A stretch of DNA of 64,000 nucleotides from an uncultured Pseudomonadota bacterium. GTDB taxonomy: Bacteria > Myxococcota_A > UBA796 > SXON01. The notes below the pieces were generated by a model. That model did not search any database. It was not told the origin of the DNA and saw nothing but the letters and a program-made list of their open reading frames with translations. Location: assembly GCA_903844155.1 (NCBI GenBank), contig CAIMSU010000103.1, positions 2,491 through 66,490 of the forward strand, written 5' to 3'. How positions within the stretch are numbered: position 1 is the first letter of the stretch; each line of letters starts with the position of its first letter. Below, piece by piece: positions 1 to 64,000 of this stretch. Both the position numbers and the translations under genes were made by a program.

Positions 1-47
1 GCCTCGACGCGCTGACGCTCACCCTCTCGAATCCCGGCCGTTCGTAG
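1..47 (+). CDS. atpH: 3' end of probable ATP synthase delta subunit (partial)
   Basis: Frame reads LDALTLTLSNPGRS* and ends just upstream of atpA, matching the standard atpH-atpA order. Confidence 0.55.
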   Translation, partial: LDALTLTLSNPGRS

Positions 48-92
48 CCGCTTTTTCTCCCCGCTTACCCGCCCGAATCAGGAGCCGCCCCC

Positions 93-1622
93 ATGGACAT
101 CCGCGCCGAAGAGATCAGCCAGATCCTCAAGCAGCAGATCAAGAACTACGACGCCCGCGTGGCGGTCAGCGAGACCGGCACGGTGCTCAAGGTCGGCGAC
201 GGCATCGCCCGCATCTACGGCCTGGAAAACGCCCTCGCCGGCGAGCTGCTGGAGTTCCCGGGCGGGTTGAAGGGCATGGTGCTGAACCTTGAAGAGGACA
301 ACGTCGGCGTCGCGATCTTCGGCGACGACAAGACCATCAAGGAAGGCGACGTCGTCAAACGCACGGGCGAGATCGTCTCCGTGCCCGTCGGCCCGGCCAC
401 CCTCGGCCGCGTCGTGGACGCGCTCGGCAACGCCATCGACGGTGGCCCGCCGATCCCTCGCGACATCATGCGCCAGGTCGAGCTCAAGGCCCCCGGCATC
501 GTCGCCCGCAAGTCCGTCCACGAGCCGCTCGAGACTGGCATCAAGGCCATCGACGGCATGATCCCCGTCGGCCGCGGCCAGCGCGAGCTCATCATCGGCG
601 ACCGGCAGACGGGCAAGACCGCCGTCGCCATCGACACCATCATCAACCAGCGTCAGTTCTTCGACGACCCCGTCAAGAAGATGCACTGTGTCTACGTTGC
701 CGTCGGCCAGAAGCAGTCCACGATCGCGCAGGTCGTCGAGAAGCTCAAGCAGTACGACGCGCTCAAGTACACGACGATCGTGGCGGCGCCTGCGTCCTCG
801 CCCGCCCCGCTCCAGTTCATCGCCTGCTACACCGGCGCGACCATCGGCGAGTACTACCGCGACAACGGCATGCACGCGCTCATCGTCTACGACGATTTGT
901 CCAAGCAGGCCGCGGCATATCGCCAGCTCTCGCTCCTGCTCCGTCGCCCGCCCGGCCGCGAGGCGTACCCCGGCGACGTCTTCTATTTGCACAGCCGTCT
1001 GCTCGAGCGCGCCTGCAAGGTCAACGACGCGTTGGGCGCGGGTAGCTTGACCGCCCTGCCGATCATCGAGACGCAGGCCGGCGACGTTTCGGCGTACATC
1101 CCCACGAACGTCATCTCCATCACCGACGGCCAGATCTTCCTGGAGACGAACCTTTTCTACGCCGGTGTTCGCCCGGCCGTGAACGTCGGCCTCTCGGTCT
1201 CCCGCGTCGGCGGCTCGGCCCAGCTCCAGGCGATGAAGGACGTCGCCGGCACGCTCAAGCTCACGCTCGCGACGTACCGCGAATTGCAGGCGTTCTCCGC
1301 CTTCGGTTCGGATCTCGACGAGGTCACCCGCAAGCAGCTCAACCGCGGCGCCCGCTTGGTCGAGCTCCTCAAGCAGGACCAGTACTCGCCGGTCCCGATG
1401 GAGCTGCAGTGCATCCAGATCGTCTGCGGCACCGAGGGCGTGTACGACGACGTCGCGGTCAACGACGTTCGCCGGTTCATCGGCGATCTGACGAGCTACT
1501 TTGAGGGCCACGAATACACCGTCGAGCTGCGCAGCAAGCTCACCGCCAAGTTCCGCGCCGGTGGCGACCTGCGTGAAAAAGTCCTCGCCGCCGCTCGCAA
1601 GTTCCGCAGCACCTGGAATTAG
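93..1622 (+). CDS. atpA: F1 ATP synthase alpha subunit
   Basis: [14 protein letters not shown] (Walker A), [34 protein letters not shown]. Confidence 0.99.
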
Positions 1623-1625
1623 CCC

Positions 1626-2531
1626 ATGGCCACGCTCCGCGACATCCGCACCCGCATCGCCTCCGTCAAGAGCACCAAGCAGATCACCAACGCCATGAAG
1701 ATGGTGTCGGCGGCCAAGCTGCGTCGGGCGACGGACGCGGCGGTCTCGGCGCGGCCGTGGCAGGAGACGCTGACGGCCACGCTGCAGCGCGTGGCGGCCG
1801 GGTCGGGCGAGATCGAGCATCCGCTGCGCCAGCCGCACGGCACGCTCCGGAACGTGATGCTCGTCGTCATCAGCTCCGATCGGGGCCTTTGCGGCGGGTT
1901 CAACGGGACGCTCCTCCGGCAGTCGGACGCGTGGATCAAGAACCAGCAGACGCAACCCGTCACCGGGCAGGGCGACGGCGGCCACGTCGCGGTTCGCATC
2001 CGCACCTTCGGCAAGAAGTCCCGGGACTACTTCAAGAACCGCAGCTACGTCGTTGACGAGAGCCGGATCGAGGTCACGACCGTCAACTTCCAGGCCGAGG
2101 TCAGCGCGCTGTCCGACGTCATGGTGTCGAAGTTCACCGCGGGCGAGGTCGACGAGGTCTACGTCGCCTACAACCAGTTCAAGAACACGCTCACGCAGAT
2201 CCCCACCTTCGTACGCGTGCTCCCGCTGTCGATCGAGACGACCGCGGTCGCCGACCCGCACGCTGGCGCCGCGACCGCTGACTACATCTACGAGCCCAAA
2301 GGCGCCGCGATCCTCAACACGCTGCTGCCGCTCTACCTGCGCACGCTGCTCCTCCAGTGTTTCCTGGAGACGGGTGCTGGCGAGCAGGCCGCGCGCATGA
2401 CCGCGATGGACAACGCCACGCGCAACGCCACGGATCTCATCAAGTCGCTCACGCTCGACTACAACCGCGGTCGCCAGGCGGCGATCACCAAAGAGCTCAT
2501 CGAAATCGTCTCTGGCGCGGAAGCGCTCTAA
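1626..2531 (+). CDS. atpG: F1 ATP synthase gamma subunit
   Basis: QITNAMKMVSAAK, SDRGLCGGFN, ARMTAMDNAT, RQAAITKELIEIVSGA. Confidence 0.99.
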   Translation: MATLRDIRTRIASVKSTKQITNAMKMVSAAKLRRATDAAVSARPWQETLTATLQRVAAGSGEIEHPLRQPHGTLRNVMLVVISSDRGLCGGFNGTLLRQSDAWIKNQQTQPVTGQGDGGHVAVRIRTFGKKSRDYFKNRSYVVDESRIEVTTVNFQAEVSALSDVMVSKFTAGEVDEVYVAYNQFKNTLTQIPTFVRVLPLSIETTAVADPHAGAATADYIYEPKGAAILNTLLPLYLRTLLLQCFLETGAGEQAARMTAMDNATRNATDLIKSLTLDYNRGRQAAITKELIEIVSGAEAL

Positions 2532-3986
<1,455 letters not shown>

Positions 3987-4001
3987 CTGGAGGCCGGCCC
4001 C

Positions 4002-4298
4002 ATGTCCCAACTCAACGTTCGCATCGTCACCCCGCGCGCCATCCTGCTCGACACGATGGCCGACGGCGTCCAGGCGCCCGGTGAGATCGGCGAATTCGGC
4101 GTTCTCCCCTCGCACATCCCGTTCGTCACCACGCTGAAGCCTGGCGTGGTGACCGTGCATGGTGCCCAAGCGGTCGAGGGCACCGTCACCCGGCGCTACA
4201 ATGTTGGGACCGGCTTTGCCGAGGCGGGTCCAGACCGCGTCACCGTGCTCGTGGAGACGTGTGAGGAGATCACCGGGAACGCGATCGCGACGCACTGA
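4002..4298 (+). CDS. atpC: F1 ATP synthase epsilon subunit, short form
   Basis: IVTP...GEFGVLPSHIP...LKPG...GFAE; position after atpD; only 98 aa. Confidence 0.93.
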   Translation: MSQLNVRIVTPRAILLDTMADGVQAPGEIGEFGVLPSHIPFVTTLKPGVVTVHGAQAVEGTVTRRYNVGTGFAEAGPDRVTVLVETCEEITGNAIATH

Positions 4299-4629
4299 CA
4301 GCGCCGGTGCGAGTCGTTCGGCATCCTTTGGGCGGCTACGTAGGCCCCGCGCCGCGTAACGCCCCTACGCGGAACGCCGCGATGATCCTACGCGGGGAGC
4401 GCCGGCAACGAGAGACCGCGTGCTCTACTCGAGTCATGCCCCCCTCCCAGCTTCGCCCGGCTCGCCGTCTGCGTTGCCGGCAATCCTGGTGCTCGGCGAC
4501 GCCGCGTCCGGCGGACGAAGCCCCGGGGACTGAGCGCGCCAGACGACCTGGGTGTACGCACCCTTTGTGCCGGAACGGCGGTCATGTCCGCTGATCAGGA
4601 GGCTGGACGCGAGGCCGGACGGGTGGGAG

Positions 4630-5640
4630 TCATGGCGCGGAAGGCGGGACGTCGGTACCGTCGCAGACGATGTTGCCGGAGACGGTGAGGCCGCAGCCGA
4701 TACCCCCATGGCCGCCCCTCTGATACTCGGCCCAATGGTCCCCCGAAGGCGCGGGGATGACTTCAAACGCCCCATACCCCCAGCAGTCTGCCTCGCTCCC
4801 ATCGAGGACCACGCCGCATGTGGCGTTGTCACCCGCGCTCAAGCTGGAGAACTGCCCGGCGGCGGGCTCTACGGTCAAGGTGTAGTCGCCACCCCAACAG
4901 GTCGGGTATCCGTCTGCGTCCAGTACGCAACAGTGGTCGATGCCACAAACCATGGAGGTGAAGCCCGAGTCAGTCGGGGTCAAGCTTTTGTAACCGGAAG
5001 CGTTGGTGAAATAGCTGTCATCGGAGCCCCAACAGGTGGGGGTTCCAGCGTCGTCGAGGGCGCCCTGGACCGTCTCCCCCCCCGCTAGTGTGCTGAATGT
5101 TTGACCGTTGGGGGGGAACACCTCACCGTCAGGCGGCGGGGCAGAGAAATTCCCGCCCCAGCAGAGTAGGGCCCCCAGATCGTCAAGGGCACAGCCGTCC
5201 CAGCCGTTCGCTACCACGGCGGTGAACGAACCCGCCGGCGCGGGCCAGTCCGGGTCCCCGGGGAAGCAGGCAATGGCGCCGGATTCATCGAGGACGCAAA
5301 CCCCGAACGCGCCGACGCTCACCTGAGCAACGGTCGTGTCAGGAAGGGAATCGAGCTCCCCGTGGGTGTCCTGCCCCCAGCAGGCGAGCCTGTTGTCATC
5401 GGCGACCGCGCAGCAATCGGCATCGCCGCAGGACAGCGCGATCCATGGCCCGGGGGTGACCGGGGGCCCGGTGTCGTGGGCCGAATCGCCGGCGGAGTCG
5501 TGGCCCGTGTCGGCGCCGCCTGTCTCGGCATTGGATGACGGCGAATCGGAGAGCCTGTCCTTGTGGGACCCGGCCTCGCAGGACCCGACCATCGCCAGCA
5601 GGGCACTCACTCCGGTGTAGGCGATCAGGCGCTCGCTCAT
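4630..5640 (-). CDS. RCC1/BLIP-II-like beta-propeller lipoprotein
   Basis: Lipobox-like MVGSC, DTG/DSA linker, repeated C-x-(L/V)-x-x-x-G-x-x-x-CWG units; ATGA overlap with the upstream gene. Confidence 0.8.
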   Translation of the reverse strand: MSERLIAYTGVSALLAMVGSCEAGSHKDRLSDSPSSNAETGGADTGHDSAGDSAHDTGPPVTPGPWIALSCGDADCCAVADDNRLACWGQDTHGELDSLPDTTVAQVSVGAFGVCVLDESGAIACFPGDPDWPAPAGSFTAVVANGWDGCALDDLGALLCWGGNFSAPPPDGEVFPPNGQTFSTLAGGETVQGALDDAGTPTCWGSDDSYFTNASGYKSLTPTDSGFTSMVCGIDHCCVLDADGYPTCWGGDYTLTVEPAAGQFSSLSAGDNATCGVVLDGSEADCWGYGAFEVIPAPSGDHWAEYQRGGHGGIGCGLTVSGNIVCDGTDVPPSAP

Positions 5641-8468
5641 GATTCCTCCTGCGTCGCTTCGTCGATGTCTTCGGCGTCCCCATCGTCGTCCCAGGCTTCC
5701 TGGTCGTCGTCCGAGTCGAGCCAGGCTGGATGTTGCGGGTCCGCAGGACCGAGCGGGCCGATGGTAGGGCCGGGCGTGAACGGGCCGGGATCGCGGGGAT
5801 CGTTGGTCATCTTGCCGAGTCGCGGGGCGGCTGTGAGTGGGGTGTCAACGGGCTTCCCGAGCGACGCCCCGTTCGACGTGGGGTGGACGTACTCGGCGTT
5901 TGTGAAGATGCAGATCGGCGCCGGCGCCTTGACCGGGTCGGCCGTTCGAACGAGAAACTCAAGCTTGAAGCCGATTCGCGCTTCATCCAGCACCGCAGCG
6001 TGAAAGCCAGCCCACTCCCAGAGCAGGCTGTCACCCGTGGGGTGTGGGTAATGTTGAGCGTCGGTGGTCGAAATGAGCGTCTCGTCGACCAACGGAACGA
6101 CGGAATAGTACTCAAACTCGCTCAAGGACTCCGACGCAAAGGTCACCTCCACCTCGGACGCCAAACCGCTGGTTGGGGCGAAATACTGGTCTACCCAGAA
6201 CAGGTAAGCGTAGGTCCAATCGCCGTGCGTGCCGGCCACCAGCTCGAACCGGATGACGGTCAATCCCTCGCCGTTCTCCAGGATCCTCACAGCATCGGAG
6301 TCGTTGATCAACGCCTTTAGACGACCAAAGGCGAACCAAGCCGGTCGCTGCCAACAATCCGGGTCCTGTTGAAAGTTGTTGCCCGCGCGAAGCTCATTGT
6401 GAAGGCTACACCCCGATGTCGGTCCCCAGTTCGAGTACGAGCCAGAGGTACCGGTATCCAACGGCTCGCAAAAGGTGAACCAGGAGGAGGAGGCGACGCC
6501 CGAGGCTACGTTGACGGCGAGGGTACGGACCACCATGGATGCCTGAAAAATGGTGGTTGTATCGGCGCAATAGCCTGAACCCAGCGCTGCGGTGGTGCTA
6601 CCAGAGGGGTTTGGATCGACCGCCGGGAACCCGATCTCCCCCAACGTGATGTCGAACGTGATCCCAAGCGGATCGCAGACGGCGCGCAGGCCGTCGCGGA
6701 AGGTATGGATGTCCCGCGCCTGCCGCGCGGCGTCCGCGTAGAGTCGATAGTTGCCGGAAGTATTGTCCTGGAACGTCCCGGTCTCGTTATGATCCGACCC
6801 ATGGTACCAGTGGTATCCGAGTTCATGAACAAGGTCCGCAGCGGTCAGACCGAGAGTGTCTATCCCCAAGGGCGAGGCTGGCGGCCAGGAAAAGCCTGCC
6901 AACGTGCAGGCCGCAGTCCACGCTCGGACCGCCGCTCCTGGCACCGCCGCAGTCTGGATTTCGCGCCACCAACCTATCTCCGTGTCCATCGCCTGTACCA
7001 CGGCGCCAAGCCACGACACGCCCTCCGCAAAATCGTCCTCGCCAGCGTCGTCTTTGTGCCACGACGCCAACTCCGCGACCCGAAACCGCATCTTCGGCAA
7101 CAGGTTCCGGATCGGGCCGGCGATGAGCGCACAGTAGCGCCCCGCCTCCGCTGCACCTTGCGCGATCACGTGGGACGTTGAACCGGCATCGGTCACTGGC
7201 GAGCCGGTCGGCCAGAAGCCGTTCAGCTCGTTCCCAAGCTCGATCGCCGCAACGACATGGTAGACCTCGAGGCCGATCCCAAGGTCCCCGAGGGCGAGGT
7301 GGAACTGCGCCAGCCACTCGCCGATACCTGTCGCAAACGCCGCGATCGCCAGACTTTTTCGCCGCGCACACTCCTCGCGGTAGGCAGTGGCGTCCGAAGG
7401 GTATGACCCGTCCCCCGCGACCGTGTCGCCGGTCGGCCAGACGTTCACTGCGTAGAGTTCATGATGCTGAGCCGCGGAGGTCGCGTCCGCAGAAGCAGCC
7501 GCCGGGAAGGCATACGCCGGGTCCCAGTAATCCCAGTAGAGCGGATCCCACCCGTCCGTGCCGGGAATGAGCATTCCGGACTGCCAGCTCGGCTGGCCTG
7601 CCCTCACGTCGCCCCAGCTCGTTGTGTAGGGCCCGCCGGGGTGAGCGCTGGTCCGAAAGGGGCTGGTAGCAGCGCTCGCCGTAAGGGTTGCGGTCGGCTT
7701 GCTCACCCCCCAGTTCAACTTGTCACCGCCGCCGCGGTTGAACGGGGTGAGGTTGACCTTCAGCCCGAGGAACAGACACTTATGGAGGAGCTGGGCGCAG
7801 AAGGCCAAGCGCCCGTAGCCCAGCCCGGTGGTCGGGTCGACCCGGATGTTCTGCAGGATCTCCGATGGGGGCGGAACCACGGCCCCGTTGTCCCAGATGG
7901 GCTTTCCAGCCGCGTACGAGCCGTTCGGGTTGAGTACCTTCGGGTCCGGGTTCGGGTTCGGAAAAAGGCAGCCCCAATAGACATCGCACGCCTCCACGCG
8001 CCGGAGGGTGTCCCCGCCCATGTCCGCGATGTCGGCGGCGATGTCGCCGTAGGTCCCGAGGCGGTGCTCGTCGCTGTCTTGTGTCCCGTCATCGCGCGGG
8101 TACACGCCCTCGGCCACCCCGAACCGGTACGTGCCGGCCATCGCGCCCACCCCAAACCCGACCGCGTCCAACTCTCGCTCCTCGCGTCGGCTCGCGCCAC
8201 GCCGCGCGTGCATGACCCCAGAAATCAACGAGGCCGCAACGGCTTCGTCCGCCGCCGACCAATGCGCGTGCGGCTCGACGCCGCGCGCGCGCAGGGCGGC
8301 GAACAGCTTCCGGACCGTCGTCGACCCGGTCCATTCGGGCCGCCGAACCTCGATATCCAGCACGGAGCAGCCCGGTCCGCCCGGCGTCAGGAGCGCCCCC
8401 GCGTCCCTCGCCGCCGCCCCGTGCGCCTTGGACCAGTCGATCGGCTCGATCCGCCCGAATTGGCTCAC
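5637..8468 (-). CDS. Large hypothetical protein with a clan GH-A-like glycoside hydrolase core
   Basis: Start moved to GTG 8468 (GGAG upstream; avoids overlap with 8497-8925); motifs IELGNELN, LGYHWY, ITLGEIGFP; no signal peptide seen. Confidence 0.65.
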   Translation of the reverse strand: MSQFGRIEPIDWSKAHGAAARDAGALLTPGGPGCSVLDIEVRRPEWTGSTTVRKLFAALRARGVEPHAHWSAADEAVAASLISGVMHARRGASRREERELDAVGFGVGAMAGTYRFGVAEGVYPRDDGTQDSDEHRLGTYGDIAADIADMGGDTLRRVEACDVYWGCLFPNPNPDPKVLNPNGSYAAGKPIWDNGAVVPPPSEILQNIRVDPTTGLGYGRLAFCAQLLHKCLFLGLKVNLTPFNRGGGDKLNWGVSKPTATLTASAATSPFRTSAHPGGPYTTSWGDVRAGQPSWQSGMLIPGTDGWDPLYWDYWDPAYAFPAAASADATSAAQHHELYAVNVWPTGDTVAGDGSYPSDATAYREECARRKSLAIAAFATGIGEWLAQFHLALGDLGIGLEVYHVVAAIELGNELNGFWPTGSPVTDAGSTSHVIAQGAAEAGRYCALIAGPIRNLLPKMRFRVAELASWHKDDAGEDDFAEGVSWLGAVVQAMDTEIGWWREIQTAAVPGAAVRAWTAACTLAGFSWPPASPLGIDTLGLTAADLVHELGYHWYHGSDHNETGTFQDNTSGNYRLYADAARQARDIHTFRDGLRAVCDPLGITFDITLGEIGFPAVDPNPSGSTTAALGSGYCADTTTIFQASMVVRTLAVNVASGVASSSWFTFCEPLDTGTSGSYSNWGPTSGCSLHNELRAGNNFQQDPDCWQRPAWFAFGRLKALINDSDAVRILENGEGLTVIRFELVAGTHGDWTYAYLFWVDQYFAPTSGLASEVEVTFASESLSEFEYYSVVPLVDETLISTTDAQHYPHPTGDSLLWEWAGFHAAVLDEARIGFKLEFLVRTADPVKAPAPICIFTNAEYVHPTSNGASLGKPVDTPLTAAPRLGKMTNDPRDPGPFTPGPTIGPLGPADPQHPAWLDSDDDQEAWDDDGDAEDIDEATQEES

Positions 8469-8496
8469 GGCCGCTCCACGTCGCGATCCTCGCCCA

Positions 8497-8925
8497 CTAC
8501 GTCCGCAACCGGAACGCCCCGGCGGCGGTGACGTAGCCACTCTCGATGTTCGTGCCCGAGGCGTTCTGCACCGCCAGCGCGTAGCGCATCTTGACGCCGA
8601 GCTTGGTGACGTCGTTGAAGTCGGCCTGGATCGTGGGCGCGGCGCTGCCGGCTGCGGTGAAGGCAAACAGCGCGAACGGCGCCGACCACACCCGCGCGTC
8701 GATGCTCCAATACCCGACGATCTGCCACTGGAACTGCGGCGTGACGTTGTCGCCGTGCGTGTGGAAGCTGATCGCCTCCACGTGGGGTCCAAGGTCAGTG
8801 CCGTCAGCGACATCGATGTCGATGTAGCGCGGTGTCGCGACGAGGCCGTTGGTCTGGGCGAAGTACTCGAACAAAAACGGGATCACGCGGACTTTGCCGG
8901 TTCCCTGGGTGAGCTGGAGGGCCAT
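8497..8925 (-). CDS. Small beta-rich hypothetical protein
   Basis: 142 aa, protein-like composition, alternating hydrophobic strands; first gene of a three-gene minus-strand unit. Confidence 0.75.
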   Translation of the reverse strand: MALQLTQGTGKVRVIPFLFEYFAQTNGLVATPRYIDIDVADGTDLGPHVEAISFHTHGDNVTPQFQWQIVGYWSIDARVWSAPFALFAFTAAGSAAPTIQADFNDVTKLGVKMRYALAVQNASGTNIESGYVTAAGAFRLRT

Positions 8926-8997
8926 TGTGCGGTTCTCGGGGTGGAGCCTCGTCGGCGAGATGCCGGCGATGAACGCAGGTTAGCGTGCCCTAGTCTG

Positions 8998-9204
8998 TCA
9001 AGGGGTTTTTTGGTCTTTTTTCATGGCCCCCCGCTCACCCTTGTCGGCGACGCTGTCCGACTCGTCGGCGTCGGTGTCGGCCGCGGAGTCCGGGACGGAG
9101 TCGGAGAAGGAGTCCGCGGAGGTTGAATCCGCGGTTGAAACAACTGAATCGGGCGGCAGTGCCGTGCGGCAAGCGACAAGGAGGGCGAGCAAACCGAGGG
9201 TCAT
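8998..9204 (-). pseudogene. Short, possibly truncated lipoprotein (signal plus Asp/Ser linker only)
   Basis: MTLGLLALLVAC lipobox, DS-rich linker, then ends in an A-rich tract; ATGA overlap with 9201-9602. Confidence 0.5.
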
Positions 9205-9602
9205 GGAGCCATCGTAGCCCCAACCCCCATCCCCGCCCACACCAGGATCAGCGGCACCCAGAGCACCAGCGCGTCGGGGTTGTCGTTGAGCGCCGCCGCC
9301 AGCAGGATCAACGCGCCAAATCCGTGGCTCACGAGGACGAACCGTCGCAACCAGAGCGGTGGGCGACGCACGTTGAGCAGCAGCAGGCCCCCGCTGACAC
9401 CGCAGGCGAACGCCGCGACGACCACCAGGAGAGCGAGGAAGGCCAGCGCACCGCCCGACCACATCCCCGCGTAGCTCCCACACAATCCCACAAACGCCCC
9501 GCCGACCACGTCCACCACACCGACCGTCACGCGGAGCAGAACCCGGAGCACGGGCGTTCGGGAGGGCTCGCCAGGGTCGCTTGGCGGGTGGGACCCGGAC
9601 AT
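9201..9602 (-). CDS. Small membrane protein (about 4 TM segments)
   Basis: Hydrophobic segments; tightly packed with neighbours. Confidence 0.65.
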   Translation of the reverse strand: MSGSHPPSDPGEPSRTPVLRVLLRVTVGVVDVVGGAFVGLCGSYAGMWSGGALAFLALLVVVAAFACGVSGGLLLLNVRRPPLWLRRFVLVSHGFGALILLAAALNDNPDALVLWVPLILVWAGMGVGATMAP

Positions 9603-9603
9603 C

Positions 9604-10275
9604 TCAGTGCGGCAGCCGGTCGAGCGTGTCAGAGTCCAGAACCGTGGTGTGAGAGGCCTTGCTGGTGTCGACCACCCCTGGCGTGTCGACCATCATCCCC
9701 ACGAAGGCCAGCCCGGAGCGCATGTTCACGACGATACGGCTGGCCTTTTCGAGCTTCGCCGGCACGACGACGGGGTCCAAGCCGCCATACGCAAAGCTCC
9801 ACACCCACTTTCCGGGCGGCAGACCGTGAAAAACCACGCCGCCGTCGTCGTCCGTGGTCCCCGAGACCGCTGTGCCTCCCGGCCCGGTGCCCGTCACCGC
9901 CACGCCGGGGATGGGAAGCTCCGTCTCGTCCTGAACGACCACGGTCACGTCGCCCGCAGCCCCGGCGACCTCGCGCACGTCGACGTTCTCGCGACATTCG
10001 CCAGGCGGAGGCGTGACGACGTCGTGCTTGGGTCCACACGCGGCCAGCCCGACCGCGAGCGCGGCCGCGTGCAGCACCCGCCCGTCAAAAGCGCGACGCA
10101 CCTGCACACACAAGCGACCTGGACCCGCAACCGCGCGCTCGGCCTCATCCTCCGTCATCGCGGAGAGGTTGACGACGACGTGGTCGCACGTGGCACAGCG
10201 TCGCTCTCGCTCACCCGGCGCCAGGCGAATCGTGGGGTCCGGGCAGGGACCGGCGATGACGACGGGGGTCCGCAT
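9604..10275 (-). CDS. Carboxypeptidase-regulatory-like domain protein with Cys-rich N-terminus
   Basis: CATCDHVVVNLSAMT...LCV N-terminus; PIPGVAVT...TTDDDG...GLPPG beta-sandwich. Confidence 0.75.
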   Translation of the reverse strand: MRTPVVIAGPCPDPTIRLAPGERERRCATCDHVVVNLSAMTEDEAERAVAGPGRLCVQVRRAFDGRVLHAAALAVGLAACGPKHDVVTPPPGECRENVDVREVAGAAGDVTVVVQDETELPIPGVAVTGTGPGGTAVSGTTDDDGGVVFHGLPPGKWVWSFAYGGLDPVVVPAKLEKASRIVVNMRSGLAFVGMMVDTPGVVDTSKASHTTVLDSDTLDRLPH

Positions 10276-10278
10276 CGC

Positions 10279-10914
10279 CTATCCGGCCGCCTGGAACACG
10301 CAAAACGCCGCCCCCTGTGGGTCCAGCAACGTGTCAAAGGACCCAAACCCTGACGCCTCCACGTCGGCAGCCTCCACGCGCGCGCCCAACCCCAACGCCC
10401 GCTCCCGCACGGCGTGTCGATCCGCGACGAGTACGTGGCAGAGCCACTGATCGTGGGTCCCCGACACCAGCGAACCGACCTGCTCCTCGCCCCGCCAGAG
10501 TCCCCCGCGGGCCGGCACGGTCAACCCAACGGTCGCCGCCAGCCACGCCCCCGAGGCCGAAACATCGGTGGACTCCAGGATGTGCCACACAAACAGGTCC
10601 CGCCCCTCCGCCGCCGAGGCGACCGTCGGCACCCCGCGAGGATCGAGCAGGACAATCCCCGGTGGACTCTCCGGCCTGCCCGCCACCCGCCCGCCCGCGC
10701 TCGCCACCGCCCGCGCGCAGGCTTCGGGATCGGCCACGCGCACAAAAGGAGCCCAGTGGGGCACGATCTTGCTGTTCCGGACCCCCGCCACGCGCAGGCC
10801 GTCGACCGCGAAACCTTCCCCGGCCAGCTCCCACCCAAGGAGCTGGTGGTAGAAGGTTCGCGCCGCAGCGGCGTCGGAGGTCAGCAATTCGTGCCAGATG
10901 AATGGGGAGGGCAT
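10279..10914 (-). CDS. VOC/glyoxalase family protein
   Basis: FIWHELLTSD..AARTFY..LLGW, DPQGAAF; start at ATG 10914. Confidence 0.85.
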   Translation of the reverse strand: MPSPFIWHELLTSDAAAARTFYHQLLGWELAGEGFAVDGLRVAGVRNSKIVPHWAPFVRVADPEACARAVASAGGRVAGRPESPPGIVLLDPRGVPTVASAAEGRDLFVWHILESTDVSASGAWLAATVGLTVPARGGLWRGEEQVGSLVSGTHDQWLCHVLVADRHAVRERALGLGARVEAADVEASGFGSFDTLLDPQGAAFCVFQAAG

Positions 10915-10955
10915 GGTGGAAGCGTAGCGCGGTTGCCGGACGCAACCGCCTTTGT

Positions 10956-11002
10956 GTTCCGATCTGGGGTAGTCAGTTCCTATTTGTGGTACAAATCGGA
11001 AC
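10956..11002. promoter_or_regulatory. Operator-like inverted repeat between divergent genes
   Basis: GTTCCTATTTGT-ggt-ACAAATCGGAAC (11/12 arm match) plus a related half-site GTTCCGATCTGG at 10956. Confidence 0.5.
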
Positions 11003-11003
11003 C

Positions 11004-12152
11004 ATGTACACCCGTTTGCAGCCGATCCCCGACCGCAGCTTCTTCCTCTTCGGCCCGCGCGGCACGGGCAAGTCGACTTGGCTCCACCAGCAGCTCCCCG
11101 AATCCCCGTGGTTCGACCTGCTGGACTCGGAGGTGTACCTTGACCTGCTCGCCAACCCCGCACGGTTGGAGCGTCGGCTCCCGAGCGGGCACGCCGGCTG
11201 GGTGGTGATCGACGAGGTCCAGAGGGTCCCGGAGCTGCTCAACGAGGTCCACCGGCTGATCGAGAGCCGCGGCTTGCGGTTCGCATTGACAGGGTCGAGC
11301 GCCCGAAAACTGCGACGCGGCGGCGTCAATCTGCTTGCCGGGAGAGCGCTGACCCTGCGGATGCACCCGCTCCTCGCCGGCGAGCTGGGGGAGGCCTGGC
11401 AAGCCTCGCGTGCCGTGAGCATCGGCGCGCTCCCGTTCGCGGTGACCCGCGAGCGCGACGAGGATGCACGGGTGTATCTCCGCGACTACGTGCAGACCTA
11501 CCTGCGCGAGGAGGTGCAGGCGGAGGGCCTGACCCGCAACCTGCCGGGCTTCGCGCGGTTCCTGGAGGCGGCAAGCTTCTCACAGGCCGCGCCGCTCAAC
11601 GTCACCTCGGTGGCGCGCGAGTGCGCCGTGGAGCGCAAGGTCGTGGAGGACTGGTTCGGCGTGCTGGAGGACCTGCTGCTCGCGGTCCGGCTGCCAGTCT
11701 TCTCCCGGCGAGCGGGGCGAGAGCTGACGCCCCACGCGAAGTTCTTCTACTTCGACGCCGGTGTCTACCGCGCCCTCCGGCCCCGCGGCCCGCTCGACTC
11801 CGAGGCCGACATCGATGGCGCGGCGCTCGAAACGGTGCTCTTCCAGGAGATCCGGGGCTACAACGACGTCATGGCGCTCGGCTACGATCTTTCGCATTGG
11901 CGCACGCGAAACGGCGAGGAGGTCGACCTCGTGGCCTACGGAGCCCGCGGCCTGCAGGCGTTCGGGGTCAAGCGCTCCTCTCGCGTCCGATCGGAGGATC
12001 TCCGTGGACTTCGGGCATTCGGAGAGGATTATCCACCCGCGCAACGCTGGCTCCTGTACGGGGGCGACCGCGCGTATCTGGAGGACGGCATCTCCATCCT
12101 GCCCTTCGCGGAAGGGATCCGGCGGCTTCCGGGGATCCTCGCCGGGCCGTGA
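11004..12152 (+). CDS. AAA_14 ATPase with DUF4143 domain
   Basis: GPRGTGKST, VIDEVQ, LTGSSA, KFFYFDAG, EVDLV; start at ATG 11004. Confidence 0.92.
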   Translation: MYTRLQPIPDRSFFLFGPRGTGKSTWLHQQLPESPWFDLLDSEVYLDLLANPARLERRLPSGHAGWVVIDEVQRVPELLNEVHRLIESRGLRFALTGSSARKLRRGGVNLLAGRALTLRMHPLLAGELGEAWQASRAVSIGALPFAVTRERDEDARVYLRDYVQTYLREEVQAEGLTRNLPGFARFLEAASFSQAAPLNVTSVARECAVERKVVEDWFGVLEDLLLAVRLPVFSRRAGRELTPHAKFFYFDAGVYRALRPRGPLDSEADIDGAALETVLFQEIRGYNDVMALGYDLSHWRTRNGEEVDLVAYGARGLQAFGVKRSSRVRSEDLRGLRAFGEDYPPAQRWLLYGGDRAYLEDGISILPFAEGIRRLPGILAGP

Positions 12153-12173
12153 CGCGCGCCAAGCGCGCCACCT

Positions 12174-13325
12174 TCAGCGCTGGTCTCGCGCCCCTGACCC
12201 GCGGGCGAGCGCCTCCCGGATCCCCGGGACGACCGCCATGGCGATCTGCTGCGCACCCGTGGGGCTCGTATGGACCGGGTCCACGAACCACGCCCCCCGT
12301 TGGTAGCCACCATCCAACGCCGCCAGGTCCACAACGACCAGGTGATGGCTCTGGCCAACGTCGCGGATGATGGCGTCGGCGCTCAAGGGGGCCCGCACCG
12401 GTGCAGCGTCGAGCCGCAGCGCTCCCGCCCAGAGCGCCGCGCGCGCAGCGGGATCCGTCGTGGAGTGGGCCCGGTAGAACGCCTCGATCGACGTGCCGGG
12501 ACAGAGTCGGGAGGCAACGCCGGCGAGGGCGAAGGTGTTGAAATGGGGCGGGAGGGCGCCGCGAGGGGGCAGGTTGGCCGCGCACTGGGGCGCGCTGTGC
12601 ACGTAGACGCCGGTTGGCGGGTGGTCAAAGCTCCGGAACAACGTGGTCAACACCATGGGGACGGCGGTGCTCTCGGCGACCTCCGTCAGCTCGGTCCGGA
12701 AGCGCGCGTCGACCTTGTCGACGTTCCGGATCGCAAAGTCGTCGGAGATCGCAAGCACCCCGGGGTCCGGGGACTGGCTCCGAAGGCGGCTGAGGGGCGA
12801 GAGCCACTGGTGGATCCACGAGTGCGAGAGGACCTGCTCCAATGGCAACGTCCAAAGCGTGACGGCCCGGATCGAGCCGTCGAACACCGACTCGTTGTAG
12901 TCGTTGTGGCCGGTCATCACGACGATGGCATCCGGCTTGAACGGCCCAATCTCCGTGATGAGCCGCCAGACGCCCGCTGTGGAGTAGCCCGGGATCCCCA
13001 GGTTCACGACCTGCAAGTCCGGTGCGAGCTCGGCCACCCACGAGGGAAAGTTTCCGTCCCGCGGCGTGGGGACCCCCATTCGCACGGTAGAACCGCCCAG
13101 AACCACCACCCGCGGCCGCCCGTCCGGGGCCGGCACAGGCACCGATAGGCGGCGATCAAACGGACAGACGAGCCCGGCGCTGTCGATGCGGCACTGACCG
13201 ATTCGCGAGTAGCCCTTGCTCGGCGGAGGCTCACCGGAGACGAGGTGTGCAACGCCCTCGATGGCCCCGAAGGCGCCCACCGTCGTCAGAAGGCCGAATA
13301 TAACGCTGCGAACCGTGCGATTCAC
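12174..13325 (-). CDS. Membrane-anchored SGNH/GDSL hydrolase
   Basis: VLGGST, NLGIPG, GHND, FVDPVH; N-terminal TM segment. Confidence 0.85.
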   Translation of the reverse strand: MNRTVRSVIFGLLTTVGAFGAIEGVAHLVSGEPPPSKGYSRIGQCRIDSAGLVCPFDRRLSVPVPAPDGRPRVVVLGGSTVRMGVPTPRDGNFPSWVAELAPDLQVVNLGIPGYSTAGVWRLITEIGPFKPDAIVVMTGHNDYNESVFDGSIRAVTLWTLPLEQVLSHSWIHQWLSPLSRLRSQSPDPGVLAISDDFAIRNVDKVDARFRTELTEVAESTAVPMVLTTLFRSFDHPPTGVYVHSAPQCAANLPPRGALPPHFNTFALAGVASRLCPGTSIEAFYRAHSTTDPAARAALWAGALRLDAAPVRAPLSADAIIRDVGQSHHLVVVDLAALDGGYQRGAWFVDPVHTSPTGAQQIAMAVVPGIREALARGSGARDQR

Positions 13326-13590
13326 GGAGCAAGCCCGGCATGCGAGGGGCACAAAAGCAAGGTGCGGACCACGACAGCGCCCTACCGTCCCCGCCCGGCC
13401 GGGTCAACGCGCGGGGGCCATGCCCCGCCGCCACCTGGCTGGCCAAGTTGAAGGCGCGACTTCGTGCCCCGCACGAAGCGTGCCTTCGACGCGGTCAGCA
13501 GCGGTCGCGCTCGCCCGAACCTGCGCAGGTGTGGACGGGTCAAGAGAGGTCACGAACACGCGTGGCGGCTCGAAAGCCAAGGCGCGACGA

Positions 13591-13633
13591 GAATAAACAG
13601 CCAACACCGGACCGAAGGGGCCGGTGTTGGCTG
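13591..13633 (-). terminator. Intrinsic-terminator-like hairpin
   Basis: 13-bp stem CAGCCAACACCGG/CCGGTGTTGGCTG; minus-strand loop contains cTTCGg and is followed by TTTATTC. Confidence 0.55.
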
Positions 13634-13802
13634 CACGACGCCGGCCGATTGCAGGTCGCTACGTTACCCTCCGTCAGCCGACGTACCGCCGGCAAAGGTC
13701 CCCCATGTCCCGCTCGCTCTGACTGTCCCCCCAACCCGGGGTTCCCGGGTCCACGCACCGCGAGCGCTGACCGATCTTCGGGGCGTTTGCCCTGGAGATC
13801 CA

Positions 13803-14930
13803 ATGTCCGATCAGACTTCTTCACTCGCCAACGTCGACGCGATCGTCGCCGGCGTCATCGCACCAGCCGCCGCCACTGTCGACCGCGATGGGGCATTTCC
13901 CGCCGCTGCCATCCGGGCGTTGGGTGAAGCCGGGATCCTCGGCCTTCTCATCCCCGAAGCCAACGGTGGCCTTGGCCTCGGGCCGGACACCGCCGCGCTT
14001 GTGGTGGAGCGCATCGCGGGCGCCTGCGCCAGCACGGCCATGGTCGTCTGCATGCACTTCTCCGGCTCCGCGGTGCTCGCGCAACACGGAACTGTCGAGG
14101 TCCAACGCGAGGTCGCAGCCGGCCGGCACCTCTCCACGCTCGCGTTCTCGGAGACCGGCTCGCGCAGTCACTTCTGGGCGGCGATGTCCAGCGCGAAGGT
14201 CGATGGCGACACCGTCGTCCTGGACGCGCAGAAGTCCTGGGTGACGTCTGCGGGCCACGCGACCGCGTACGTCTGGTCGTCGCGCCCGGCGACTGCGGAG
14301 GGTTTTTCGACGATCTGGCTGGTCCCCCGTGGATCCGCGGGCCTGTCAGCCCCCGCCGGCTTCGACGGCATCGGGCTACGCGGCAACGACTCGACGCCGA
14401 TCTCGGCCGCTGGCGTCCGCATTCCCGAGGCGAACCGGCTCGGACCGGACGGCAAGGGCTTTGACGTGATGATGGGGATCGTCCTGCCGAACTTCAACCT
14501 GTACAGCGCCGCCGTCAGCATCGGCCTCGCGAGCGCGGCGCTCGCCCGAACCTGCGCGCACGCGGGCGCGACCAGGCACGAGGAGGCAGGCACGTCGCTC
14601 GCCGAATTGCCGACGATCCGCGCCCACATCGCGCGGATGCAGATCAAGGTGGACATGACCCGGCTGCTCTGGCTCGACACCATCGCGGCGATGGGCGCCG
14701 GCAGGCCCGACACGATGCTCCGCGTGCTGGAGGTCAAGGCGGCAGCCGCCGAGACCGCGCTGGAGGTCACCGCGACGTGCATGCGCGTGTGCGGCGGCGT
14801 CGCGTTTCGCAAGGAAGTCGGCGTCGATCGCGCGTTCCGCGACGCCCAGGCCGCCAGCGTGATGGGCCCGACGACCGACGTGCTGTGGGATTTCATTGGC
14901 AAGGCCGTCACCGGCCTGCCGCTCTTCTAA
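13803..14930 (+). CDS. Acyl-CoA dehydrogenase-fold flavoprotein (non-canonical)
   Basis: IPEANGGLG, LAFSETGS, KSWVTS, GLRGNDS, CGGVAF, FRDA; GGAG RBS before ATG 13803. Confidence 0.9.
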   Translation: MSDQTSSLANVDAIVAGVIAPAAATVDRDGAFPAAAIRALGEAGILGLLIPEANGGLGLGPDTAALVVERIAGACASTAMVVCMHFSGSAVLAQHGTVEVQREVAAGRHLSTLAFSETGSRSHFWAAMSSAKVDGDTVVLDAQKSWVTSAGHATAYVWSSRPATAEGFSTIWLVPRGSAGLSAPAGFDGIGLRGNDSTPISAAGVRIPEANRLGPDGKGFDVMMGIVLPNFNLYSAAVSIGLASAALARTCAHAGATRHEEAGTSLAELPTIRAHIARMQIKVDMTRLLWLDTIAAMGAGRPDTMLRVLEVKAAAAETALEVTATCMRVCGGVAFRKEVGVDRAFRDAQAASVMGPTTDVLWDFIGKAVTGLPLF

Positions 14931-14950
14931 CCCCGGAAACCGGAGGTACC

Positions 14951-15799
14951 ATGCGCCCTTTCATCCTCGGTGCGGTCGCCTATGACCCAAAGGTCGTAAC
15001 CATCTGGGACGGCTTCAAGCTGTACTTCGAGGCCAACGGCCTGTCGTTCGACTACGTGCTTTTCCACAACTACGAACGGCAGGTCGAAGCCCACTTTGCG
15101 GGCGTGATCGACGTCGCGTGGAACTCACCGCTGGCATGGGTCCAGGCGCAGCGGATCGCCACCCGCCTCGGGCGAAGGGCCCAGGCGGTGGCGATGCGAG
15201 ACACCGACCAGGACCTGACCTCCGTGGTGCTGGTGCGGACCGAGGGGCCGGCGACGATTGCCGACCTGACTGGGCGACGAATCGGCGTTGGAGCAATGGA
15301 TTCACCGCAGGCGACGCTACTGCCGCTGCTGCAGCTCGCGGAGCGGGGCCTCGACGTCCACCCCGACCATCCCAATGTCGTCCGGCACGACGTCCTCGTC
15401 GGCAAGCACGGCGACCACATCGGCGGCGAGCGTGAGGCCGTACGGGCGCTCCTGCACGGGGATGTCGATGCTGCCTGCATCATCGACGGCAACCTGGCCG
15501 CGTTCACCCAGGAGGGCACCGTTCGTGCGGGCGCGTTGCGCGTGCTGGCGACGACCCCAGCCTACGACCACTGCAACTTCACCGTGTTGGACGGCACCGC
15601 CACCCGACCGCTGACCCGCTTCCTGGCGTTGCTCCACGGAATGTCCTGGGGCGAGGCGGACACGCGGCGGCTGATGGATCTGGAGGGGCTGAAAGCCTGG
15701 CGCCCGGGCAGGACGACTGGCTACTCGGCGTTGGACCGGGCCTGCACCCGCTTCGGCACCGCCGACGCCTTCGTTGCCCAGCAGGTCGCGCGGGGATGA
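14951..15799 (+). CDS. PhnD/SsuA-like substrate-binding-fold protein without signal peptide
   Basis: IDVAWNSPL, SVVLVR, IADLTGRRIGVG..DS, GDVDAA; GGAGG RBS. Confidence 0.8.
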   Translation: MRPFILGAVAYDPKVVTIWDGFKLYFEANGLSFDYVLFHNYERQVEAHFAGVIDVAWNSPLAWVQAQRIATRLGRRAQAVAMRDTDQDLTSVVLVRTEGPATIADLTGRRIGVGAMDSPQATLLPLLQLAERGLDVHPDHPNVVRHDVLVGKHGDHIGGEREAVRALLHGDVDAACIIDGNLAAFTQEGTVRAGALRVLATTPAYDHCNFTVLDGTATRPLTRFLALLHGMSWGEADTRRLMDLEGLKAWRPGRTTGYSALDRACTRFGTADAFVAQQVARG

Positions 15800-17010
15800 C
15801 GCGGCGACGGGTCGTGGACCTGACCGGCGCGCGCATGGACCAGGGCGCCGCGCTGATCGTCCGCCACGCCCTCGCTGACATGGGGCCGGGCGACGAGGTC
15901 CGCGTGGTCGGCGACGACGCCTCCCTTGTCCCGACGCTGCGGGCGCTCGCACGCGCGCTCGGCGCCCCCTTCACCGTCGAGGCGGATGGCGCCTGCGTCC
16001 TCGGCGCGTCCACCCACCCCGACGGCCGTCGCACCGGCGGCATGCTCGTGCCCACGGCGCCGGCCGACCACGCCCACCCGCGATGGGGCCTCGCGGCGCG
16101 CGGTACACTGGTGGAGGCCGGTGGACCCGAATTCGCCTTTCCGCTCGCCGAGAAGCGCGCCGTCTGGACCGACGAATTGGCGCGGCTCTACGCGCAGGCC
16201 GCCGCGGCGCAGTGGGACCCAGCGACGGCGATCCCGTGGGCCGAGCCGCGCTGCGACGACGACGCCGTGGAGGCCGCGGTCGTGCAGGTCATGGCCTACC
16301 TGGTCGAGAACGAGACGGCCGCGCTGCTGGTCCCGGCACGCTTCTGCGCCCAGGTTCACCCGCACTTTCGCGAGGTGCTCCAGCTCCTCGCCATCCAGAC
16401 CGCTGACGAGGCCCGTCACATCGAGGTTTTTACGCGTCGCGCCGGGTTGGAGGCGCCGCGCGGCCCCGGGCCGGCCCCGATGCCACCCCTCTCGACCGTC
16501 GGCGGCCAGACCAGCCTGAAGAGCCTCGTTGACGAGCCCGACTTTGCCCTTGCAAGCTTTCTTCTCTCCGTCCTCGGCGAGGGATCGTTCCTGTCCCTGC
16601 TCCGGTTCCTGGACCGCTACGCGCCCGACGCCGTCACCCGCGCCGTCGCCCGCCTCGCCGCGCAGGACGAGGCCCGCCACGTCGCCTTTGGCCTCGCGCA
16701 CCTCGAACGTCAGACAGCCCTCGACCCGTCGCTCCGGCCCCAGCTGGCGGCAGCCGTCCACGCGCGCCACGACGCCTTGGCGCACACCGCCGGGTTGAAC
16801 GCCGAGGTTTTCGATGCGCTCGTGCTCATCGCCGGCCACCAGCCCAATCGCCCAGCGTGGGACCCCGTCGGCATCGCAACAGGTTGGAACGCCGTGCAGG
16901 AGCTGATCGCCGAGATGGACGCGGGCCGGCAGGTTCGGCTCCGTCGACTCGGGTTCTCGGGGGCCGAGGCCGCGGCGTTGAGCGCGCTGCATACGCGGAA
17001 TTTCATGTGA
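15796..17010 (+). CDS. TusA-like N-domain fused to a ferritin-like (AurF/R2-type) di-iron domain
   Basis: VDLTG...LADMGPGDEVRVV N-terminus; QWDP..AIPW, ENE, DEARH, GEG, DEARH; ATGA overlap. Confidence 0.8.
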   Translation: MTRRRVVDLTGARMDQGAALIVRHALADMGPGDEVRVVGDDASLVPTLRALARALGAPFTVEADGACVLGASTHPDGRRTGGMLVPTAPADHAHPRWGLAARGTLVEAGGPEFAFPLAEKRAVWTDELARLYAQAAAAQWDPATAIPWAEPRCDDDAVEAAVVQVMAYLVENETAALLVPARFCAQVHPHFREVLQLLAIQTADEARHIEVFTRRAGLEAPRGPGPAPMPPLSTVGGQTSLKSLVDEPDFALASFLLSVLGEGSFLSLLRFLDRYAPDAVTRAVARLAAQDEARHVAFGLAHLERQTALDPSLRPQLAAAVHARHDALAHTAGLNAEVFDALVLIAGHQPNRPAWDPVGIATGWNAVQELIAEMDAGRQVRLRRLGFSGAEAAALSALHTRNFM

Positions 17011-17093
17011 CGCGAGCCCGACCGGCGCGGAGATGACCGGCGGGCGGGATCGGGTGTTTGACGGGGGTTTTGGGGAGGAGGGGGTGACGGGCG

Positions 17094-17424
17094 CTACTTG
17101 CAGCCCGAGAAGATGGTTGCGGTGCAGGTGAGGTGGTCGCCCGAGCCCGGTCCTGTGTCGTCGGCCGATTCCGACGGATCGAGTGAGCAGGCGGTCACGT
17201 CCCACACTGACCCGACGCCGAGACGGGCGTGCATCCCATTGACGACGGCGGTGCAGACGGCGATGCACGTCGCGTCCCTGCCGTCTCCGGTGTCGGTGCC
17301 CGCCGTGTCCGGGGCCTCGGCGCGCGCCAACTCCGCAGCAGTCACGCCGCGGTTCACGGTGACCGGGGGGGATCACGTCGCAGCGCGCACAACCGGCAAG
17401 CCACGACAAAAGCAGGAGCACCAT
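17094..17424 (-). pseudogene. Cys-rich lipoprotein split by one extra base in a G7 run
   Basis: MVLLLLSWLAGC signal joins the 17094-17357 ORF if the run at 17365-17371 loses one base. Confidence 0.6.
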
Positions 17425-17459
17425 CGGAATAGAGTACCATTGCCGCCTCGGAGCCCGCC

Positions 17460-18863
17460 ATGCCCCTCCTCCTCCTCGCCCTCCTCGCCTGCTCAGGCGC
17501 GCCCGCGCCCGTCGTCGCGCCCCCGAAGCCCGTCGCCCCAGCGGGTCCGACCTTCGACTATTCGGCGAAGGCGGCCGCGATGAACGTCATCCTCATCAGC
17601 ATGGACGCGCTGCGCTTTGACCGCACTGGCGCGGGTGGCGGACACGACACGCCCAACCTCGACGCCTTCGCGAAAGAGGCGGTCGTGTTCACGCACGACA
17701 CCTCCGCCGCGCCGTGGACGTTGCCCTCGCACATGGCGATCTTCACGGCCCGGTGGCCCTCGTTGCACGGCGTCACCAACAAGCTCGTCCCGAATCCGGG
17801 CGGCGGCGACCCGGTCTTCACCCGCCTCGCGGACAGCATTCCCACGTTCCCGGAGGAGCTGACGAAGAAGGGCTGGGAGGCCGTTGCGTTCACCGGCGGC
17901 GCGGGCGTGTCCGGAAAGTTCGGCTACAACCGGGGCTTCACCAGCTACCTCGACGACAAGGCGTTCGCCGGCATGGACTACACGGGACCGGCCGCCGAGG
18001 CCTGGCTGAAGGACCACGGCAAAGAGCACTTCTTCATGTTCTTCCACGGGTATGACGCGCACGGCCAGCACGAGCTCATCGGCGAGGACCCGCGGGCGGC
18101 GGTGCCCGACTACCACGGCAAGCTCGATGGCAGCATCAAGGAACAGGCGACGCTGCGGGAGGAGGGCCTCGCGCAGATCAAGAAGCCCGGCGATCCGCCG
18201 TCGCTCGTCGGCGTGTTGGACAAGGAGGACGCCCGCTTTTTGATGGAGGTCTACGACGCGAAGGTGAAGGCGGCCGATGCCCGCCTCGCGATCTTCCTGC
18301 AGCAGCTCAAGGATCAAGGCCTCCTCGACACCTCCATCATCGTCGTCCTCGGCGATCACGGCGATGAATTCATGGAGCACGGCTACATCGACCACGGCGC
18401 CACCCTCTGCGACCACCAGCTCCACGTCCCGCTGATGATCCGCTTCCCGCACGGCGACGGCGCCCGGGTTGTCGACGATGCCGTCCGCAGCATCGACGTG
18501 TTCCCGACCGTCTTCGACGCCCTCGGCCTCCCGCCCGTCGCCGGCGTGAACGGCCAGAGCCTGCTCCCCGTCCTCAAGGGACAGAAGTTGAACCTGCCGA
18601 TCTACGCCGAATCCGACTACCGCCTCTTCGTCCACCTCCGCATGGAGCGCGAGGCCTCCAAAAAGCTGATCCTCGACATGGAAGACGACCAGCGCTCGCT
18701 CTACGACCTGGGGACCGACCCCGACGAGCAGAACGACCTCTCGACGACCGACGCGCGCACCACCTATGAGATGGAGCAGGGCGTCCGGACCTGGCTCAAC
18801 ACGATGAAGACCGACCCCAAGAGCTACCTCGGCGTTCAGGAAGAGCACATCAAGCTTTTCTGA
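17460..18863 (+). CDS. Sulfatase-family (alkaline phosphatase superfamily) lipoprotein
   Basis: LLAC lipobox, NVILISMDALR, TPNLD, PWTLPSH, GDHGDEF..HG..DH, HVPLMI. Confidence 0.9.
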   Translation: MPLLLLALLACSGAPAPVVAPPKPVAPAGPTFDYSAKAAAMNVILISMDALRFDRTGAGGGHDTPNLDAFAKEAVVFTHDTSAAPWTLPSHMAIFTARWPSLHGVTNKLVPNPGGGDPVFTRLADSIPTFPEELTKKGWEAVAFTGGAGVSGKFGYNRGFTSYLDDKAFAGMDYTGPAAEAWLKDHGKEHFFMFFHGYDAHGQHELIGEDPRAAVPDYHGKLDGSIKEQATLREEGLAQIKKPGDPPSLVGVLDKEDARFLMEVYDAKVKAADARLAIFLQQLKDQGLLDTSIIVVLGDHGDEFMEHGYIDHGATLCDHQLHVPLMIRFPHGDGARVVDDAVRSIDVFPTVFDALGLPPVAGVNGQSLLPVLKGQKLNLPIYAESDYRLFVHLRMEREASKKLILDMEDDQRSLYDLGTDPDEQNDLSTTDARTTYEMEQGVRTWLNTMKTDPKSYLGVQEEHIKLF

Positions 18864-18895
18864 GGTCGAGGCCACAAACCCGGCCCAAAGGCGGC

Positions 18896-18924
18896 TTGAC
18901 GCACCCCCGGTGTGCCTGTACCCT
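18896..18924 (+). promoter_or_regulatory. Sigma70-like promoter
   Basis: TTGACG-N17-TACCCT, 44 bp upstream of the radical SAM start. Confidence 0.55.
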
Positions 18925-18968
18925 TCAAGTGCGGCGTTCCCTCCTTCGGGGCGCGTCAGGAGTTCCCG

Positions 18969-20582
18969 TTGGCTACCCCCTCCCTCGACCCCGGCCTCTA
19001 CACCACGGCGGGTGCTCTGGTCGATCAGATGCTGATGGACACGATGCTTCAGCAGGGCCTCGCACCTGTCAGCACGTCGACGAAGATGCCCCGGGTCACG
19101 CTCGTCGTTGGTCCGTCACCATTCACGATGCCGCGCGGCTGGGAGTTTTTCCTCACGTCGCCCTACGAGGGCATCACGTACATCGCGACCGTGCTGCACA
19201 ACGCCGGGTACCCCGTGCGGATCGTGGATGTACGCTACGACCGCACGCCGCTGCAGACAGCCTACAACCAGATCATGGAAGGGACGGACGTTCTTGGGAT
19301 CGCGACGTTTGAGGACAACTATCCGTTCTGCGAGGACTTGATTCGCGAGTGCAAGAACGCCAAGCCCAACATGCCGATCCTGCTTGGCGGCTCGCTGGTG
19401 ACCAGCGTGCCGCACGTGTTCATGCGCGAGACACGCGCGGACATCGCGGTGATCTCCGAGGGCGAACTGACCATTCTGGAGGTCATGGACGCGTTCACGC
19501 AGGGGATGTGGTCCTCGCGGCTGCCGGAGATCAAGGGGATCTGGTACCGCGACGCGAAGGGCGTGCCGCACGCCAACCCGCCGCGGGGGCAGATGCCGAA
19601 CCTCAACGCGCTGCCGAACATGCGCCTCGACCTCTGGCCGCAGTCCAAGGATCCGCGGGGTTTGCAGCCGCAGATCATCGCGTCGTACTCGCGCGGCTGC
19701 AAGATGGACTGCTCGTTCTGCTACCGCACCACGCCGCAGGAGCGGGTGAAGTCGCCCGAGAAGCTCCGCAGCGAACTGACGTGGTTGAAGCAGCAATACA
19801 AGACCGAGTTCATCTTCTTCGTGGACCTGACGTTCACTGCGCACAAGAAGCAGACGCTGCAGTACCTCGACGTGATCCGCGAGCACGACATCCGCTGGAC
19901 CTGCCTCACCCGCAACGCGGACGTGGACGCGGAAGTCGGCAAGGCGATGGGGACGGCGGGCTGCGACATCGCGCTCTACGGAGTGGAATCGCTCACGCCC
20001 GCGGCCCTGAAGGAGGCGCGCAAGGGCTCCACGGAGAACCTGGCCATGAAGGCGATGAAAAACACCTGGGACGGTGGCGTGCGCTACGGCGGGCTCACAA
20101 TCGTGGGTTTGCCGGGCGAAACCGAGGAGAGCCTCGACCACATGTGCAAGTGGGGCGAGGAGTACAAGCACATCACCCGCGTGAAGTACCTCTCGGCCAT
20201 GCCCGGCACGACCGTGTACCGGCAGGGCCTGGAGACGAAGGAGATCGCCAACGAAGTCGAGCATCTACGCTGGCTCTCGGTAGAGCAGGCGTTGGAGCGC
20301 GACGAATTCCTGAACTACAACGGCCTCCCCGACCACGTGATGCGCAGCGCCTACAAGCGGCTCTACGACAGCTACCAGGAAGGGCCCGTCATGGACTTCC
20401 ACCATTATCCCGAGCATTTTGCCTACTTCGACCCCGAGCCGACGACCGCGTGGCGCGCGGAGTTCTCCTCGGCCGCCGCCGTCCCGGACCCCGGGACGCT
20501 CAAATACCGCGGCTTGAAAGCCTCCTCTCCCGGCGTCACGCTTGAGCGCACGTCCTCTGGCGACCTCGCCCTCTCCATCTGA
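18969..20582 (+). CDS. B12-binding domain radical SAM protein
   Basis: SRGCKMDCSFC (CxxxCxxC); N-terminal cobalamin-binding pattern (YIATVL, ILLGG, EGE); GVES, IVGLPGET; start TTG 18969 after GGAG (uncertain). Confidence 0.92.
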   Translation: MATPSLDPGLYTTAGALVDQMLMDTMLQQGLAPVSTSTKMPRVTLVVGPSPFTMPRGWEFFLTSPYEGITYIATVLHNAGYPVRIVDVRYDRTPLQTAYNQIMEGTDVLGIATFEDNYPFCEDLIRECKNAKPNMPILLGGSLVTSVPHVFMRETRADIAVISEGELTILEVMDAFTQGMWSSRLPEIKGIWYRDAKGVPHANPPRGQMPNLNALPNMRLDLWPQSKDPRGLQPQIIASYSRGCKMDCSFCYRTTPQERVKSPEKLRSELTWLKQQYKTEFIFFVDLTFTAHKKQTLQYLDVIREHDIRWTCLTRNADVDAEVGKAMGTAGCDIALYGVESLTPAALKEARKGSTENLAMKAMKNTWDGGVRYGGLTIVGLPGETEESLDHMCKWGEEYKHITRVKYLSAMPGTTVYRQGLETKEIANEVEHLRWLSVEQALERDEFLNYNGLPDHVMRSAYKRLYDSYQEGPVMDFHHYPEHFAYFDPEPTTAWRAEFSSAAAVPDPGTLKYRGLKASSPGVTLERTSSGDLALSI

Positions 20583-20600
20583 CCGAGGCTCGAAAATCGC

Positions 20601-21077
20601 GTGAGTCAAGCATCGGATCGAGCGGCGGCTCGCTATCAGCAGCCCGCGCTCAAGGAGGCGCTCACCTGCGAGCACCTGGAAGCGTGTTTTCGGGACGAGG
20701 CATCGGCGGCGACTGAGTGCGCCTACTTCGCCCGCATCGCCGAGATCGAGGGCGAGCCGGAGATGGCGCGCGCGCTGCGGGAGTTTGGCGAACAGCACGC
20801 CTGCAACGCAAAAGGCAGCCTGGACCTGTTGATGCGGGCGCGTGAACCGCTGACGGGACGGACGATGGGCAGCACGGTCGAGAACGTCGCCGCGATGCGG
20901 TCGTTCTACGCGGGCGACACGGAGACAGAGGACCGGCGGGCGAGGACGGCCAGGAACGAGGGGTTTTCCGACATTGCGAGCTGGTTTGCCAGCCTCGCGC
21001 GGCTGCGTCACGCGCACGCCGAGCGCCTCGCTGCGTTGGCGCCGGCCGCCGCTGAACCGAAGCCGGAGGGGTCATGA
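20601..21077 (+). CDS. Degenerate rubrerythrin-like protein
   Basis: YFARIAEIEG.PEMA, ARTARNEGFSDIASWF; ExxH motifs altered. Confidence 0.8.
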   Translation: MSQASDRAAARYQQPALKEALTCEHLEACFRDEASAATECAYFARIAEIEGEPEMARALREFGEQHACNAKGSLDLLMRAREPLTGRTMGSTVENVAAMRSFYAGDTETEDRRARTARNEGFSDIASWFASLARLRHAHAERLAALAPAAAEPKPEGS

Positions 21078-23059
21078 CCACCCCCTACGATGCCGCCAGC
21101 ATCGTCATCCTCGAGGGCCTCGACGCCGTTCGCATGCGTCCGGCGATGTACGTCGGGTCGACGGGCGCAGCGGGCGTCATGCAGCTCGTCATCGAGGTGC
21201 TCCAGAACGCGCTCGACGAGGCGCTCGCCGGCCACGCCTCGCACATCACCGTGACCGTGGACGCCGCCGGGCGCTGGACCGTCGATGACGACGGGCGCGG
21301 CATGCCCGTCGACCAGCACAGCAGCGGGCGACCGGTCCCTGAGGTGCTCGTCAGCGAACTGCACGCCGGGGCCAAGTTCCGCGACGGCGCGTACCGTCTC
21401 CCAGGCGGTCTGCACGGCGTCGGATTGACCTGTGTGAACGCCCTCTCCGCGGAGTTCGCGCTGGAGGTCCGGCGCGACGGCGGCCGTTGGCGCGGCCACT
21501 GGGTCGCCGGCAAGCTCGCCGGGGCGTTCGGGCGCGCCGAGGGCAAGGACGCACACGCGCTCGACACCGGCACGCGCGTCACCTTCCTTCCGGACGCCGC
21601 GATCTTTGGCGGTGAACGGGCGGATCCGCAGGCCGTCGAGCGGTGGCTGCGGTCACAGAGCTGGCTGACGTCCGGGCTCACGTGCACGCTTACCGTCGCC
21701 GGCGTTGGGGCGGACGCGGCCCGATCGGTGCGGTTTTCTTCCGACGAAGGCGTCGCGGGCTTCGCGCGGTGGCTCGCCGGGCATCAGGAATTCGTCCATC
21801 CAACGCCCATCGTCGTGCACGCATCGGCGGGTGAGGGCCCGGAGGTCGACGCCGCGCTGCTCTGGACCCGCGCGTTCGCCGAAGACCTCGTCTGCTTCGT
21901 CAACCACGTCCACACGCCCCTGGGCGGTGCCCACGCGGACGGGTTCCGGGCCGCGGTCGGGCACGCGCTGACCCGTTACGCGCGCGATGCGCGGCTGCTC
22001 GACGCCGAGGGGGCGAAGGGCTCAGAAGCAGACCGCATCGACGGATCCGACGCGATGGAGGGGCTGGTCGCCGTCCTGTCCGTCCGCATGCACGACCCGC
22101 ATTTTGAGGGGCAGACAAAGACGCGCCTCCTCGACCCCGCTGCCGGCCGTGCCGTCGAGGATGCCGTCGGCACCGCGCTGAGCGCCTGGCTCCGCGCCCA
22201 TCCCGTCGACGCCGCTGCCATCGTCGGCCGCGCGATCGAAGCCAGCCGCGCCCGTCTCGCCAGCCGTCGCGCGAGCGAGCGCGCCCGCTACGAGCGCGTC
22301 GAGCACCTCGTCGACAAGGACATCTACCGCCAGCAATTCGGCATCCGCTCGAAGAACTGGCACACGTCGGCCGACTGGATCACCAACGCCGGCCTCCTCG
22401 GCCTCCACGGCGGCTCCTCGCAGATGCAGGAGGACGCCGTCGTCCTCGACGTGTGCTGCGGCTCCGGTGTCGTCGGCAACTCGTTCCGCGGCAAGGTCGG
22501 CAGGATCATCGGCCTCGACCTCACGCCCGAGATGGTCGCGCTCTCGCGCACGCGCCTCGACGAGGTCGTGCAGGGCGACGTCTACGAGATCCCCTTCGCG
22601 GACAACACCTTCGACGGCGTCTGCAACCGCGAGGTGCTGCACCTGCTTCCCCAGCCTGAACGCCCGGTATCAGAGATCTTTCGCGTGCTCAAGCCCGGCG
22701 GCCAGTTCGTCGTCGGCCAGTGGGTCCCGTTCTCGGCCGTCGACGGTCCGTGGATGTTCCAGGTCGTCAAGAAAAAGCAGCCGTTGTTCGTCAACAACCT
22801 GTACGACGAGGACATGCGCGCGCTCCTCGCCGGCGCCGGATTTGTCGGCCTCACAACCCAGGAATTCCTGCAGTGGGAGGACATCGACAACTGGATCGCG
22901 ACCTGGGAGACGCCCGCGCTCCACCGTCACCAGATCCGGGATTTGTACAACCACTGTCCGGCCGAGGTCCGCGCCGTCCACCCGTTTGAGATTTCGGCGA
23001 CGGGCGCCATTCGGGATTGCTGGCGGTGGGTGGTGTACTCGGCGTTCAAACCCGCGTAG
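21074..23059 (+). CDS. GyrB-like GHKL ATPase/transducer fused to a class I SAM methyltransferase
   Basis: LEGLDAVRMRPAMYVG, EVLQNALDE, DDGRGMP, GGLHGVG, FEGQTK; then VLDVCCGSG, GLDLTPEM, IPFADNTFD, RVLKPGG; no TOPRIM EGDSA motif. Confidence 0.92.
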   Translation: MTTPYDAASIVILEGLDAVRMRPAMYVGSTGAAGVMQLVIEVLQNALDEALAGHASHITVTVDAAGRWTVDDDGRGMPVDQHSSGRPVPEVLVSELHAGAKFRDGAYRLPGGLHGVGLTCVNALSAEFALEVRRDGGRWRGHWVAGKLAGAFGRAEGKDAHALDTGTRVTFLPDAAIFGGERADPQAVERWLRSQSWLTSGLTCTLTVAGVGADAARSVRFSSDEGVAGFARWLAGHQEFVHPTPIVVHASAGEGPEVDAALLWTRAFAEDLVCFVNHVHTPLGGAHADGFRAAVGHALTRYARDARLLDAEGAKGSEADRIDGSDAMEGLVAVLSVRMHDPHFEGQTKTRLLDPAAGRAVEDAVGTALSAWLRAHPVDAAAIVGRAIEASRARLASRRASERARYERVEHLVDKDIYRQQFGIRSKNWHTSADWITNAGLLGLHGGSSQMQEDAVVLDVCCGSGVVGNSFRGKVGRIIGLDLTPEMVALSRTRLDEVVQGDVYEIPFADNTFDGVCNREVLHLLPQPERPVSEIFRVLKPGGQFVVGQWVPFSAVDGPWMFQVVKKKQPLFVNNLYDEDMRALLAGAGFVGLTTQEFLQWEDIDNWIATWETPALHRHQIRDLYNHCPAEVRAVHPFEISATGAIRDCWRWVVYSAFKPA

Positions 23060-23068
23060 AATGCGGGG

Positions 23069-23518
23069 GTGAGACGAACCCGCAAACGATCTGGGCTGTT
23101 GCCGGTGGTCATCCTCGTGGCCGGCGAGGCGTTGGGGTGTGGCGGAGGCAACTTCTTTGACAGCGCGAGCGGGTGCTGCTTTCACACCTGCAACGCCTGC
23201 TCACCCGAGGGCATGCACCAATGCTCCGACACCGGCGACCACGCCGATGCCGTTTGCACCGACCCGACGGGGATGTACGCCGACAGCGCGGACACGGGCT
23301 CGCGCGAGACCGGGCACGACAGCGCGAGAGACAGCGCCGCGTCCGACTTCACCCCCGACACCGCTGTCGACACCGCCCCGCCTGATTCTGGGGGTCGGGA
23401 CTCCGGAATCGACACCGGGGTGGACACCGCCCCGCCTGACTCCGGGATTGGCGACACCGCGACCTCAGACACGGGCGCTGGCGACACCGGCGTCGACACG
23501 GCGACGTCCACGCCGTGA
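23069..23518 (+). CDS. Cys-rich exported peptide/lipoprotein with DT/DS tail
   Basis: Basic N-terminus, hydrophobic stretch, ALGC; core GCCFHTCNAC...QC...VC; VDTAPPDSG occurs twice in the tail. Confidence 0.7.
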   Translation: MRRTRKRSGLLPVVILVAGEALGCGGGNFFDSASGCCFHTCNACSPEGMHQCSDTGDHADAVCTDPTGMYADSADTGSRETGHDSARDSAASDFTPDTAVDTAPPDSGGRDSGIDTGVDTAPPDSGIGDTATSDTGAGDTGVDTATSTP

Positions 23519-24168
23519 CCCCTGCCGTCCGCTCCGCCTGGGCTGGCCGGACGGCCGCCGAGTACCGCTCAGCCGCCGTCGCCAGCGAGATGCTGCACTG
23601 GTGCATCGTGCTCGGCGTCGCCCCTGACCTCGTCGCCGAGGTGCACCGCGTGGTCGACGACGAGCTCAACCACGCCGACATGTCGCGCGCTGTGCACGAG
23701 GCAGCCGGCGGGCTGCCGACGGACGTGGTCATCGCGCGCGAGAGCTTGTCCCTGACGATCTGCCCGACGGAGACGTTGGAGCGACGGGCGTTGGCGGCGG
23801 CGTTCCAGGAGTTCGCCGTACACGAGACCGTCGCGCTGGAGTGCTTCCGCGAGATGCGCAAGCACGCGCTGGTGCCCATCGTCCGTTCGACGGTCGACCG
23901 GATCGCGAGGGATGAGGCCCGGCATCGCCGGGTTGGTTGGCGGCTCGTCGAATCCCTGTTGGCGCAGACCGGCGAGCGCAAGTGGCTGCAGACGATGGTG
24001 GCGCCGGCCGTCGACGGCGTGCTCCTCGCGTACGGGACGCGTCACGCGCCGACAGCGGAGGATCTGCGGTGGGGCCTGCTGGACCCGGACGCCTACCTGC
24101 GAGCCGTGCGACGGGCGAGAGCCGGGCCGATCGCCCGGGAACTCGCAAGTAACATACTGTATTTCTGA
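23515..24168 (+). CDS. Ferritin-like di-iron domain protein
   Basis: AEYRS, DELNH, HETVA, DEARH..GW; GTGA overlap with the upstream peptide. Confidence 0.85.
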   Translation: MTPAVRSAWAGRTAAEYRSAAVASEMLHWCIVLGVAPDLVAEVHRVVDDELNHADMSRAVHEAAGGLPTDVVIARESLSLTICPTETLERRALAAAFQEFAVHETVALECFREMRKHALVPIVRSTVDRIARDEARHRRVGWRLVESLLAQTGERKWLQTMVAPAVDGVLLAYGTRHAPTAEDLRWGLLDPDAYLRAVRRARAGPIARELASNILYF

Positions 24169-24565
24169 GCAACTCCGCCGTCGGATCGGCGGTCGGCGCC
24201 AGGCGCGGCCCGCCCCCGCCCGCGCTCGCCATCCCGACGGTCGCAGCGGTTCAACCACGCCCACCGGGACTCAAGGTGGCTGATTTGGCGCGGTCCAGGA
24301 GTCATGGTGCCGAATTTGGCGCGAACAGCTCCCGGCGGGCGGCGTGAGCGGCCCCGGAGGTCCAATTCATGCCACGCCGCGCAGACCCGGGACGGTTGAA
24401 GCACGATTTATCGCGATGACGGGCCGAAGCGACGAGGGCGCACGCCGCTTCTCGCCCCGGTTGGAGCTCGCGGGGCTGGGGCCGGCGCCAAAACGACCCC
24501 CATGAGTTCGTCCTTGCGCCATCCGACGCACCATGACCCCCGCGGCGCGCACCTCGCAGCGCACA

Positions 24566-25144
24566 TCAACCCCACCCGATCGTCCCCTCCACCCCCTCGT
24601 AGAGATCGTCCATCGAGACGGCGATGCCGAGACATGCGATCTGCACGTCCCCGCCCACGATGTCGAGCAGCGTCCAGCTCCCGTCCGCGTTGCGCGCGTA
24701 GCTGTTCACCCAGCGGCGGCGCGAGTCGATGAGCAGGACCGCCTGGACCGACGCGCGACGACGGTAGTGCTCCAGCTTTGCGCCGCGGTCGTAATTCTGG
24801 GTGCTCTCCGACAGGACCTCCACGATGACGGTCGGGTTGAGCAGGGTCGGCGGGTTGGTGGCGGCGAACTCCCGCTCGCCGCAGACGACCAGGACATCGG
24901 GGTAGGCGTAGAGGCCGGTCTCGTCAATGTGGGTGCGACAGTCGGACACGAACGGGCGACAAGGGCCGCCTTTCAACTCGGCATGAAGGGCCGCGTAGGC
25001 GTTCCCCGTGAGCACGAGGTGCGCCTCGCTCGGCCCCGCCATCGCGATGATCTCGCCGTTCACATACTCATGCTTGCCCTCGTTCGCGAGATCGAACGCG
25101 AGGTACTCCGCTTCGGTGACGAAATGCTGTGCGGGTCCGGCCAT
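24566..25144 (-). CDS. Uma2 family endonuclease
   Basis: KHEYVNGEIIAMAG, YPDVLV, PTVIVEVLSEST..YDRG.K..Y. Confidence 0.93.
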   Translation of the reverse strand: MAGPAQHFVTEAEYLAFDLANEGKHEYVNGEIIAMAGPSEAHLVLTGNAYAALHAELKGGPCRPFVSDCRTHIDETGLYAYPDVLVVCGEREFAATNPPTLLNPTVIVEVLSESTQNYDRGAKLEHYRRRASVQAVLLIDSRRRWVNSYARNADGSWTLLDIVGGDVQIACLGIAVSMDDLYEGVEGTIGWG

Positions 25145-25239
25145 GCCACAGTCTACCCCACTCCTCGCCGCTGTTGCCACCGTCCAAAGCCAAGTGTATA
25201 CCGCACGCATCACCCGCCCTCGGCGGTGACGGAGCGTGC

Positions 25240-26124
25240 ATGCCATCGTCCATCGTCAAAACTCTCTGGATCTTCGCCGGAATCCTGGCGAGCACGCCGC
25301 TCATCGTCCTCCCCCTGGCCTGCGGCTACTCGGGCACGCCCGCGGATCCCTCGACCGGCGACTGGGACGGCGACGGCTTCACCGGCGCGCAGGGCGACTG
25401 CAACAACACCGACGCGACCTTCTACCCAGGCGCCCCTGACACCGTCGGCGACGGGATCGATGAGAACTGCGACCTCACGGACGGCGTCGACGCAGACGGC
25501 GACGGCCACGCCGACATCCCCTCCGGCGGCGACGATTGTGACGACGCCGCGCGCGACACGCACCCCGGCGCGTTCGACGCCTGGTACGACGGCATCGACG
25601 AAGACTGCGCCGGCAACGACGATTACGACAAGGATGGCGACGGCGTCGACTCGTCCGACTACGGCGGCGAGGATTGCAACGACAACAACCCCGCCATCCC
25701 CGGCCCCGAGGTCTGGGACAACATCGACAACAACTGCGACGGCTTCGTCGACGAGATCACCGCCACGTTCACCTACCAGGACGACGGGAACGGCGGCAGC
25801 GTCATGGTCGTCACGCTGCAGAACAGCGATCCAGGCGGCGAGTCGATGGGGCTGGCGGAGACGAGCCAGGGCGGCGCGGGCTGGTACGGCGAGGACTGCA
25901 TGACGCGCCACGGGAGTTGCCATCTGCTTGGCGCGGCTGGCGGCGAGTACACCGTCGTCGACAACACGGCGGACGTACGGATGGGCAGCACGACCTACTT
26001 TAGCGAGGCGCGGCTGGCCGGGAGCGCGGTCGTGTTCTGGGACACCCACAACAACTGCACGGCGATCGGGTCGGGTGCCGACTACTACGCCGCAGAGGGC
26101 TGTGACATTGAAGAGGGCTGGTAG
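25240..26124 (+). CDS. Lipoprotein with MopE-type putative metal-binding repeats
   Basis: LAC; repeated DxDGDG...DCxD...PGA...DGIDExC. Confidence 0.85.
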   Translation: MPSSIVKTLWIFAGILASTPLIVLPLACGYSGTPADPSTGDWDGDGFTGAQGDCNNTDATFYPGAPDTVGDGIDENCDLTDGVDADGDGHADIPSGGDDCDDAARDTHPGAFDAWYDGIDEDCAGNDDYDKDGDGVDSSDYGGEDCNDNNPAIPGPEVWDNIDNNCDGFVDEITATFTYQDDGNGGSVMVVTLQNSDPGGESMGLAETSQGGAGWYGEDCMTRHGSCHLLGAAGGEYTVVDNTADVRMGSTTYFSEARLAGSAVVFWDTHNNCTAIGSGADYYAAEGCDIEEGW

Positions 26125-26598
26125 ATGCCTGTGAACTTCACGCTGAACGGTCGCGGGGTCTCCGTGGAGGCAACGCCCATGGCGCGCCTGCTGGACGTGC
26201 TGCGCGAAGACCTGCGTTGCACCGGCCCGAAAGAGGGTTGCGGCGAGGGTGAGTGCGGGGCGTGCACTGTTCTTGTAGACGGGCGCGCGGTGAACAGTTG
26301 CTTGATCCCCGTGATCCAGGTCGAGGGGGCGACGATCCTGACGGTCGAGGGCCTGGCGACAGACGGGCGCCTGCACCCGGTGCAGGAGGCCTTCGTCCGA
26401 TGCGGCGCGGCCCAGTGCGGCATCTGCACGCCGGGGTTCCTGGTGACTGCGCGAGCGCTGCTGGACGAAAACCCGCATCCAAGTCGGGAAGAGGCGCGCG
26501 AGGCGCTCGCCGGGAACCTGTGCCGCTGCACCGGCTACCAGAAGATCATCGACGCGGTGTGCGAGGCGATCGTGCCCGTTGGAACGGCGGGATGCTGA
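26125..26598 (+). CDS. Xanthine/CO dehydrogenase family 2Fe-2S small subunit (CoxS-like)
   Basis: GCGEGECGACTV, QCGICTPG, GNLCRCTGY. Confidence 0.95.
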   Translation: MPVNFTLNGRGVSVEATPMARLLDVLREDLRCTGPKEGCGEGECGACTVLVDGRAVNSCLIPVIQVEGATILTVEGLATDGRLHPVQEAFVRCGAAQCGICTPGFLVTARALLDENPHPSREEAREALAGNLCRCTGYQKIIDAVCEAIVPVGTAGC

Positions 26599-27428
26599 CC
26601 TGTACCGCCCCCGTCCACCAGCCGCGGTCGCTGGACGAGGCCATCGCCTGTCGCGCCATCCATCCCTTCGCCACCGTGCTCGCCGGCGGGACGGACATCA
26701 TGGTCTACCTGGAGGCGGGCAGCCTGAAACCATCCTCCCTCCTCGATCTCTGGAAGGTCGACGCGCTCCGCGGCATCACCGTCCAAGCCGACGGCGTTCG
26801 GATCGGCGCGCTGACCACGTGGACCGACATCGCCCGTGAAGCGCGGATGCCTGCAGCCCTGCGCGACTGCGCCCGTACGGTCGGCGCTTTGCAGATCCAG
26901 AACCGCGGGACCGTCGGCGGGAACATCGTCAACGCCTCGCCTGCCGGGGACTCGCTGCCGATGTGGCTGGTGCTGGACGCGGTGTTCGAGGTGCGCTCGT
27001 GGCACGGCACCCGGCGCATCCCCGCCGCCGAATTCTGGCGCGGGTACAAGCGGATGGACCTCGCGGCCGACGAACTGCTCGTCGGGGTGCACGTTCCCGC
27101 GGTTTCGGGCGACGTGCGCTACCGCAAGGTCGGCACACGGCTGGCGCAGGCGATCTCCAAGGTTGTCCTTGGTCTTCGCGTGGCGACGGTCGACGGCCTG
27201 GTCACCGAGGCCCGAGTGGCGTTCGGCTCCGTCGGCCCCACCCCAGCCCGCGCCACAGCCGTTGAGCACGCCCTCGTCGGCCGGGCGCTCTCCCCCGAGA
27301 CCGTCGACAACGCCGTTGCTGCCTTGCAGATCGCACCCCTCGACGACATCCGCTCGACCGCTGACTACCGCAACGACGTCGCCCGGCGCATCCTCCGCGC
27401 CGAGCTCCTCGCGCTCGCTCGCGGGTGA
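26592..27428 (+). CDS. Xanthine/CO dehydrogenase family FAD subunit (CoxM-like)
   Basis: LAGGTD, QIQNRGTVGGNI.NASPAGD, DDIRSTADYR. Confidence 0.93.
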   Translation: MLTCTAPVHQPRSLDEAIACRAIHPFATVLAGGTDIMVYLEAGSLKPSSLLDLWKVDALRGITVQADGVRIGALTTWTDIAREARMPAALRDCARTVGALQIQNRGTVGGNIVNASPAGDSLPMWLVLDAVFEVRSWHGTRRIPAAEFWRGYKRMDLAADELLVGVHVPAVSGDVRYRKVGTRLAQAISKVVLGLRVATVDGLVTEARVAFGSVGPTPARATAVEHALVGRALSPETVDNAVAALQIAPLDDIRSTADYRNDVARRILRAELLALARG

Positions 27429-28303
27429 GCCTGGAGCTGCGGCCCGCGGTCCTTGGCGCCGAGGGCGAGCCCGCCACCGTTCATCGCCCCGACTGGGCCG
27501 TCAACCGCGTGCTCGTCGGCGACTGCCTCTCCCAGATGGCCGGGCTCCCGGCACGCAGCGTCCACCTCGTCCTCTGCGACCTGCCCTACGGCACCACGAA
27601 CAACGCCTGGGACAGCGTCATCGACCTCGGCGCGCTCTGGCAGGCGTACGAGCGCGTGCTCGCGCCCGATGGCGTCGTCGTCCTCACCGGGCAGGGGCCG
27701 TTCACCGCGCGCCTCCTGCTCTCCCGCGAGGCGTGGTTCCGGTACAAGCTGTGCTGGGTCAAGTCCAAGGCCACGAACTTCCTCAACGCGAAAAAGCAGC
27801 CGCTACGCCGGTATGAGGACGTGCTGGTGTTCACGCCCGCGGGCGTCGGCCGGTACTTCCCGCAGATGCAGCCCGGCGCGGCCTACGACAAGGGCGTGCG
27901 AAAGGACCAGCAAACCGGCAGTTACAACGACATGCAGCCCGCGCGCGTCAAGACCGACGGCGGCCGCTACCCGACCGACGTCGTCTACTTCAAGACCGCC
28001 GAGAGCGAGGGGCCCGTCTGGCACCCGACGCAAAAGCCCGTCGCGCTGGGCCGCTACCTCGTGCGGACCTACAGTCGACCGGGCGAGGTCGTGCTCGACA
28101 ACGCCTGCGGCTCGGGGAGCTTCCTGGTCGCGGCGTTGTCGGAGGGCAGAAACTACGTGGGCATCGAGTTGAACAAGGCGACCCGGCAGTTCCGGCGGGA
28201 CGACGTGGACCTCGTCGCCGTGAGCCAGGAGCGGCTCCGGGCAACCTGGGCGGAGCTGCCGGATCGGCAACGGTCGTGGGTCATGCCAGACGGACCACGG
28301 TGA
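27425..28303 (+). CDS. Orphan N4/N6 DNA methyltransferase, beta class
   Basis: DLPY precedes HPTQKP and LDNACGSGS. Confidence 0.92.
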   Translation: MSLELRPAVLGAEGEPATVHRPDWAVNRVLVGDCLSQMAGLPARSVHLVLCDLPYGTTNNAWDSVIDLGALWQAYERVLAPDGVVVLTGQGPFTARLLLSREAWFRYKLCWVKSKATNFLNAKKQPLRRYEDVLVFTPAGVGRYFPQMQPGAAYDKGVRKDQQTGSYNDMQPARVKTDGGRYPTDVVYFKTAESEGPVWHPTQKPVALGRYLVRTYSRPGEVVLDNACGSGSFLVAALSEGRNYVGIELNKATRQFRRDDVDLVAVSQERLRATWAELPDRQRSWVMPDGPR

Positions 28304-30677
28304 GCGCGTCGCCGCCTTCCTCGGCGTTGGCGGGACGGAAGTCGCGGACGTAGCGCGAGGCCGGGAGCCAGCGGCGGACGGCCTCCTTCAGCACCCCGGT
28401 GCCGTGGCCGTGGAGCAGGAAGACGACGCCGGTGCGGTTCGTGTGGCTGTCGAAGAACGGCTCGATGGCGTTGAGCGCCTCGTCGACCCGAAAGCCACGG
28501 AGATCGAGGGTGTTTGGCGCGACGGCCACGTGGACACCTGCCAGCGGCTCCATCTGCGACGCCGTCTTTGCCGCCGCGACAATGACACGCGCGTGATGCC
28601 GCTTCTCGCCCCCGCCCATCGCCGAGAGCTCGGCCAGGCCCACCCAGCTCGCCATCCCCCTGGAGGAGACCTTCGCCTTCTCCCTCGCGATCTCGACGAC
28701 GTCGACCACGCCGAGGAGCGCGTGACGCACGCGCTGCCCCACAACCAGCGCCTCCGTCGGCGGACTCGCGACGGGGACCGGCGCCGCCACGGCACCCTCG
28801 TCGCCCGCTACCGCCACGGCCCGCAAGCGACGCAGCGCCTCGTTCGCGCCGCGCAGGCTAGGATCGGCCTGCAACGCCGCGACCAGCGCCTTCACCTCGT
28901 CCTCGCGCTCGCGCATCCGCGCCCGGGCCTTGTCGACCTCCTCGGCCACGGCCCGCTCGATCCGTCGCGCCAGCACCGCCTCCCGCGCCGCCATCGTCGC
29001 CATCTGCTCGGCGACCGTCGCGCGCTCAGCCCGCAGCCGCTCGGTCTCGCGCCGCGCCTGGCCACGCTCCTCGTCCAACGCCTCCAATTGCCGCGCCAGC
29101 GCCCTCGCCGCCTCGTCCATCACCCCCTCGGCCCGCTCCAACACGGCCTCCGGCATGCCCATCTGCCGGGCGATCGCGAGCGCGTGCGAAGCCCCTGGCG
29201 CGCCCGTCTCCAGACGGAACGTCGGGCGTCCATCCACGAATTGTGCGGCGGCGACGGCGAACCTCAGATCCGCGAGCGCCAACCCCTTCATCTCGGGAAA
29301 GTGGGTCGTGACCGCCACGCGCGCGCCGGCGTCGACGAGCGCCTCGACCACCGCTCGCGCGAGGGCCGCACCCTGCGTCGGGTCGGTGCCGGCCGTGATC
29401 TCGTCGATGAGGACGAGGGCGCCCGGCCTCGCGGTGGCGATGGCGCGCGTGAGGGACTGGACGTGCGCGGAGAACGTGGAGAGGCCGTCCGCGACCGACT
29501 GCTGATCGCCAATGTCGGCGAAGATCGGGTCGAAGACGTCAACGCGGGCGCCTGGAGCGCAAGGCAACGGGAGCGCCGCGCGGACGAGGACGGCGAGGAG
29601 GCCGAGGGTCTTGAGCGCGATGGTCTTGCCGCCAGCGTTCGGTCCGGTGAGGACGAGGCCGGGCGTTCGAGGCGTCAATTCCAGGTCGTTGCCGACGACG
29701 TTGCGGGCGAGCGGGCGCTCGGGGGTTGGCAGCGCCGCCAGCGCGAGCAGCGGGTGCCGCGCGTCCTTCACGGTGAGGACGCCGTCGGTCTGCACCTGTG
29801 GCAGCGTTCCGGCCAGCCGCGACCCAAATCCGACCCGCGCGCACACGAGATCGAGCCGCACCGAGGCTGCCAGTGAGGCCAGGATCGGGGCTCGTCCGCG
29901 CCCGACCTTGTCCGAGAGCTCCCCGAGGATCCGGCGTTCCTCGCGGTACAGCGCCGACTCCGCCTCGGTGAGATCGTTGTGCAGCTCCACCACCGCCGCG
30001 GGCTCGACGTAGCTGGTCTCGCCGGACTGCGAGGTGCCGTGAACGATGCCAAGTCCGCGTCGAAAGCTCGATTTCACGGGGAGGACGAAGCGGCCGTTCC
30101 GCTCGGTGACGTAGCGGTCCTGGAGCATCGCGCCGAGGCCGTCATCGCGGATCAGCTCGTCGAGGGTGGCCTGGATGCGGGTTCGGAGGCTCTCCTTTCG
30201 GCGACGCAGCTCGTCAAGGAGCGGGTACTCGACGCCGGACAGCTGGCCGAGGGCGTCGAAACTACGGCGCAACAACGCCAGCAGTTCCGCGTTGACGTCG
30301 ATGGGGTGAGCGACGAGGAAGACGGCCGGAGCTTCGTCTGCGACTGACTCGGCCCAGCGGCGCAGGATCGACAGGCCCTCCAGCCCGCCGGCGACGGCGC
30401 GGAGGTCCTCACATTCGAGCGTCAGCCCGCGGCCAGCCCGCTCCACGGCGCCGCCGATGTCCAGTACGCCACCGACGGGACATCGCAGTCCGCCGCGTTC
30501 AAGCTCCCAGAGTTCGCGCACCTCCTGGTACGCCGCGCGAATGGCCGACGCGTCCGAGAGCAACGGCCAGGTCGCAGCCGCCCGCGCGCCCGCAAGCGTG
30601 CGACAGCCCGCCGCCAACGCCACGAGGACGTCGGGCCAGCCGAGCACGAGGAGCGAGCGTTCGAGGTCCGGGGACAT
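28281..30677 (-). CDS. mutS2: Endonuclease MutS2 with Smr domain
   Basis: TGPNAGGKT, DIGDQQS...LSTFSAH, LIDE..GTDP, TTH, LDLRG, HGHGTG.L. Confidence 0.95.
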   Translation of the reverse strand: MSPDLERSLLVLGWPDVLVALAAGCRTLAGARAAATWPLLSDASAIRAAYQEVRELWELERGGLRCPVGGVLDIGGAVERAGRGLTLECEDLRAVAGGLEGLSILRRWAESVADEAPAVFLVAHPIDVNAELLALLRRSFDALGQLSGVEYPLLDELRRRKESLRTRIQATLDELIRDDGLGAMLQDRYVTERNGRFVLPVKSSFRRGLGIVHGTSQSGETSYVEPAAVVELHNDLTEAESALYREERRILGELSDKVGRGRAPILASLAASVRLDLVCARVGFGSRLAGTLPQVQTDGVLTVKDARHPLLALAALPTPERPLARNVVGNDLELTPRTPGLVLTGPNAGGKTIALKTLGLLAVLVRAALPLPCAPGARVDVFDPIFADIGDQQSVADGLSTFSAHVQSLTRAIATARPGALVLIDEITAGTDPTQGAALARAVVEALVDAGARVAVTTHFPEMKGLALADLRFAVAAAQFVDGRPTFRLETGAPGASHALAIARQMGMPEAVLERAEGVMDEAARALARQLEALDEERGQARRETERLRAERATVAEQMATMAAREAVLARRIERAVAEEVDKARARMREREDEVKALVAALQADPSLRGANEALRRLRAVAVAGDEGAVAAPVPVASPPTEALVVGQRVRHALLGVVDVVEIAREKAKVSSRGMASWVGLAELSAMGGGEKRHHARVIVAAAKTASQMEPLAGVHVAVAPNTLDLRGFRVDEALNAIEPFFDSHTNRTGVVFLLHGHGTGVLKEAVRRWLPASRYVRDFRPANAEEGGDALTVVRLA

Positions 30678-30776
30678 GGTGGGGGCGGCGGTATCAAGGC
30701 TGGAGGCTGGAGGGGGGCATCACGCGGGCCCCAAGCCGCAGAACCGGACCCGCTCGGACGCGGTAATTAGGTTGGC

Positions 30777-31466
30777 ATGCCCGTCCCCGTCGCCGCTCAC
30801 CCGCTCCTCGTCGCGCGTTTCCTTTCGGTCCAATTTCCGCGCCCTCTCGGGGACCTCGCCGACCCGCTCATCAGCGCCCTACTGGCCCTCGACAGCGCGG
30901 AGCTCGTCGCCGAATACGTCTCGATGTTCGACGGCGAACCGATCACCAGCGCCGTCGGTCCCTCCGGCGATCCGCTGCGGCTCGCGATCCGCGACCTCCT
31001 CCGACACGGAGGCTTCAAGCCCACCGGCCGCTCCAAGCCCGCCTCCGAGTACCTCCTCAAGGCCGCCGCCGACGGCTTCCTCAACCCCATCAACGCCGCA
31101 GTCGACGCCTGCAACGCCGTTTCGCTACACAGCGGCTTCCCGATCTCGGTCGTCGACCTCGACCGCACCTCCGGCCCGCTGCGCATCGCCGTCGCCCCCG
31201 ACCCGGCAGGAAGTGCCGTCGACTTCGTCTTCAACGCCTCCGGCCAGACCATCGACATCGACGGTCTGCTCTGCCTTTTCGACGATGACGGCCCCTGCGC
31301 GAACGCCGTCAAGGACGCGCAGCGCACGAAGACCACGAACGCGACGACGCGCACCCTCTCCGTGATCTGGGGCGTGCGCGGCCATGAACCGCGCCTCGAC
31401 CTGACCGCGAGGTGGTACGCCGCCCTCCTTCGTCAGCTCGGCGCGGAGGTGACGTGCGCCCCCTGA
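30777..31466 (+). CDS. Stand-alone PheT B3/B4 domain protein
   Basis: KPTGRSKPASEYL, INAAVDACNAVSL..G.PISV.D. Confidence 0.88.
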   Translation: MPVPVAAHPLLVARFLSVQFPRPLGDLADPLISALLALDSAELVAEYVSMFDGEPITSAVGPSGDPLRLAIRDLLRHGGFKPTGRSKPASEYLLKAAADGFLNPINAAVDACNAVSLHSGFPISVVDLDRTSGPLRIAVAPDPAGSAVDFVFNASGQTIDIDGLLCLFDDDGPCANAVKDAQRTKTTNATTRTLSVIWGVRGHEPRLDLTARWYAALLRQLGAEVTCAP

Positions 31467-32119
31467 CGCCACGGCTCGCGATGGTCGCCGACGAGGTTCG
31501 CCGATGTACCACTTCTGCAGAGAGCAATTGTGGTACATCGCCGCTCGTCGTCGACGTGGGGTGTGACCACGCGGGGCTCTCCCTCACGTTGCTCCACGAG
31601 GGGCTGCCTGCGCGGATCGTAGCAGTAGATTGCAACGCCGCGCCGTGCGCCCGAGCCCGCGCGAACGCCCTGGCCCTCGGCCTGCCGCTCGACGTCCGGC
31701 AGGGCGGGGGGCTCGATCCGGTCGAGGGATTCGTCGAGGTGGTCAGCATGTGCGGCGTCGGGTCGGGGACGGCGGTGGAGGTGCTGGAGGGGGCGCGGGA
31801 TCGCGTTGGCGCGGCGGTGGTGCAGCCCAACGACGATGGAGCGGGCGTGCGCGCTTGGGCCCGGGGCGCGGGGTGGCGGGTTGCGCGCCAGCGGGCGGTC
31901 TGGGATCGGGGGCGGTACTACGGGGCGCTGGTGCTGGCGCCGGGGGCCTACGATCTCGACTACGCCGAGCTCATGTGGGGAGTCGGAGCGCAGGTGGACC
32001 GGGAGGCGCTGGGGCGACGGCTGCGGGGTGAGATCGCGCGACTTGGCGCGTTTCCGGCGAAGGAAATGGAGCTGCGGTGGGCGAAAGAGGCGTTGCGGCG
32101 CCTGGGACTGCCAGGTTGA
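31454..32119 (+). CDS. trmK: tRNA (adenine22-N1)-methyltransferase-like protein
   Basis: LTPRL..VA, DVGCDHA.L, GGGLDP, CGVG, VQPN, RYY; GGAGG RBS before GTG 31454. Confidence 0.8.
   Translation: MRPLTPRLAMVADEVRRCTTSAESNCGTSPLVVDVGCDHAGLSLTLLHEGLPARIVAVDCNAAPCARARANALALGLPLDVRQGGGLDPVEGFVEVVSMCGVGSGTAVEVLEGARDRVGAAVVQPNDDGAGVRAWARGAGWRVARQRAVWDRGRYYGALVLAPGAYDLDYAELMWGVGAQVDREALGRRLRGEIARLGAFPAKEMELRWAKEALRRLGLPG
31502..31540 (+). repeat. Palindromic element copy 1, in frame inside trmK
   Basis: CGATGTACCAC-TTCTGCAGAGAGCAATT-GTGGTACATCG; 11-bp arms; exactly 13 codons (RCTTSAESNCGTS). Confidence 0.85.
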
Positions 32120-32146
32120 CCGGGCCGCGGACGGGCTGCGAGGGAG

Positions 32147-32183
32147 GATGTACCACAATTGCTCTCTGCAGTTGTGGTACATC
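32147..32183 (-). repeat. Palindromic element copy 2
   Basis: GATGTACCACAA-TTGCTCTCTGCAG-TTGTGGTACATC; reverse complement differs from copy 1 at 2 of 37 positions. Confidence 0.85.
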
Positions 32184-32228
32184 GGCCGCGGCCACGATGG
32201 CGCAGAAGATGCACGGGTCGCCGGTCAT
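32184..32228 (-). pseudogene. HIT-family N-terminal remnant
   Basis: MTGDPCIFCAIVAAA with ATGA coupling to the upstream gene; stops resembling HIT at the palindrome; no HxHxH motif. Confidence 0.55.
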
Positions 32229-32692
32229 GGTCCGAGCAGCTCGCGCAACCTCGCCGCCCCAACACCTCGCAATTCTTCGGATTTCTTGCCCGTCAACTTC
32301 GCCAGCACCTTCACCGGGTCCGCCTCCTCCTGCTTGAGCGCGCGGTAGGCCTTCTCGTTCAGGTCCAGCGCCGCAAACCGCTCTTTCACCAGCTCCCAGG
32401 CCTTCTTCTCGCGCTCGCCCAAAAACTGCTCCTTGAGCTTGAGCAGCGCCGCGGCCTCCCGCGTCCGCCCCGCCGCCTTCAACTCCTTGCACCGCACGTC
32501 CGACCGCGACGTGAGCTGGCCGATCGAGGCCTCCTTCGGGATCTCGACGCGTTGGGCTCGCAATTCCGCGATCCACGCGCTGCTTAGCGGATCCGGCAGC
32601 AATGCGGTGGCGACGGGCGGATCCGCGGGCTTCGGGGCTGGCAGTCCCTTGTCGGCGAGCGCGCCGAGGAGGGCGTTTTTGAGGTCGGACAT
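32225..32692 (-). CDS. Hypothetical helical protein
   Basis: MSDLKNALL...; Lys/Glu-rich with typical codon usage. Confidence 0.75.
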   Translation of the reverse strand: MSDLKNALLGALADKGLPAPKPADPPVATALLPDPLSSAWIAELRAQRVEIPKEASIGQLTSRSDVRCKELKAAGRTREAAALLKLKEQFLGEREKKAWELVKERFAALDLNEKAYRALKQEEADPVKVLAKLTGKKSEELRGVGAARLRELLGP

Positions 32693-32728
32693 GGGCGGCT
32701 GGTAACCGACGCGTGGTACCCTCAGCGG

Positions 32729-33192
32729 ATGGTGACGGCGCTGCTCCTCCTCGCTGCATTTCCGAGCGCGGAGGCTGAGACGCCGGACTCCCGCGACCCC
32801 TTCGTCGCGCCGCAACCCGGCGAACTCTCGGGGTGCACCCTGGTCGGCACCGCGTGGAGCGACGGATCCCGGGCGGCCCGAAACCCGTGATCGACACCGA
32901 CGGCCCCGGCTGGCTCCCCGGCTATCCGCTCCAGAGCGACACGCTCGTCGGCACCGAGCTCGGCGGGAGCGCGCCCGCCGCGCTGATCATCGACCCCTCC
33001 GGGACCGCGCATACCCTGCGCCTCGGCGCGTACATCGGTCAGAACTGGGGCACCGTTACGGCGATCGGTCCGGAGAGCATCACCGTCACCGAGGAATACC
33101 AGGCCATCGACGGCGTCCTCGTCGTCAACCCGATCGTGATCCCGCTGGGCCGGGCCGCCCCTCCGGTTGCGCCCGCGCCGCCTTCCCGTTAG
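32729..33192 (+). pseudogene. pilP: PilP-like type IV pilus protein, split or frameshifted
   Basis: Signal and RDPF in 32729-32890; YPL...LVGT...ALIIDPSG...GAYIGQNWG in another frame from 32887. Confidence 0.6.
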
Positions 33193-33320
33193 CCCCCGCG
33201 GCCGCCCATCCTGGGCGACCCGCGCCGGCCCGCGATGCCCATCCTGGGCTTCCAAGGTACCCCCGACGCGGATCTCTTGAGCCTCGCAAGGGCTCGTTTC
33301 GCACCCAAGGAGCCATACAC

Positions 33321-33938
33321 ATGGCACGTTATCGTGGACCGCGGCTGAAGAAATGCCGTCAGGTGGGCGTGGTGCTTCCCGGACTCACCAATGCTGGCTC
33401 GCTCAAGCGCGCCAACCCTCCGGGACAGCACGGCGCTCGTCGCAAGTCAAAATCGTCGGACTTCAAGGAGCGCCAGACCGAGAAGCAGAAGCTGCGCCTG
33501 CACTTCGGCGTGCTCGAGAAGCAGTTCCGCCGCTACGTCACCGAGGCCAGCCGGCGCAAGGGCCCGACCGGGCGCATCCTCATCACGCTGCTCGAGTCCC
33601 GGCTCGACAACATCGTGTGGCGCCTTGGCCTCGCCGAGACCATCCCCGGCGCGCGCCAGCTCGTCGTGCACGGGCACATCACCTGTGACGACGTGCGTAC
33701 CGACCGCCCCAGCTTCCACGTGAAGCCCGGCATCGTCGTTGCGATCCACCCGAAGTCGCGCGAGAAGCCCTTCATCCAGGCCAAGCTTGAGCACGCGAAC
33801 AGCCGCGTTCGCCCCGGCTTCCTCGAGTTCGACCCGGCCAAGGCCGCGGGCAAGCTCGTCGTCCAGCCGGAGCGCGAAGACCTGCCGTTCGAGTGCGATC
33901 CCCAGAAGATCGTCGAGTTCTACTCGCAGCAGATCTGA
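33321..33938 (+). CDS. rpsD: 30S ribosomal protein S4
   Basis: MARYRGPRLK, PPGQHG, EKQKLR, LESRLDN, ARQLVVHGH, IVEFYS. Confidence 0.97.
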   Translation: MARYRGPRLKKCRQVGVVLPGLTNAGSLKRANPPGQHGARRKSKSSDFKERQTEKQKLRLHFGVLEKQFRRYVTEASRRKGPTGRILITLLESRLDNIVWRLGLAETIPGARQLVVHGHITCDDVRTDRPSFHVKPGIVVAIHPKSREKPFIQAKLEHANSRVRPGFLEFDPAKAAGKLVVQPEREDLPFECDPQKIVEFYSQQI

Positions 33939-33975
33939 CCCTCAGCCGTCCTGCGGGCGGTCTGGCCTCGGCCGG

Positions 33976-34419
33976 TCAGCCTCGCGGGATTCGTGGGTAC
34001 TCGCCTGCGACCGGAGCCGTCCACGCGTTCGCGCGCTGGGCGGCTTCTGCATTCGGAAGGTCCGCGGCGGCATAAAATGCGTCCGCCTCGGCCAGCAACC
34101 CGGCGACGTCAACCCCGTCCCGCGGGCTCGCGCAGGCGACGAGCTTTTCGTGCGCCTTCTCCCATTGTCCACGTGCGCCGCGGGGATTGCCGCGTCGCCA
34201 GTGCTCGAAGCTCACGGCGAGCTGGATGAGGCCCTGCACAAAGCGGCGATCGCCGCCAGTGCGTTCACGGCCCTCCGCGGGCGCTCCCGCGAGCGCGTGC
34301 CAGAGCGACTCCCAGACCTCGTGGGCCTCAAAAAACTCGCCGGCGTCAAAATGCGCGCGGGCGGCCTGAAAACGGGGGTCCGCCGAGGGAAACGGTGGAG
34401 GTGGTCCGTGGTCCTTCAT
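33976..34419 (-). CDS. DUF309 family protein
   Basis: FDAGEFFEAHEVWESLW, QGLIQLAV..H..RGN..GA. Confidence 0.9.
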   Translation of the reverse strand: MKDHGPPPPFPSADPRFQAARAHFDAGEFFEAHEVWESLWHALAGAPAEGRERTGGDRRFVQGLIQLAVSFEHWRRGNPRGARGQWEKAHEKLVACASPRDGVDVAGLLAEADAFYAAADLPNAEAAQRANAWTAPVAGEYPRIPRG

Positions 34420-35498
34420 GCGGTTGAACCGGCACTTTGGGCGACCCGCGCCACGTCCGGGCGACGGTCGGCGCGCCAGGGGGCGGGATCCTCGCCGAGC
34501 GCGATGAGGACGCCCAACGCGTGCGCAGCGGCAACGTCCGGGGCGGTCGCCACGGCGTCGCGCAGGGCGGGAATGGCGACGGCGCCGTACTTCCAGAGGG
34601 CGTCCATGGCCGCGAGGTAGAACCCGCCGAACGCCGAGCCGGTGGTGTTTCCGAGGTAGGAGACGAGGGTTGGGACGGCCGCGAGGTCGCCAAGCTCGCC
34701 AAGCGCCCAGATCAGGTTCGTTCGAACCGGGTACTGGATGCCCATGCCGGCGCCGGGGCGGCCCTCAAAGTCGAGCGCCTCGTCCTTCAGCGCGCGCAAA
34801 AGCACGGGTGTACCCTCCCGAAGCCCGATCCGGCCGATGGCGGTGGCGGCGAGGCGACGCTGCGTGAAGCCGCGGCCGGGGTCGACGTCCGTGGCGCGCA
34901 GCGCGTCGACGAGGAGGGGCAGGGCGCGGGGGTCAGCGGAGAGGCCCAGCGCGTTGAAGATGACGTGCTGTTCGCGGCGGCCGGCGACCGCGAGCGATGC
35001 GGCGAGCGCCCCGTAGTCGCGCTCAGGCTGGTCGAGGGCCAGGGCGAGGCGCTCGGGGAGCGGGGGAACGTCGAACGCGAGGCGGCGAGGGCCGCCGACG
35101 GTCGGGTAGGTCCGACGGTCGCGGGCGTCGAGGAGGGCGATGGCGACGGTGCGAGCGGCGATGGCGTCGGGTGAGCAACGGACGGTCGCGAGGGCGACGG
35201 CGAGGGCGTCCTCATCGCGACCGCGGGTGGAGCGGGCGCGGGAGAGCGCGGGCAGGGAGCGAGCGTCTCCACGTCGCCCGAGGGCGCGGGCGGCGGCTCG
35301 GGTCACGGCGGCACGGTCGTCGGCAAGCTGCGCTTCGATGAACTCCCGGGCTTGATCCTCGGGACGCACGGCGAGAGCGGACACGGCGAGGACGGCGAGG
35401 CGCTCAGTGCCGCGGCGGATGGCGCGCGCCAGCCCGAGGCCGTCAAGCTCGCCCAGCCCGCGGCCGGTCAGCAGGCGGTCGGCGAGCGGGATCGGCAT
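34416..35498 (-). CDS. HEAT-repeat protein
   Basis: Repeated AA.ALG..GD..A.P.L units. Confidence 0.8.
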   Translation of the reverse strand: MPIPLADRLLTGRGLGELDGLGLARAIRRGTERLAVLAVSALAVRPEDQAREFIEAQLADDRAAVTRAAARALGRRGDARSLPALSRARSTRGRDEDALAVALATVRCSPDAIAARTVAIALLDARDRRTYPTVGGPRRLAFDVPPLPERLALALDQPERDYGALAASLAVAGRREQHVIFNALGLSADPRALPLLVDALRATDVDPGRGFTQRRLAATAIGRIGLREGTPVLLRALKDEALDFEGRPGAGMGIQYPVRTNLIWALGELGDLAAVPTLVSYLGNTTGSAFGGFYLAAMDALWKYGAVAIPALRDAVATAPDVAAAHALGVLIALGEDPAPWRADRRPDVARVAQSAGSTA

Positions 35499-35548
35499 GG
35501 CGACAGCGTAGCGCGCGGGACCGGCCCGAACCGGCGCGCGTCAAACGA

Positions 35549-36622
<1,074 letters not shown>

Positions 36623-36729
36623 TGGGACGATCCGGTTCGGGCGCGCCGCTAACGCCGAAAATCCACTGCGCAAGTGGGGGGCGGCGAATTCGCTGGCAGG
36701 ACGGCCGGCGGGCGGTGTAGGCTGCTCCG

Positions 36730-37245
36730 ATGTGGCTGTTGATCGCGCTCGTGGGCTGTCTGGCGACCGGTGGAGGCTCGGCCGCAGACACCGCGACGTG
36801 CTCATACGCGGAAAACAGCGCAGAGTCGGACGACTGTTGCTGGCAGGACCGGGTGACGATGGCGTCGGTCCGCTTGATCGCCGACGCGGATGCACCATCG
36901 GCAGCCGGCGGCGCGCCCGAACTCACGACCATCACGACGCAGGCCGGGCTGGATGCCTGGTGGACGTCGACGGGGCTGACGCCGACGGGATCGATAGCCT
37001 TTGGCGGCGAGATCGGCGTGGGGTTCATCGGGCACGTCGAACCCGGCTGCCAGGACCGGCAATTGGTGGGGGTTCGGATCGGCGACGCCCCAGACACATG
37101 GTTCGCCGGGGTGCAACAGGACTCAACCTGCGAGGCGTACGACACGGCCACGTGCCCTGGACCCGGCACGCCGCATGCGACGCTCTACGCCGTGCCCCCC
37201 GGCGAGGTGTCGGAGTGCGACTTCGGGAGCTTCTGCGACGGGTGA
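36730..37245 (+). CDS. Cys-rich hypothetical lipoprotein
   Basis: LIALVGC lipobox; multiple Cys. Confidence 0.6.
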   Translation: MWLLIALVGCLATGGGSAADTATCSYAENSAESDDCCWQDRVTMASVRLIADADAPSAAGGAPELTTITTQAGLDAWWTSTGLTPTGSIAFGGEIGVGFIGHVEPGCQDRQLVGVRIGDAPDTWFAGVQQDSTCEAYDTATCPGPGTPHATLYAVPPGEVSECDFGSFCDG

Positions 37246-37270
37246 CGATGCCTGATACGGTGCTCCTCCG

Positions 37271-37299
37271 GCAATTCATATCAGCCTGATATGAATTGC
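37271..37299. repeat. AT-rich perfect palindrome
   Basis: GCAATTCATATCAG-c-CTGATATGAATTGC, 14-bp arms, between convergent genes. Confidence 0.8.
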
Positions 37300-37417
37300 G
37301 GGATGAGGATTGTCACGTCGGGAGCCGCGCGAGGGGGCAAAGGGGAGCGGGAGCGACCGCGCGGGATGCCGGATCGGAGAGGATGAGCCCAGAAAAAGCC
37401 TGGAAAACCCGCCCAGA

Positions 37418-37939
37418 TCACCGCTCGCAGCGGTCCTCGAACGCCCACGTGAACGTGAACGACCCTGAGCCGGTGCAGCCCCAATCGGCGACCGGTCGCG
37501 ACCATGAACCGTGTTTTTCGTCGGTGACGACGAGGTCCGCTGTGTTGGGGTACCCGCCACCGGGCAGCCGGCTGACGACCGCGCCCGACGCGTCCTCAAG
37601 CCCCGACTCGCCCGCATAATCGGCGTTCGGCGCGGATGGATCCCACGGCGGATGGAACGAGGCGTAACCGAAGATCCCAGCGACCTCGGCGGACCCGCAG
37701 GTTGTGACGATTGGGACGTCAAAGAGGATCTGTTCGTCGCCGTTGACGAGGATCGCGGCGTTGGACGGCCATGCTTGGTTGGCTTCGGCGCAGACGCTCG
37801 TGGCAACTTCGCCCTCCGCCTCCCCCGTGACCCCGTCGCCATCCCCCGTATTGATGGTGACGGTGACGGTGCCGCCGCCCCAGCCGAGGACCTCCGGCTT
37901 GCACGCGACGGGCCCACCAAAAACCAGCAGCAACGCCAT
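37418..37939 (-). CDS. Hypothetical lipoprotein
   Basis: MALLLVFGGPVAC; TGATG overlap with the dihydropyrimidinase stop. Confidence 0.6.
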   Translation of the reverse strand: MALLLVFGGPVACKPEVLGWGGGTVTVTINTGDGDGVTGEAEGEVATSVCAEANQAWPSNAAILVNGDEQILFDVPIVTTCGSAEVAGIFGYASFHPPWDPSAPNADYAGESGLEDASGAVVSRLPGGGYPNTADLVVTDEKHGSWSRPVADWGCTGSGSFTFTWAFEDRCER

Positions 37940-39351
37940 CACCTGAGCAGCTCGCCAACGCCAGCGCGCTTCACGAACTTGCCGCCGCCCGTCACCTCGG
38001 CCTTGCCGTTGTTGCAGACCACGCGCCCGCGCGAGAGCACGACCTCGCTCCAACCCTGCACCTCGAAGCCCTCATACGCGCTGTAGTCCACGCGCATGTG
38101 ATGCGTGAACGGGTTGTTGATCGAGATCGTCTCCTTGCGGTTCGGGTCGAACACGACGATGTCCGCGTCACTGCCGACGGCGACCGTGCCCTTCTTCGGG
38201 AAGAGGCCGAAGGTCTTGGCCGCAGACGTGCTCGTCAGTTCAACCCACCGGTTCAACGAGATCTTTCCGCCGACAACGCCGCCGTGGTGCATGAGCGAGA
38301 GCCGGTTCTCCACACCCGGGGCGCCGTTCGGGATCTTGGTGAACGACTCCCGACCAAGCTCCTTTTGTCCGTTGAAGCAGAACGGGCAATGGTCGGTGGC
38401 GACGGCGGAGAGGTCGCCGAACTTGAGCCCCTGCCAGAGCGAGGCCTGGTTCCACTTCTCGCGCAGCGCGGGCGTCATGACCCACTTTGCCCCTTCGAAG
38501 TTGGGACGATCGTAGATCGTCTGGTCGAGGAACAGGTACTGCGGGCAGGTCTCGGCTTGGACGTCGACCCCGCGCGACCGCCCGAGCTTGACCTGCTCCA
38601 GGGCGTCGTGGGACGAGAGATGCACAATGTAGAGCGGCACTTTCGCCACTTCCGCGATGGCGATCGCGCGATGCACCCCCTCGGCCTCCATGCGCGTTGG
38701 GCGGGTGAGCGCGTGCCAGCGCGGGTCCACCTTGCCGTCCGCGACCGCCTCGCGGATGATCTCGTCGATGACGATACCGTTCTCGGCGTGCATGCAGATG
38801 CGGGTGCCGTTCTCGCCGGCCTGCCGGAACGTGCGGTAGAGCGTGCCGTCATCGACGTAGAGCACGCCGGGGTAGGCCATGAAGAGCTTGTAGCTGGTGA
38901 TTCCGTCGTCGCGCAGCCGCTTGAGCTCGCCAAGTCGGTCGACCGCCATGTCGGTGACGATCATGTGGAAGCCGTAGTCGATCGTCGCTTTTCCCTCGGC
39001 CTTCTTGTGCCATGTGTCGAGCGCGTCGAGCGTTGAGCCGCCCTTGGCCTGGATGGCAAAGTCAATGATCGTCGTCGTGCCGCCGTGGGCCGCCGCAAGC
39101 GTGCCGCTGGCGAAATCGTCCGCCGACGTCGTCCCGCCGAAGGGCATGTCCATGTGCGTGTGCGGGTCGATGCCGCCAGGGATGACGTACTTGCCGGTCG
39201 CGTCGATGACGCGCGTGGCGCGCCCGGCGACGTCCAGAGAACCAGCGAGGTTCTTGCCGATGGCGGTGACCTGTTCGCCCTCGATGTAGACGTCCGCGTA
39301 GTAGTCGTCGGTCGCGGTGACGATGCGGCCATTCGTGATCAAGGTGGACAT
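37939..39351 (-). CDS. hydA: Dihydropyrimidinase (D-hydantoinase)
   Basis: PGGIDPHTH, GGTTTIIDF, SYKLFMAY, HAENG, TDHCPF, KIPNG.PG. Confidence 0.96.
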   Translation of the reverse strand: MSTLITNGRIVTATDDYYADVYIEGEQVTAIGKNLAGSLDVAGRATRVIDATGKYVIPGGIDPHTHMDMPFGGTTSADDFASGTLAAAHGGTTTIIDFAIQAKGGSTLDALDTWHKKAEGKATIDYGFHMIVTDMAVDRLGELKRLRDDGITSYKLFMAYPGVLYVDDGTLYRTFRQAGENGTRICMHAENGIVIDEIIREAVADGKVDPRWHALTRPTRMEAEGVHRAIAIAEVAKVPLYIVHLSSHDALEQVKLGRSRGVDVQAETCPQYLFLDQTIYDRPNFEGAKWVMTPALREKWNQASLWQGLKFGDLSAVATDHCPFCFNGQKELGRESFTKIPNGAPGVENRLSLMHHGGVVGGKISLNRWVELTSTSAAKTFGLFPKKGTVAVGSDADIVVFDPNRKETISINNPFTHHMRVDYSAYEGFEVQGWSEVVLSRGRVVCNNGKAEVTGGGKFVKRAGVGELLR

Positions 39352-39459
39352 CGCGGAGCTCCTGAAGGGCGTTGAGGGGAGAGGTTCTATCACGCATGCG
39401 GCCGACTACCGCCGTGGTCGCGCCCCAGCGTCTGCCGAAAGGTGTAGACTCCACAAGCG

Positions 39460-39921
39460 ATGATTCTGCCCGATCAACGAACGCTGCTGTTGCTGCTGGC
39501 CCTCCTTCTGGCGTTCTGGCTGCTCACCCGCGTCCACACGCGCGAGTCAGCGCCTCCGCCCCGCCGCACACCGGTGACGATCAACGAGCTCGGGCGGTGC
39601 GTTTTCGAGGTCGCCACTGGCCACGACTTTGTCGGTTACCGCGGGCTTTTCCTCGCTGGCGCCGAGGCGCGGACCGTGCTCGGGGACGCCGCCGAGGTCT
39701 ACCTCGACCGCAGGACCCGGGAGTTCCTGGAACGGGCGATGACCGCGTTGCAGGCGCTTATTCCCGCTGGCTCCCACTACGAGGGCATCGTCGTTGGCGA
39801 CGACGGCCAGGCCACGATCTAGGCACGCACGCCGGACGGGGCCCTGACGACGCTGCCTGTAGGCGGGGTGATCCAGGTCGGGGTCGTGTGGCGGCTGGTG
39901 GACCCGCCCGTGCTGCGCTGA
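39460..39921 (+). pseudogene. Membrane-anchored hypothetical protein with internal TAG at 39820-39822
   Basis: After the TAG the frame continues ARTPDGALTTLPVGGVIQVGVVWRLVDPPVLR* with coding-like codons. Confidence 0.55.
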
Positions 39922-39976
39922 CGGGCAGCACGGGCGATCGCGTTACGTCCGCGTCACCACCTGCTGGAGATCACCG

Positions 39977-40369
39977 ATGAATTGGCCCCTCGTTCTACGG
40001 CTTTCTGGCTTCGGGCTGTTCATGGCCCTGGCCACCGTCTTCATCATCCCATCGACCGTCGAGCCGATGGTGTGGCTGCCGATCCTCCTCACCGTCGCCG
40101 GCCTGATCGCGCGCTACGCGCCCGGGAAGTACTTCCTCCACGGTTTGGCGACGAGCGGCATGAATTGTGTTTGGATCACCAGCGCGCACTTCATCTTCTA
40201 CGACACCTACGCGGCCGGTCACGCCGATGAGATCGCCAGGTCCCAGGGCCTGCCCCTCTCGCCGCGCCTGATGATGCTGATCGTCGGGCCGATCGTTGGG
40301 CTGATCTCCGGCTGCATTCTCGGACTGTTCGCGTTCATCGCCAGTAAGCTCATCAAGCCTGCCGTGTAG
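39977..40369 (+). CDS. Small membrane protein
   Basis: About 4 TM segments; GGAG RBS. Confidence 0.8.
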   Translation: MNWPLVLRLSGFGLFMALATVFIIPSTVEPMVWLPILLTVAGLIARYAPGKYFLHGLATSGMNCVWITSAHFIFYDTYAAGHADEIARSQGLPLSPRLMMLIVGPIVGLISGCILGLFAFIASKLIKPAV

Positions 40370-40381
40370 GCCGGGAGCGTC

Positions 40382-40693
40382 GTGCCCTCCAAGCGAGCCG
40401 TCATGGTCGCCGCGCTGCTCGTTGTTCACACGGCGGTGAGCGTGCGCGCGCTGAGGGACCACGACTTCTTCTGGTTGTTCCGCTTCGCCGTGGCGGACTG
40501 GCCGCAGGGGCAGATCTTCTCCGACCTGACCTGCATGCGCCTCGTCGTGACGTCGTGGATGGTCGTCGACGCGCGCCGGTCCGGGCGAACGGTGTGGCCC
40601 TACCTCCTCGCCACGTTGCTGCTCGGCTCCTTCGGCCCTTTGACCTACCTTCTTGTCCGGGAGCTGCGTCCGACCCCGGCACCGGTCGGCTGA
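40382..40693 (+). CDS. DUF2834-like membrane protein
   Basis: DL...WMVVDARR.G...WPY..ATL.LGS.GPL.YL. Confidence 0.75.
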   Translation: MPSKRAVMVAALLVVHTAVSVRALRDHDFFWLFRFAVADWPQGQIFSDLTCMRLVVTSWMVVDARRSGRTVWPYLLATLLLGSFGPLTYLLVRELRPTPAPVG

Positions 40694-40748
40694 CGCTGGC
40701 CGAGTCCCGGGCCACCGGGCTAAGGCCTGCCGCTCCCCGAGGTTCCGA

Positions 40749-42257
40749 GTGTCGACCCAGATGCCCCCGTCCTTCCCCGCGCGATCCTACGAATTCACCC
40801 CCTACGTCGCCGCACAAAACTGGATTGGCGGCCAATGGATGGACGCCGCCAGCGGCGCCACGATTCCGGTGGAAAACCCGCGCCACGCGCGCGTGATGTC
40901 CCACGTCTCGATGTCCGGATCCGCGGACGTGGACCTGGCGGTCAAGGCCGCGCAGGCGGCATTCAAGACCTGGCGCAACGTGCCCATCAAGGAGCGCGCC
41001 GATGTCTTCTACAGGTTGAAGCAGCTCATGGAGCGCGATCTCGACGAGCTGGCCTGGCTCGCCTCGCACGAGAATGGCAAGACCTTCGCGGAGGCCAAGG
41101 CGAGCGTGCAAAAGGGCATCGAATGCGTGGAATTCGGCGCCTCGCTCCCGAACATCGCGGCGGGCGAGCAGTTGGACGTGAGCCGCGGCGTGAACTGCCG
41201 GATCGAGCACGAGCCGCTCGGCGTCGTCGCGGGCGTGACCCCGTTCAACTTCCCGATCATGGTCCCGCTCTGGATGTTGCCCCAGGCGCTCGTCGGCGGG
41301 AACACGTTTGTGCTCAAGCCCTCCGAGCAGGTGCCGCTCGGCGCGATGAAGCTCGCGGTTCTGCTGAAGGAAGCAGGACTTCCCGACGGCGTGCTCAACA
41401 TCGTGAACGGCGGCGTCGACGCGGTCAACGCGATCGGCGATCACCCCGACATCAAGGCGATCGCGTTTGTCGGCTCGACCAAGGTGGCGAAGCTGCTCTA
41501 CGCGCGCGGCGCGCAGACGGGCAAGAGCATGCTCTGCCTCGGCGGCGCCAAGAACCACCTCATCGTTGTCCCGGACGCAGACGTGGCGTTGACGGCGGCG
41601 AATGTCGTCGCCAGCTACACCGGTTGCGCGGGGCAGCGCTGCATGGCCGCGTCCGTCCTCCTCGCCGTCGGCGACGTCCACCACGTCATCGACGAAATCA
41701 TCGTCCAGTCGAAGAAGCTCCAGCTTGGAACGGAGATCGGCTCCATCATCAACGCCCCTTCCGTCGAGCGCATCAACGGCTACATCGACGACGCGGAAAA
41801 GCGTGGTGCGAAGGTGGTTGTCGACGGCCGCGGGAAGACCGGCGATGCTCCTGGGGACAAGGGCTACTGGGTCGGGCCGACGGTCATCGACGGCGTCTCT
41901 ACCGATATGCCTGCTGCGACCATTGAGATCTTCGGGCCGGTCCTCTCCATCGTCCACGTTCCGAACCTCGACGCCGCCATCGCCATCGAGAACGCGAACG
42001 CCTACGGAAACGCAGCGTGTATCTACACAACCTCTGGTGCTGTGGCCCGTTATGTGACTGAGCGCGTGGAGGCCGGGATGGTCGGCGTGAACGTTGGCGT
42101 GCCGGTGCCCCGCGAGCCCTTCGGATTCGGCGGGTGGAACGACTCGAAGTTCGGGAGCGGCAACATCACCGGCATGGACGGCTACCGCTTCTGGACGCGG
42201 CCCCGAAAAGTCACGACCAAGTGGCAATTGCAGGTCGACACCAACTGGATGAGCTGA
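40749..42257 (+). CDS. mmsA: CoA-acylating (methyl)malonate-semialdehyde dehydrogenase
   Basis: TPFNFP, KPSEQ, FVGST, GGAKNH, AGQRCMA, EIFGP; start is GTG 40749 or ATG 40761. Confidence 0.95.
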   Translation: MSTQMPPSFPARSYEFTPYVAAQNWIGGQWMDAASGATIPVENPRHARVMSHVSMSGSADVDLAVKAAQAAFKTWRNVPIKERADVFYRLKQLMERDLDELAWLASHENGKTFAEAKASVQKGIECVEFGASLPNIAAGEQLDVSRGVNCRIEHEPLGVVAGVTPFNFPIMVPLWMLPQALVGGNTFVLKPSEQVPLGAMKLAVLLKEAGLPDGVLNIVNGGVDAVNAIGDHPDIKAIAFVGSTKVAKLLYARGAQTGKSMLCLGGAKNHLIVVPDADVALTAANVVASYTGCAGQRCMAASVLLAVGDVHHVIDEIIVQSKKLQLGTEIGSIINAPSVERINGYIDDAEKRGAKVVVDGRGKTGDAPGDKGYWVGPTVIDGVSTDMPAATIEIFGPVLSIVHVPNLDAAIAIENANAYGNAACIYTTSGAVARYVTERVEAGMVGVNVGVPVPREPFGFGGWNDSKFGSGNITGMDGYRFWTRPRKVTTKWQLQVDTNWMS

Positions 42258-42260
42258 GGG

Positions 42261-43622
42261 ATGACGATGACTTCCCAAGAAATGATCGCGCTCTGCAAGA
42301 AGCACACGCTTTACACATGGGCCGCTCAGGATGCCGTCGACCCGCTCGCCATCGCGAGCGCGAAGGGCGTGTACCTCTACACCGTCGACGGGCAGCGGAT
42401 CCTCGACTTCAACAGCCAGCTCATGAGCGTGCTCATCGGCCATGGTCACCCTCGCGTCATCGCGGCGATGCAAAAGCAGATGGAGACCCTGATCTACTGC
42501 TACCCGCAGACCGCGACGGAGCCACGCGCAAAGCTTGGAAAGGTGCTGTCCGAGCTGCTCCCCGGGGACATCGACAGCTTCTTCTTCACGACCGGCGGCG
42601 CCGAGGCGAACGAGAACGCCATCAAGATCGCCCGGCAGTACACCGGCCGCTTCAAGATCCTGTCGCGCTACCGCAGCTACCATGGGGCGACGAACGCCAC
42701 GATGCAGCTCACCGGCGACCCGCGACGTTGGGCGAGCGAGCCCGGCGCCCCCGGGTTCGTGCGGGTGATGGACCCCGTTCCCCTCGAATTCTCCTTTGGG
42801 GCGACCGAGGAAGAGCAGACAAAGAACCACCTGATCTACCTCGAAGAGATGATCCAGTACGAGGGCCCGAACCAGATCGCGGCGTTCTTCATCGAGCCGG
42901 TGACGGGGACGAACGGGGTGCTGATCCCGCCGAAGGGCTGGCTTGCGGGGGTGCGGGCGCTCACGCGTAAGTACGGCATCCTGCTCGTCTGCGACGAAGT
43001 CATGGCGGGCTTTGGACGCACGGGGAAGTGGTTCAGCTTCGAGCACGGCGGCCTTGTCGGCGATCAAGCGCCCGACATCGTGACGATGGCGAAGGGCTTG
43101 ACGAGCTCCTACGTGCCGCTTGGCGCGATGGGCGTGAGCGCTGCGATCGCCGACTACATGCGCAGCCACGTGTTCTCTGGGGGGCTGACCTACAACTCGC
43201 ACCCGCTGGCGATGGCCTGCGCGGTGAGCGTGCTGGAGGTCATGAAGGACGAGAAGATGGTCGAGAACGCGGCGGCGATGGAGTCGGTCATGCGACGGGA
43301 GATGGACCGGCTGACCGCCCGGCACCAAAGCGTCAAGGAGGCCCGTGCCATCGGCCTCTTCGGCATGTTCGACCTTCGCAAGAACGGCACCGGCGGCCCT
43401 CCGCACGGCCGCCCCGGCGAGATGATCGCGCCCTACAACGGCGCGCACCCGGCGATGGGCAAGCTCGGTAAATTCTTTCGGGACGAAGGGCTCTTCACCT
43501 TCATGCGCTGGTCGAGCTTCTCCGCGATTCCGCCGCTTTCCATCACCGAGGAGCAGCTCTGCGAGGGCTTCGCGATCGTCGACCGCGGGCTCGACATCAC
43601 GGACGCGGTGTTCGAGGGGTGA
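42261..43622 (+). CDS. Class III aminotransferase (beta-alanine/taurine type)
   Basis: SYHG, IEPV, DEVMAGFGRTG, PDIVTMAKGLTS. Confidence 0.92.
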   Translation: MTMTSQEMIALCKKHTLYTWAAQDAVDPLAIASAKGVYLYTVDGQRILDFNSQLMSVLIGHGHPRVIAAMQKQMETLIYCYPQTATEPRAKLGKVLSELLPGDIDSFFFTTGGAEANENAIKIARQYTGRFKILSRYRSYHGATNATMQLTGDPRRWASEPGAPGFVRVMDPVPLEFSFGATEEEQTKNHLIYLEEMIQYEGPNQIAAFFIEPVTGTNGVLIPPKGWLAGVRALTRKYGILLVCDEVMAGFGRTGKWFSFEHGGLVGDQAPDIVTMAKGLTSSYVPLGAMGVSAAIADYMRSHVFSGGLTYNSHPLAMACAVSVLEVMKDEKMVENAAAMESVMRREMDRLTARHQSVKEARAIGLFGMFDLRKNGTGGPPHGRPGEMIAPYNGAHPAMGKLGKFFRDEGLFTFMRWSSFSAIPPLSITEEQLCEGFAIVDRGLDITDAVFEG

Positions 43623-44023
43623 CACCCCAACCGACCACAACTGCGGAGAGCAGAAGTGGTAGATCCGGCGACGCGCGGTTCGGCGGCATGCTGGCAGTCG
43701 GTATCGTCGCGGGCGCGCTCGGCGCGTGGGCTGGCTGGTTGGCGCGTGGAGAGCTTGGCCCTCCGCACGGCACCGAGCAGTACACGCTGACGGAGGCGGT
43801 GCCGCTGCGGTCCGACTCGAGGGTCGGGGTCCTGCCGGCGGGGACCACGATGTACTTTGACCGGGGCTTTGACGAGGGGTTCGGGCGGTGGGTGGTGTAC
43901 GTGAACGCGAATGAGCGACCGCCCACGGCGCGTGGCCCGGCTGACGCGATCGCCCCGCTCTGGGCTGACCTGAGCGGCGACGATCCGCCTCCCGTGTGTG
44001 TCCTGGCCGGAGCGACGCGCTGA
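43619..44023 (+). CDS. Membrane-anchored hypothetical protein
   Basis: GTGA overlap; TM segment; LPAGTTMYFDRGFDEGF; alternative start ATG 43688. Confidence 0.65.
   Translation: MTPQPTTTAESRSGRSGDARFGGMLAVGIVAGALGAWAGWLARGELGPPHGTEQYTLTEAVPLRSDSRVGVLPAGTTMYFDRGFDEGFGRWVVYVNANERPPTARGPADAIAPLWADLSGDDPPPVCVLAGATR
43634..43665 (+). repeat. Palindromic element copy 3 (degenerate)
   Basis: ACCACAACTGCGGAGAGCAGAAGTGGTAGATC; 27/32 identical to the reverse complement of copy 2. Confidence 0.75.
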
Positions 44024-44180
44024 CGGCGAGGGGTTTGAGCGGCGTCCCACAGCGGGTCGTGGATCGGCGCGGGGCCAGGCGAGCCGCCCCAAGGCGCCCG
44101 AAGCCCCCGCGCCCGGCGTGAACGGGTTGCCACCGGCCGCGAACCCGCGTACCCTGCAGCCAACCGAAGCAGGTGCCACG

Positions 44181-46085
44181 ATGATCGCTCTCTTCCTCGC
44201 CGCCGTCCAACTGGCCCGCGCGGGCGCTGCGGCCGATTTCCTGCCCGGTGTCGAGGGGCAGACCGGCTTCGGGCCCCCGGTCGTGGACGCCAGCGGCACG
44301 GAGGTCGCGTTGACGCGCTGGGACCGCGCGGGATTGTGGGCCTGGGACCAGAATGGGGCGCCAGCGCCCGTCAGCCTCTCGCGCGGGGCGGGCTTCCACC
44401 CGGTCTTTTCGGGGACTGATCTGCTTTACAAGGCCGTGACCAGCGGTGTCCAGCAGGCCCTGCTCTCGCGACGTGACGGCGGGCGCTGGGTGAATTCCTT
44501 GCTCGACGAAGGCCCCCACGTCGGCCAGCCCGCGATCCTCGCGGGCCGGATCGCCTGGCCCGGGCCAGACGCGCTTGGCGTCCGGTCCCCCGCCTCCCGC
44601 CGCGCCTACGCAGACCTCGATGGCATCGACATCATCGCCCCGGACGCCGGCGGGGAGCGGCTTGCCTGGGATGACGACGCCGGGCTGCTTCACGTTCGCG
44701 ACGTGGCTACGGGCCTGACCCGGACATTCCCCGACGCCGGGGCGGGGGCCTACCCTGCCTGGAGCAGCGATGGCGCGCTCGTGCTCCACCACGACGGCGA
44801 CACCGTCACCATCGTGAGCCCGGCCGACGGCAGGTTCGTCACGGTTGATGGCCGGGATCCGGCCTGGGTGCCCGGGACACACCAGATCGTCTACGCCGCG
44901 CTGGTGACCGGGAACGAGGTCGGCGACGAAAACACCGCCGGCATCGGCCCCTACGAGGTGGAGTCGTCCACGCTCTGGTCGTACGACGTCGCTACCGGCA
45001 CCTCCACCGTGCTGCTCGACGACGCCGCCGTCCACGCTCGCTTCCCAGCGCCGATCGGCCGGTCGGGCGCGCTGCTGTTCGTCGACAGCCGCTCCGGCGA
45101 TCTCTACCGGCTCGATCACGCCGTCGCGACGCGGGTTCTTCCCTCGTCCGCCCTCGACTTCGCGCGGGACGCCCCACCGCCCCCGCCCTCGGACGCGCGC
45201 GTTGAAGTCTCCGTCCCCTACATGCACCAGCTCTGGGACACCCCCGACGACTTCAACGGCAACTGGTCGTGCGGGCCGACGTCCTGCCTGCAAACGCTTG
45301 CGGCGTTTTCCACGCTTCCAAACTCGGACATCACCTGCTCCTGGCCCAGCTCGCACACGAGCCACTGGGGATGGTATGTCCCGAACGTCTACTCGTTTGG
45401 GGGCTACACGTACGACACGTGGGGGCTCGCTGCCGGCGGCCAGTGCCAGGGCGCCCACGGGTTCATCTGCGAGCAGTACGGTGGCGCGGTGTGGTCGCAG
45501 ATGACGGCCTTCATGCAACAACACGGCGTTGACTCGCAGGAAGTGGGGACGGACTACAACAGCGTGGTCTCCGAGACGAACGCGGGGTATCCGATGTACG
45601 CATCGGTCTACGTCCTTGGCTACGGGCATATTTTCGTGATTCGCGGCTATATTTCGCAGGACGGCAGCCCGATCCACACCGTGGTGGTGAACGACCCCTA
45701 CGGCAACGCAGGGACCGGGAGCTGGGGCAACGACGACGGCGAAGACATCGTGTACGACTGGCCCGGGTACAACAACGGGAATCTGGCGTTTGACCTCTCC
45801 GAATTGTTCACGGCGCACGGCGTGTACCCCTCCAGCGGCGGCGGAGACACCGGCACGCCGCCCGCGGACACGGGCACCCCGCCCGTCGACACCGCGCCGG
45901 CCTCGGACACCGCGCCGGTCACAGACAGCGACACCGCCGGGACCGCGGACTCCGGCGGCATTTCGCGGCCCGGGACCGAGACGAAGGTCGACGGGATCGG
46001 CTGCCAGACGGCACCTTCGTTCCTCGACGGCTCCGTCGGCACGCTGCTTCTCGCCCTGGGCCTGGTCCGACGGCGGCAGCGCTGA
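44181..46085 (+). CDS. Secreted TolB-like propeller plus C39-like peptidase with MYXO-CTERM-like tail
   Basis: Signal peptide; PAWS repeats; VPYMHQ...SCGPTS...GHI..IRGY...VNDP; DT linker; GCQTAP...LLLALGLVRRR. Confidence 0.85.
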   Translation: MIALFLAAVQLARAGAAADFLPGVEGQTGFGPPVVDASGTEVALTRWDRAGLWAWDQNGAPAPVSLSRGAGFHPVFSGTDLLYKAVTSGVQQALLSRRDGGRWVNSLLDEGPHVGQPAILAGRIAWPGPDALGVRSPASRRAYADLDGIDIIAPDAGGERLAWDDDAGLLHVRDVATGLTRTFPDAGAGAYPAWSSDGALVLHHDGDTVTIVSPADGRFVTVDGRDPAWVPGTHQIVYAALVTGNEVGDENTAGIGPYEVESSTLWSYDVATGTSTVLLDDAAVHARFPAPIGRSGALLFVDSRSGDLYRLDHAVATRVLPSSALDFARDAPPPPPSDARVEVSVPYMHQLWDTPDDFNGNWSCGPTSCLQTLAAFSTLPNSDITCSWPSSHTSHWGWYVPNVYSFGGYTYDTWGLAAGGQCQGAHGFICEQYGGAVWSQMTAFMQQHGVDSQEVGTDYNSVVSETNAGYPMYASVYVLGYGHIFVIRGYISQDGSPIHTVVVNDPYGNAGTGSWGNDDGEDIVYDWPGYNNGNLAFDLSELFTAHGVYPSSGGGDTGTPPADTGTPPVDTAPASDTAPVTDSDTAGTADSGGISRPGTETKVDGIGCQTAPSFLDGSVGTLLLALGLVRRRQR

Positions 46086-46177
46086 CGCGGCACCGACCCG
46101 GGCCGAGGACGGAGTCCCGCGCTGACCAACGGTTACAAGCCCAACCCCCGCCCGGCGCGGTACGCTCGGAGGCTGCG

Positions 46178-46834
46178 ATGTCATTGCGATCTTCACTCTC
46201 TCGCCTCCTGCGCGTTGTCGCCCTTCCGCTCGCCGTGTCGGCCTGCGCCGCGACGCCTGGCCCAGGCGAAGGTGCCGCGGTGAAGCCCGACGCGGCGGAC
46301 CCGCTCGCAGGGCCGCAGGCCGCGGTGCTCACGTCCCACGACGGCGCCGCGACCGTTCGGTCGACGATGCCGTCCGTTCCCCAATCGGGGCAGCCAGCTC
46401 CGGCGCTGCACCTCAAGAACGTGGAGGGCGGTGACTTTTCGCTCAGCGCGCTCGCGGACCCGACGGGCGAGTCCTCCCCGAAAGGGGTGCTCGTGGCGTT
46501 CATGGCGTCGTGGTGCCAGTACTGCTCCAACAGCCTGCCGACGCTCGTGGCGATCGAAAAGGCAAACCCGGATCTGGAGGTCGTGGCGGTGACCGTCGAC
46601 GACCGTCCGGACATGCAGACGGCCGAGCTTGCGAAGGTGCGGAAAGCCGGGCTGACGGGCCCGGTGCTCGTGGCGGACCAGGACGCGATCAGGGACTGGG
46701 TTGGCGGCGGAAAGTCGGTTCCAAAGTACTTCTTCGTCAACCACAACGGGCTGATCGTGGCGCACGACGATGGGTTTGGCGGCAAGGTCGAGCCGCTGAT
46801 GCCGAAGCAGGCCGCGCGCGCGCTCGAGGACTGA
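46178..46834 (+). CDS. TlpA-family thioredoxin lipoprotein
   Basis: VSAC lipobox, ASWCQYC, VP.YF. Confidence 0.88.
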   Translation: MSLRSSLSRLLRVVALPLAVSACAATPGPGEGAAVKPDAADPLAGPQAAVLTSHDGAATVRSTMPSVPQSGQPAPALHLKNVEGGDFSLSALADPTGESSPKGVLVAFMASWCQYCSNSLPTLVAIEKANPDLEVVAVTVDDRPDMQTAELAKVRKAGLTGPVLVADQDAIRDWVGGGKSVPKYFFVNHNGLIVAHDDGFGGKVEPLMPKQAARALED

Positions 46835-49156
46835 GTGGAAGGCGAGGCGCGCCCGGGATGGGGCATCGGGGTCGCGGCGGTGTCCGCGGTCGGCCTTGGG
46901 GTGGCGGTCTACCTCACGCATCTGCACATCGAACTCTTCTACGGAAAGGGCGTTGGCGACTCGCTTTGCGACCTGTCCGCAGGATTCAACTGCTCCGCAG
47001 TGAATGGATCGCCAGAGTCGGAGATCCATGGCGTGCCGCAGTCGATCGCGGCGATCCCGATGTTCGTGGTCACCGCGCTGCTCGGGCTCTACGGGCTTCG
47101 GGGCGCCGACGCGCAGCGGCGGGTCGCACCGGTGCTCGCCGGCGTCGGCCTCCTCGCGGTGCTCTACAGCGCCCATCTCGCCTGGATCAGCGCCACGGTG
47201 ATCGGCGCGTGGTGCTTGTTCTGCATGGTGCTGTACGGCGTGAATGTCGGGCTGCTCGGGCTCGGCCTCGCGCGCTCCGGCCCCCTCTCGCGCGCGCCCA
47301 TCACGCTCGCGCTGTCGTTTGTGCGCACGCCGCTGGTCGTCGGCGGGACCACGGCGGCGTTCGCGCTCTCGTTCGCGGGGACCTGGCTGGGGTACACCCA
47401 CGTCCGGGACAGCGTCGTCGCCGAGTCGGCGAAGGCGGCTGTTGCGGCGGTCGCGGCGAGCCCAAAGCCGGCGCTGGGGAAGCCCGAGGCCGATCCGGGA
47501 AAACGAAAGATCAAGCTCGGGGTGGCGAAGGACCTCCCGGTCCCCGCGGGCGCACCTACTCGCGGACCCGCGAGCGCGAAGGTCACCATCGTCGAGTTCA
47601 GCGACTTTCAGTGCCCCTTTTGCAAGCGCCTGGCCACCACGCTGCATCAAGTGCAGGGCGAGTACCCAGACGACGTGCGGCTCGTCTACCTGCAGTTCCC
47701 GATGAACACCGACTGCTCCAAAGCGCCGCTCAAGAAGTCCCTCCATCCCAACGCCTGCCACGCGGCGGCCACCGCCGTGTGCGCGGGTCGCCAGGGGAAG
47801 TTCTGGGAGATGCACGACGCCCTTTTTGACGCCCAGGCGGACTTTGGCGACAAGGAATGGGCGGTGCTCGCGGGCGCCGTCGGCCTCGATCCCACTGCGT
47901 TCAACGCCTGTTTCGCCTCCGACGACACGCAGGCGGCCATCCTCGCGGACACCCAGGTCGGCGCCGACCTTGGGGCCAGCGGGACCCCGACCTTCTTCGT
48001 GAATGGCCGGCAGTTGACCGGCGCCCAGCCGATCGAGGTCATCCGCGCGGTCATCGACGCAGAGCTCGCCGGGAACAAAGCGGCGCTGGATCTCGATGTC
48101 GCGATCGGCACCGAGACGACCGGGCCCGTGACCGTCGGCACCGACCCCGTCGCCGTCCCCGGCACAAGCGCCACGATCGATGCCCTTGAGGCCTCGCTCG
48201 ATGGCAACCGCGCCGTGAGCAAGGCAGGGGCGGTGCCCGCTCGGAGCGTCTCCTGGTACGACGCTGACACGGCCTGCAAGGCGGCTGGAAAGCGCCTCTG
48301 CACCGAGAAGGAGTGGTTGTCGGCATGCACCGGCGCCACCCCGATCGACAGCGACCGCAACGGCGTGTTTTCCGACGACGATCAGGGCGGCAGGGCCTAC
48401 GGCTACGTTGGTGACCGGCTCTCCGGGGCCTGCGCCGACTCCCGGAACCCGGACGCCGTCGGGGAGCTGGTGACGGGAAACCACCCGAAGTGCGGTACGC
48501 CCGAGGGCGTCTACGACCTTGTTGGCGGTGTCAAGGAGTGGGTGGGGCTGACACCGGGAACCGCAGCCACCAAGGGCGGCTCGTATTCGTCCGGCGATTC
48601 CGCGCGATGTGGCTACTACCGCGACGACATCGCGCCGGAGACGAAGGACCCTGCCACCGGCTTTCGCTGCTGCAGCGGCCCCGCGGACCCACCACCGACC
48701 GAAGCGCGCCCCGGTCGGGATGTCGGCGAAAAGATCGATGCGCTCTCGCTCCCGCTCGTCGGTGGCGGCAAGGTCACCACCCGATCCCTCGGCGGCCACC
48801 CAGCGATCGTCACGTTCTGGGCAACCTGGTGCGCTCCCTGCCAGAAGGAGATGCCGGCCCTCGCCGCGCTCTACACCGCCCACAAGGCCGATGGCCTGCA
48901 GATCCTCGCCGTCTCCGTCGACAAGGACGAGGCCAAACTCACGGCATGGCTGTCGGCTCATCCGATGCCCTTCCCGATCGCACGCGACCCCGATGGCGCG
49001 ATCCTCAACACGTTCTCGAATCGCGGGCTGCCGACGACCCTGTGGGTCAAACGTGACGGGACAATTCGGCTTCGCACCACCGGGATTCCACCGGGTGCGG
49101 AGAAGCGGCTGGGCGAGCTGGTCGATGAACTGCTCGCCAGCGGCACTGCGGGGTGA
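46835..49156 (+). CDS. VKOR-DsbA-FGE/SUMF1-TlpA fusion protein
   Basis: CDLSAGFNC and WCLFC; EFSDFQCPFC and GTPTFF; RLCTEKEW, GVYDL.G.V.EW, GFRCC; FWATWCAPC. Confidence 0.9.
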   Translation: MEGEARPGWGIGVAAVSAVGLGVAVYLTHLHIELFYGKGVGDSLCDLSAGFNCSAVNGSPESEIHGVPQSIAAIPMFVVTALLGLYGLRGADAQRRVAPVLAGVGLLAVLYSAHLAWISATVIGAWCLFCMVLYGVNVGLLGLGLARSGPLSRAPITLALSFVRTPLVVGGTTAAFALSFAGTWLGYTHVRDSVVAESAKAAVAAVAASPKPALGKPEADPGKRKIKLGVAKDLPVPAGAPTRGPASAKVTIVEFSDFQCPFCKRLATTLHQVQGEYPDDVRLVYLQFPMNTDCSKAPLKKSLHPNACHAAATAVCAGRQGKFWEMHDALFDAQADFGDKEWAVLAGAVGLDPTAFNACFASDDTQAAILADTQVGADLGASGTPTFFVNGRQLTGAQPIEVIRAVIDAELAGNKAALDLDVAIGTETTGPVTVGTDPVAVPGTSATIDALEASLDGNRAVSKAGAVPARSVSWYDADTACKAAGKRLCTEKEWLSACTGATPIDSDRNGVFSDDDQGGRAYGYVGDRLSGACADSRNPDAVGELVTGNHPKCGTPEGVYDLVGGVKEWVGLTPGTAATKGGSYSSGDSARCGYYRDDIAPETKDPATGFRCCSGPADPPPTEARPGRDVGEKIDALSLPLVGGGKVTTRSLGGHPAIVTFWATWCAPCQKEMPALAALYTAHKADGLQILAVSVDKDEAKLTAWLSAHPMPFPIARDPDGAILNTFSNRGLPTTLWVKRDGTIRLRTTGIPPGAEKRLGELVDELLASGTAG

Positions 49157-50388
49157 CCTCCCGCCCCGTCCCGGTCGCGGTTCTCGGCACGGTCCTGGTC
49201 ACCGTACCGCTCACCGCGCTGGCCACGCTCTGGTGGACGGCTCGGCCACGTCCCACCGACGCGCCCATCGTTGCCTCGAGCGTGCCGCCGACGGCTTCCC
49301 GCTCGGACCCTGCCCGCACCGATCCCCCGAAGCCGGCCGCAGCCGACCCGCCGGCTCTCGCACAGGCGGTCGACCCACCCCGGCTTGTGCGTACTGACAT
49401 CGCCGCCTGGGCCGCCGGCGCCCGTCGCGTCGCCGCGACCGACCTCGATGGGGACGGCGACTCGGAGATCGCGCTCGTCGGCGCCGACGTCACGGTGGTG
49501 ACCAGCACAGGTCAGGCCCTCGCCACGACGCCCGCGGCCGGCGGCATCAACGTACTCGAGGGCTTCGGGGGCGCGTTCTACGCGGGGTGGGGCCGCGACA
49601 AGGACGCGCCGAACGCGAGCGCCAGCATCGTCCGATACACCCTCCGCCAACGTGCCCTGAGCGCCGAGACGGTCGTCGCCCCGACGACGACACGGCCCCA
49701 GATCGTCGCCATCTCCCCAGCCAAGCCCGCCGGACTCCTGTTGGCGTGGTTCAGCGACAAGTACGGCGTGACGGCAGTCCGAGGTTCGCAAAGCGCGAAG
49801 CGCGCGCCCTGGACGCTGACCTCCGCCGCCGCCACGAGGACCGCCCCCGTATGGCTCTCGACCGACCTCGACGGCGACGGTGTCGACGACCTCGTCTACG
49901 GCAGGACCTACGGGGACGCGGTCGGGTCCAGCGGCGACGCCTGGGTCGTGCGTAGCGCTGGCGGCGACAAGGTCGCAATTCCGACGACCGGCGGGGTGCG
50001 GGCCGGCTGCCTGGCCGACACCGACGGCGACGGCAGGCCCGAGGTCGTCCTCGCCGACGGCTGGGACAAGGACTACGGGCACCTTGCGAAGGCCGAGATC
50101 CGGCTCGTGACCTGGGTAAACGGCGCGGTGCAGAGCGTCGTTCTCGACCGCAGCCCCGGCGACTACGACGTGACCCGCCTGCTCGCAGCCGACCTCGACG
50201 GGGATGGGAAACAGGAGATCCTCGCCGTGACCAACACGAAGCTCAGGGTGATCAGCCGCCGAGGGAGCGGCTGGGTGGCGTGGGACGCGGCGTCGGGTAC
50301 GGTCGACGCCGCCGTCGCCCTCGGACGGGGCGGGCCGACGGTCGTCGCAATCGGTCCGAAGCCGGAGGCGCTTGTGATCGGCAGGTGA
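49153..50388 (+). CDS. FG-GAP/VCBS repeat protein
   Basis: Four D(L/T)DGDG repeats; N-terminal TM segment. Confidence 0.85.
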   Translation: MTSRPVPVAVLGTVLVTVPLTALATLWWTARPRPTDAPIVASSVPPTASRSDPARTDPPKPAAADPPALAQAVDPPRLVRTDIAAWAAGARRVAATDLDGDGDSEIALVGADVTVVTSTGQALATTPAAGGINVLEGFGGAFYAGWGRDKDAPNASASIVRYTLRQRALSAETVVAPTTTRPQIVAISPAKPAGLLLAWFSDKYGVTAVRGSQSAKRAPWTLTSAAATRTAPVWLSTDLDGDGVDDLVYGRTYGDAVGSSGDAWVVRSAGGDKVAIPTTGGVRAGCLADTDGDGRPEVVLADGWDKDYGHLAKAEIRLVTWVNGAVQSVVLDRSPGDYDVTRLLAADLDGDGKQEILAVTNTKLRVISRRGSGWVAWDAASGTVDAAVALGRGGPTVVAIGPKPEALVIGR

Positions 50389-50529
50389 CAGGCGAGCTTC
50401 TGCGAGTGCGCTGCCGTTGGGGTGCGTTGCCCTATAAATCAATGAAGCGTCATTATCGTCACCCGGTGTCAAATGATTCTGGAAATACCATCGGAGGGGC
50501 CCCCGTGGGAACGCCTTCGGGTACACTGA

Positions 50530-51867
50530 GTGCCTGATTGGGAGCGTCCGTTGCTCGTCGTGGTGGTCAGTCCGGACTTCGAGCTCGGCCGGGTGCTGAC
50601 CACCCTGCTGGCGGGAGACGGCTGTGCCATCACCGCCTGCGCGGGTGCCGTTCAGGCCCTCGAACTCCCCGAATCGACGACGGCGCTGGCGCTGGTGATC
50701 GACGGCCGGGCGGACGCCGAGGCGTTGTCGCTGGTGTCGGAGCTCCGACGTCGAGGGACGCTCCGGGAGGGGGCGCCGGTCGTCTTCGTGTGCGCGGTTG
50801 TGGACGATTGGGCGGAAATCGCCCGGATCCGCGGGAGACTGGTGGTCAGGCCAGCGAGCCTGCTTGACGTCGCAGAGCTCCTGAGGTGCGCGATCCCCAC
50901 CCGCCGGGCCGATGATCCGCTTCGGAGCCGCCCGCCGCCCACCGCACGTCGCGGCGAGGCCCTCGCCAACGCACGGCGCCTCATGCGGTGGTGGGCGACG
51001 CGGGCCACCGGGGTTCTCTGTGTGGAGGGCCGCGCGGACGGCTGGTTCCTGCTTTCGCAGGGCGGACCGGTGGGTCCGGACGGTCTCGCGGCCATCGACC
51101 ACGCGCTCGCGGGAGCGGACGTCACGCTTGACCGGTGCGAGGTCGACGAGCCCGGCGACCGGGGCGCGCTCGGACGCCGGCTCTGGAGCGCGGCGCGAGA
51201 CGCCGTCGCGGGAGAGTCGGTCATCTCCCTCATCCCGGCGCAGAACGGACTCACTCGGGCCGCGTTCGGCTTGCCGCTCTCGCCCGAAACACGCCGATGC
51301 ATCGAGCGGCTGGGAGGGGTCAGCGTGGAGCGACTCGCGCGCCGCGAGCGCGCCTCTGTGGCCGAGGTCGCGGCGGATTTCGCCGCCCTGCGCTGGCTTG
51401 GGGTGATCGGCCTCCGCGACCCGATGACGCCCCCGGTGGACGTGGACGTGGACACGCCGTCCGAGCACCCGGTCCCCACCGAGGTCGAGGTCGCCATGGA
51501 TGCCCCCTCGCCATCGCCCCAGGGACGGCAGGCAACGGGCATCATCCTCGATCGCCTCGTGCGAGACGGCATCGACGCGGTCTCCCGGGCCGACTGGCGA
51601 CGCGCCGACGAGCTGCTCTCCCGCGCCCGCCGAACCGCGCCCGAGAACCCGATCGTGGCGGCCCACCTCGGCTGGGCGCGGTTTCACAACCCGGACATCG
51701 CAGCAGCGAGGCGTGCCAGCGAAGGCACGGACCTGGTCGAACTGGCGCTCCAGATCGACGCCGATTGCGCTCTCGCCTGGCGGTACTGCGGGGAGCTCGC
51801 GACGCTCCGCGGAGACGTTGCGCTCGCGGCTCGGTGCTTTGGGACGGCGCTCAAGCTCCTCTCGTAG
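50530..51867 (+). CDS. Hypothetical protein with pseudo-receiver-like N-terminus and TPR C-terminus
   Basis: ATGVL.V central motif (DUF4388-like); AHLGWARF and ALQID TPR-like tail. Confidence 0.6.
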   Translation: MPDWERPLLVVVVSPDFELGRVLTTLLAGDGCAITACAGAVQALELPESTTALALVIDGRADAEALSLVSELRRRGTLREGAPVVFVCAVVDDWAEIARIRGRLVVRPASLLDVAELLRCAIPTRRADDPLRSRPPPTARRGEALANARRLMRWWATRATGVLCVEGRADGWFLLSQGGPVGPDGLAAIDHALAGADVTLDRCEVDEPGDRGALGRRLWSAARDAVAGESVISLIPAQNGLTRAAFGLPLSPETRRCIERLGGVSVERLARRERASVAEVAADFAALRWLGVIGLRDPMTPPVDVDVDTPSEHPVPTEVEVAMDAPSPSPQGRQATGIILDRLVRDGIDAVSRADWRRADELLSRARRTAPENPIVAAHLGWARFHNPDIAAARRASEGTDLVELALQIDADCALAWRYCGELATLRGDVALAARCFGTALKLLS

Positions 51868-51927
51868 GGTGGCGCCGGCCGAGGTTGGAGGCCAGCGGTA
51901 CCGGGCGCAAGGCGATACCGTGGCGCT

Positions 51928-53271
51928 GTGACCCAGACCGCCGCCTCCCCCGCACTGCTCCTGGACATGAACGCGCGTCAATGGCGCGTGGTCGGCGCCG
52001 CCTGGCTCGGGTGGGGCTTCGACGTGTTCGATGCCTTGCTCTTCAACTACGTTGCTGCAAACTGCATCGCGAGCCTCCTCCATCTGCAGCTCGGCACCCC
52101 GGAGGCCAAGTCGGCGGCGCTTTTTTGGACGGGCGTGGCGTCCAGCGTGTTGCTGCTCGGTTCGGCCGCCGGCGGCATCTTGTTCGGGCGCGTTGCTGAC
52201 CGCGTGGGTCGAAGCCGGACGATGATCGGCACCATGGTGCTGTACGCCATCGGGACGGCGGCGTGCGCGTTCGCGCCAAACATCTGGGTGTTGCTCCTTT
52301 GTCGCGTGGTGTCGGCGCTCGGCATCGGGGGCGAGTGGGCCGCCGGTGCTTCCATGGTGGCTGAGGCCGTCCCCGAGAAGCGCCGACTCGAGGCGGGCGC
52401 CTTGCTCTACTCCTCGGCGCCGTTGGGGCTTTTCCTTGCGACGTTCGTGAACTGGCTGGTCGCCGGCGTGCTGATGCCCGGGGATCCCGGCAACTCCTGG
52501 CGGTGGGTTTTCGCATTTGGCATTCTGCCGGCGCTCGTCGCCATCGGCGTCAGGCGGGGGATCCACGAGCCCAATCGGTTCCAGCAGGTCGTGGCGAGCG
52601 CGCCGCGGCAGGCCAGCTTCGGCGAGCTCTTCAGCCCGGCCTGGCGGCGGGCCACGTTTTCCGGACTCGCCATGGCGATCACCGCGATGTTGACCTGGTG
52701 GGCGTGCAACGCCTTCATCCCGTTGGTCGCGGGCGGGGTCGGTGGCCGAGCCGCCGCCGCCGCTGGCCTGACCGGCGCCGCTCAGCAGGCGATGATCGAG
52801 GGGTCCAAGACGATGGCGACCAACCTCTTCAATCTGGGTGGGCTCGTCGGTACGTTCGTCACGGTGCCGATCGCCAAGCGGCTCGGGCGCCGCTGGATGT
52901 ACGGGATCTACTTCTCGCTCTCGGCGCTCGCGCTGCTCGCCGCCTTCGCCGTCCAGTGGCCCGAAAATGTGCAAATCTACCTGTACTTTCCGGTCGGCAT
53001 GACGGTTTTCGGCGTGTTCGGCAGCTTCACGTACTACCTCCCAGAGCTCTTCCCCACGCGGCTGCGGGGCACCGGCGCGGGCTTCTGCTACAACGCCGGC
53101 CGAGTCGTGGCGGCGGTCGGGCCGTTCGTGGTCGGCTCGGTCGCGTCGCGCGGTACGGACGCCCTGGTCACCGCGTTCCACCTGCTCAGTGGCGTGGCCG
53201 TCGTCCCACTCCTGGGGTTGCTGGCGCTCCCGTGGGTCCTGGAGACCAGGGGGCGGGAGCTCGCCGACTGA
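51928..53271 (+). CDS. MFS transporter
   Basis: GWGFD, GRVADRVGR, GIGGEW, ELFPTRLRG. Confidence 0.95.
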   Translation: MTQTAASPALLLDMNARQWRVVGAAWLGWGFDVFDALLFNYVAANCIASLLHLQLGTPEAKSAALFWTGVASSVLLLGSAAGGILFGRVADRVGRSRTMIGTMVLYAIGTAACAFAPNIWVLLLCRVVSALGIGGEWAAGASMVAEAVPEKRRLEAGALLYSSAPLGLFLATFVNWLVAGVLMPGDPGNSWRWVFAFGILPALVAIGVRRGIHEPNRFQQVVASAPRQASFGELFSPAWRRATFSGLAMAITAMLTWWACNAFIPLVAGGVGGRAAAAAGLTGAAQQAMIEGSKTMATNLFNLGGLVGTFVTVPIAKRLGRRWMYGIYFSLSALALLAAFAVQWPENVQIYLYFPVGMTVFGVFGSFTYYLPELFPTRLRGTGAGFCYNAGRVVAAVGPFVVGSVASRGTDALVTAFHLLSGVAVVPLLGLLALPWVLETRGRELAD

Positions 53272-53315
53272 ACGCTGGACGCGGACTGCTTCCGCGGCCC
53301 ACGGCGCCGCCCGCG

Positions 53316-53588
53316 CTAGCTGAAGAGCCGCCCCCACTCCATCCGCAGCAAGTCGGCTTGCTCCGGGCGCATGTCCCGCTCGTGGTCGAACAGCCACTCC
53401 GCGAGCCGCCGGCGCAGGTCCTCGTAGCTGATCTGGACCTCGGCGCGACGCTTGGACACGAGCTCGTGGGTGATCGCGTCCAGCGCCCGCGAGTCGATGT
53501 GCTGGAGGTCCCGCAGCAGGGCGAGCAGGTCGGCCGCTCGGGGCTCGAACAGGAGATGCTGGGCAGGGGCGAGGCGAGGCGTCATCAC
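53316..53588 (-). CDS. Smg/DUF494-like small protein (C-terminal half only)
   Basis: Directly downstream of dprA; helical pattern recalls the Smg C-terminus. Confidence 0.55.
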   Translation of the reverse strand: MMTPRLAPAQHLLFEPRAADLLALLRDLQHIDSRALDAITHELVSKRRAEVQISYEDLRRRLAEWLFDHERDMRPEQADLLRMEWGRLFS

Positions 53589-53597
53589 GGTTTCCTA

Positions 53598-54623
53598 TCA
53601 TGGCCGACCCGACGGCACGAAGCGGTTGCCTGCGACCCGCTGCGCCCGACCCTGCAGGACCAGGCCCACGAGGGCCGCGGTGACCTCGCCAAAGGGCATG
53701 CCTGTCGTCGCCATCACCCCCTCGGCTGTGTTGCCGACGCCCAGCGCTGCCGCCACGGCGTCGGTCTGGTCGGAAGGGTCCCGTCCGGGTGGAGGTGCCC
53801 CGCTGCGCGCCAGGGAGGCGGCCTGGAGCACTGTGTCCCGCCCGCGCACCATCGTCGCGCCGTCCTCGATCAGGTCGAGGCAACCGGCGCTGGCGGGCGC
53901 CCCCAGCGGCCCGGGGACGGCCAGCACCTCCTTCCCCAGCCGAAGCGCGTGACCCGCCGTGCCCTTCGCCCCGCTTCGGTGTCCCGCTTCAACGACCACA
54001 ACGGCGCGCGCAAGCCCTGCGACGATGCGATTCCGCACGGGAAACGTCCACACATCGGCGGGAAGTCCTGGCGGGAATTCGCTGACGACCAGGCCCCCAT
54101 CGGAGAGCACGCGCGCCCGGAGCGTCGCCTGCCAGTGCGGCATCGGGCTGTCCAGCCCCTGCCCGAGCACCGCGACGGTCGCGCCGGGAGCGGCGAGGTG
54201 CGCCTCCCGATCGATACCGCGCGCCAGTCCGCTCACCACGACGCCGCCCGCGACCGCGACCGCCCGCGCGAGATCGCGCGCCTGCTCAAGCCCGTACGGG
54301 GTGCACGCCCGGGCCCCGACCACTGCGACTGCGGGGCGGGTGAGCAACGACCGATCCCCCTCAGTCGTCAGCAACACCGGGGCGAAGGGCTGTCCGATGA
54401 GGGCGCCAGGCCACTCGGCGTCGGTCGGGACCAGGGCCCGAGGGTCAGACTCCGGGACACGGAGCAGCTTCAGGAGATCAAATGGCAGCCCCGCCACGGC
54501 CCATGCCGCTGGGGTGGCCGAGGCCGCAGCCGCAACCCCGCCGAGGGTGGCGATGACCCCCCAAAGGTCGACACGAGCGGCCGCCGCGGCGAGGCCGGCC
54601 CAGGGAAAGCGAGATGTACACAT
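53598..54623 (-). CDS. dprA: DNA-processing protein DprA
   Basis: AVVGAR, VSGLARGID..AH, FPVRNRIVAGL, VVEA..SG. Confidence 0.95.
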   Translation of the reverse strand: MCTSRFPWAGLAAAAARVDLWGVIATLGGVAAAASATPAAWAVAGLPFDLLKLLRVPESDPRALVPTDAEWPGALIGQPFAPVLLTTEGDRSLLTRPAVAVVGARACTPYGLEQARDLARAVAVAGGVVVSGLARGIDREAHLAAPGATVAVLGQGLDSPMPHWQATLRARVLSDGGLVVSEFPPGLPADVWTFPVRNRIVAGLARAVVVVEAGHRSGAKGTAGHALRLGKEVLAVPGPLGAPASAGCLDLIEDGATMVRGRDTVLQAASLARSGAPPPGRDPSDQTDAVAAALGVGNTAEGVMATTGMPFGEVTAALVGLVLQGRAQRVAGNRFVPSGRP

Positions 54624-54760
54624 TGCCGGACTTCCAGACGGAAGCATGCGGTCGGCCAAGGAAAGGTAGCACGCGCTGTACATCCGTCAAGGAAATTCGG
54701 CGGCGCCGTGGCGGCCGTTCCCGCCGTGGCCGCGATACATGACCTCGATCTGGAGCATTC

Positions 54761-55516
54761 ATGACCACCCGCCGCGATCTTCTTGTTGGTGCCTCTGCCC
54801 TCGTCGCCCTCGCATCCACCCTCCCCGCGAATGCGGCGGACAAGCCCGCTGCAACAGGCGCAGCCACGCCTGCCAGCGGCGACAAGGCCGCCACCGACAA
54901 GCCCGCTGCGCCGACCGGTCCCTTCACCCTGGCCCCCCTGCCGTTCGCCGATACGGACCTTGTCCCCTACATTTCGCAGAACACCCTGTCGTACCACTAC
55001 GGGAAGCATCACACAGGCTACGTCACGAAGCTCAACGAGCTGTACGTCGGAAACGAGAGCCTCGGCACGACGACAGAGGCGGTCGCGAAGGCAACGTTCG
55101 GCGACAAGGACAAGAAGCCGCTGTACAACAACGCGGCGCAGGCCTGGAACCACGCGTTCCTGTGGAACAGCATGAAGAAAGGGGGCGGCGGCTTCCCAAC
55201 CTCGGGCAAGTTCGCCGACGCGATGAAGGCCGCGTTCACGGACTCGGATGGCTGGAAGAAGGCATTCAAGGAGGCCGCGACGACCCAGTTCGGCAGCGGG
55301 TGGGCCTGGCTCATCGCCAAGGACGGGAAGCTCTCGGTCATGCACACGGCGAACGCCGACAGCCCCCAGTGGACCGGCGAGGGCACCCCGCTGCTCGTGC
55401 TCGACGTCTGGGAACACGCCTACTACCTGGATTACCAGAACAAGCGCCCCGACTATGTGGCCGCGTTTCTGGACCACCTCGCCAACTTCGACTTCGCGGC
55501 GAAGAACTTCGGGTAG
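54761..55516 (+). CDS. sodB: Fe/Mn superoxide dismutase with Tat signal
   Basis: TRRDLL; HYGKHH.GY, NNAAQAWNH, FGSGWAWL, DVWEHAYY. Confidence 0.93.
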   Translation: MTTRRDLLVGASALVALASTLPANAADKPAATGAATPASGDKAATDKPAAPTGPFTLAPLPFADTDLVPYISQNTLSYHYGKHHTGYVTKLNELYVGNESLGTTTEAVAKATFGDKDKKPLYNNAAQAWNHAFLWNSMKKGGGGFPTSGKFADAMKAAFTDSDGWKKAFKEAATTQFGSGWAWLIAKDGKLSVMHTANADSPQWTGEGTPLLVLDVWEHAYYLDYQNKRPDYVAAFLDHLANFDFAAKNFG

Positions 55517-55523
55517 ACCAGGA

Positions 55524-56420
55524 CTACGGTCGGGACGGGACGGCGTCGTCGGGGGGCTTTGCCGCGGTCCGGATGCCGTCCAAAGCGGCGTAGGCCAGCA
55601 CACCGACCGCCGATGCGTCGCGCCAGCGGACGGCCCGCGCCACGGCGATCGCGCCAAAAGTCAGCGTGAACGGGAGTAGTCCAGCAAACCCCCGATGCTT
55701 GCGGACGTAGTAGCCGGTCGACCGGAAGCGCCAACGTTCGGCCCGCAACGCATCCTCAACGCGCACCCCGCCCGTCAGAGCGGAGAGATGCACCAGCTCC
55801 GCGCGCGGCTCGAAGATGAGCGTCCATCCTGCCTTTCGCACACGGTGCGAGTAGTCGGTGTCTTCCAGGAGCGCAGTCCCTGAGTAGTGCCGATCAAAGC
55901 CGCCAACCTGGACGACGGCAGCGCGGCGGTAGCTCATGTTCGCACCCTTCAACGATGGGATTTCCATCCTCGCCGTCCCCCAAAGGTTCGTCATCGTCCG
56001 CCCGCCTGGGGAGATGTGGGAGGCGGTAACGGTAGAGTTCGGCCGCACCGAGCGCTCCACGATGCGCCCCGTGACACCGCCAACCGTCGGGTCTGCGTAG
56101 ACGTCGAGGTGCGCGTTCAGAAAGTCCGGGTGCAGGAGGATGACGTCGTCGTCCAGAAAAAGGAGGATGTCGGCGGTAGCCCGCGCGATCGCCTCATTGC
56201 GCGCGTTCGGGAGTCCGCGCACAGGGAGATGCGTGTAGTGGAGCCGAGGATCGCGTTGCTCGTCGCAGAAATGCAGGGTGTCGGCGGCCAGTTCGGCGTC
56301 CGACTGGTCGACTACCCAGACCTCGATGTCCCGTAACGTTTGGGCCAGCACCTGCCGAATGGTGTCATGCAGCAGCTTCCCACGGTTCAACGTCGGGATC
56401 AGGACCGAAAGTGCCGGCAT
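55524..56420 (-). CDS. GT2 glycosyltransferase
   Basis: SVLIPT, VVD, ARN, FLDDD, GANMS, EDTD. Confidence 0.93.
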   Translation of the reverse strand: MPALSVLIPTLNRGKLLHDTIRQVLAQTLRDIEVWVVDQSDAELAADTLHFCDEQRDPRLHYTHLPVRGLPNARNEAIARATADILLFLDDDVILLHPDFLNAHLDVYADPTVGGVTGRIVERSVRPNSTVTASHISPGGRTMTNLWGTARMEIPSLKGANMSYRRAAVVQVGGFDRHYSGTALLEDTDYSHRVRKAGWTLIFEPRAELVHLSALTGGVRVEDALRAERWRFRSTGYYVRKHRGFAGLLPFTLTFGAIAVARAVRWRDASAVGVLAYAALDGIRTAAKPPDDAVPSRP

Positions 56421-56421
56421 C

Positions 56422-57636
56422 TCAGCCTTGACCGGCGGGAAGCGCCCGCGCGTAGAGGCCCATCAGTCGGTCCACGCTTCGCGACCACGTGTACGTCTCC
56501 TCAACCATCGCGCGGCCTCGCTGGCGCATGCGCGTGGTGTCCGTCGTCATCGCTCGCCGAAGCGCGGTGCGGAGCGCGAATACGTCCTCGGACGGGACCA
56601 GGAGCCCGTTCTCGCCGTCCTGCAGGTAGACCTCGCGCGCGGCCTCGACGGCGTCGCTCACGATCGCCAGGGCGCCCGCGTACATGGCCTCGAAGATCAC
56701 GCCGCCCACGGTCTCTCCGCGGGACGGGAGCACCACGATGTCCGTCTCGAGGAGGAGGGCACAGAGCTCGTGACGCGGGAGCGCGGTGATGACGGCGCGG
56801 CCGTGCAGGGGGGCGGCGAGGGCTCGCACCTCCTCGGCGAACTCGGGGTCGTTGACGGGGCCGGCGATCACGACCGTCCAATCGTCGGCGACCTGGTCCG
56901 GTCCCTGCAGCAGCGGCGTGATCGCGTTGAGCAGGAGATCCGCGCCTTTCTGGCGGGAGAGGCGCGACGGCGCCAGGACGATGTGGCTGGCGCCGAGCCC
57001 CAACCGCGCGCGCACAGCGCTGCCTTCGGATGGGGCGACGTCGAATTCACGGGGATCGACCGCCATGCCGATGTGACATCCCACGTTGGAGAGGCCGAGC
57101 CGAGCTTCCAGGGCGCGCGCAGCGGCGGGCGAATCGGCGATCAGCAGGTTGACGGCTGCGAGCTGGCGTCGCGTAATCGTCTGCCAGTACCGACTGCGGA
57201 CCCGCTTGTTCCAGCCGCCGACGCCCGCGAGGATCTCGTCGAGGAATTCGGCCGTGATGTAGTTCTGGGCAACGAGCGGGATCCGCCTCGCCCGCGCATA
57301 CGGCACGAGAAGATCCAGATGAATACTCGGAAAACCCACGCAGACCAGCAGGTCCGCGGGCGCAGCGACGTCCGCGATGAACGCCGGCGTGACGGCGTCC
57401 TTCTCGTAGGGGTTGTGGAAGGGGAGGGCAAAGCTCCAACGTCGGTGGACGTGGACGCCGCCCTCGACCGTCGAGCCGACCGCGCCGCGCGACGAGAGGT
57501 TCAGGTTGGTGAAGGGAGTCGTGTGCACATGGACTTCCCACCCGCGCCGCGCCAACTCCTCCGCCTGGTGCTGCAGGATGACCTCGCCGCCGCCGATGCA
57601 GGGGGCGTAGAAGTAGCTGAAGAAGCGGACCGTCAC
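56422..57636 (-). CDS. GT4 glycosyltransferase
   Basis: P.IGGGE, RLSRQKG, LPSRGETVG..IFEAM, ENGLLV. Confidence 0.93.
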   Translation of the reverse strand: MTVRFFSYFYAPCIGGGEVILQHQAEELARRGWEVHVHTTPFTNLNLSSRGAVGSTVEGGVHVHRRWSFALPFHNPYEKDAVTPAFIADVAAPADLLVCVGFPSIHLDLLVPYARARRIPLVAQNYITAEFLDEILAGVGGWNKRVRSRYWQTITRRQLAAVNLLIADSPAAARALEARLGLSNVGCHIGMAVDPREFDVAPSEGSAVRARLGLGASHIVLAPSRLSRQKGADLLLNAITPLLQGPDQVADDWTVVIAGPVNDPEFAEEVRALAAPLHGRAVITALPRHELCALLLETDIVVLPSRGETVGGVIFEAMYAGALAIVSDAVEAAREVYLQDGENGLLVPSEDVFALRTALRRAMTTDTTRMRQRGRAMVEETYTWSRSVDRLMGLYARALPAGQG

Positions 57637-57648
57637 GGGGTTCGGGTA

Positions 57649-58347
57649 TCAAGGATGCCTCGTCGTCGCATCGCGGCTGGCGACGGGGGTGGCGATGCGA
57701 CCTTCGTCCCGAAACCGAAGCCGCGGGACACGCGCGGCGGGACGTGACGCAGCCTCCTCGGTGGCCTCCGTCCGCCACGCCCCGTCTGCGCCGGCCCAGG
57801 CAATCAGCTCGGTAGGGCCGTCCTCTTCCGGCATCCACCGTTCGATCGGCGTGACGACCGAGTCGGGAGCGATCGCCGGGCGGGGGGACAACCCAACAGG
57901 GAGGCGCGCAACTGCTGGAGCTCGGGTAGCGCGGCCCGGCGTGGGGGTCGGCGTGAACCGCATCGTCCTTCGCTTCCAGCGCATGTGCTCCGCGAGCTCG
58001 CCCGCGAGCCAGGGACCGCGCCAGTCGGCAGGCAGGGCGAGGGCGTTGATCCACGCCTTTTCGAGGAAGCAGACTGCGATCGTCCACGTGAATCCGCCGA
58101 GCGCTCCGAACGCCGCCGCGATCGGCCCGCACGCAGCGAACCGCGGCTCGTGCGCCAGCACCGCGGCGGCGAACGCGATGGTGCCGACGCCGCACGCGGC
58201 GAGCCACATCGCGACCCCCGCGACCACCACCTTCCCGAGCATCCGGACCACCCTCGGCCGCAGCCTTCCGGCGACGATGACCGCGTCGGAGTCGGCCCCC
58301 GGCAGGCTTGGCGCGAGCAGGAACCAGAGCAACAACACCGGCATCAT
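57649..58347 (-). CDS. Hypothetical membrane protein
   Basis: Three hydrophobic segments. Confidence 0.5.
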   Translation of the reverse strand: MMPVLLLWFLLAPSLPGADSDAVIVAGRLRPRVVRMLGKVVVAGVAMWLAACGVGTIAFAAAVLAHEPRFAACGPIAAAFGALGGFTWTIAVCFLEKAWINALALPADWRGPWLAGELAEHMRWKRRTMRFTPTPTPGRATRAPAVARLPVGLSPRPAIAPDSVVTPIERWMPEEDGPTELIAWAGADGAWRTEATEEAASRPAARVPRLRFRDEGRIATPVASRDATTRHP

Positions 58348-58400
58348 GACGACCACCGCGCGGCGCCGAGCAGATAGGAGGCCCCGACCCCGGAGCCCCC

Positions 58401-59816
58401 ATGACCAAAGCCATCGTCGCCACCGTGTTGTCGGCCCAGACCCAACGACGCGCGCCCCTCGGGCGGTTCGTGGACCTTCTCGCCGGGGCCACGCCGGCCC
58501 AGCTTCTGGCCGTCGTGGACGCCGACCGCGTGGACGCGCTCGCCCGAATCAGCGGCGGCCTCACCCGAGCGCAGGCGCTCCGCGAGCAGCACGCGGCGAG
58601 CCTCGGCATCAACACGGATGACCTCGCGCTGCGTCGGCTCTACCCCGGCCTCGACGCGGGCATCTACGCCTGCTCGCACTCCATGGGGGTGCCCTCCATC
58701 GTTGGACCCGCAGCCGTCCTCCACCAGCTCGCGGAGCTGACCGAGCGCGGCATCGGCGTGTGGGACGACGGCGCCTGGGTCGCGCTGATGGACAGCTACC
58801 GGGAGCGGGTCGCGGCGCTTGTCGGCGGGAACCTCGTCGACGGCGACGTTGCCTGGTTTCCGAACGTCTCCGAAGCGCTCGCGGCGGTGCTCGAAGGCGT
58901 TGACGGCGGCCGACTTGTGTACACGGCCGGGCACTTCACGACGGGTCACTACGTACACCACCAATGGGCACAGAACACCGGCGGCGCGTTGACGGAGGTG
59001 CCGGTCAACCCGGATGGAAGCGTCGAAACAGCGCGGGTCCTGGACGCCCTCACCCCGGACGTCCGCGTGGTCTCGCTCTCCCATGCGCTCTTCGAGTCCG
59101 GCTGGCTCCAGGATCTGCCCGCCCTCGCCGCCGGCGTGCGCGAGCGCTGCCCTGACGCCATGCTGCTCGTCGACGCGTACCAGACCGCTGGCACTGTGCC
59201 CATCAACGCCGCTGCCCTCGGCGACCACGTCCTGGTGACGGCGGGCGGCCACAAGCAGCTCCGCAGCGCGACCGGGGCCGGTTTTCTCTACGTCCCGAAT
59301 CGCTGGCTTGGCGGTCCCGGGGCGCTCACCCCCAAGCGCACGGGCTGGTGGGGGCATGCGGCGCCCTTCGCGTTCGAGAAAGGCCCCGTCCGTCGGGCCG
59401 AAGACGCCTCGCGCCTGCGCAGCGGCACCCCGACGGTCACCGGCATGGCCATGCTGCTTGGGGAGCTCGCAGCGGCATCGAGCGTCACCGGTGGCGACCT
59501 TGGCCTGGCCGTCCGCCGTGCCAGGGAGGTCACTCGGGGGCTTGTGGACGTCGCGATGCGCGCCTGTGCCGTTTCGGGGCTGCGGGTGCGCGGGGACTGG
59601 ACGAGCGAGCGGCGGGCGGCCTTCGTATGCGTCGAGGTGCGCGACGGGGCGCACGTGGCTGAGGCGCTGGCCGGGGAGGGGATCCACGTGGATTTTCGGC
59701 CCGTTTCCGGCGGGGCGACGGACGGTTGGCTGCGCGTGAGCGGGAACCCGGCCGGCTTCGCCTACGAGATCGAGGCGGTGGTTGCGGCCATCGCCCGGCT
59801 GACCCGCGCGGCGTGA
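58401..59816 (+). CDS. Kynureninase-like class V PLP enzyme
   Basis: YACSHSMG, VDAYQTAG, GGHKQL, GWWGH, SGTP. Confidence 0.85.
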   Translation: MTKAIVATVLSAQTQRRAPLGRFVDLLAGATPAQLLAVVDADRVDALARISGGLTRAQALREQHAASLGINTDDLALRRLYPGLDAGIYACSHSMGVPSIVGPAAVLHQLAELTERGIGVWDDGAWVALMDSYRERVAALVGGNLVDGDVAWFPNVSEALAAVLEGVDGGRLVYTAGHFTTGHYVHHQWAQNTGGALTEVPVNPDGSVETARVLDALTPDVRVVSLSHALFESGWLQDLPALAAGVRERCPDAMLLVDAYQTAGTVPINAAALGDHVLVTAGGHKQLRSATGAGFLYVPNRWLGGPGALTPKRTGWWGHAAPFAFEKGPVRRAEDASRLRSGTPTVTGMAMLLGELAAASSVTGGDLGLAVRRAREVTRGLVDVAMRACAVSGLRVRGDWTSERRAAFVCVEVRDGAHVAEALAGEGIHVDFRPVSGGATDGWLRVSGNPAGFAYEIEAVVAAIARLTRAA

Positions 59817-60088
59817 GGGCGAAGGGGAATGAGCAGCGAGGAGGGGAGTGAACGGGGGCATGGGCACCTCGCGCACCCACCAAGCACGCGCCGTGCCTGA
59901 GTCCCGACCCACGTCCAACGCCGAGTCTTCGAGCGTGACTGACGGACTGACGGGGGGTGACGGTTGTCAGTGTCAGACTTCCGTCACCCCTCCGCCACTT
60001 CGGCGGGCGTCAAGGGGGGCAACGAAATTTTCCGACAACGCCCGCGGGTCGTCGCCGCCCGGCTCTGGCCGTCGCAGTAGAAGGGCGG

Positions 60089-61639
60089 ATGCTCCTGCTC
60101 CTCGCGCTGCTCTCCCTGCCCGCGGCCCGCGCCGCCTGCGTCGTCTCCCAGACCAGCGGCTCCGACGGCATCGAATTCGACGTCGATGTCGACGGGACCT
60201 GTCCCAACATCGCGATCATCGCGGACCGGAACGCGACGGTGCAGGCCTGGACCCGGAGCGGTGGCTTCACGGAGAAGCTGCCGAAGGACCAGATCGTGGC
60301 GCACCCGTGGGGCCTGCCCGCGCTCGGCTGGCGGATCACGGCCCCGCTCCTCGCAAAGGGCGACCGACTCATCACCAAGCTCACCTGGACGAGCCCGTCC
60401 AAGGACGCCCCGCACGTCGACCTGCGCCTGGACGGGAGCGCACCCACGCTCGCCCGCGGGGGAACCGCCCAAAGCACCTGGATATTTGTCGCGTCGCGCC
60501 ACCCCGAGTGGGGGTTCACCGACCCGAAATTCGGCCGGTTCGAGCGCAAGACCGATTGGGTTTTCGGGGAGGACGGCGAGGCGGGCTGGCTTGACGGGCT
60601 GCGTGCGGACGGGGCCGGAGGCTGGTGGCCGGGAGGCGCGGGGACGGTGACGACGACCTCGATCGCAACACCCGCGCCAGCGCTCGGCGAGGTGGCATTG
60701 CCGCCTGGCAGCCTGGCGATGAAGCTTGGGGCCGCGAAAGCGACGATGGCGGCGACACTGCTTGGTGCCGGACAAGCCGTGGCTGACGATGTCATCGCGC
60801 GGGTTCCTTCGGGAGGCTTCGGGGGCATCTGGATCGCCGAGGCACCCGCCGGCGGCCTCTACCGCTGGCGCGTCGAGAGCGCGGGCGGCGTTGGCGTGGT
60901 GGCGGACGACGTCGCCTTCGTCGCCGGGTTGGACGCCCATTTTCGGGTCGCGAGCCTGAACGAGCCGGCGGTGCCGATGGCGCTGCGGGGCGAGCGCGAC
61001 CTGGACAAGGTCCTGCACGCGCTCTGGGACGACGTCCGCGAGCCGCCGAGGGGCTTGCTCGGCGACGCGTCGCACCCGCGCCTGCTCAATCGGGCATGGC
61101 ACTCCGGCTGGCTGACGGACGGCGAAAGAGCCCTCGTCCTCCTTCGCTTTCTCGGCCAGGAGCGCATCGCGGCGCGGTGGGTGCTCGCCGGCACCGCCCC
61201 CGACCCCTTCACCTACTCCGGCTACGACCACCTCCTCGTCGCCGCCCAGCTCCCCGATTCCAACCAGGTGATCTGGCTCGACCCGTCGTGCGCCTCCTGC
61301 GCGCTCGGCGAGATCGACCCCGCCCTCTCCGGCCAGGTCGCCGTCGGTGGCGCCGACCACGCCCCGCTCCTCCCCGGCTCTCTCACCCTCTCAGCCGAAA
61401 TGCGCATGTCCGACGCCGGCGATCCGATCGTGTACACCACGGTGACCGCCTCGGGGAATGCCGTTCGCTGGCTGCGAGCACGTGTCCCAGACGGCAACGC
61501 CGAGGCGGTCGCCCGGGTCTTCGGGGCCGTCGCGCCGACCCAGATCGCAGTGACGGGCTGGGTCGGCGACACCGTCACCGTCGCCTTCGCCTCCGCCTCC
61601 TCGCCGCGACCGGTCGCCCTCCCACGTTTCGGCGGCTGA
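60089..61639 (+). CDS. Secreted protein with a transglutaminase-like domain, apparently lacking the catalytic Cys
   Basis: Signal peptide; GWLTDGERAL, YDHLLV, WLDP. Confidence 0.65.
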   Translation: MLLLLALLSLPAARAACVVSQTSGSDGIEFDVDVDGTCPNIAIIADRNATVQAWTRSGGFTEKLPKDQIVAHPWGLPALGWRITAPLLAKGDRLITKLTWTSPSKDAPHVDLRLDGSAPTLARGGTAQSTWIFVASRHPEWGFTDPKFGRFERKTDWVFGEDGEAGWLDGLRADGAGGWWPGGAGTVTTTSIATPAPALGEVALPPGSLAMKLGAAKATMAATLLGAGQAVADDVIARVPSGGFGGIWIAEAPAGGLYRWRVESAGGVGVVADDVAFVAGLDAHFRVASLNEPAVPMALRGERDLDKVLHALWDDVREPPRGLLGDASHPRLLNRAWHSGWLTDGERALVLLRFLGQERIAARWVLAGTAPDPFTYSGYDHLLVAAQLPDSNQVIWLDPSCASCALGEIDPALSGQVAVGGADHAPLLPGSLTLSAEMRMSDAGDPIVYTTVTASGNAVRWLRARVPDGNAEAVARVFGAVAPTQIAVTGWVGDTVTVAFASASSPRPVALPRFGG

Positions 61640-61679
61640 CGGGCGGGTTTTGGGATAAACGCGGGCACCCGGAGGTTTC

Positions 61680-63728
61680 GTGGCGCTTTTGCAGGATCAG
61701 GTCGTCCTTGTGACAGGTGCGGGCAACGGGATCGGTCGGGCGTACGCCCACGCGTTCGCAGCCGCCGGCGCGCGCGTTGTCGTCAACGACCTGGGCGGTG
61801 GTCGGGACGGAGCGGGCGCCTCCGATGCCCCCGCGCGCACCGTGGTGAACGAGATCATCGCGGCGGGCGGTGATGCCATCGCGGACTTCGGCAGCGTCAC
61901 AGACCCGGCGGCCTGCGCCGGGATGGTGAAGGCCGCGATCGACCGCTGGGGACGCCTTGATGCCGTCGTGAACAACGCGGGCGTTTTGCGCGACAAGACC
62001 TTCGTGAAGGGGACGGACGAGGAGTGGGATCTCGTCGTTGCCGTGCACCTTTCGGGCACTCGCAATGTCGTCCGTGCGGCGCTCCCCGCGCTCTCGGTGA
62101 GCGGCGGCTCGATCATCAACACCACGTCCTACACCGGGATGATCGGGAACTTCGGGCAGTCCAACTACGGCGCGGCGAAGGCGGGGATCTACGGGTTCAC
62201 CCGCGTTTTGTCGTTGGAGCTGGGACGGGCGAAGATCACGGCGAACTGCATCGCACCCATCGCAAAGACCCGGATGACGGCCGAGATCGGCATGGTCGAG
62301 GAGGAGTGGACGCCCGAGCAGATCGCCCCCGTCGCTGTGTTCCTCGCCAGCCCGCTCGCCCGGACGGTGACCGGTCGAGTGTTCGGCGTTCAAGGCCAAC
62401 GAATCCACGTCTACGAGGTCAAGACGAACGACGGCGTGGAGAAGGCCGGCAAGGACCTGTGGACGGCCGAGGAGATCGCGGAAAAGCTCGGTGCAATCAC
62501 CGGGTTCCCCACAGCCGCGCCCGTCGCCCCCGCTGCGCCCGCCGCCGAGTCCCCCGTCTCGGCCGTCTTCGCCCTTGCCCCGATGGCCTTTCGCCCCGAT
62601 CGCGCAGGCGATCTCGCGATGCGCCTGCATTTTGCCATCACCGACGGCGTTGGCCAGACGCTGATCGTCAAGGACGGCGTCTGCACGGTCGAGCACGCGC
62701 TCACGGGCACGCCGGACTGCACGATGAAGACCGACTCAGAGACCATCATCGGGATCTTCAAGCAGACGACGGACCCCACCAAGGCGTTCATGAAGGGCAA
62801 GATCACGGCGGACAACCTCTCTGTCGTCATGAAGTTCGCGACGGTTTTTGACTTCTCCGCCCGCCCGCCAGTTGCAGCAACTCCCGTCGCCGCCGCGCCT
62901 GCCGCCCCGGTCGCGCGCACCTGGCCGATCGGCAAGAAGTACGATGGCGGCTTTGCTTTCGCCGAGCCCACCCACGCCGCTGCCTACGCCGCCGCGACCG
63001 GCGACGACTCGCCCGCCTACCTCCCGACCGCGCCGGGCGGCCCGATCTGTCCGCCGATGTTCCACGTTCGCCTGATGCACGGCCTGATCTTCCAGATCGC
63101 CACCGATCCGGAGCTCGGTCTCGACATCCTCCGCCTCGTCCACGGCGAGCACGACGCCACCTTCCATCGCCCCATCCGCCCCTGGGACCTCGTCCACACC
63201 CGCGGCGAGCTGCTCGGCGTCGAGGAGAAGTCCTCCGGGCTCGTCGTGACCTCGGCGTTGTCCGCGTTCGTGGATGGCCAGCTCGCGGTGTCGTGTCGGA
63301 CCGTGTACTTCATCCGCGGCGGGGGTGCGAAGGGGGCGAAAACCGAGGTCCCCACGACTGAAACGCCCGCGCCTGACCTGACCGTTTCTCTGACCGTCGG
63401 CCGTCGCCAGTCCCTCGACTACGCCGCGGCCTCGCTGGACGACAACCCGATCCACACCGATCCCGCGACCGCAACCGCGGCCGGCCTGCCCGGCGTGATC
63501 CTTCAGGGCCTGTGCACAATGGCCATGAGCGCTGCTGCGCTCACCCGCGCGCTCGCGGACAACGACGCGCGGCAGCTCCGACGCGTGGCCGTGCGGTTCG
63601 CGCGGCCTGTGCTGAACGGCGAACTGCTGACGATCCAAGCCTGGAATCGTCCGAACGGCTGCGCGTTCACGACGGTCAACGACGCTGGCAAGCCCGTGCT
63701 GACGCAGGCGCTGATCGAGCTCGCCTAG
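61680..63728 (+). CDS. MFE-2-like fusion: SDR dehydrogenase-SCP2-MaoC hydratase
   Basis: TGAGNGIG, NNAG, NFGQSNYGAAK; DPTKAFMKGKI; LVHGEH; DDNPIH. Confidence 0.92.
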   Translation: MALLQDQVVLVTGAGNGIGRAYAHAFAAAGARVVVNDLGGGRDGAGASDAPARTVVNEIIAAGGDAIADFGSVTDPAACAGMVKAAIDRWGRLDAVVNNAGVLRDKTFVKGTDEEWDLVVAVHLSGTRNVVRAALPALSVSGGSIINTTSYTGMIGNFGQSNYGAAKAGIYGFTRVLSLELGRAKITANCIAPIAKTRMTAEIGMVEEEWTPEQIAPVAVFLASPLARTVTGRVFGVQGQRIHVYEVKTNDGVEKAGKDLWTAEEIAEKLGAITGFPTAAPVAPAAPAAESPVSAVFALAPMAFRPDRAGDLAMRLHFAITDGVGQTLIVKDGVCTVEHALTGTPDCTMKTDSETIIGIFKQTTDPTKAFMKGKITADNLSVVMKFATVFDFSARPPVAATPVAAAPAAPVARTWPIGKKYDGGFAFAEPTHAAAYAAATGDDSPAYLPTAPGGPICPPMFHVRLMHGLIFQIATDPELGLDILRLVHGEHDATFHRPIRPWDLVHTRGELLGVEEKSSGLVVTSALSAFVDGQLAVSCRTVYFIRGGGAKGAKTEVPTTETPAPDLTVSLTVGRRQSLDYAAASLDDNPIHTDPATATAAGLPGVILQGLCTMAMSAAALTRALADNDARQLRRVAVRFARPVLNGELLTIQAWNRPNGCAFTTVNDAGKPVLTQALIELA

Positions 63729-64000
63729 TGCCCGCCGTCGAGGCCGTCCGTGCACGGTTCCTGGCGGCCACCGGGTCGGCGTTTCCGCGAACGGGGGCGG
63801 TCGTCGCCCACCCGCGGCTCTACCAGGAGTTGTTGGACCTGGAGGCGGCGTCGGAGCGTGGACCTGCGCGCACGGGGCGGTTCAGGCGCGGGCAACTATT
63901 GGCGTGGGACCGGGCGAGTTCGGCGTGGGAGGCGTGGGACACAGAGTCCGGCCACCGTGTTCACCTCGTCGTCGGTGACTGGTCGCCCAAGGTGCGACCC
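63728..64000 (+). CDS. 5' part of a hypothetical protein (runs off the window)
   Basis: GTG overlaps the upstream stop; frame open to the end; WEAWDTESGHRV recalls a kinase N-lobe. Confidence 0.5.
   Translation, partial: MPAVEAVRARFLAATGSAFPRTGAVVAHPRLYQELLDLEAASERGPARTGRFRRGQLLAWDRASSAWEAWDTESGHRVHLVVGDWSPKVRP

What the first reader, a model, noticed from the sequence alone, without database searches (positions are those of the whole stretch)
18896..24168. Candidate undescribed operon: B12 radical SAM, pseudo-rubrerythrin, GyrB-ATPase/methyltransferase fusion, Cys-rich peptide, ferritin-like oxidase
Seen: five same-strand genes follow a TTGACG-N17-TACCCT promoter, with gaps of 18 bp, ATGA overlap, 9 bp and GTGA overlap. 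Established: B12 radical SAM enzymes, class I methyltransferases and ferritin-like di-iron enzymes are common tailoring enzymes, and gyrase ATPase domains bind aminocoumarins. Inference: this is a modification or biosynthetic system built partly from repurposed housekeeping folds. It could be RiPP-like acting on the Cys-rich peptide, a pathway for a gyrase-directed compound with a decoy or sensor, or an ATP-gated methylation machine. I do not recognise this combination.
Basis: partly seen in the sequence, partly recalled or inferred. Interest (0 to 1): 0.85.

Follow-up and report, generated by a model that had tools for sequence, protein, structure and literature searches.

The report
Nucleoside-sulfamate biosynthesis genes in a myxobacterium
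This is not an unknown operon: its first three genes are the radical-SAM, pseudo-rubrerythrin and gyrase-like methyltransferase trio already shown genetically to be needed for building the sulfamate group of the antibiotics nucleocidin and ascamycin, here found in an uncultured myxobacterium.

Summary
The promoter-like TTGACG-N17-TACCCT is conserved in 4 of 4 alignable relatives. The combination has been described. [quoted passage not shown] These are three of nine clustered genes whose deletion abolishes sulfamylation in nucleocidin biosynthesis (PMC10946740, PMC4257720). The Streptomyces calvus copies hit the window genes at 62% (rSAM) and 48.5% (fusion, full length).

The other set members lie elsewhere in this genome: NucK-, NucO- and NucN-like genes on contig C277, and a NucL-like gene on C286. 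Fusion and NucO-like genes co-occur in 37 of 60 related genomes, and both are missing from 21.

The Cys-rich protein and the ferritin-like gene are not part of the set. They gave 0 hits in 80 loci, and they form a separate lipoprotein + ferritin-like module found elsewhere.

New here is the family's spread far beyond actinomycetes (146 species genomes) and a weakly supported pseudo-rubrerythrin/fusion complex. The enzymology is still unknown. Verdict: a new member of a known kind.

The parts
17460..18863 (+). Alkaline-phosphatase-superfamily 'sulfatase-like' lipoprotein. It is in the same Thr-type class as the two sulfatase-like proteins of the S. calvus locus, but is not a clear orthologue of either.
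   Evidence: Pfam Sulfatase 2.7e-28 and Phosphodiest 7.5e-17. It has T-L-P-S-H where sulfatases carry C/S-x-P-x-R (canonical motif recalled, not from a call). The C277 copy and both S. calvus copies show the same T-x-x-x-H. The N-terminus LLLALLAC looks like a lipoprotein signal. Its orthologue sits directly upstream of the rSAM gene in 10 of 20 loci. Identity to the S. calvus sulfatase-likes is only 25-27%.
18896..18924 (+). Promoter-like TTGACG-N17-TACCCT in front of the rSAM gene.
   Evidence: Present. Not called by the consensus scan. Both hexamers and the 17-base spacing are conserved in the window and in 4 of 4 alignable relatives.
18969..20582 (+). B12-binding radical SAM enzyme, orthologue of NucJ/AcmJ. 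The open frame begins at 18912; the probable start is TTG 18969.
   Evidence: Pfam. The CxxxCxxC motif is in the translation. The 560-aa rSAM of S. calvus T3018 hits this gene at 62% over 534 aa, and the next best hit in the genome is 26%. Present in 60 of 80 fusion loci.
20601..21077 (+). Pseudo-rubrerythrin (sulerythrin-like four-helix bundle, no rubredoxin domain, degenerate di-iron site), counterpart of NucQ/AcmQ.
   Evidence: the ExxH of helix B reads H..N here and is not conserved in 78 family members, and the E of the last ExxH is R. It lies directly upstream of the fusion in 77 of 80 loci, with an ATGA overlap here.
21074..23059 (+). GyrB N-terminal ATPase + transducer (residues 1-~405) fused to a class I SAM methyltransferase (~450-661), orthologue of NucP/AcmP.
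   Evidence: 48.5% identity over 660 aa to the S. calvus protein. ATPase and SAM-binding motifs are invariant in 11 and in 18 aligned members. Monophyletic against the genome's own GyrB/ParE.
23069..23518 (+). Cys-rich, Asp/Thr/Gly-rich secreted (lipoprotein-like) protein. Not part of the sulfamylation set.
   Evidence: No family. 0 of 80 and 0 of 20 loci. A similar small lipoprotein precedes a ferritin-like gene in L128.
23515..24168 (+). Ferritin-like protein with two ExxH motifs, member of a multi-copy family. Not part of the sulfamylation set.
   Evidence: Weak AurF match. Family found in 47 of 61 genomes, up to 8 copies each, away from the fusion loci. 0 of 80 loci at E<=1e-6.

Best explanation
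Window genes 18969-23059 encode the NucJ, NucQ and NucP counterparts of the 'sulfamylation sub-cluster' known from the nucleoside-sulfamate antibiotics nucleocidin and ascamycin.

The rest of the set is in the same genome. NucK-like and NucO-like sulfotransferase folds and a NucN-like pentein enzyme lie on contig C277. A NucL-like methyltransferase lies on C286. Thr-type sulfatase-like proteins and an APS kinase are also present. Together these most likely install an -O-SO2-NH2 group on a nucleoside, probably the adenosine 5'-OH, from PAPS-activated sulfate.

Shown elsewhere: deleting nucJ, nucQ or nucP abolishes sulfamylation.

Shown here: orthology, synteny and co-occurrence; intact ATPase, SAM-binding and Fe-S motifs; a degenerate di-iron site.

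Inferred:
- The GyrB-like half dimerises on ATP like the gyrase N-gate.
- It sits with the pseudo-rubrerythrin as a non-redox partner.
- It gates a transient (cryptic) SAM-dependent step together with the B12 radical SAM enzyme and the second methyltransferase.

The step is called cryptic because the known product keeps only the ten carbons of adenosine. The exact chemistry of S-N bond formation is unknown.
For: Literature:
- The acm gene table lists AcmJ (557 aa, Fe-S oxidoreductase), AcmK sulfotransferase, AcmL UbiE-like methyltransferase, AcmN amidinotransferase, AcmO (444 aa), AcmP (658 aa, 'DNA topoisomerase II') and AcmQ (155 aa, rubrerythrin). acmG and acmK knock-outs lose production (PMC4257720, passages).
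- Nine genes, nucI, G, J, K, L, N, O, Q and P, plus the PAPS genes are required for sulfamylation. [quoted passage not shown] Orthology, S. calvus T3018 locus L105 against this genome:
- rSAM to the window gene, 62% over 534 aa (next best 26%).
- Fusion to the window gene, 48.5% over 660 aa.
- NucL-like to C286, 57%.
- NucN-like to C277, 46%.
- NucO-like to C277, 42%.
- NucK-like to C277, 38-47%.

Neighbourhood over 80 loci: rbr 78 (77 directly upstream), rSAM 60, second methyltransferase 55, ST1 40, ST2 48, pentein 41. In the 42 loci with at least 8 kb on both sides, all six partners are present in 20.

Genome-level profile in 60 relatives: both fusion and NucO-like 37, fusion only 1 (G006, 85% complete), NucO-like only 1 (G028, 76% complete), neither 21.

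Other points:
- APS kinase is present.
- ATPase and SAM motifs are invariant.
- The dealanylascamycin formula C10H13ClN6O6S retains no methyl carbon.
- Complex prediction of fusion + pseudo-rubrerythrin gave weak support: score 0.59, best of 3 controls 0.00. That mark was reached by 58 of 80 solved complexes and 2 of 110 mismatched pairs, but at 0.60 or under by only 7 of those 80. Runs agree in at least 94% of contacts, and the partner's pLDDT is 81.
Against: - There are no chemical or expression data for this organism.
- The set is split over three contigs of a MAG (4.98% contamination), so one-organism origin is inferred.
- The NucK-like gene on C277 carries an in-frame ~70-aa insert derived from a ~200-bp interspersed repeat.
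- There is no clear orthologue of NucG/NucI. Best hits are 27-34% to various sulfatase paralogues, and the linked sulfatase-likes here carry lipoprotein signals that the S. calvus ones lack.
- The S. calvus NucQ-like protein hits the genome's canonical rubrerythrin on C73 better (38%, 1e-23) than the window protein (34%, 2e-10). Its orthology therefore rests on synteny.
- The mechanistic part (ATP gate, cryptic methylation) is inference only.
Confidence: 0.72

Rival explanations
1. The same conserved enzyme set makes a different sulfur-nitrogen or sulfated metabolite in Myxococcota, with an acceptor other than adenosine, or free sulfamate. The linked, exported Thr-type sulfatase-like lipoprotein would carry out a periplasmic last step.
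For: The adenosine-handling genes of the actinomycete clusters were not looked for here. In Myxococcota the sulfatase-like partner carries a lipoprotein signal and is only 25-27% identical to the S. calvus proteins. The actinomycete fusions form their own clade, 16 rows with support 100.
Against: Seven protein families are retained together at 42-62% identity across phyla. This argues for the same core chemistry.
Confidence: 0.2
2. RiPP-like system in which the radical SAM enzyme and the methyltransferase modify the downstream Cys-rich peptide.
For: Same strand, with a 9-bp gap after the fusion gene. The best NCBIfam hits of the rSAM include RiPP methylases, but far below their cut-offs.
Against: The Cys-rich ORF is found in 0 of 80 and 0 of 20 related loci. 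It is missing downstream of the fusion in the closest relative. It has a signal/lipoprotein-like N-terminus. A similar small lipoprotein is paired with a ferritin-like gene elsewhere (L128).
Confidence: 0.03
3. Pathway for a gyrase-directed compound, with the GyrB-like domain as a decoy, sensor or resistance protein.
For: About 40% identity to GyrB over 400 aa. Producers of gyrase inhibitors are known to carry extra gyrB copies (recalled, not from a call).
Against: The catalytic Glu/Asn/Asp, the Gly-rich lid and the QTK loop are invariant, which suggests an enzyme rather than a decoy. The domain is always fused to a methyltransferase. The S. calvus gene is required for sulfamylation, and the known products inhibit protein synthesis and aminoacyl-tRNA synthetases, not gyrase (abstracts listed).
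Confidence: 0.03
4. Decaying remnant: the set is dispersed and partly damaged in this genome and no longer makes a product.
For: Three separate contigs. A repeat-derived in-frame insert sits in the NucK-like gene.
Against: All seven reading frames are open. The promoter and ribosome-binding site are conserved. Dispersal of the set is common in relatives that keep all members.
Confidence: 0.1

Closest known systems
Nucleocidin cluster sulfamylation sub-cluster of Streptomyces calvus / S. virens (nucI, G, J, K, L, N, O, Q, P)
   Same: Same protein families and the same rbr-then-fusion adjacency. The NucJ-like protein is 62% identical, the NucP-like 48.5% and the NucQ-like 34%. The pseudo-rubrerythrin has a degenerate iron site and the gyrase-like protein a C-terminal methyltransferase.
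   Different: Here the set is split over three contigs. No fluorination or glucosylation genes were sought or seen next to it. The sulfatase-like partner is an exported lipoprotein and not a clear NucG/NucI orthologue. The host is an uncultured myxobacterium.
Ascamycin/dealanylascamycin cluster of Streptomyces sp. JCM9888 (acmG-acmQ)
   Same: The gene list and sizes match: AcmJ 557, AcmP 658 and AcmQ 155 aa against 537-556, 661 and 158 aa here.
   Different: No acm sequences were available for direct comparison. The alanyl-tRNA-synthetase-like and halogenase genes of that pathway were not searched for here.
DNA gyrase subunit B, 43-kDa N-terminal fragment (e.g. PDB 1KIJ, 1EI1)
   Same: Full-length alignment of ATPase + transducer at 1.5e-80. 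The N-terminal arm Tyr, the catalytic Glu/Asn/Asp, the Gly-rich lid and the QTK Lys are retained (residue roles recalled).
   Different: The TOPRIM domain and the GyrA-binding tail are replaced by a class I SAM methyltransferase. The genome has separate full-length GyrB/ParE genes on C319 and C280.
Sulerythrin / rubredoxin-less rubrerythrins (PDB 1J30, 4DI0)
   Same: Four-helix-bundle homology at 3.4e-17 over residues 16-144.
   Different: The di-iron ligands are degenerate across the family. A canonical copy with all ligands exists elsewhere in the genome on C73.

Membership tests
Nucleoside-sulfamate sulfamylation gene set (Nuc/Acm) | B12-binding radical SAM protein of the NucJ/AcmJ type | tested here: met
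   62% over 534 aa to the S. calvus T3018 protein, with the next hit in the genome at 26%. Pfam B12-binding + Radical_SAM.
Nucleoside-sulfamate sulfamylation gene set (Nuc/Acm) | GyrB-N-terminus::methyltransferase fusion (NucP/AcmP) | tested here: met
   48.5% over 660 aa with the same architecture. Groups with 77 fusion proteins apart from the genome's own GyrB/ParE.
Nucleoside-sulfamate sulfamylation gene set (Nuc/Acm) | Pseudo-rubrerythrin (NucQ/AcmQ) next to the fusion gene | tested here: met
   ATGA overlap with the fusion gene. Adjacent in 77 of 80 loci. Degenerate ligands. By best hit alone the result is inconclusive.
Nucleoside-sulfamate sulfamylation gene set (Nuc/Acm) | NucK-, NucO-, NucN- and NucL-like genes in the same genome | tested here: met
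   C277 holds ST1, ST2 and the pentein enzyme, and C286 holds the methyltransferase. They are unlinked to the window, and the NucK-like gene has a ~70-aa in-frame insert.
Nucleoside-sulfamate sulfamylation gene set (Nuc/Acm) | NucG/NucI sulfatase-like proteins | tested here: inconclusive
   Thr-type sulfatase-like genes lie next to the rSAM gene and next to ST1 on C277. Identity to the S. calvus proteins is only 25-34%, and they carry lipoprotein signals.
Nucleoside-sulfamate sulfamylation gene set (Nuc/Acm) | PAPS supply | tested here: met
   APS kinase PF01583 at 223 bits on C242. This family is common in bacteria (11 of 14 control genomes).
Nucleoside-sulfamate sulfamylation gene set (Nuc/Acm) | The product carries a 5'-O-sulfamoyl group | not testable with these tools
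   Needs metabolite analysis.
DNA gyrase subunit B (working topoisomerase subunit) | TOPRIM domain and C-terminal GyrA-binding region | tested here: not met
   The GyrB models match only positions 8-400 of 641. Residues ~450-661 are Methyltransf_11.
Rubrerythrin (di-iron peroxidase) | Six Glu/His iron ligands and a rubredoxin domain | tested here: not met
   Alignment to 4DI0 and sulerythrin, and to the genome's canonical copy. Family statistics. There is no rubredoxin domain in the 158 aa.
RiPP cluster with the Cys-rich ORF as precursor | Precursor gene conserved with the modifying enzymes | tested here: not met
   0 of 80 and 0 of 20 loci. Absent from the closest relative.
Cobalamin-dependent radical SAM methylases | Methyl transfer to an unactivated centre | not testable with these tools
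   Only the domain pair and the Cys motif are seen. All NCBIfam hits are far below their cut-offs; the best is HpnJ at 124 bits against 578.

The most novel reading that the evidence does not exclude
Sulfamoyl-nucleoside toxins (mimics of AMP that poison aminoacyl-tRNA synthetases) are not an actinomycete rarity. They would be a widespread weapon of uncultured bacteria, near-standard in one order of Myxococcota (38 of 60 genomes). In the myxobacterial version, exported Thr-type alkaline-phosphatase-fold lipoproteins finish or unmask the compound outside the cytoplasm. The translationally coupled pseudo-rubrerythrin and GyrB-like methyltransferase would form an ATP-gated complex that performs a cryptic methylation on the way to the S-N bond.
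Probability: 0.3. Interest if true: 0.65.

Novelty: new member of a known kind. Interest (0 to 1): 0.42.

Why it matters
How nature makes the sulfamate S-N bond is unsolved. The 2023 knock-out study states that its results do not show how or when the amine is introduced. Neither the 2021 review nor the passages found in a 2026 review report biochemistry for these proteins.

This window adds no new kind of system, but the comparison does three things:
1. It defines a core of seven families (rSAM, two sulfotransferase folds, a pentein enzyme, two methyltransferases of which one is fused to GyrB, and the pseudo-rubrerythrin). These travel together across distant phyla and co-occur even when unlinked.
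2. It shows the set in at least 146 species-level genomes, most of them not actinomycetes.
3. It gives a testable pairing of the pseudo-rubrerythrin with the gyrase-like methyltransferase.

If carriers make 5'-O-sulfamoyladenosine-like compounds, these potent translation inhibitors would be far more common in lakes and soils than the handful of Streptomyces producers suggests.

Tried and rejected
- Defence-system reading: PADLOC gave only generic methyltransferase/rSAM hits (mad2 1.8e-14, PDC-M51A 7.9e-09) and nothing for the other proteins. Dropped.
- Hopanoid, lipid, phosphonate and arsenic readings were suggested by weak NCBIfam hits (HpnJ, PhpK, ArsM). Dropped once the Nuc/Acm match was found.
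- Literature searches on GyrB + methyltransferase + radical SAM or sulfotransferase found nothing relevant. The terms 'gyrase B / sulfotransferase / radical SAM / rubrerythrin / methyltransferase' led to the ascamycin paper.
- DUF6027, which matches a 144-aa protein at the edge of the S. calvus locus, is named in 0 papers.
- Among the 20 best-ranked of 1,864 papers, and, I saw none that links nucleocidin or ascamycin genes with Myxococcota or Gemmatimonadota. The ascamycin paper does name Frankia homologues. This covers the held library only.
- The Iyer/Aravind paper PMC2938197 was checked for this neighbourhood and does not contain it.
- ESM Atlas returned only the protein's own cluster.
- RNA evidence: no RNA holder was listed.
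- The supplement of PMC10946740 (its Figure S3 on NucQ ligands) could not be seen. My ligand count rests and may differ from theirs.
- My crude ORF clustering used a GC3 filter that dropped genes in some loci. Counts in this report come from tblastn instead.
- The 20 loci and the 80 loci overlap in genomes, so they are not independent.
- The tree used the window plus 77 of 80 loci. Three were left out because no match without a stop ran from residue 30 or earlier to residue 640 or later.
Full report
OBSERVATION. The five same-strand ORFs exist as described. The four junctions are exactly as stated: an 18-bp gap, an ATGA overlap, a 9-bp gap and a GTGA overlap. Domain content is confirmed:
- B12-binding + Radical_SAM in the first gene.
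- HATPase_c + DNA_gyraseB + Methyltransf_11 in the 661-aa protein.
- No family for the 149-aa Cys-rich ORF.
- Only a sub-threshold AurF match for the 217-aa ORF.

The rubrerythrin match is sub-threshold in Pfam but clear against solved sulerythrin/rubrerythrin chains (3.4e-17). Residues 4-402 of the fusion align end to end with GyrB 43-kDa fragments (1.5e-80).

The promoter-like TTGACG-N17-TACCCT is present. The simple consensus scan misses it. Both hexamers and the 17-base spacing recur at the same place in the window and in all four relatives that aligned, within an otherwise variable spacer. The same alignment, the GGAG 6 bases upstream, and the alignment of the S. calvus protein's first residue move the rSAM start to TTG 18969, giving 537 aa.

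WHAT TRAVELS WITH WHAT. The genome is an 8.1-Mb, 375-contig MAG, 95.6% complete with 4.98% contamination. Source names for close homologues place it in Myxococcota.

The GyrB::methyltransferase fusion is present in 38 of 60 relatives of the same order. Of these, 35 are essentially full length and 3 are cut by contig ends. Across a phylum-wide sample it is present in 20 of 300 other genomes, confined to this order and a few families of the same class.

In 20 fetched loci:
- The rubrerythrin-like gene precedes the fusion in 18.
- The rSAM orthologue is within 10 kb in 14.
- The sulfatase-like orthologue is present in 10.
- The Cys-rich ORF and both ferritin-like ORFs of the window gave no hit.

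A scan of one genome per species found 146 relatives of the fusion, of which 80 loci were kept. Sixteen are named actinomycetes: eleven Streptomyces including S. calvus T3018, three Micromonospora/Verrucosispora, Actinomadura and Umezawaea. The other 64 are MAGs labelled Myxococcota/Deltaproteobacteria, Gemmatimonadota, Acidobacteriota (Pyrinomonadaceae, Angelobacter), Elusimicrobia and others. Several labels are plainly unreliable.

Over these 80 loci:
- Rubrerythrin-like 78, of which 77 lie directly upstream.
- rSAM 60.
- A stand-alone paralogue of the methyltransferase domain 55.
- Sulfotransfer_3 protein ST1 40.
- Weak sulfotransferase-like ST2 48.
- DDAH/amidinotransferase-like pentein enzyme 41.
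- Sulfatase-like 44.
- Cys-rich, ferritin-217 and ferritin-404 all 0.

Among the 42 loci with at least 8 kb on both sides, all six partners accompany the fusion in 20.

IDENTIFICATION. A literature search on the protein names led to the ascamycin cluster table (PMC4257720). It lists AcmG sulfatase, AcmI acylsulfatase, AcmJ 557-aa Fe-S oxidoreductase, AcmK sulfotransferase, AcmL UbiE-like methyltransferase, AcmN amidinotransferase, AcmO 444 aa, AcmP 658-aa 'DNA topoisomerase II' and AcmQ 155-aa rubrerythrin.

The knock-out study of the nucleocidin cluster (PMC10946740; abstract, passages and Conclusions read) shows that nucI, G, J, K, L, N, O, Q and P, plus the PAPS genes, are each required for sulfamylation. 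[quoted passage not shown] It states that these genes have no paralogues in producers. [quoted passage not shown]

Locus L105 comes from S. calvus T3018 and has the order: DUF6027, sulfatase-like, pentein, sulfatase-like, HTH, rSAM, ST1, methyltransferase, rubrerythrin-like, fusion, ST2. A purine nucleoside phosphorylase gene lies nearby. The matching of these ORFs to nuc gene names is mine, by size, order and annotation.

Its proteins find the following in this genome:
- The window's rSAM at 62% over 534 aa (next hit 26%).
- The window's fusion at 48.5% over 660 aa.
- The C286 methyltransferase at 57%.
- The C277 pentein enzyme at 46%.
- C277 ST2 at 42%.
- C277 ST1 at 38-47%.

The rubrerythrin-like protein is the exception. 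The S. calvus copy hits the canonical rubrerythrin on C73 better than the window protein, so its assignment rests on position.

At genome level the fusion and the ST2 family are both present in 37 relatives and both missing in 21. Each is alone in one incomplete genome. Kin are not independent, but the pattern is mosaic across seven families. An APS kinase is present.

THE PROTEINS.

Fusion. In alignments of 11 and of 18 members, several features are invariant:
- The N-terminal arm Tyr.
- The ExxxN...DE segment, DxGxG, the K..F...Y segment, the GLHGVG lid and the QTK loop.
- On the methyltransferase side, the LDVCCGSG motif and downstream motifs.

The roles of these residues in GyrB and in class I methyltransferases are recalled, not tested. 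The fusions form one group apart from the genome's own GyrB and ParE, and the actinomycete copies form one well-supported clade.

Pseudo-rubrerythrin. Against 4DI0, sulerythrin and the canonical C73 copy, the ExxH of helix B reads H..N in the window protein and is not conserved across 78 members. The Glu of the last ExxH is Arg. Structural positions (EG, D75, N95, EG, W128) are invariant.

Sulfatase-likes. The window copy, the C277 copy and both S. calvus copies have T-x-x-x-H where sulfatases carry C/S-x-P-x-R (motif recalled). This is the pattern of Thr-nucleophile members of the alkaline-phosphatase superfamily, many of which are transferases. The two myxobacterial copies carry lipoprotein-like signals and the S. 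calvus ones do not.

HOW IT LIKELY WORKS. It is established genetically that the S. calvus counterparts of all three window genes are needed to install the sulfamate. What each protein does is unknown.

From the anatomy I infer the following:
1. PAPS-dependent sulfation is carried out by the NucK-like enzyme.
2. Nitrogen is supplied through the pentein enzyme.
3. An ATP-driven, GyrB-like dimer carries two methyltransferase domains. It is paired with the non-redox pseudo-rubrerythrin and works with the B12 radical SAM enzyme and the second methyltransferase.

Dealanylascamycin is C10H13ClN6O6S, that is, only the ten carbons of adenosine. Any methylation must therefore be transient, or these folds do something other than net methyl transfer.

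A complex prediction of fusion plus pseudo-rubrerythrin, with paired alignments of 18 genomes, gave weak support. The score was 0.59 against a best control of 0.00. That mark was reached by 58 of 80 solved complexes and 2 of 110 mismatched pairs, but at 0.60 or under by only 7 of those 80. The runs agree in at least 94% of contacts, and the partner's pLDDT is 81. With the ATGA overlap and the 77-of-80 adjacency as prior, I take binding as likely but not shown.

THE LAST TWO GENES. The ferritin-like family occurs in 47 of 61 genomes, with up to 8 copies each, on other contigs than the fusion. One weak member (28% identity, E 2e-6) lies 8 kb from the fusion in G012.

In 2 of 5 fetched copies a small ORF with a signal-like N-terminus lies just upstream of the ferritin-like gene. 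In L128 it is a 72-aa lipoprotein-like ORF with CxxC and Asp/Thr/Gly repeats, overlapping the ferritin-like gene by 4 bases, as in the window.

The closest relative (88% identity in the fusion) has a type III polyketide-synthase-like ORF downstream instead; that name comes from reading its translation, not from a family search. I read these two genes as an unrelated module that happens to follow the trio here. Read-through transcription is possible and untested.

CAVEATS.
- The set is split over contigs C103, C277 and C286.
- The NucK-like gene carries an in-frame insert of about 70 residues, made by a ~200-bp interspersed repeat that gives 64 further BLAST matches in this genome.
- There is no expression or chemical evidence.

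VERDICT. This is a new, myxobacterial and dispersed member of the known nucleoside-sulfamate sulfamylation gene set. Its value lies in the breadth of distribution and the conserved core that the comparison reveals, not in a new kind of system.

Noticed in passing
window 13436-13634: A ~200-bp interspersed repeat with an internal hairpin. It gives 64 further BLAST matches in this genome at 79-97% identity, often at contig ends or in tandem. It supplies the false first ~60 codons of ORF 13464-14930, an acyl-CoA dehydrogenase.
   Followed up: partly
own genome contig C277 (L120) 8110-9387, minus strand: The NucK-like sulfotransferase gene contains one copy of that repeat in frame, adding about 70 residues after 'HPWPWIP' without a stop. 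This could be a real insertion or an assembly artefact.
   Followed up: partly
window 23069-24168; L128 1423-2324: A small Cys-rich, Asp/Thr/Gly-rich lipoprotein-like ORF overlapping a ferritin-like ORF with two ExxH motifs looks like a recurring two-gene module. It belongs to a multi-copy family in this order: 47 of 61 genomes, up to 8 copies each. Its function is unknown.
   Followed up: partly
window 15796-17010: A 404-aa protein with a weak AurF / R2-like ferritin match in its C-terminal half. It is not conserved with the sulfamylation genes, 0 of 80 loci.
   Followed up: no
window 24566-25246 (-) and 25129-26124 (+): A Uma2-family putative endonuclease with 11 further copies in the genome. 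Next to it is a MopE-type metal-binding-repeat protein from a heavily expanded family, with dozens of tblastn hits.
   Followed up: no
L076 13841-17530 (Streptomyces monomycini): Next to the conserved set lie a PAPS_reduct/CysD-like gene (323 aa), an APH-family kinase and a second 460-aa B12/radical SAM gene. The sizes recall AcmA (320 aa) and AcmH (453 aa) of the ascamycin cluster, so this species may carry an ascamycin-type cluster.
   Followed up: no
L042 2174-2989 (-) and homologues: A 272-aa protein distantly related to the B12/Fe-S epoxyqueuosine reductase QueG (2.3e-07, far below cut-off) recurs beside the ST1-ST2-pentein genes in several myxobacterial loci.
   Followed up: no
window 40401-46196 (-) and 48958-53883 (-): Two very long ORFs of 1931 and 1641 aa. 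Not examined.
   Followed up: no

Follow-up and report, generated by a model that had tools for sequence, protein, structure and literature searches.

Within the window (the whole stretch of DNA that was analysed, 64,000 nucleotides from a metagenome-assembled genome), we found one open reading frame that is an intact, in-frame fusion of a complete GyrB-type ATPase with a class I SAM methyltransferase (Table 1). We assign its product, with a probability of roughly 0.78, to the NucP/AcmP family, as an intact member whose two modules are tethered by a linker of ~7 residues and which serves as an enzyme of the sulfamylation sub-cluster. The fusion is a biosynthetic enzyme, not a broken topoisomerase. 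The original prediction had assumed the architecture to be new; it is already in print, as AcmP (2014) and NucP (2023). What our analysis adds is that the module extends beyond actinomycetes and that, of 61 genomes from the window's order, 39 have it, each together with NucJ- and NucN-like genes.

Table 1. Position of the fusion gene, its modules and the upstream cassette genes in the window.
Feature	Position	Strand	Basis or remark
NucG/AcmG-like alkaline-phosphatase-superfamily 'sulfatase', 467 aa	17460..18863	+	Pfam Sulfatase, E 2.7e-28
NucJ/AcmJ-like B12-binding radical SAM enzyme, 556 aa	18912..20582	+	Pfam B12-binding and Radical_SAM
NucQ/AcmQ-like pseudo-rubrerythrin, 158 aa	20601..21077	+	weak Rubrerythrin matches
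NucP/AcmP-family protein (probable), GyrB 43K ATPase and SAM methyltransferase	21074..23059	+	661 aa, ATG start
GyrB N-terminal module, residues 1-404: strap, GHKL ATP site, transducer with QTK loop, terminal long helix	21074..22285	+	Pfam, PDB alignment, Foldseek
Flexible linker, residues 405-411	22286..22306	+	sole segment with pLDDT <50 in the full-length model
Methyltransferase module, residues 412-661: conserved N-terminal helical cap (YRQQFGIRSKNWH), class I Rossmann core, C-terminal lid	22307..23056	+	Pfam, fold model

A complete GyrB-type ATPase joined to a SAM methyltransferase

Pfam analysis of the fusion protein returned HATPase_c (residues 34-174, E 4.5e-13), DNA_gyraseB (226-402, E 6.1e-39) and Methyltransf_11 (458-547, E 6.4e-22), in agreement with the original prediction of intact GHKL motifs followed in frame by a methyltransferase. 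All the motifs that it had quoted are in place, at residues 41 (EVLQN), 72 (DDGRG), 111 (GGLHGVG), 166 (GTRVTF), 347 (QTK), 391-405 (SRARLASRRASERAR), 457 (VLDVCCGSG) and 537 (RVLKPGG). The GHKL ATPase and transducer of the GyrB/ParE family are represented with their catalytic Glu, Mg-Asn, ATP lid and QTK Lys, and the class I SAM methyltransferases with a Rossmann-like fold, motif I (D-x-G-x-G-x-G) and the acidic residue after strand 2. All 124 aligned relatives keep E41, N45, D72, K101, Y107, G112/115/117, T167 and K349 as well as the SAM-site residues D459, G463, G465 and D482, and the N-terminal strap Tyr is kept in 122 of them. Mean identity to the window protein is 0.69 in the methyltransferase half and 0.51 in the GyrB half.

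The remaining parts of a type II topoisomerase subunit were not found. Pfam detected neither Toprim nor DNA_gyraseB_C in the fusion protein, its sequence has no EGDSA motif, and neither GyrA-type (PF00521) nor Toprim (PF01751) domains were matched anywhere on the window's contig, C103, so that, as predicted, no cognate A subunit lies nearby. Without TOPRIM and the C-terminal GyrA-binding domain the protein is not a topoisomerase subunit, and the earlier argument to that effect holds. A canonical gyrB elsewhere in the genome had been proposed as a check, and two full-size GyrB-type genes are indeed present, one of 825 aa on C319 and one of 896 aa on C280, with GyrA-type genes (PF00521) only on C117 and C280. 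The NCBIfam gyrB model scored 331.6 bits on the fusion protein against a cut-off of 882.4; all gyrB/parE scores fell far below their cut-offs, and NCBIfam offered no specific family for any cassette protein, every score being under its cut-off. Several sources annotate fusion genes as 'DNA gyrase subunit B', a name that genes of this family should not carry.

In structural terms, residues 4-402 align end to end with the 43K GyrB fragments 6enh and 1kij (E ~5e-80). The AF2 model of the full-length protein (pLDDT 92.1, pTM 0.66) leaves the mutual orientation of the two modules unfixed; its GyrB half was matched by Foldseek to GyrB ATPase regions with TMt 0.94-0.95 and an rmsd of 1.9-2.4 Å over ~395 columns. 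Residues 1-404 thus correspond over their whole length to the 43-kDa fragment of GyrB (1ei1, 1kij, 3zkb), with all the ATP-binding and hydrolysis motifs and the N-terminal strap kept, but the TOPRIM domain, the C-terminal GyrA-binding tail and an adjacent gyrA are missing. The truncated GyrB of Myxococcus xanthus (3cwv) is likewise a GHKL ATPase outside the type II topoisomerases, although it is a distant match (E 3e-14) and has no methyltransferase.

Modelled separately (pLDDT 94, pTM 0.91), the C-terminal module is predicted to be a small-molecule SAM methyltransferase resembling YcgJ of Bacillus subtilis (1xxl) and BH2331 of B. halodurans (1vl5), the closest solved folds (Z 25.1, rmsd 2.3-2.4 Å, 222-224 residues aligned, 24% identity; profile E-values for 1xxl/1vl5 1.8e-27 and 7.4e-27). 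Both of these proteins are free-standing and their depositors' titles name no function, whereas the module here is joined to an ATPase and carries an additional helical cap at its N-terminal side that is strongly conserved. Since the top matches of the fold searches have no assigned function and are followed by generic small-molecule methyltransferases, no substrate can be inferred for the module.

Probable family membership and the sulfamylation gene set

The fusion protein agrees with NucP/AcmP in architecture, in size (~640-670 aa), in the absence of TOPRIM, in full-length similarity and in the adjacent pseudo-rubrerythrin. NucP (nucleocidin; Streptomyces calvus and S. virens) and AcmP (ascamycin; Streptomyces sp. 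JCM9888) are proteins of the 658-670 aa class with the same architecture, and their clusters have the same rubrerythrin-like neighbour and accompanying gene set as the fusion gene. Over residues 5-660, the window protein is 48% identical to its sole homologue in the S. calvus T3018 record, an ORF taken as NucP from the record title, its neighbours and the published lack of a nucP paralogue. AcmP appears in a gene-table row as a 658-aa 'DNA topoisomerase II' beside the rubrerythrin AcmQ (PMC4257720). According to the 2023 study, deletion of nucP in S. calvus abolished assembly of the 5'-O-sulfamoyl group, nine genes of the biosynthetic cluster including nucP are needed for sulfamylation, and the producers have no nucP paralogue; the knockout outcomes given there leave the roles of the remaining enzymes unexplained (PMC10946740). 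The putative link of the family to sulfamates comes from this one Streptomyces genetic study and reaches the window protein across 48% sequence identity. A search of openly accessible papers returned no NucP/AcmP enzymology and no report of the module outside actinomycetes.

The TGA stop codon of the NucQ-like gene overlaps the ATG of the fusion gene (ATGA), and in 77 of 80 related loci a NucQ-like gene immediately precedes the fusion gene. The window's NucQ-like protein has Rubrerythrin scores below the cut-offs (Pfam E 0.0028, 18.5 against 22.8; NCBIfam 38.4 against 200 bits), and in the alignment its first helix pair, AEIEG, has no His at three residues past the second Glu. The S. calvus study describes NucQ as lacking two of the six ligands (PMC10946740). 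A NucJ-like gene was found by tblastn near the fusion gene in 65 of the 80 loci, with at least 50% identity in 63; the window's NucJ-like protein has CxxxCxxC at residue 263 and stays under every NCBIfam cut-off (best HpnJ, 124 against 577.6 bits). The NucG-like protein is 66% identical to a member of its gene cluster (c2) in locus L013, and this cluster occurs in at least 42 of 81 sources, gene-cluster counts across loci being lower bounds; ORF calling in the loci was crude (longest ORF, GC3 heuristic), with missed or merged genes, such as NucK in L069, and over-long 'FUS' ORFs. A C/S-x-P/A-x-R motif was not found in the NucG-like protein, and its N-terminus resembles a lipobox. Two ORFs downstream of the fusion gene (23069-23518 and 23515-24168) and a Uma2 gene (24566-25246, minus strand) were considered as cassette members and rejected, each being found in 0 of 80 loci. 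Genes for fluorination, halogenation or alanyl-tRNA were not seen.

The other members of the set are encoded elsewhere in the host genome: C277 carries NucN-, NucO- and NucK-like genes, C286 a NucL-like gene and C242 a gene for an APS kinase. Homologues of NucJ, NucG, NucK, NucO, NucN and NucL and a PAPS supply are thus present, though on different contigs of a binned genome. This genome is 95.6% complete with 5% contamination and the cassette is split over three contigs; in principle, a different organism in the same bin could be the source of the NucK/O/N-like and NucL-like genes. NucI was not recognised by sequence, and a query with the actinomycete-only HTH ORF (cluster c7, between the NucG- and NucJ-like genes) gave no homologue in the host genome. 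Compared with NucP and AcmP, the host is a high-GC MAG, its closest relatives in the database bear the labels Myxococcales or Myxococcota, and its gene set is spread over three contigs instead of forming one cluster.

Among the 61 genomes of the window's order, NucP-like genes are present in 39, NucN-like genes in 40 and NucJ-like genes in 41; all 39 genomes with a NucP-like gene have the other two, and 20 have none of the three. In relatives, genes of the module can be 45-85 kb apart or on different contigs. Near-core status in a whole order is unusual for an antibiotic pathway. Related loci repeatedly encode a sulfatase, two sulfotransferases, an ADI-fold protein and a free methyltransferase, and in L082 the gene set is followed by CysD-like and CysN/C-like genes. 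Relatives of the fusion protein are encoded in 154 species genomes. Genomes that bear the labels Gemmatimonadota, Elusimicrobia, Desulfobulbia, Armatimonadetes, Acidobacteriota and Clostridiales hold the gene set as well; MAG taxon names are as written in the records, of which several are plainly mislabelled (e.g. Klebsiella, Bifidobacterium).

The product in the host may not be a nucleoside sulfamate at all. It is possible, if on balance doubtful, that the non-actinomycete module makes another S-N or sulfated metabolite, such as a lipid, sugar or cofactor modification, in place of adenosine 5'-sulfamate. Such a product would suit a near-core, co-inherited module whose genes are scattered in relatives, as well as the L082 set, which adjoins aminosugar/aminocyclitol-type genes (DegT aminotransferase, BtrH_N, ROK), and the window cassette, next to which no nucleoside-specific genes were seen; yet the genome holds all nine sulfamylation gene types bar the actinomycete HTH ORF, and the gene set is without any other known chemistry.

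NucL as a paralogue and candidate partner

NucL/AcmL, a free methyltransferase of 250 aa in the same pathway, is a paralogue of the entire C-terminal module (residues 408-659) and, unlike the fusion protein, has no ATPase module. In S. calvus, nucP and nucL are each separately required, according to the knockout study (PMC10946740). The NucL-like proteins of loci L036 and L060 align to window positions 22295-23050 with ~27% identity, and R519, H636 and D648 are common to the fusion protein and NucL beyond the SAM motifs. We also found a natural triple fusion of GyrB, methyltransferase and NucL (P0028), of which residues 657-900 are 71% identical to the NucL-like protein of the host genome. This NucP-NucL fusion points to NucL as a candidate working partner.

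A proposed role for the GyrB-type clamp

By the family assignment above, the NucP-like protein probably belongs to a set, all PAPS-fed, that comprises the sulfatase-like NucG, the B12-radical SAM enzyme NucJ, the sulfotransferases NucK and NucO, the methyltransferase NucL, the amidinotransferase-fold protein NucN, the pseudo-rubrerythrin NucQ and NucP itself, and that in Streptomyces builds the 5'-O-sulfamoyl group of nucleocidin and ascamycin. In the working scheme that we propose, the protein would dimerise at its N-terminal gate on binding ATP, as GyrB does. The methyltransferase modules at the C-terminus would thereby meet, probably along with the paralogue NucL and perhaps also NucQ, and hydrolysis of the ATP would in this way gate or time the transfer of a methyl group to a small-molecule intermediate, or to a carrier, of the sulfamoyl group. 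Such a methylation would be cryptic, as the sulfamoyl group of the known end products bears no methyl. Products of this kind also count against the scheme, since they give no reason for two methyltransferases. An ATP-driven dimer clamp that controls methyl transfer is plausible in that it fits the conserved ATPase, strap Tyr and SAM residues, and the working scheme as a whole is put forward tentatively, at somewhat less than even odds. With similar reserve, we suggest that a GyrB-type clamp may have been recruited to small-molecule biosynthesis, where it would combine ATP-driven dimerisation with cryptic methyl transfer in S-N assembly, in complex with NucL and NucQ and as part of a set co-inherited in about two-thirds of the sampled genomes of the order, which is labelled Myxococcota.

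The GHKL clamps MutL, Hsp90 and MORC, which are ATPases outside the type II topoisomerases and belong to other GHKL subfamilies than NucP, couple nucleotide-driven dimerisation to the recruitment of partners. To our knowledge, none of these three operates in small-molecule biosynthesis. Prediction of a complex between the NucQ-like and NucP-like proteins gave a score of 0.50 against 0.00 for the best control, which is weak support: of 80 solved complexes, 58 score at least this high, as do 2 of 110 mismatched pairs, but both of these mismatches and only 7 of the 80 complexes do so at 0.60 or under. In these runs the partner pLDDT was at least 72 and the contact agreement between runs at least 50%.

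These likenesses would also suit a scaffold or regulator, in which the GyrB clamp is an ATP-driven assembly platform for NucQ, NucL, NucJ and the sulfotransferases, and the methyltransferase module serves mainly for SAM or ligand binding or for docking. The behaviour of MutL, Hsp90 and MORC, the translational coupling and adjacency of the NucQ-like gene, the weak complex score and the existence of a NucP-NucL fusion are all consistent with it, but none of the 124 relatives deviates in SAM motif I, in the acidic residue that follows strand 2 or in the polar R519, H636 and D648 that are shared with NucL, a pattern typical of a catalytically active site. We regard a pure scaffold as rather unlikely.

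The original prediction had also offered an antibiotic-capturing and methylating enzyme. As a self-resistance decoy, the GyrB pocket would capture either a gyrase inhibitor that competes with ATP or the AMP-like sulfamate product, for inactivation by the methyltransferase. The ATP pocket is intact, and R134, which we take to be the equivalent of the aminocoumarin-contacting Arg of GyrB, is kept in 120 of 124 relatives, but the same pocket residues are equally needed for ATP binding, and the hydrolytic E41, Q347 and K349 and the strap Tyr are conserved although a passive decoy could dispense with them. The conserved neighbours are sulfur-metabolism and radical-SAM genes, and a gyrase-inhibitor cluster was not found nearby. 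In S. calvus, NucP is needed for the sulfamoyl group itself, and the passages that describe its deletion report lost sulfamylation and no loss of viability (PMC10946740). This proposal therefore fared poorly, and we consider a decoy very improbable.

Integrity of the join

The same three Pfam domains are present in 119 of the best 120 relatives listed, down to 49% identity, the remaining one being a 495-aa fragment, and the fusion architecture was found in all 80 fetched loci. This answers the earlier call to look for homologs of the same architecture and bears out the argument that a join at a domain boundary is not a random chimera. In 39 relatives the frame is open, with no internal stops within the matches. 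For read coverage, which had been proposed as a check on the junction, positions 20900-23200 lie on a single Logan contig in each of two runs (8706 and 8705 bases long, at depths of 32.5 and 67.5) with zero differences, although the runs may come from the source sample and so are not independent of the assembly. With relatives of the same architecture and contigs spanning the join, misassembly was rejected. That the fusion is an assembly chimera or a decaying pseudogene has a negligible probability, since the one feature in its favour, a step in G+C between the GyrB half (~0.73) and the methyltransferase half (~0.63-0.65), was rejected as a chimera sign (the neighbouring NucJ-like gene has this lower G+C too, and of the two halves the methyltransferase is just the more conserved), and since the frame is open, both active sites are invariant and the architecture is shared.

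Significance

The formation of the sulfamoyl S-N bond in nature is an open problem, and a gyrase ATPase is the strangest component of the pathway. Nucleoside sulfamates strongly inhibit aminoacyl-tRNA synthetases and serve as drug leads. The wide spread of the module beyond actinomycetes, its inheritance as a unit despite scattering and the strict conservation of its active sites offer a cleaner start for biochemistry than the Streptomyces clusters alone, and these three results together delimit a minimal set of conserved genes, provide numerous orthologues that could be expressed and include a natural NucP-NucL fusion. If the proposed reading is true, sulfamate-type metabolites, or a related class, would be far commoner in nature than the few known actinomycete antibiotics.

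The fusion is a genuine GyrB-type ATPase joined to a methyltransferase

The original prediction read the ORF at 21074-23059 as a GyrB ATPase module continuing into a SAM methyltransferase in place of TOPRIM. This reading was correct: the quoted motifs all lie where expected in the 661-residue product, Pfam assigns domains to both halves (see table), and the crystal structures 6enh and 1kij of the 43-kDa GyrB fragment can be aligned with residues 4-402 uninterrupted (E ~5e-80). The EGDSA motif is missing from the protein, and Pfam gave no match to Toprim or the GyrB C-terminal domain. In an AlphaFold2 model computed from 124 relatives (mean pLDDT 92.1), the N-terminal half matches GyrB ATPase regions with a TMt of 0.94-0.95 and an rmsd of 1.9-2.4 Å, and the sole disordered stretch, residues 405-411, falls exactly at the join between the two halves.

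Of the 120 top-ranking relatives in the database, with identities as low as 49%, 119 have the same three domains, HATPase_c, DNA_gyraseB and methyltransferase, and the other is a 495-residue fragment. Independently assembled contigs of two runs span 20900-23200 unbroken and without differences, an agreement that checks the assembly rather than independent biology, as the runs may be the source sample. We conclude that the fusion is biologically real. As had also been noted, no gyrA lies nearby; two GyrA-type and two full-size, Toprim-containing GyrB-type genes are all carried on other contigs of the genome. The 896-residue GyrB-type protein has an N-terminal extension of ~275 residues ahead of its ATPase domain, and a GyrA-type gene adjoins its gene.

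Alignment of 124 relatives showed that E41, N45, D72, K101, Y107, G112/G115/G117, T167 and K349, together with D459, G463, G465 and D482 of the methyltransferase, are kept in all 124, strap Tyr5 in 122 and Q347 in 123. When aligned to the 43-kDa structures, the conserved ATPase residues coincide with GyrB positions that act as general base and Mg ligand, contact adenine, and form the ATP lid and the QTK lysine. This conservation shows what should be a hydrolysis-competent ATP site of the GyrB type. Decay of either half was rejected, as the active-site residues of both are kept. Mean identity was 0.69 for the methyltransferase half versus 0.51 for the GyrB half. Within 21000-23100, inside this one ORF, G+C falls from ~0.73 to ~0.63, in parallel with the more conserved methyltransferase half.

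Positions of the features described (C, other contigs of the source genome; L, loci of relatives or of the genome itself)
Feature	Position	Strand	Remarks
HATPase_c	fusion residues 34-174		Pfam
DNA_gyraseB	fusion residues 226-402		Pfam
Methyltransf_11	fusion residues 458-547		Pfam
Acyl-CoA dehydrogenase	13464-14927		upstream of cassette
Phosphonate-type periplasmic binding protein	14777-15796		upstream of cassette
Two ferritin-like ORFs	15796-17010 and 23515-24168		flank cassette; weak AurF (di-iron N-oxygenase) matches, E 4e-4 and 7e-3
Sulfatase-family gene (NucG-like)	17460-18863		upstream of radical SAM gene
B12-binding radical SAM gene	18912-20582		upstream of rubrerythrin-like gene
Rubrerythrin-like protein	20601-21077		weak match; directly upstream of fusion gene
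GyrB-methyltransferase fusion	21074-23059	+	
149-aa ORF	23069-23518		hydrophobic N-terminus, repeated DTG.DTAPPDSG-like units
Uma2-family putative endonuclease	24566-25246	-	E 3.1e-32
HTH-domain ORF (cluster c7), 337-392 aa	between sulfatase and radical SAM genes		only in L036, L040, L042, L043, L049, L050, L058, L059, L069, L071, L080 (Streptomyces)
Consecutive NucN-, NucO- and NucK-like genes, second sulfatase, EF-hand protein	C277 (L084 5773-11600)	-	
NucL-like methyltransferase	C286 (L085 3465-4340)		beside aromatic amino-acid lyase
APS kinase	C242		
DegT aminotransferase, HAD-radical SAM fusion, BtrH_N, ROK, dehydroquinase; CysD/CysNC-like	L082 1075-5063 and 13306-16010		
GyrB-type gene, 825 aa	C319		Toprim and C-terminal domain
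GyrB-type gene, 896 aa	C280 (L002 742-3432)	-	Toprim and C-terminal domain
Two GyrA-type genes	C117 and C280		

The fusion lies among genes like those of nucleoside sulfamylation

A scan of one genome per species gave 154 relatives, and loci were fetched for the best 80. The rubrerythrin-like gene, whose stop overlaps the fusion start (ATGA), has a homologue immediately upstream of the fusion in 77 of the 80, and the radical SAM protein is matched in 65, in 63 of them at ≥50% identity. Clustering of crude ORF calls from the 80 loci and the window (81 sources) recovered a sulfatase (42 sources), two kinds of sulfotransferase, one with weak likeness to the family (39) and one clear-cut (34), a protein of the arginine-deiminase/amidinotransferase fold (31), and a recurrent free methyltransferase of 250 residues that clusters with the fusion's C-terminal half.

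This is the set printed in the ascamycin cluster table: acmG (sulfatase), acmJ (557 aa, Fe-S oxidoreductase), acmK (sulfotransferase), acmL (250-aa methyltransferase), acmN (amidinotransferase), acmO (444 aa), acmP (658 aa, ‘DNA topoisomerase II’) and acmQ (155 aa, rubrerythrin) (PMC4257720). In the account of Wojnowska et al., who deleted 26 genes in the nucleocidin producer S. calvus, sulfamylation and not fluorination required nucI, G, J, K, L, N, O, Q and P with the PAPS genes nucA and nucW, and the roles of the sulfamylation enzymes were stated to be still unknown (PMC10946740). Between residues 5 and 660 the window protein shares 48% identity with the fusion of S. calvus T3018, and by homology it belongs to the NucP/AcmP family. 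Its gene is tightly linked to that of NucQ, and the fusion is a probable member of the sulfamylation pathway.

The HTH protein, confined to actinomycetes (11 of 81 sources), may by gene order be nucI/acmI, printed as ‘acylsulfatase’ (PMC4257720); if so, this component would be a regulator rather than an enzyme. The C/S-x-P/A-x-R formylglycine motif was not found in the NucG-like protein, which may be an exported alkaline-phosphatase-superfamily enzyme with another nucleophile, not a classical sulfatase; its N-terminus carries a lipoprotein-like signal (…LLALLAC…). Neither the 149-aa ORF nor the downstream ferritin-like ORF has a relative among the 80 loci, and the former has no Pfam match. Nine further copies of the Uma2 gene (36-54% identity) lie on other contigs of the genome.

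The pathway genes are co-inherited

NucK, O, N and L homologues, for which none was found in the window, are present elsewhere in the genome with an APS kinase, an assignment that carries the caveat of a bin 95.6% complete with 5% contamination. The NucL-like protein is 57% identical to the copy of Streptomyces sp. TP-A0356. Within the window's order, a full-length NucP-like gene occurs in 39 of 61 genomes (own genome counted), including 23 of 35 of high quality and 4/4 of the same genus, always in single copy and with identity falling with kinship (77-88%, then ~60%, then ~50%). NucJ-like (41/61) and NucN-like (40/61) genes are both present in all 39, and 20 genomes have none of the three; since kin are not independent, we read this as a pattern without statistical weight. 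Both exceptional genomes are 75-76% complete. Even where they are scattered, tens of kb apart or on different contigs as in several genomes, the genes are retained or lost as a set.

Beyond the order, cultured Streptomyces, Micromonospora, Actinomadura and Verrucosispora carry relatives, as do genomes labelled Gemmatimonadota, Elusimicrobia, Desulfobulbia, Armatimonadetes, Pyrinomonadaceae and Clostridiales, labels taken from the records, some of which are clearly wrong for MAGs. At L082, the Clostridiales-labelled locus, genes of aminosugar or aminocyclitol type precede the seven-gene set, and CysD-like and CysN/C-like genes for sulfate activation come after it. This context suggests that the module is portable and can be attached to different scaffolds, and it hints that the product is a non-nucleoside bearing a sulfamoyl or sulfate group.

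The methyltransferase module resembles NucL

Modelled alone, the C-terminal METHYLTRANSFERASE module (pLDDT 94, pTM 0.91) is closest in fold to BH2331 and YcgJ, Bacillus proteins of unknown function (Z 25.1, four units over the next match), followed by generic small-molecule methyltransferases. Free NucL matches the whole module, including a conserved helical cap (YRQQFGIRSKNWH), at ~27% identity, and the two have invariant polar residues beyond the SAM site in common; judged by this likeness, the module, cap included, is a paralogue of NucL. Because the 900-residue database relative P0028 is a natural GyrB-methyltransferase-NucL fusion, with residues 657-900 showing 71% identity to the genome's free NucL-like protein, we argue that NucP and NucL probably act together. 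In several loci (e.g. L022, L026, L029, L034, L048, L055) the gene immediately downstream of the fusion encodes a NucL-like protein of 250 aa.

A possible role for the ATPase

The fusion has an intact GyrB-type ATP site, a dimerisation strap, an intact SAM site and a flexible tether. In the GyrB dimer (1ei1), the 43K fragments end in helices that emerge side by side. By analogy, ATP would close the N-gate into a dimer and bring the tethered methyltransferase modules together, possibly with NucL, so that the nucleotide cycle would gate methyl transfer onto a small intermediate or carrier. ATP-gated closure timing methyl transfer is speculation, to which we give a probability of roughly one in three (0.3-0.4). 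Any methylation would be transient or on a carrier, since nucleocidin and dealanylascamycin have an unmethylated -O-SO2-NH2.

Since the module is near-core in this order, there is a real chance that the window's lineage makes a different end product. It is also possible that the fusion is purely a scaffold, although the conserved SAM site argues for catalysis. The original prediction's antibiotic-capturing enzyme, or a decoy, is unlikely given the gene context and knockout phenotype.

Complex prediction lends some weak support to binding of the fusion by the NucQ-like protein: the median score was 0.50 (runs 0.46, 0.57 and 0.50; best of three controls 0.00), with a partner pLDDT of at least 72 and runs agreeing in at least 50% of contacts, a mark that 58 of 80 solved complexes and 2 of 110 mismatched pairs also attain; just 7 of those 80 and both mismatches do so with a score ≤0.60.

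The fusion is already a named, mechanistically unexplained component of sulfamate antibiotic biosynthesis. Our data add that it is widespread beyond actinomycetes and strictly co-inherited with other genes of the pathway.

Follow-up and report, generated by a model that had tools for sequence, protein, structure and literature searches.

A species-specific family of REP-type palindromes, very probably tied to a RAYT-like HUH/Y1 gene, in a draft bacterial genome

Results

Palindromic copies in the window and their gene context

The DNA analysed (the window) is a stretch of 64,000 nucleotides from a draft genome of 8.13 Mb, which consists of 375 contigs (750 ends) and has an estimated contamination of 5%. 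The relevant genes and repeats are listed in Table 1. An initial annotation had described in the window a palindromic family with three copies, and this family is real. Copies 1 and 2 matched the proposed 37-nt consensus with 0 mismatches (at 31503–31539 of the plus strand and 32147–32183 of the minus strand, respectively), and the consensus gave 0 matches in 100 dinucleotide shuffles of the window. Copy 3 is diverged: a search allowing 3 mismatches missed it, and nhmmer detected it at E=6e-10 and, in round 2, at 4.9e-07. When folded as single-stranded DNA, copies 1, 2 and 3 formed hairpins, each with the 5-nt loop previously noted, with energies of -13.1, -14.3 and -9.5 kcal/mol and z values of -5.9, -7.6 and -4.4; 0 of 200 shuffles folded equally well. 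No Rfam covariance model matched at the copies, the sole match with E≤1 in 31000–44500 being located elsewhere (36964–37021). Copy 2 is the nearest relative of copy 1, with 36 of 40 positions identical, and one sequence variant is confined to these two of 61 copies.

Table 1. Coordinates of the genes and repeats considered (window positions unless a contig is given).
Feature	Position	Strand	Remarks
trmK-like tRNA methyltransferase gene	31454..32119	+	contains copy 1; GTG start preceded by GGAGG
REP copy 1	31502..31540	+	in frame in trmK, residues 17–29, RCTTSAESNCGTS
REP copy 2	32146..32183	-	intergenic, stops of two convergent genes on either side
Convergent ORF, 3′ of trmK	32225..32815	-	from coding-score profile; stop at 32225 bounds copy 2 spacer
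Class-III aminotransferase gene	42261..43622	+	Pfam Aminotran_3 282 bits; NCBIfam PRK06062 484 bits
REP copy 3	about 43630–43666	+	left arm diverged; aminotransferase stop 5′, first ATG of orphan ORF 3′
Orphan ORF, hydrophobic N-terminus	43688..44023	+	coding score positive only from about 43670
Flanking REP copy	C113:46309–46345	+	47 nt upstream of transposase ATG
RAYT-like HUH/Y1 tyrosine transposase gene, 261 aa	G000:C113:46393–47178		bracketed by two inverted copies
Flanking REP copy	C113:47179–47215	-	directly after transposase stop

The product of the gene that hosts copy 1 scored 69 bits against Pfam TrmK and 80 bits against Methyltransf_18. The synteny of trmK is retained at three of three same-genus loci, and the N-terminal helix upstream of the repeat is conserved in six orthologs. 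In agreement with the initial annotation, copy 1 fills exactly 13 codons in the trmK frame, and in the TrmK model it corresponds to a low-confidence loop, with pLDDT <50 at residues 24–26. This loop measures 22 residues here versus 18, 21 and 34 in same-genus orthologs without the palindrome. Concerning the two points on which such orthologs had been proposed for comparison, their loop length was thus similar or greater, while their loop sequence was unrelated. Copy 1 therefore sits in a loop that was variable beforehand, and it does not represent a clean insertion of 13 codons. The long trmK loop of one genome (G003), considered as a possible repeat in its turn, gave only chance-level matches in that genome.

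The sequencing runs were four, from one study, and are labelled lake water metagenome. Contigs of three runs, including one that is not likely to be the source of the assembly, spanned the trmK copy and showed 0 differences. At trmK the run contigs displayed neither a joint devoid of the repeat nor any difference, and no insertion polymorphism was seen in these comparisons of contigs; as contigs cannot reveal rare variants, this result is uninformative on mobility.

The surroundings of copies 2 and 3 are different from those of copy 1. Coding signal is absent from the coding-score profile around copy 2 (32050–32230), and homologs of the convergent ORF adjoin trmK in three of three same-genus loci, where the gene ends abut or overlap. 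Copy 3 starts 8 nt after the aminotransferase stop. The initial annotation had it in the orientation and frame of copy 1, at the beginning of an ORF starting at GTG 43619. Its orientation is indeed the same, and in the frame of ORF 43619–44023, where the alternative start would place it inside, it reads TTTAESRSGRS, but it lies before the first ATG. The orphan ORF matched nothing in Pfam or NCBIfam and is without homologs in 10 related genomes, so its start and an in-frame reading of copy 3 are tentative.

The family across the genome

A search of the whole genome with nhmmer, as the initial annotation had suggested, yielded 70 non-overlapping matches. The core pattern (≤1 mismatch) was matched 61 times. 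The reversed control gave 0 matches, and so did the search of four same-genus genomes, which bears out the earlier proposal of a lineage-specific, REP-like mobile repeat. The exact 27-nt degenerate pattern was found in 0 records of a contig collection from which the window's own genome may be absent. The 52 full-length copies are AT-rich against the background, as previously noted (48.7% GC versus 68.7% for the genome).

The family occurs as single hairpins and as 10 complete tail-to-tail doublets of about 80 bp, with gaps of 0–5 nt between the arms. The arms within one doublet share 35.3 of 40 positions, versus 27.4 of 40 between arms of different doublets. The commonest and most uniform variant accounts for 33 of the 70 copies, mostly in doublets. 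The hairpin ends read ..CTACCAC and GTGGTAC/GTGGTAG.., and these letters belong to the stem, with no separate 5′ GTAG tag delimited; neither exact borders of the insertions nor any cleavage motif emerged.

The palindromes had been presented as lying inside coding sequences, which is right for copy 1 only, as copy 2 is intergenic, copy 3 precedes an ATG and the family is mainly extragenic. Of 44 assessable copies, 39 had no supported reading frame across them, and many copies are placed directly 3′ of gene ends or between convergent genes. At least five of the six frames are open in 49 of the 52 full-length copies, versus about 11% of shuffles. The stop-free frames amount to a single observation and give no evidence of selection, since every copy goes back to the same ancestral sequence.

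In-frame copies in conserved genes

The remaining five assessable copies lie in frame in conserved genes, always in variable loops or linkers, so the earlier suggestion that the element adds peptide insertions holds for trmK and four further genes. In an Lhr-type helicase the copy is located between motifs II and III, where there are 14 aa more than in one ortholog and 19 aa more than in three. At its copy, a DTW protein has 24 aa more than five of five orthologs, and TatD, with the copy inside the span of the Pfam domain, about 18 aa more than four of five. The fifth host is a ketosynthase-like protein, where a variable linker is occupied. On visual inspection, three other candidates (C65:51503, C166:50787 and C113:46309, the latter upstream of the RAYT start) were discarded, as the ORFs across them give Arg/Gly-rich nonsense or precede the start.

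A RAYT-like gene bracketed by two copies

The window contains no transposase, as the initial annotation had remarked, and one was found elsewhere in the genome. A Pfam Y1_Tnp search matched C113:46399–46722, within a RAYT-like gene that stands between two inverted copies of the palindrome, i.e., the arrangement that had been recommended for search. Both flanking copies turn the same end to the gene, as in the doublets, and they belong to the less abundant variant.

The C113 protein carries the class-2 signature of HUH plus catalytic tyrosine, Y---NP, defined by Quentin et al. 2018 (PMC6006769): it reads YIHANP, and H49, H51, Y109 and I110 are invariant across eight homologs. Its scores are under the cut-offs of both Pfam Y1_Tnp (20.5–22.6 versus 23 bits) and NCBIfam REP_Tyr_transpos (36 versus 80 bits); the latter model was matched by seven of the eight homologs (best E 4.4e-10), and the paralog on C268 reached 30.3 bits with Y1_Tnp. 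Comparison of the single protein with PDB sequences by phmmer gave 0 matches at E≤1, and a profile of the eight homologs gave only weak ISDra2 matches (E 0.0096), with 4ER8 absent. The AF2 model (pLDDT 85), in which helices at 182–258 form a C-terminal extension, had 4er8_A as its first Foldseek match (E 1.2e-4, 153 of 165 columns aligned, TM 0.64 on the target), followed by the ISDra2, IS200 and IS608 transposases. The C-terminal region weakly matched HTH_23 (E=0.096 in the C113 protein; four of the eight homologs, best E 2e-4).

Near-identical duplicates of the gene were not found in the genome, and a related-loci search with the single C113 protein returned no relative. The five paralogs are 35–49% identical, and three of them other than the C113 gene are flanked by distinct repeat families of their own. 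A recent radiation within the genome was rejected because the five paralogs do not cluster in a single clade, which would force five changes.

Discussion

The palindromes of the window are fully explained and belong to a well-described class. They very probably constitute a species-specific REP family, made up of singles and REPIN-like doublets and tied to the RAYT-like HUH/Y1 gene on C113. This reading is based on the inverted copies that bracket a HUH/tyrosine gene whose predicted fold is nearest to 4ER8. On the model of E. coli TnpA_REP and of the IS200/IS605 transposases, we infer that the C113 enzyme binds, cuts and moves these hairpins. It would recognize the hairpin on single-stranded DNA, cut beside it and then move or copy the repeat. 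Most copies would settle in intergenic spacers, while an intragenic copy would persist only in frame and free of stops in a tolerant loop or linker, where, as exemplified by TrmK, it would be translated into 13 to 24 presumably disordered residues.

A different origin would be a MITE family derived by internal deletion from a conventional DDE-type insertion sequence, with the hairpins as its terminal inverted repeats and the transposase, acting in trans, unassembled or lost. Doublets could then be two inverted arms joined head-on, no transposase gene of the assembly is flanked by the abundant variant, and longer copies could hide in the assembly gaps, as 23 of the 750 contig ends fall inside a doublet. 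However, all 23 run on into the second doublet arm and none into new sequence. Moreover, the sole gene bracketed by the repeat encodes a Y1/HUH protein, each arm folds on its own into a hairpin, which is what Y1 enzymes need, and the helicase site shows no target-site duplication by comparison with an 82%-identical ortholog, all of which makes a MITE origin very unlikely.

Protein-binding sites, the other possibility raised in the initial annotation, would be operators of a regulon or, in a related version, terminators or mRNA stabilizers recruited by the host, with no mobility of their own. The palindromic sequence would suit such a role, and so would the many copies that closely follow a gene end or separate convergent genes, where the REPs of other bacteria are proposed to act on RNA (Di Nocera 2013, PMC3733652). 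It is nevertheless difficult to reconcile with 70 dispersed copies that include 80-bp doublets, with none in the same-genus genomes, or with copies in five unrelated genes, at non-homologous positions and missing from the orthologous sites of relatives. The lack of Rfam matches up to E of 1 points in the same direction. This explanation is thus unsupported and highly improbable, and some copies may still have a secondary host function. That there is no true family, the palindromes being a product of chance or of a fragmented draft with some contamination, can be taken as already refuted in view of the shuffles, the reversed control and the bridging of the trmK copy by run contigs.

Several traits are common to this family and the REP/RAYT REPtrons (E. 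coli yafM/rayT, 4ER8; Pseudomonas REPINs; PMC5581495). Tens of imperfect palindromes, each about 37 nt long, lie mostly outside genes, inverted doublets occur, and a Y1/HUH gene is located between two inverted copies and lacks near-identical duplicates. The nearest fold, 4ER8, is a complex of the REP-associated tyrosine transposase of E. coli with a REP hairpin. On the other hand, the C113 protein is longer, with its helical C-terminal extension, and below the NCBIfam RAYT cut-off, the doublet spacers are only 0–5 nt, and the 5′ GTAG tag of classical REPs is not evident, the outer stem being GTAC or CTAC.

By description, the protein also resembles the TIRYTs of the TIRtrons (PMC3733652), which PMC6006769 equates with TnpA_REP subclass 2.1 and Bertels group 1: a long Y1 protein with Y---NP and a weak, putative HTH_23-like C-terminal region, the extensions of that subclass being of the Bac_DnaA_C, HTH_23 or HTH_28 type. 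In both cases, too, one genome has several divergent paralogs, each with inverted repeats of its own at the flanks, and for one Stenotrophomonas TIRYT PMC3733652 gives self-complementary repeats arranged as dimers. Quentin et al. 2018 (PMC6006769) report no REP-like hairpins adjoining subclass 2.1 genes, and according to Bertels et al. 2017 (PMC5581495) the 16-mers flanking group 1 number only about 12 copies. In contrast, the C113 gene is flanked by true hairpins, whose family numbers 70 copies.

With IS200/IS605 elements and their non-autonomous derivatives (PATEs), the C113 system would share HUH/Y1 chemistry and hairpin recognition, which are predictions here, and their TnpA proteins are its next structural matches. 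It differs from them in the lack of multiple identical transposase copies and in having the same hairpin inverted at both ends, instead of differing left and right subterminal hairpins.

Rickettsia palindromic elements (RPE), reportedly described by Ogata in 2000, are also palindromic repeats translated in frame. RPE-1 elements are longer than the present palindromes and are not known to have a transposase, whereas a cognate RAYT-like gene is present here. Intragenic REPs have already been published (Di Nocera 2013, PMC3733652). Both types are translated within otherwise conserved genes, and many hosts are nucleic-acid enzymes, as TrmK, DTW, Lhr and TatD are here.

It is a tentative idea, rather doubtful at present, that the long, HTH-tailed RAYT relatives (subclass 2.1/group 1/TIRYT), in the literature devoid of REP hairpins and only weakly linked to repeats, may be fully active REP mobilizers in this lineage, at least four of the five paralogs each having a private hairpin family of about 10 to 70 copies, with a possible preference of the copies for loops of the nucleic-acid enzymes mentioned. 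If true, this preference would suggest either that DNA frequently in the single-stranded state is targeted or that such peptide loops are selected for.

Concerning the meaning of these results, one genome in which several RAYT-like paralogs are each accompanied by a separate repeat family offers a clean natural case, and these enzymes belong to the long type, whose association with repeats has been doubted. The five cases dated by comparison, in which a 37-nt hairpin was absorbed into a conserved protein as a disordered loop, are useful for the study of insertion tolerance. They are also a warning for annotation, since loops of this kind in TrmK, Lhr, DTW, TatD and ketosynthase genes come from repeats.

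Genome-wide distribution of the palindrome family

The window lies on contig C103 (CAIMSU010000103.1) of an 8.13-Mb draft genome (375 contigs, 68.7% GC). The three palindromes described in the initial annotation were recovered, two of them exactly and the third by profile (Table), while no consensus match occurred in 100 shuffles of the window. As single-stranded DNA, copies 1, 2 and 3 each form a hairpin with a 5-nt loop that is much more stable than the folds of the shuffles (z −5.9, −7.6 and −4.4). Their AT-richness was also borne out, with 48.7% GC in the family copies versus 68.7% in the genome.

Table. Positions of the palindromes, the RAYT-like gene and its paralogs (window coordinates unless another contig of the genome is named)
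Feature	Position	Strand	Remarks
Copy 1	31503-31539	+	0 mismatches to first consensus
Copy 2	32147-32183	-	0 mismatches to first consensus
Copy 3	~43630-43666	+	left arm diverged; recovered by profile search only
RAYT-like ORF	C113:46393-47178		261 aa
Y1_Tnp match in this ORF	C113:46399-46722		
Family copy 47 nt upstream of the ORF	C113:46309-46345	+	
Family copy directly after the ORF stop	C113:47179-47215	-	
RAYT-like paralogs (loci L059-L062)	C268:23801-24592, C113:28371-29150, C182:8268-9035, C259:18121-18909		

Further copies exist elsewhere in the genome: a profile made from seven copies, with one round of iteration, gave 70 non-overlapping matches, and an 18-nt core pattern (up to one mismatch) gave 61, versus none for its reversed control. 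The family occurs in two forms, single hairpins and tail-to-tail inverted doublets with a 0–5-nt centre. Ten complete doublets lie within contigs, and arm identity is 35.3/40 within doublets versus 27.4/40 between them, which indicates private variants common to both arms. As 23 of the 750 contig ends fall inside a doublet, each continuing into the second arm, the repeat breaks the assembly and the true copy number exceeds the assembled one. According to two diagnostic positions, 33 copies belong to a uniform variant found mostly in doublets, 16 to a more self-complementary variant including all three window copies, and 16 to a mixed variant, five being unclear.

The core pattern had no match in four same-genus genomes (79–94% complete); of 26 relatives at greater distance, two had a single match each; an exact 27-nt pattern had no match in the species collection.

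Other repeats were also observed. One, whose core is GCGGGTTTTC, matches at 83 places in the genome (e.g., C54:350-400, C256:48230-48320, C108:47215-47235), 11 of them within 120 nt of a REP-family copy, at times in tandem, and looks like a separate family using the same landing sites. The commonest 16-mers of the genome stem from outside the REP family; among them are a short tandem motif of GACACC type (77 copies) and a palindromic word of CCGCCGATCCCGGCGC type (64 copies). Additional repeat families are likely.

The RAYT-like gene and its paralogs

A Pfam Y1_Tnp search of the genome pointed to two places, one of them in an ORF resembling REP-associated tyrosine transposases (RAYTs) and bracketed by two inverted family copies. 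Both copies turn the same end toward the gene, so that a doublet represents the same arrangement minus the gene. In an eight-homolog alignment, H49/H51 (HUH) and Y109 (YIHANP) are invariant. The protein's matches to NCBIfam REP_Tyr_transpos and Pfam Y1_Tnp fell short of the family cut-offs, and it had no PDB relative by sequence. The structure closest to its AlphaFold model (pLDDT 85) is 4ER8, in which the REP-associated tyrosine transposase of E. coli is bound to its REP hairpin; the ISDra2, IS200 and IS608 transposases follow. From arrangement and fold, we infer that the gene product acts enzymatically on the family.

The genome holds four more RAYT-like paralogs (35–49% identity). Each of three has its own, unrelated family of inverted hairpin repeats at its flanks (54/35, 11/13 and 23/23 genome occurrences of the best flanking 16-mers), and no own flanking repeats were found at the paralog on C259. 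The paralogs form no common clade among 25 metagenomic homologs (the best 55% identical), which points to old or separately acquired lineages.

In-frame copies

The coding context was evaluated with a codon-usage score, trained on 1,175 long high-GC3 ORFs and profiled over the flanks of each copy; 44 copies were assessable, lying 150 nt or more from the nearest contig end. The location inside coding sequences originally attributed to the palindromes is true of five of these 44, a minimum because the score is crude, whereas the family is mostly extragenic. The five, all single hairpins, lie in frame in conserved genes that were each compared with orthologs, and use three reading frames and both orientations. 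Besides copy 1 in trmK, they are found in a helicase of Lhr type, where the copy separates motifs II and III (+14 residues versus an 82%-identical ortholog, +19 versus three others); in a DTW-domain protein (+24 versus five of five orthologs); in a variable inter-domain linker of a ketosynthase-like protein; and in a TatD-type hydrolase, spanned by the Pfam domain (about +18 versus four of five orthologs). The TatD gene of a related genome (G001, locus L066) has its own long unrelated insert in the REP-bearing loop.

The most likely start of trmK is GTG 31454, behind GGAGG. The N-terminal helix of its product (LTPRLAMVADEV), upstream of the repeat and conserved in six orthologs, shares its reading frame with the catalytic core that follows the repeat. 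The 13 repeat-encoded residues are the sole low-confidence stretch of the TrmK model (pLDDT 89.5 overall, below 50 at residues 24–26). Same-genus orthologs do possess a loop of 18–34 residues at this position, but of unrelated sequence, so copy 1 falls in a loop that is hypervariable anyway and does not amount to a clean addition. In one of them (G003, L006 2090-2178) the loop has its own long unrelated insert (+12 residues), which is not a repeat within that genome. The trmK copy is present in a third sample (four lake-water metagenome runs, one study), where contigs cannot reveal polymorphism.

Copy 2 occupies a 105-nt intergenic spacer that separates the stops of trmK (32119) and a convergent gene (32225). 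The same gene order in three same-genus genomes has both gene ends abutting or overlapping. Copies 1 and 2 are mutual closest relatives (36/40) and share a variant unique to them among 61 copies, which suggests, judging by their sequences, local copying or conversion. They face inward around the trmK body, with the geometry seen at the RAYT-like gene.

Copy 3 follows the stop of an aminotransferase gene (43622) and precedes ATG 43688 of an orphan ORF, for which no orthologs were found in 10 related genomes. With the proposed GTG start at 43619 the copy would be read in frame, but the coding score increases only beyond ~43670. Downstream of the orphan ORF is a long ORF with a Peptidase_C39_2 domain (43998-46085, +; 34 bits); an antisense ORF (40401-46196, 1931 aa) is probably spurious, owing to the high GC content.

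Relation to known repeat systems

REPs, REPINs and RAYTs have been well characterised (Bertels 2017, PMC5581495), and intragenic REPs are already in print (Di Nocera 2013, PMC3733652). By its length and weak C-terminal HTH, the RAYT-like protein resembles the TIRYT / subclass 2.1 type. As far as the respective accounts go, subclass 2.1 genes have no REP-like hairpins beside them (Quentin et al. 2018, PMC6006769), and genes of this type have low flanking-repeat counts (Bertels et al. 2017, PMC5581495). Here, in contrast, the gene is flanked by true hairpins that belong to a family of 70 copies, a difference to be taken as a lead only.

The lineage-specific, REP-like nature initially proposed for the palindromes was thus upheld by the lack of core-pattern matches in the four same-genus genomes and by the bracketed RAYT-like gene. 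They constitute a genuine REP/REPIN-type family, specific to this species and accompanied by a RAYT-like gene; it is mostly extragenic, a minority of its copies being in frame and tolerated, and the system is a new addition to an already known class of repeat systems.
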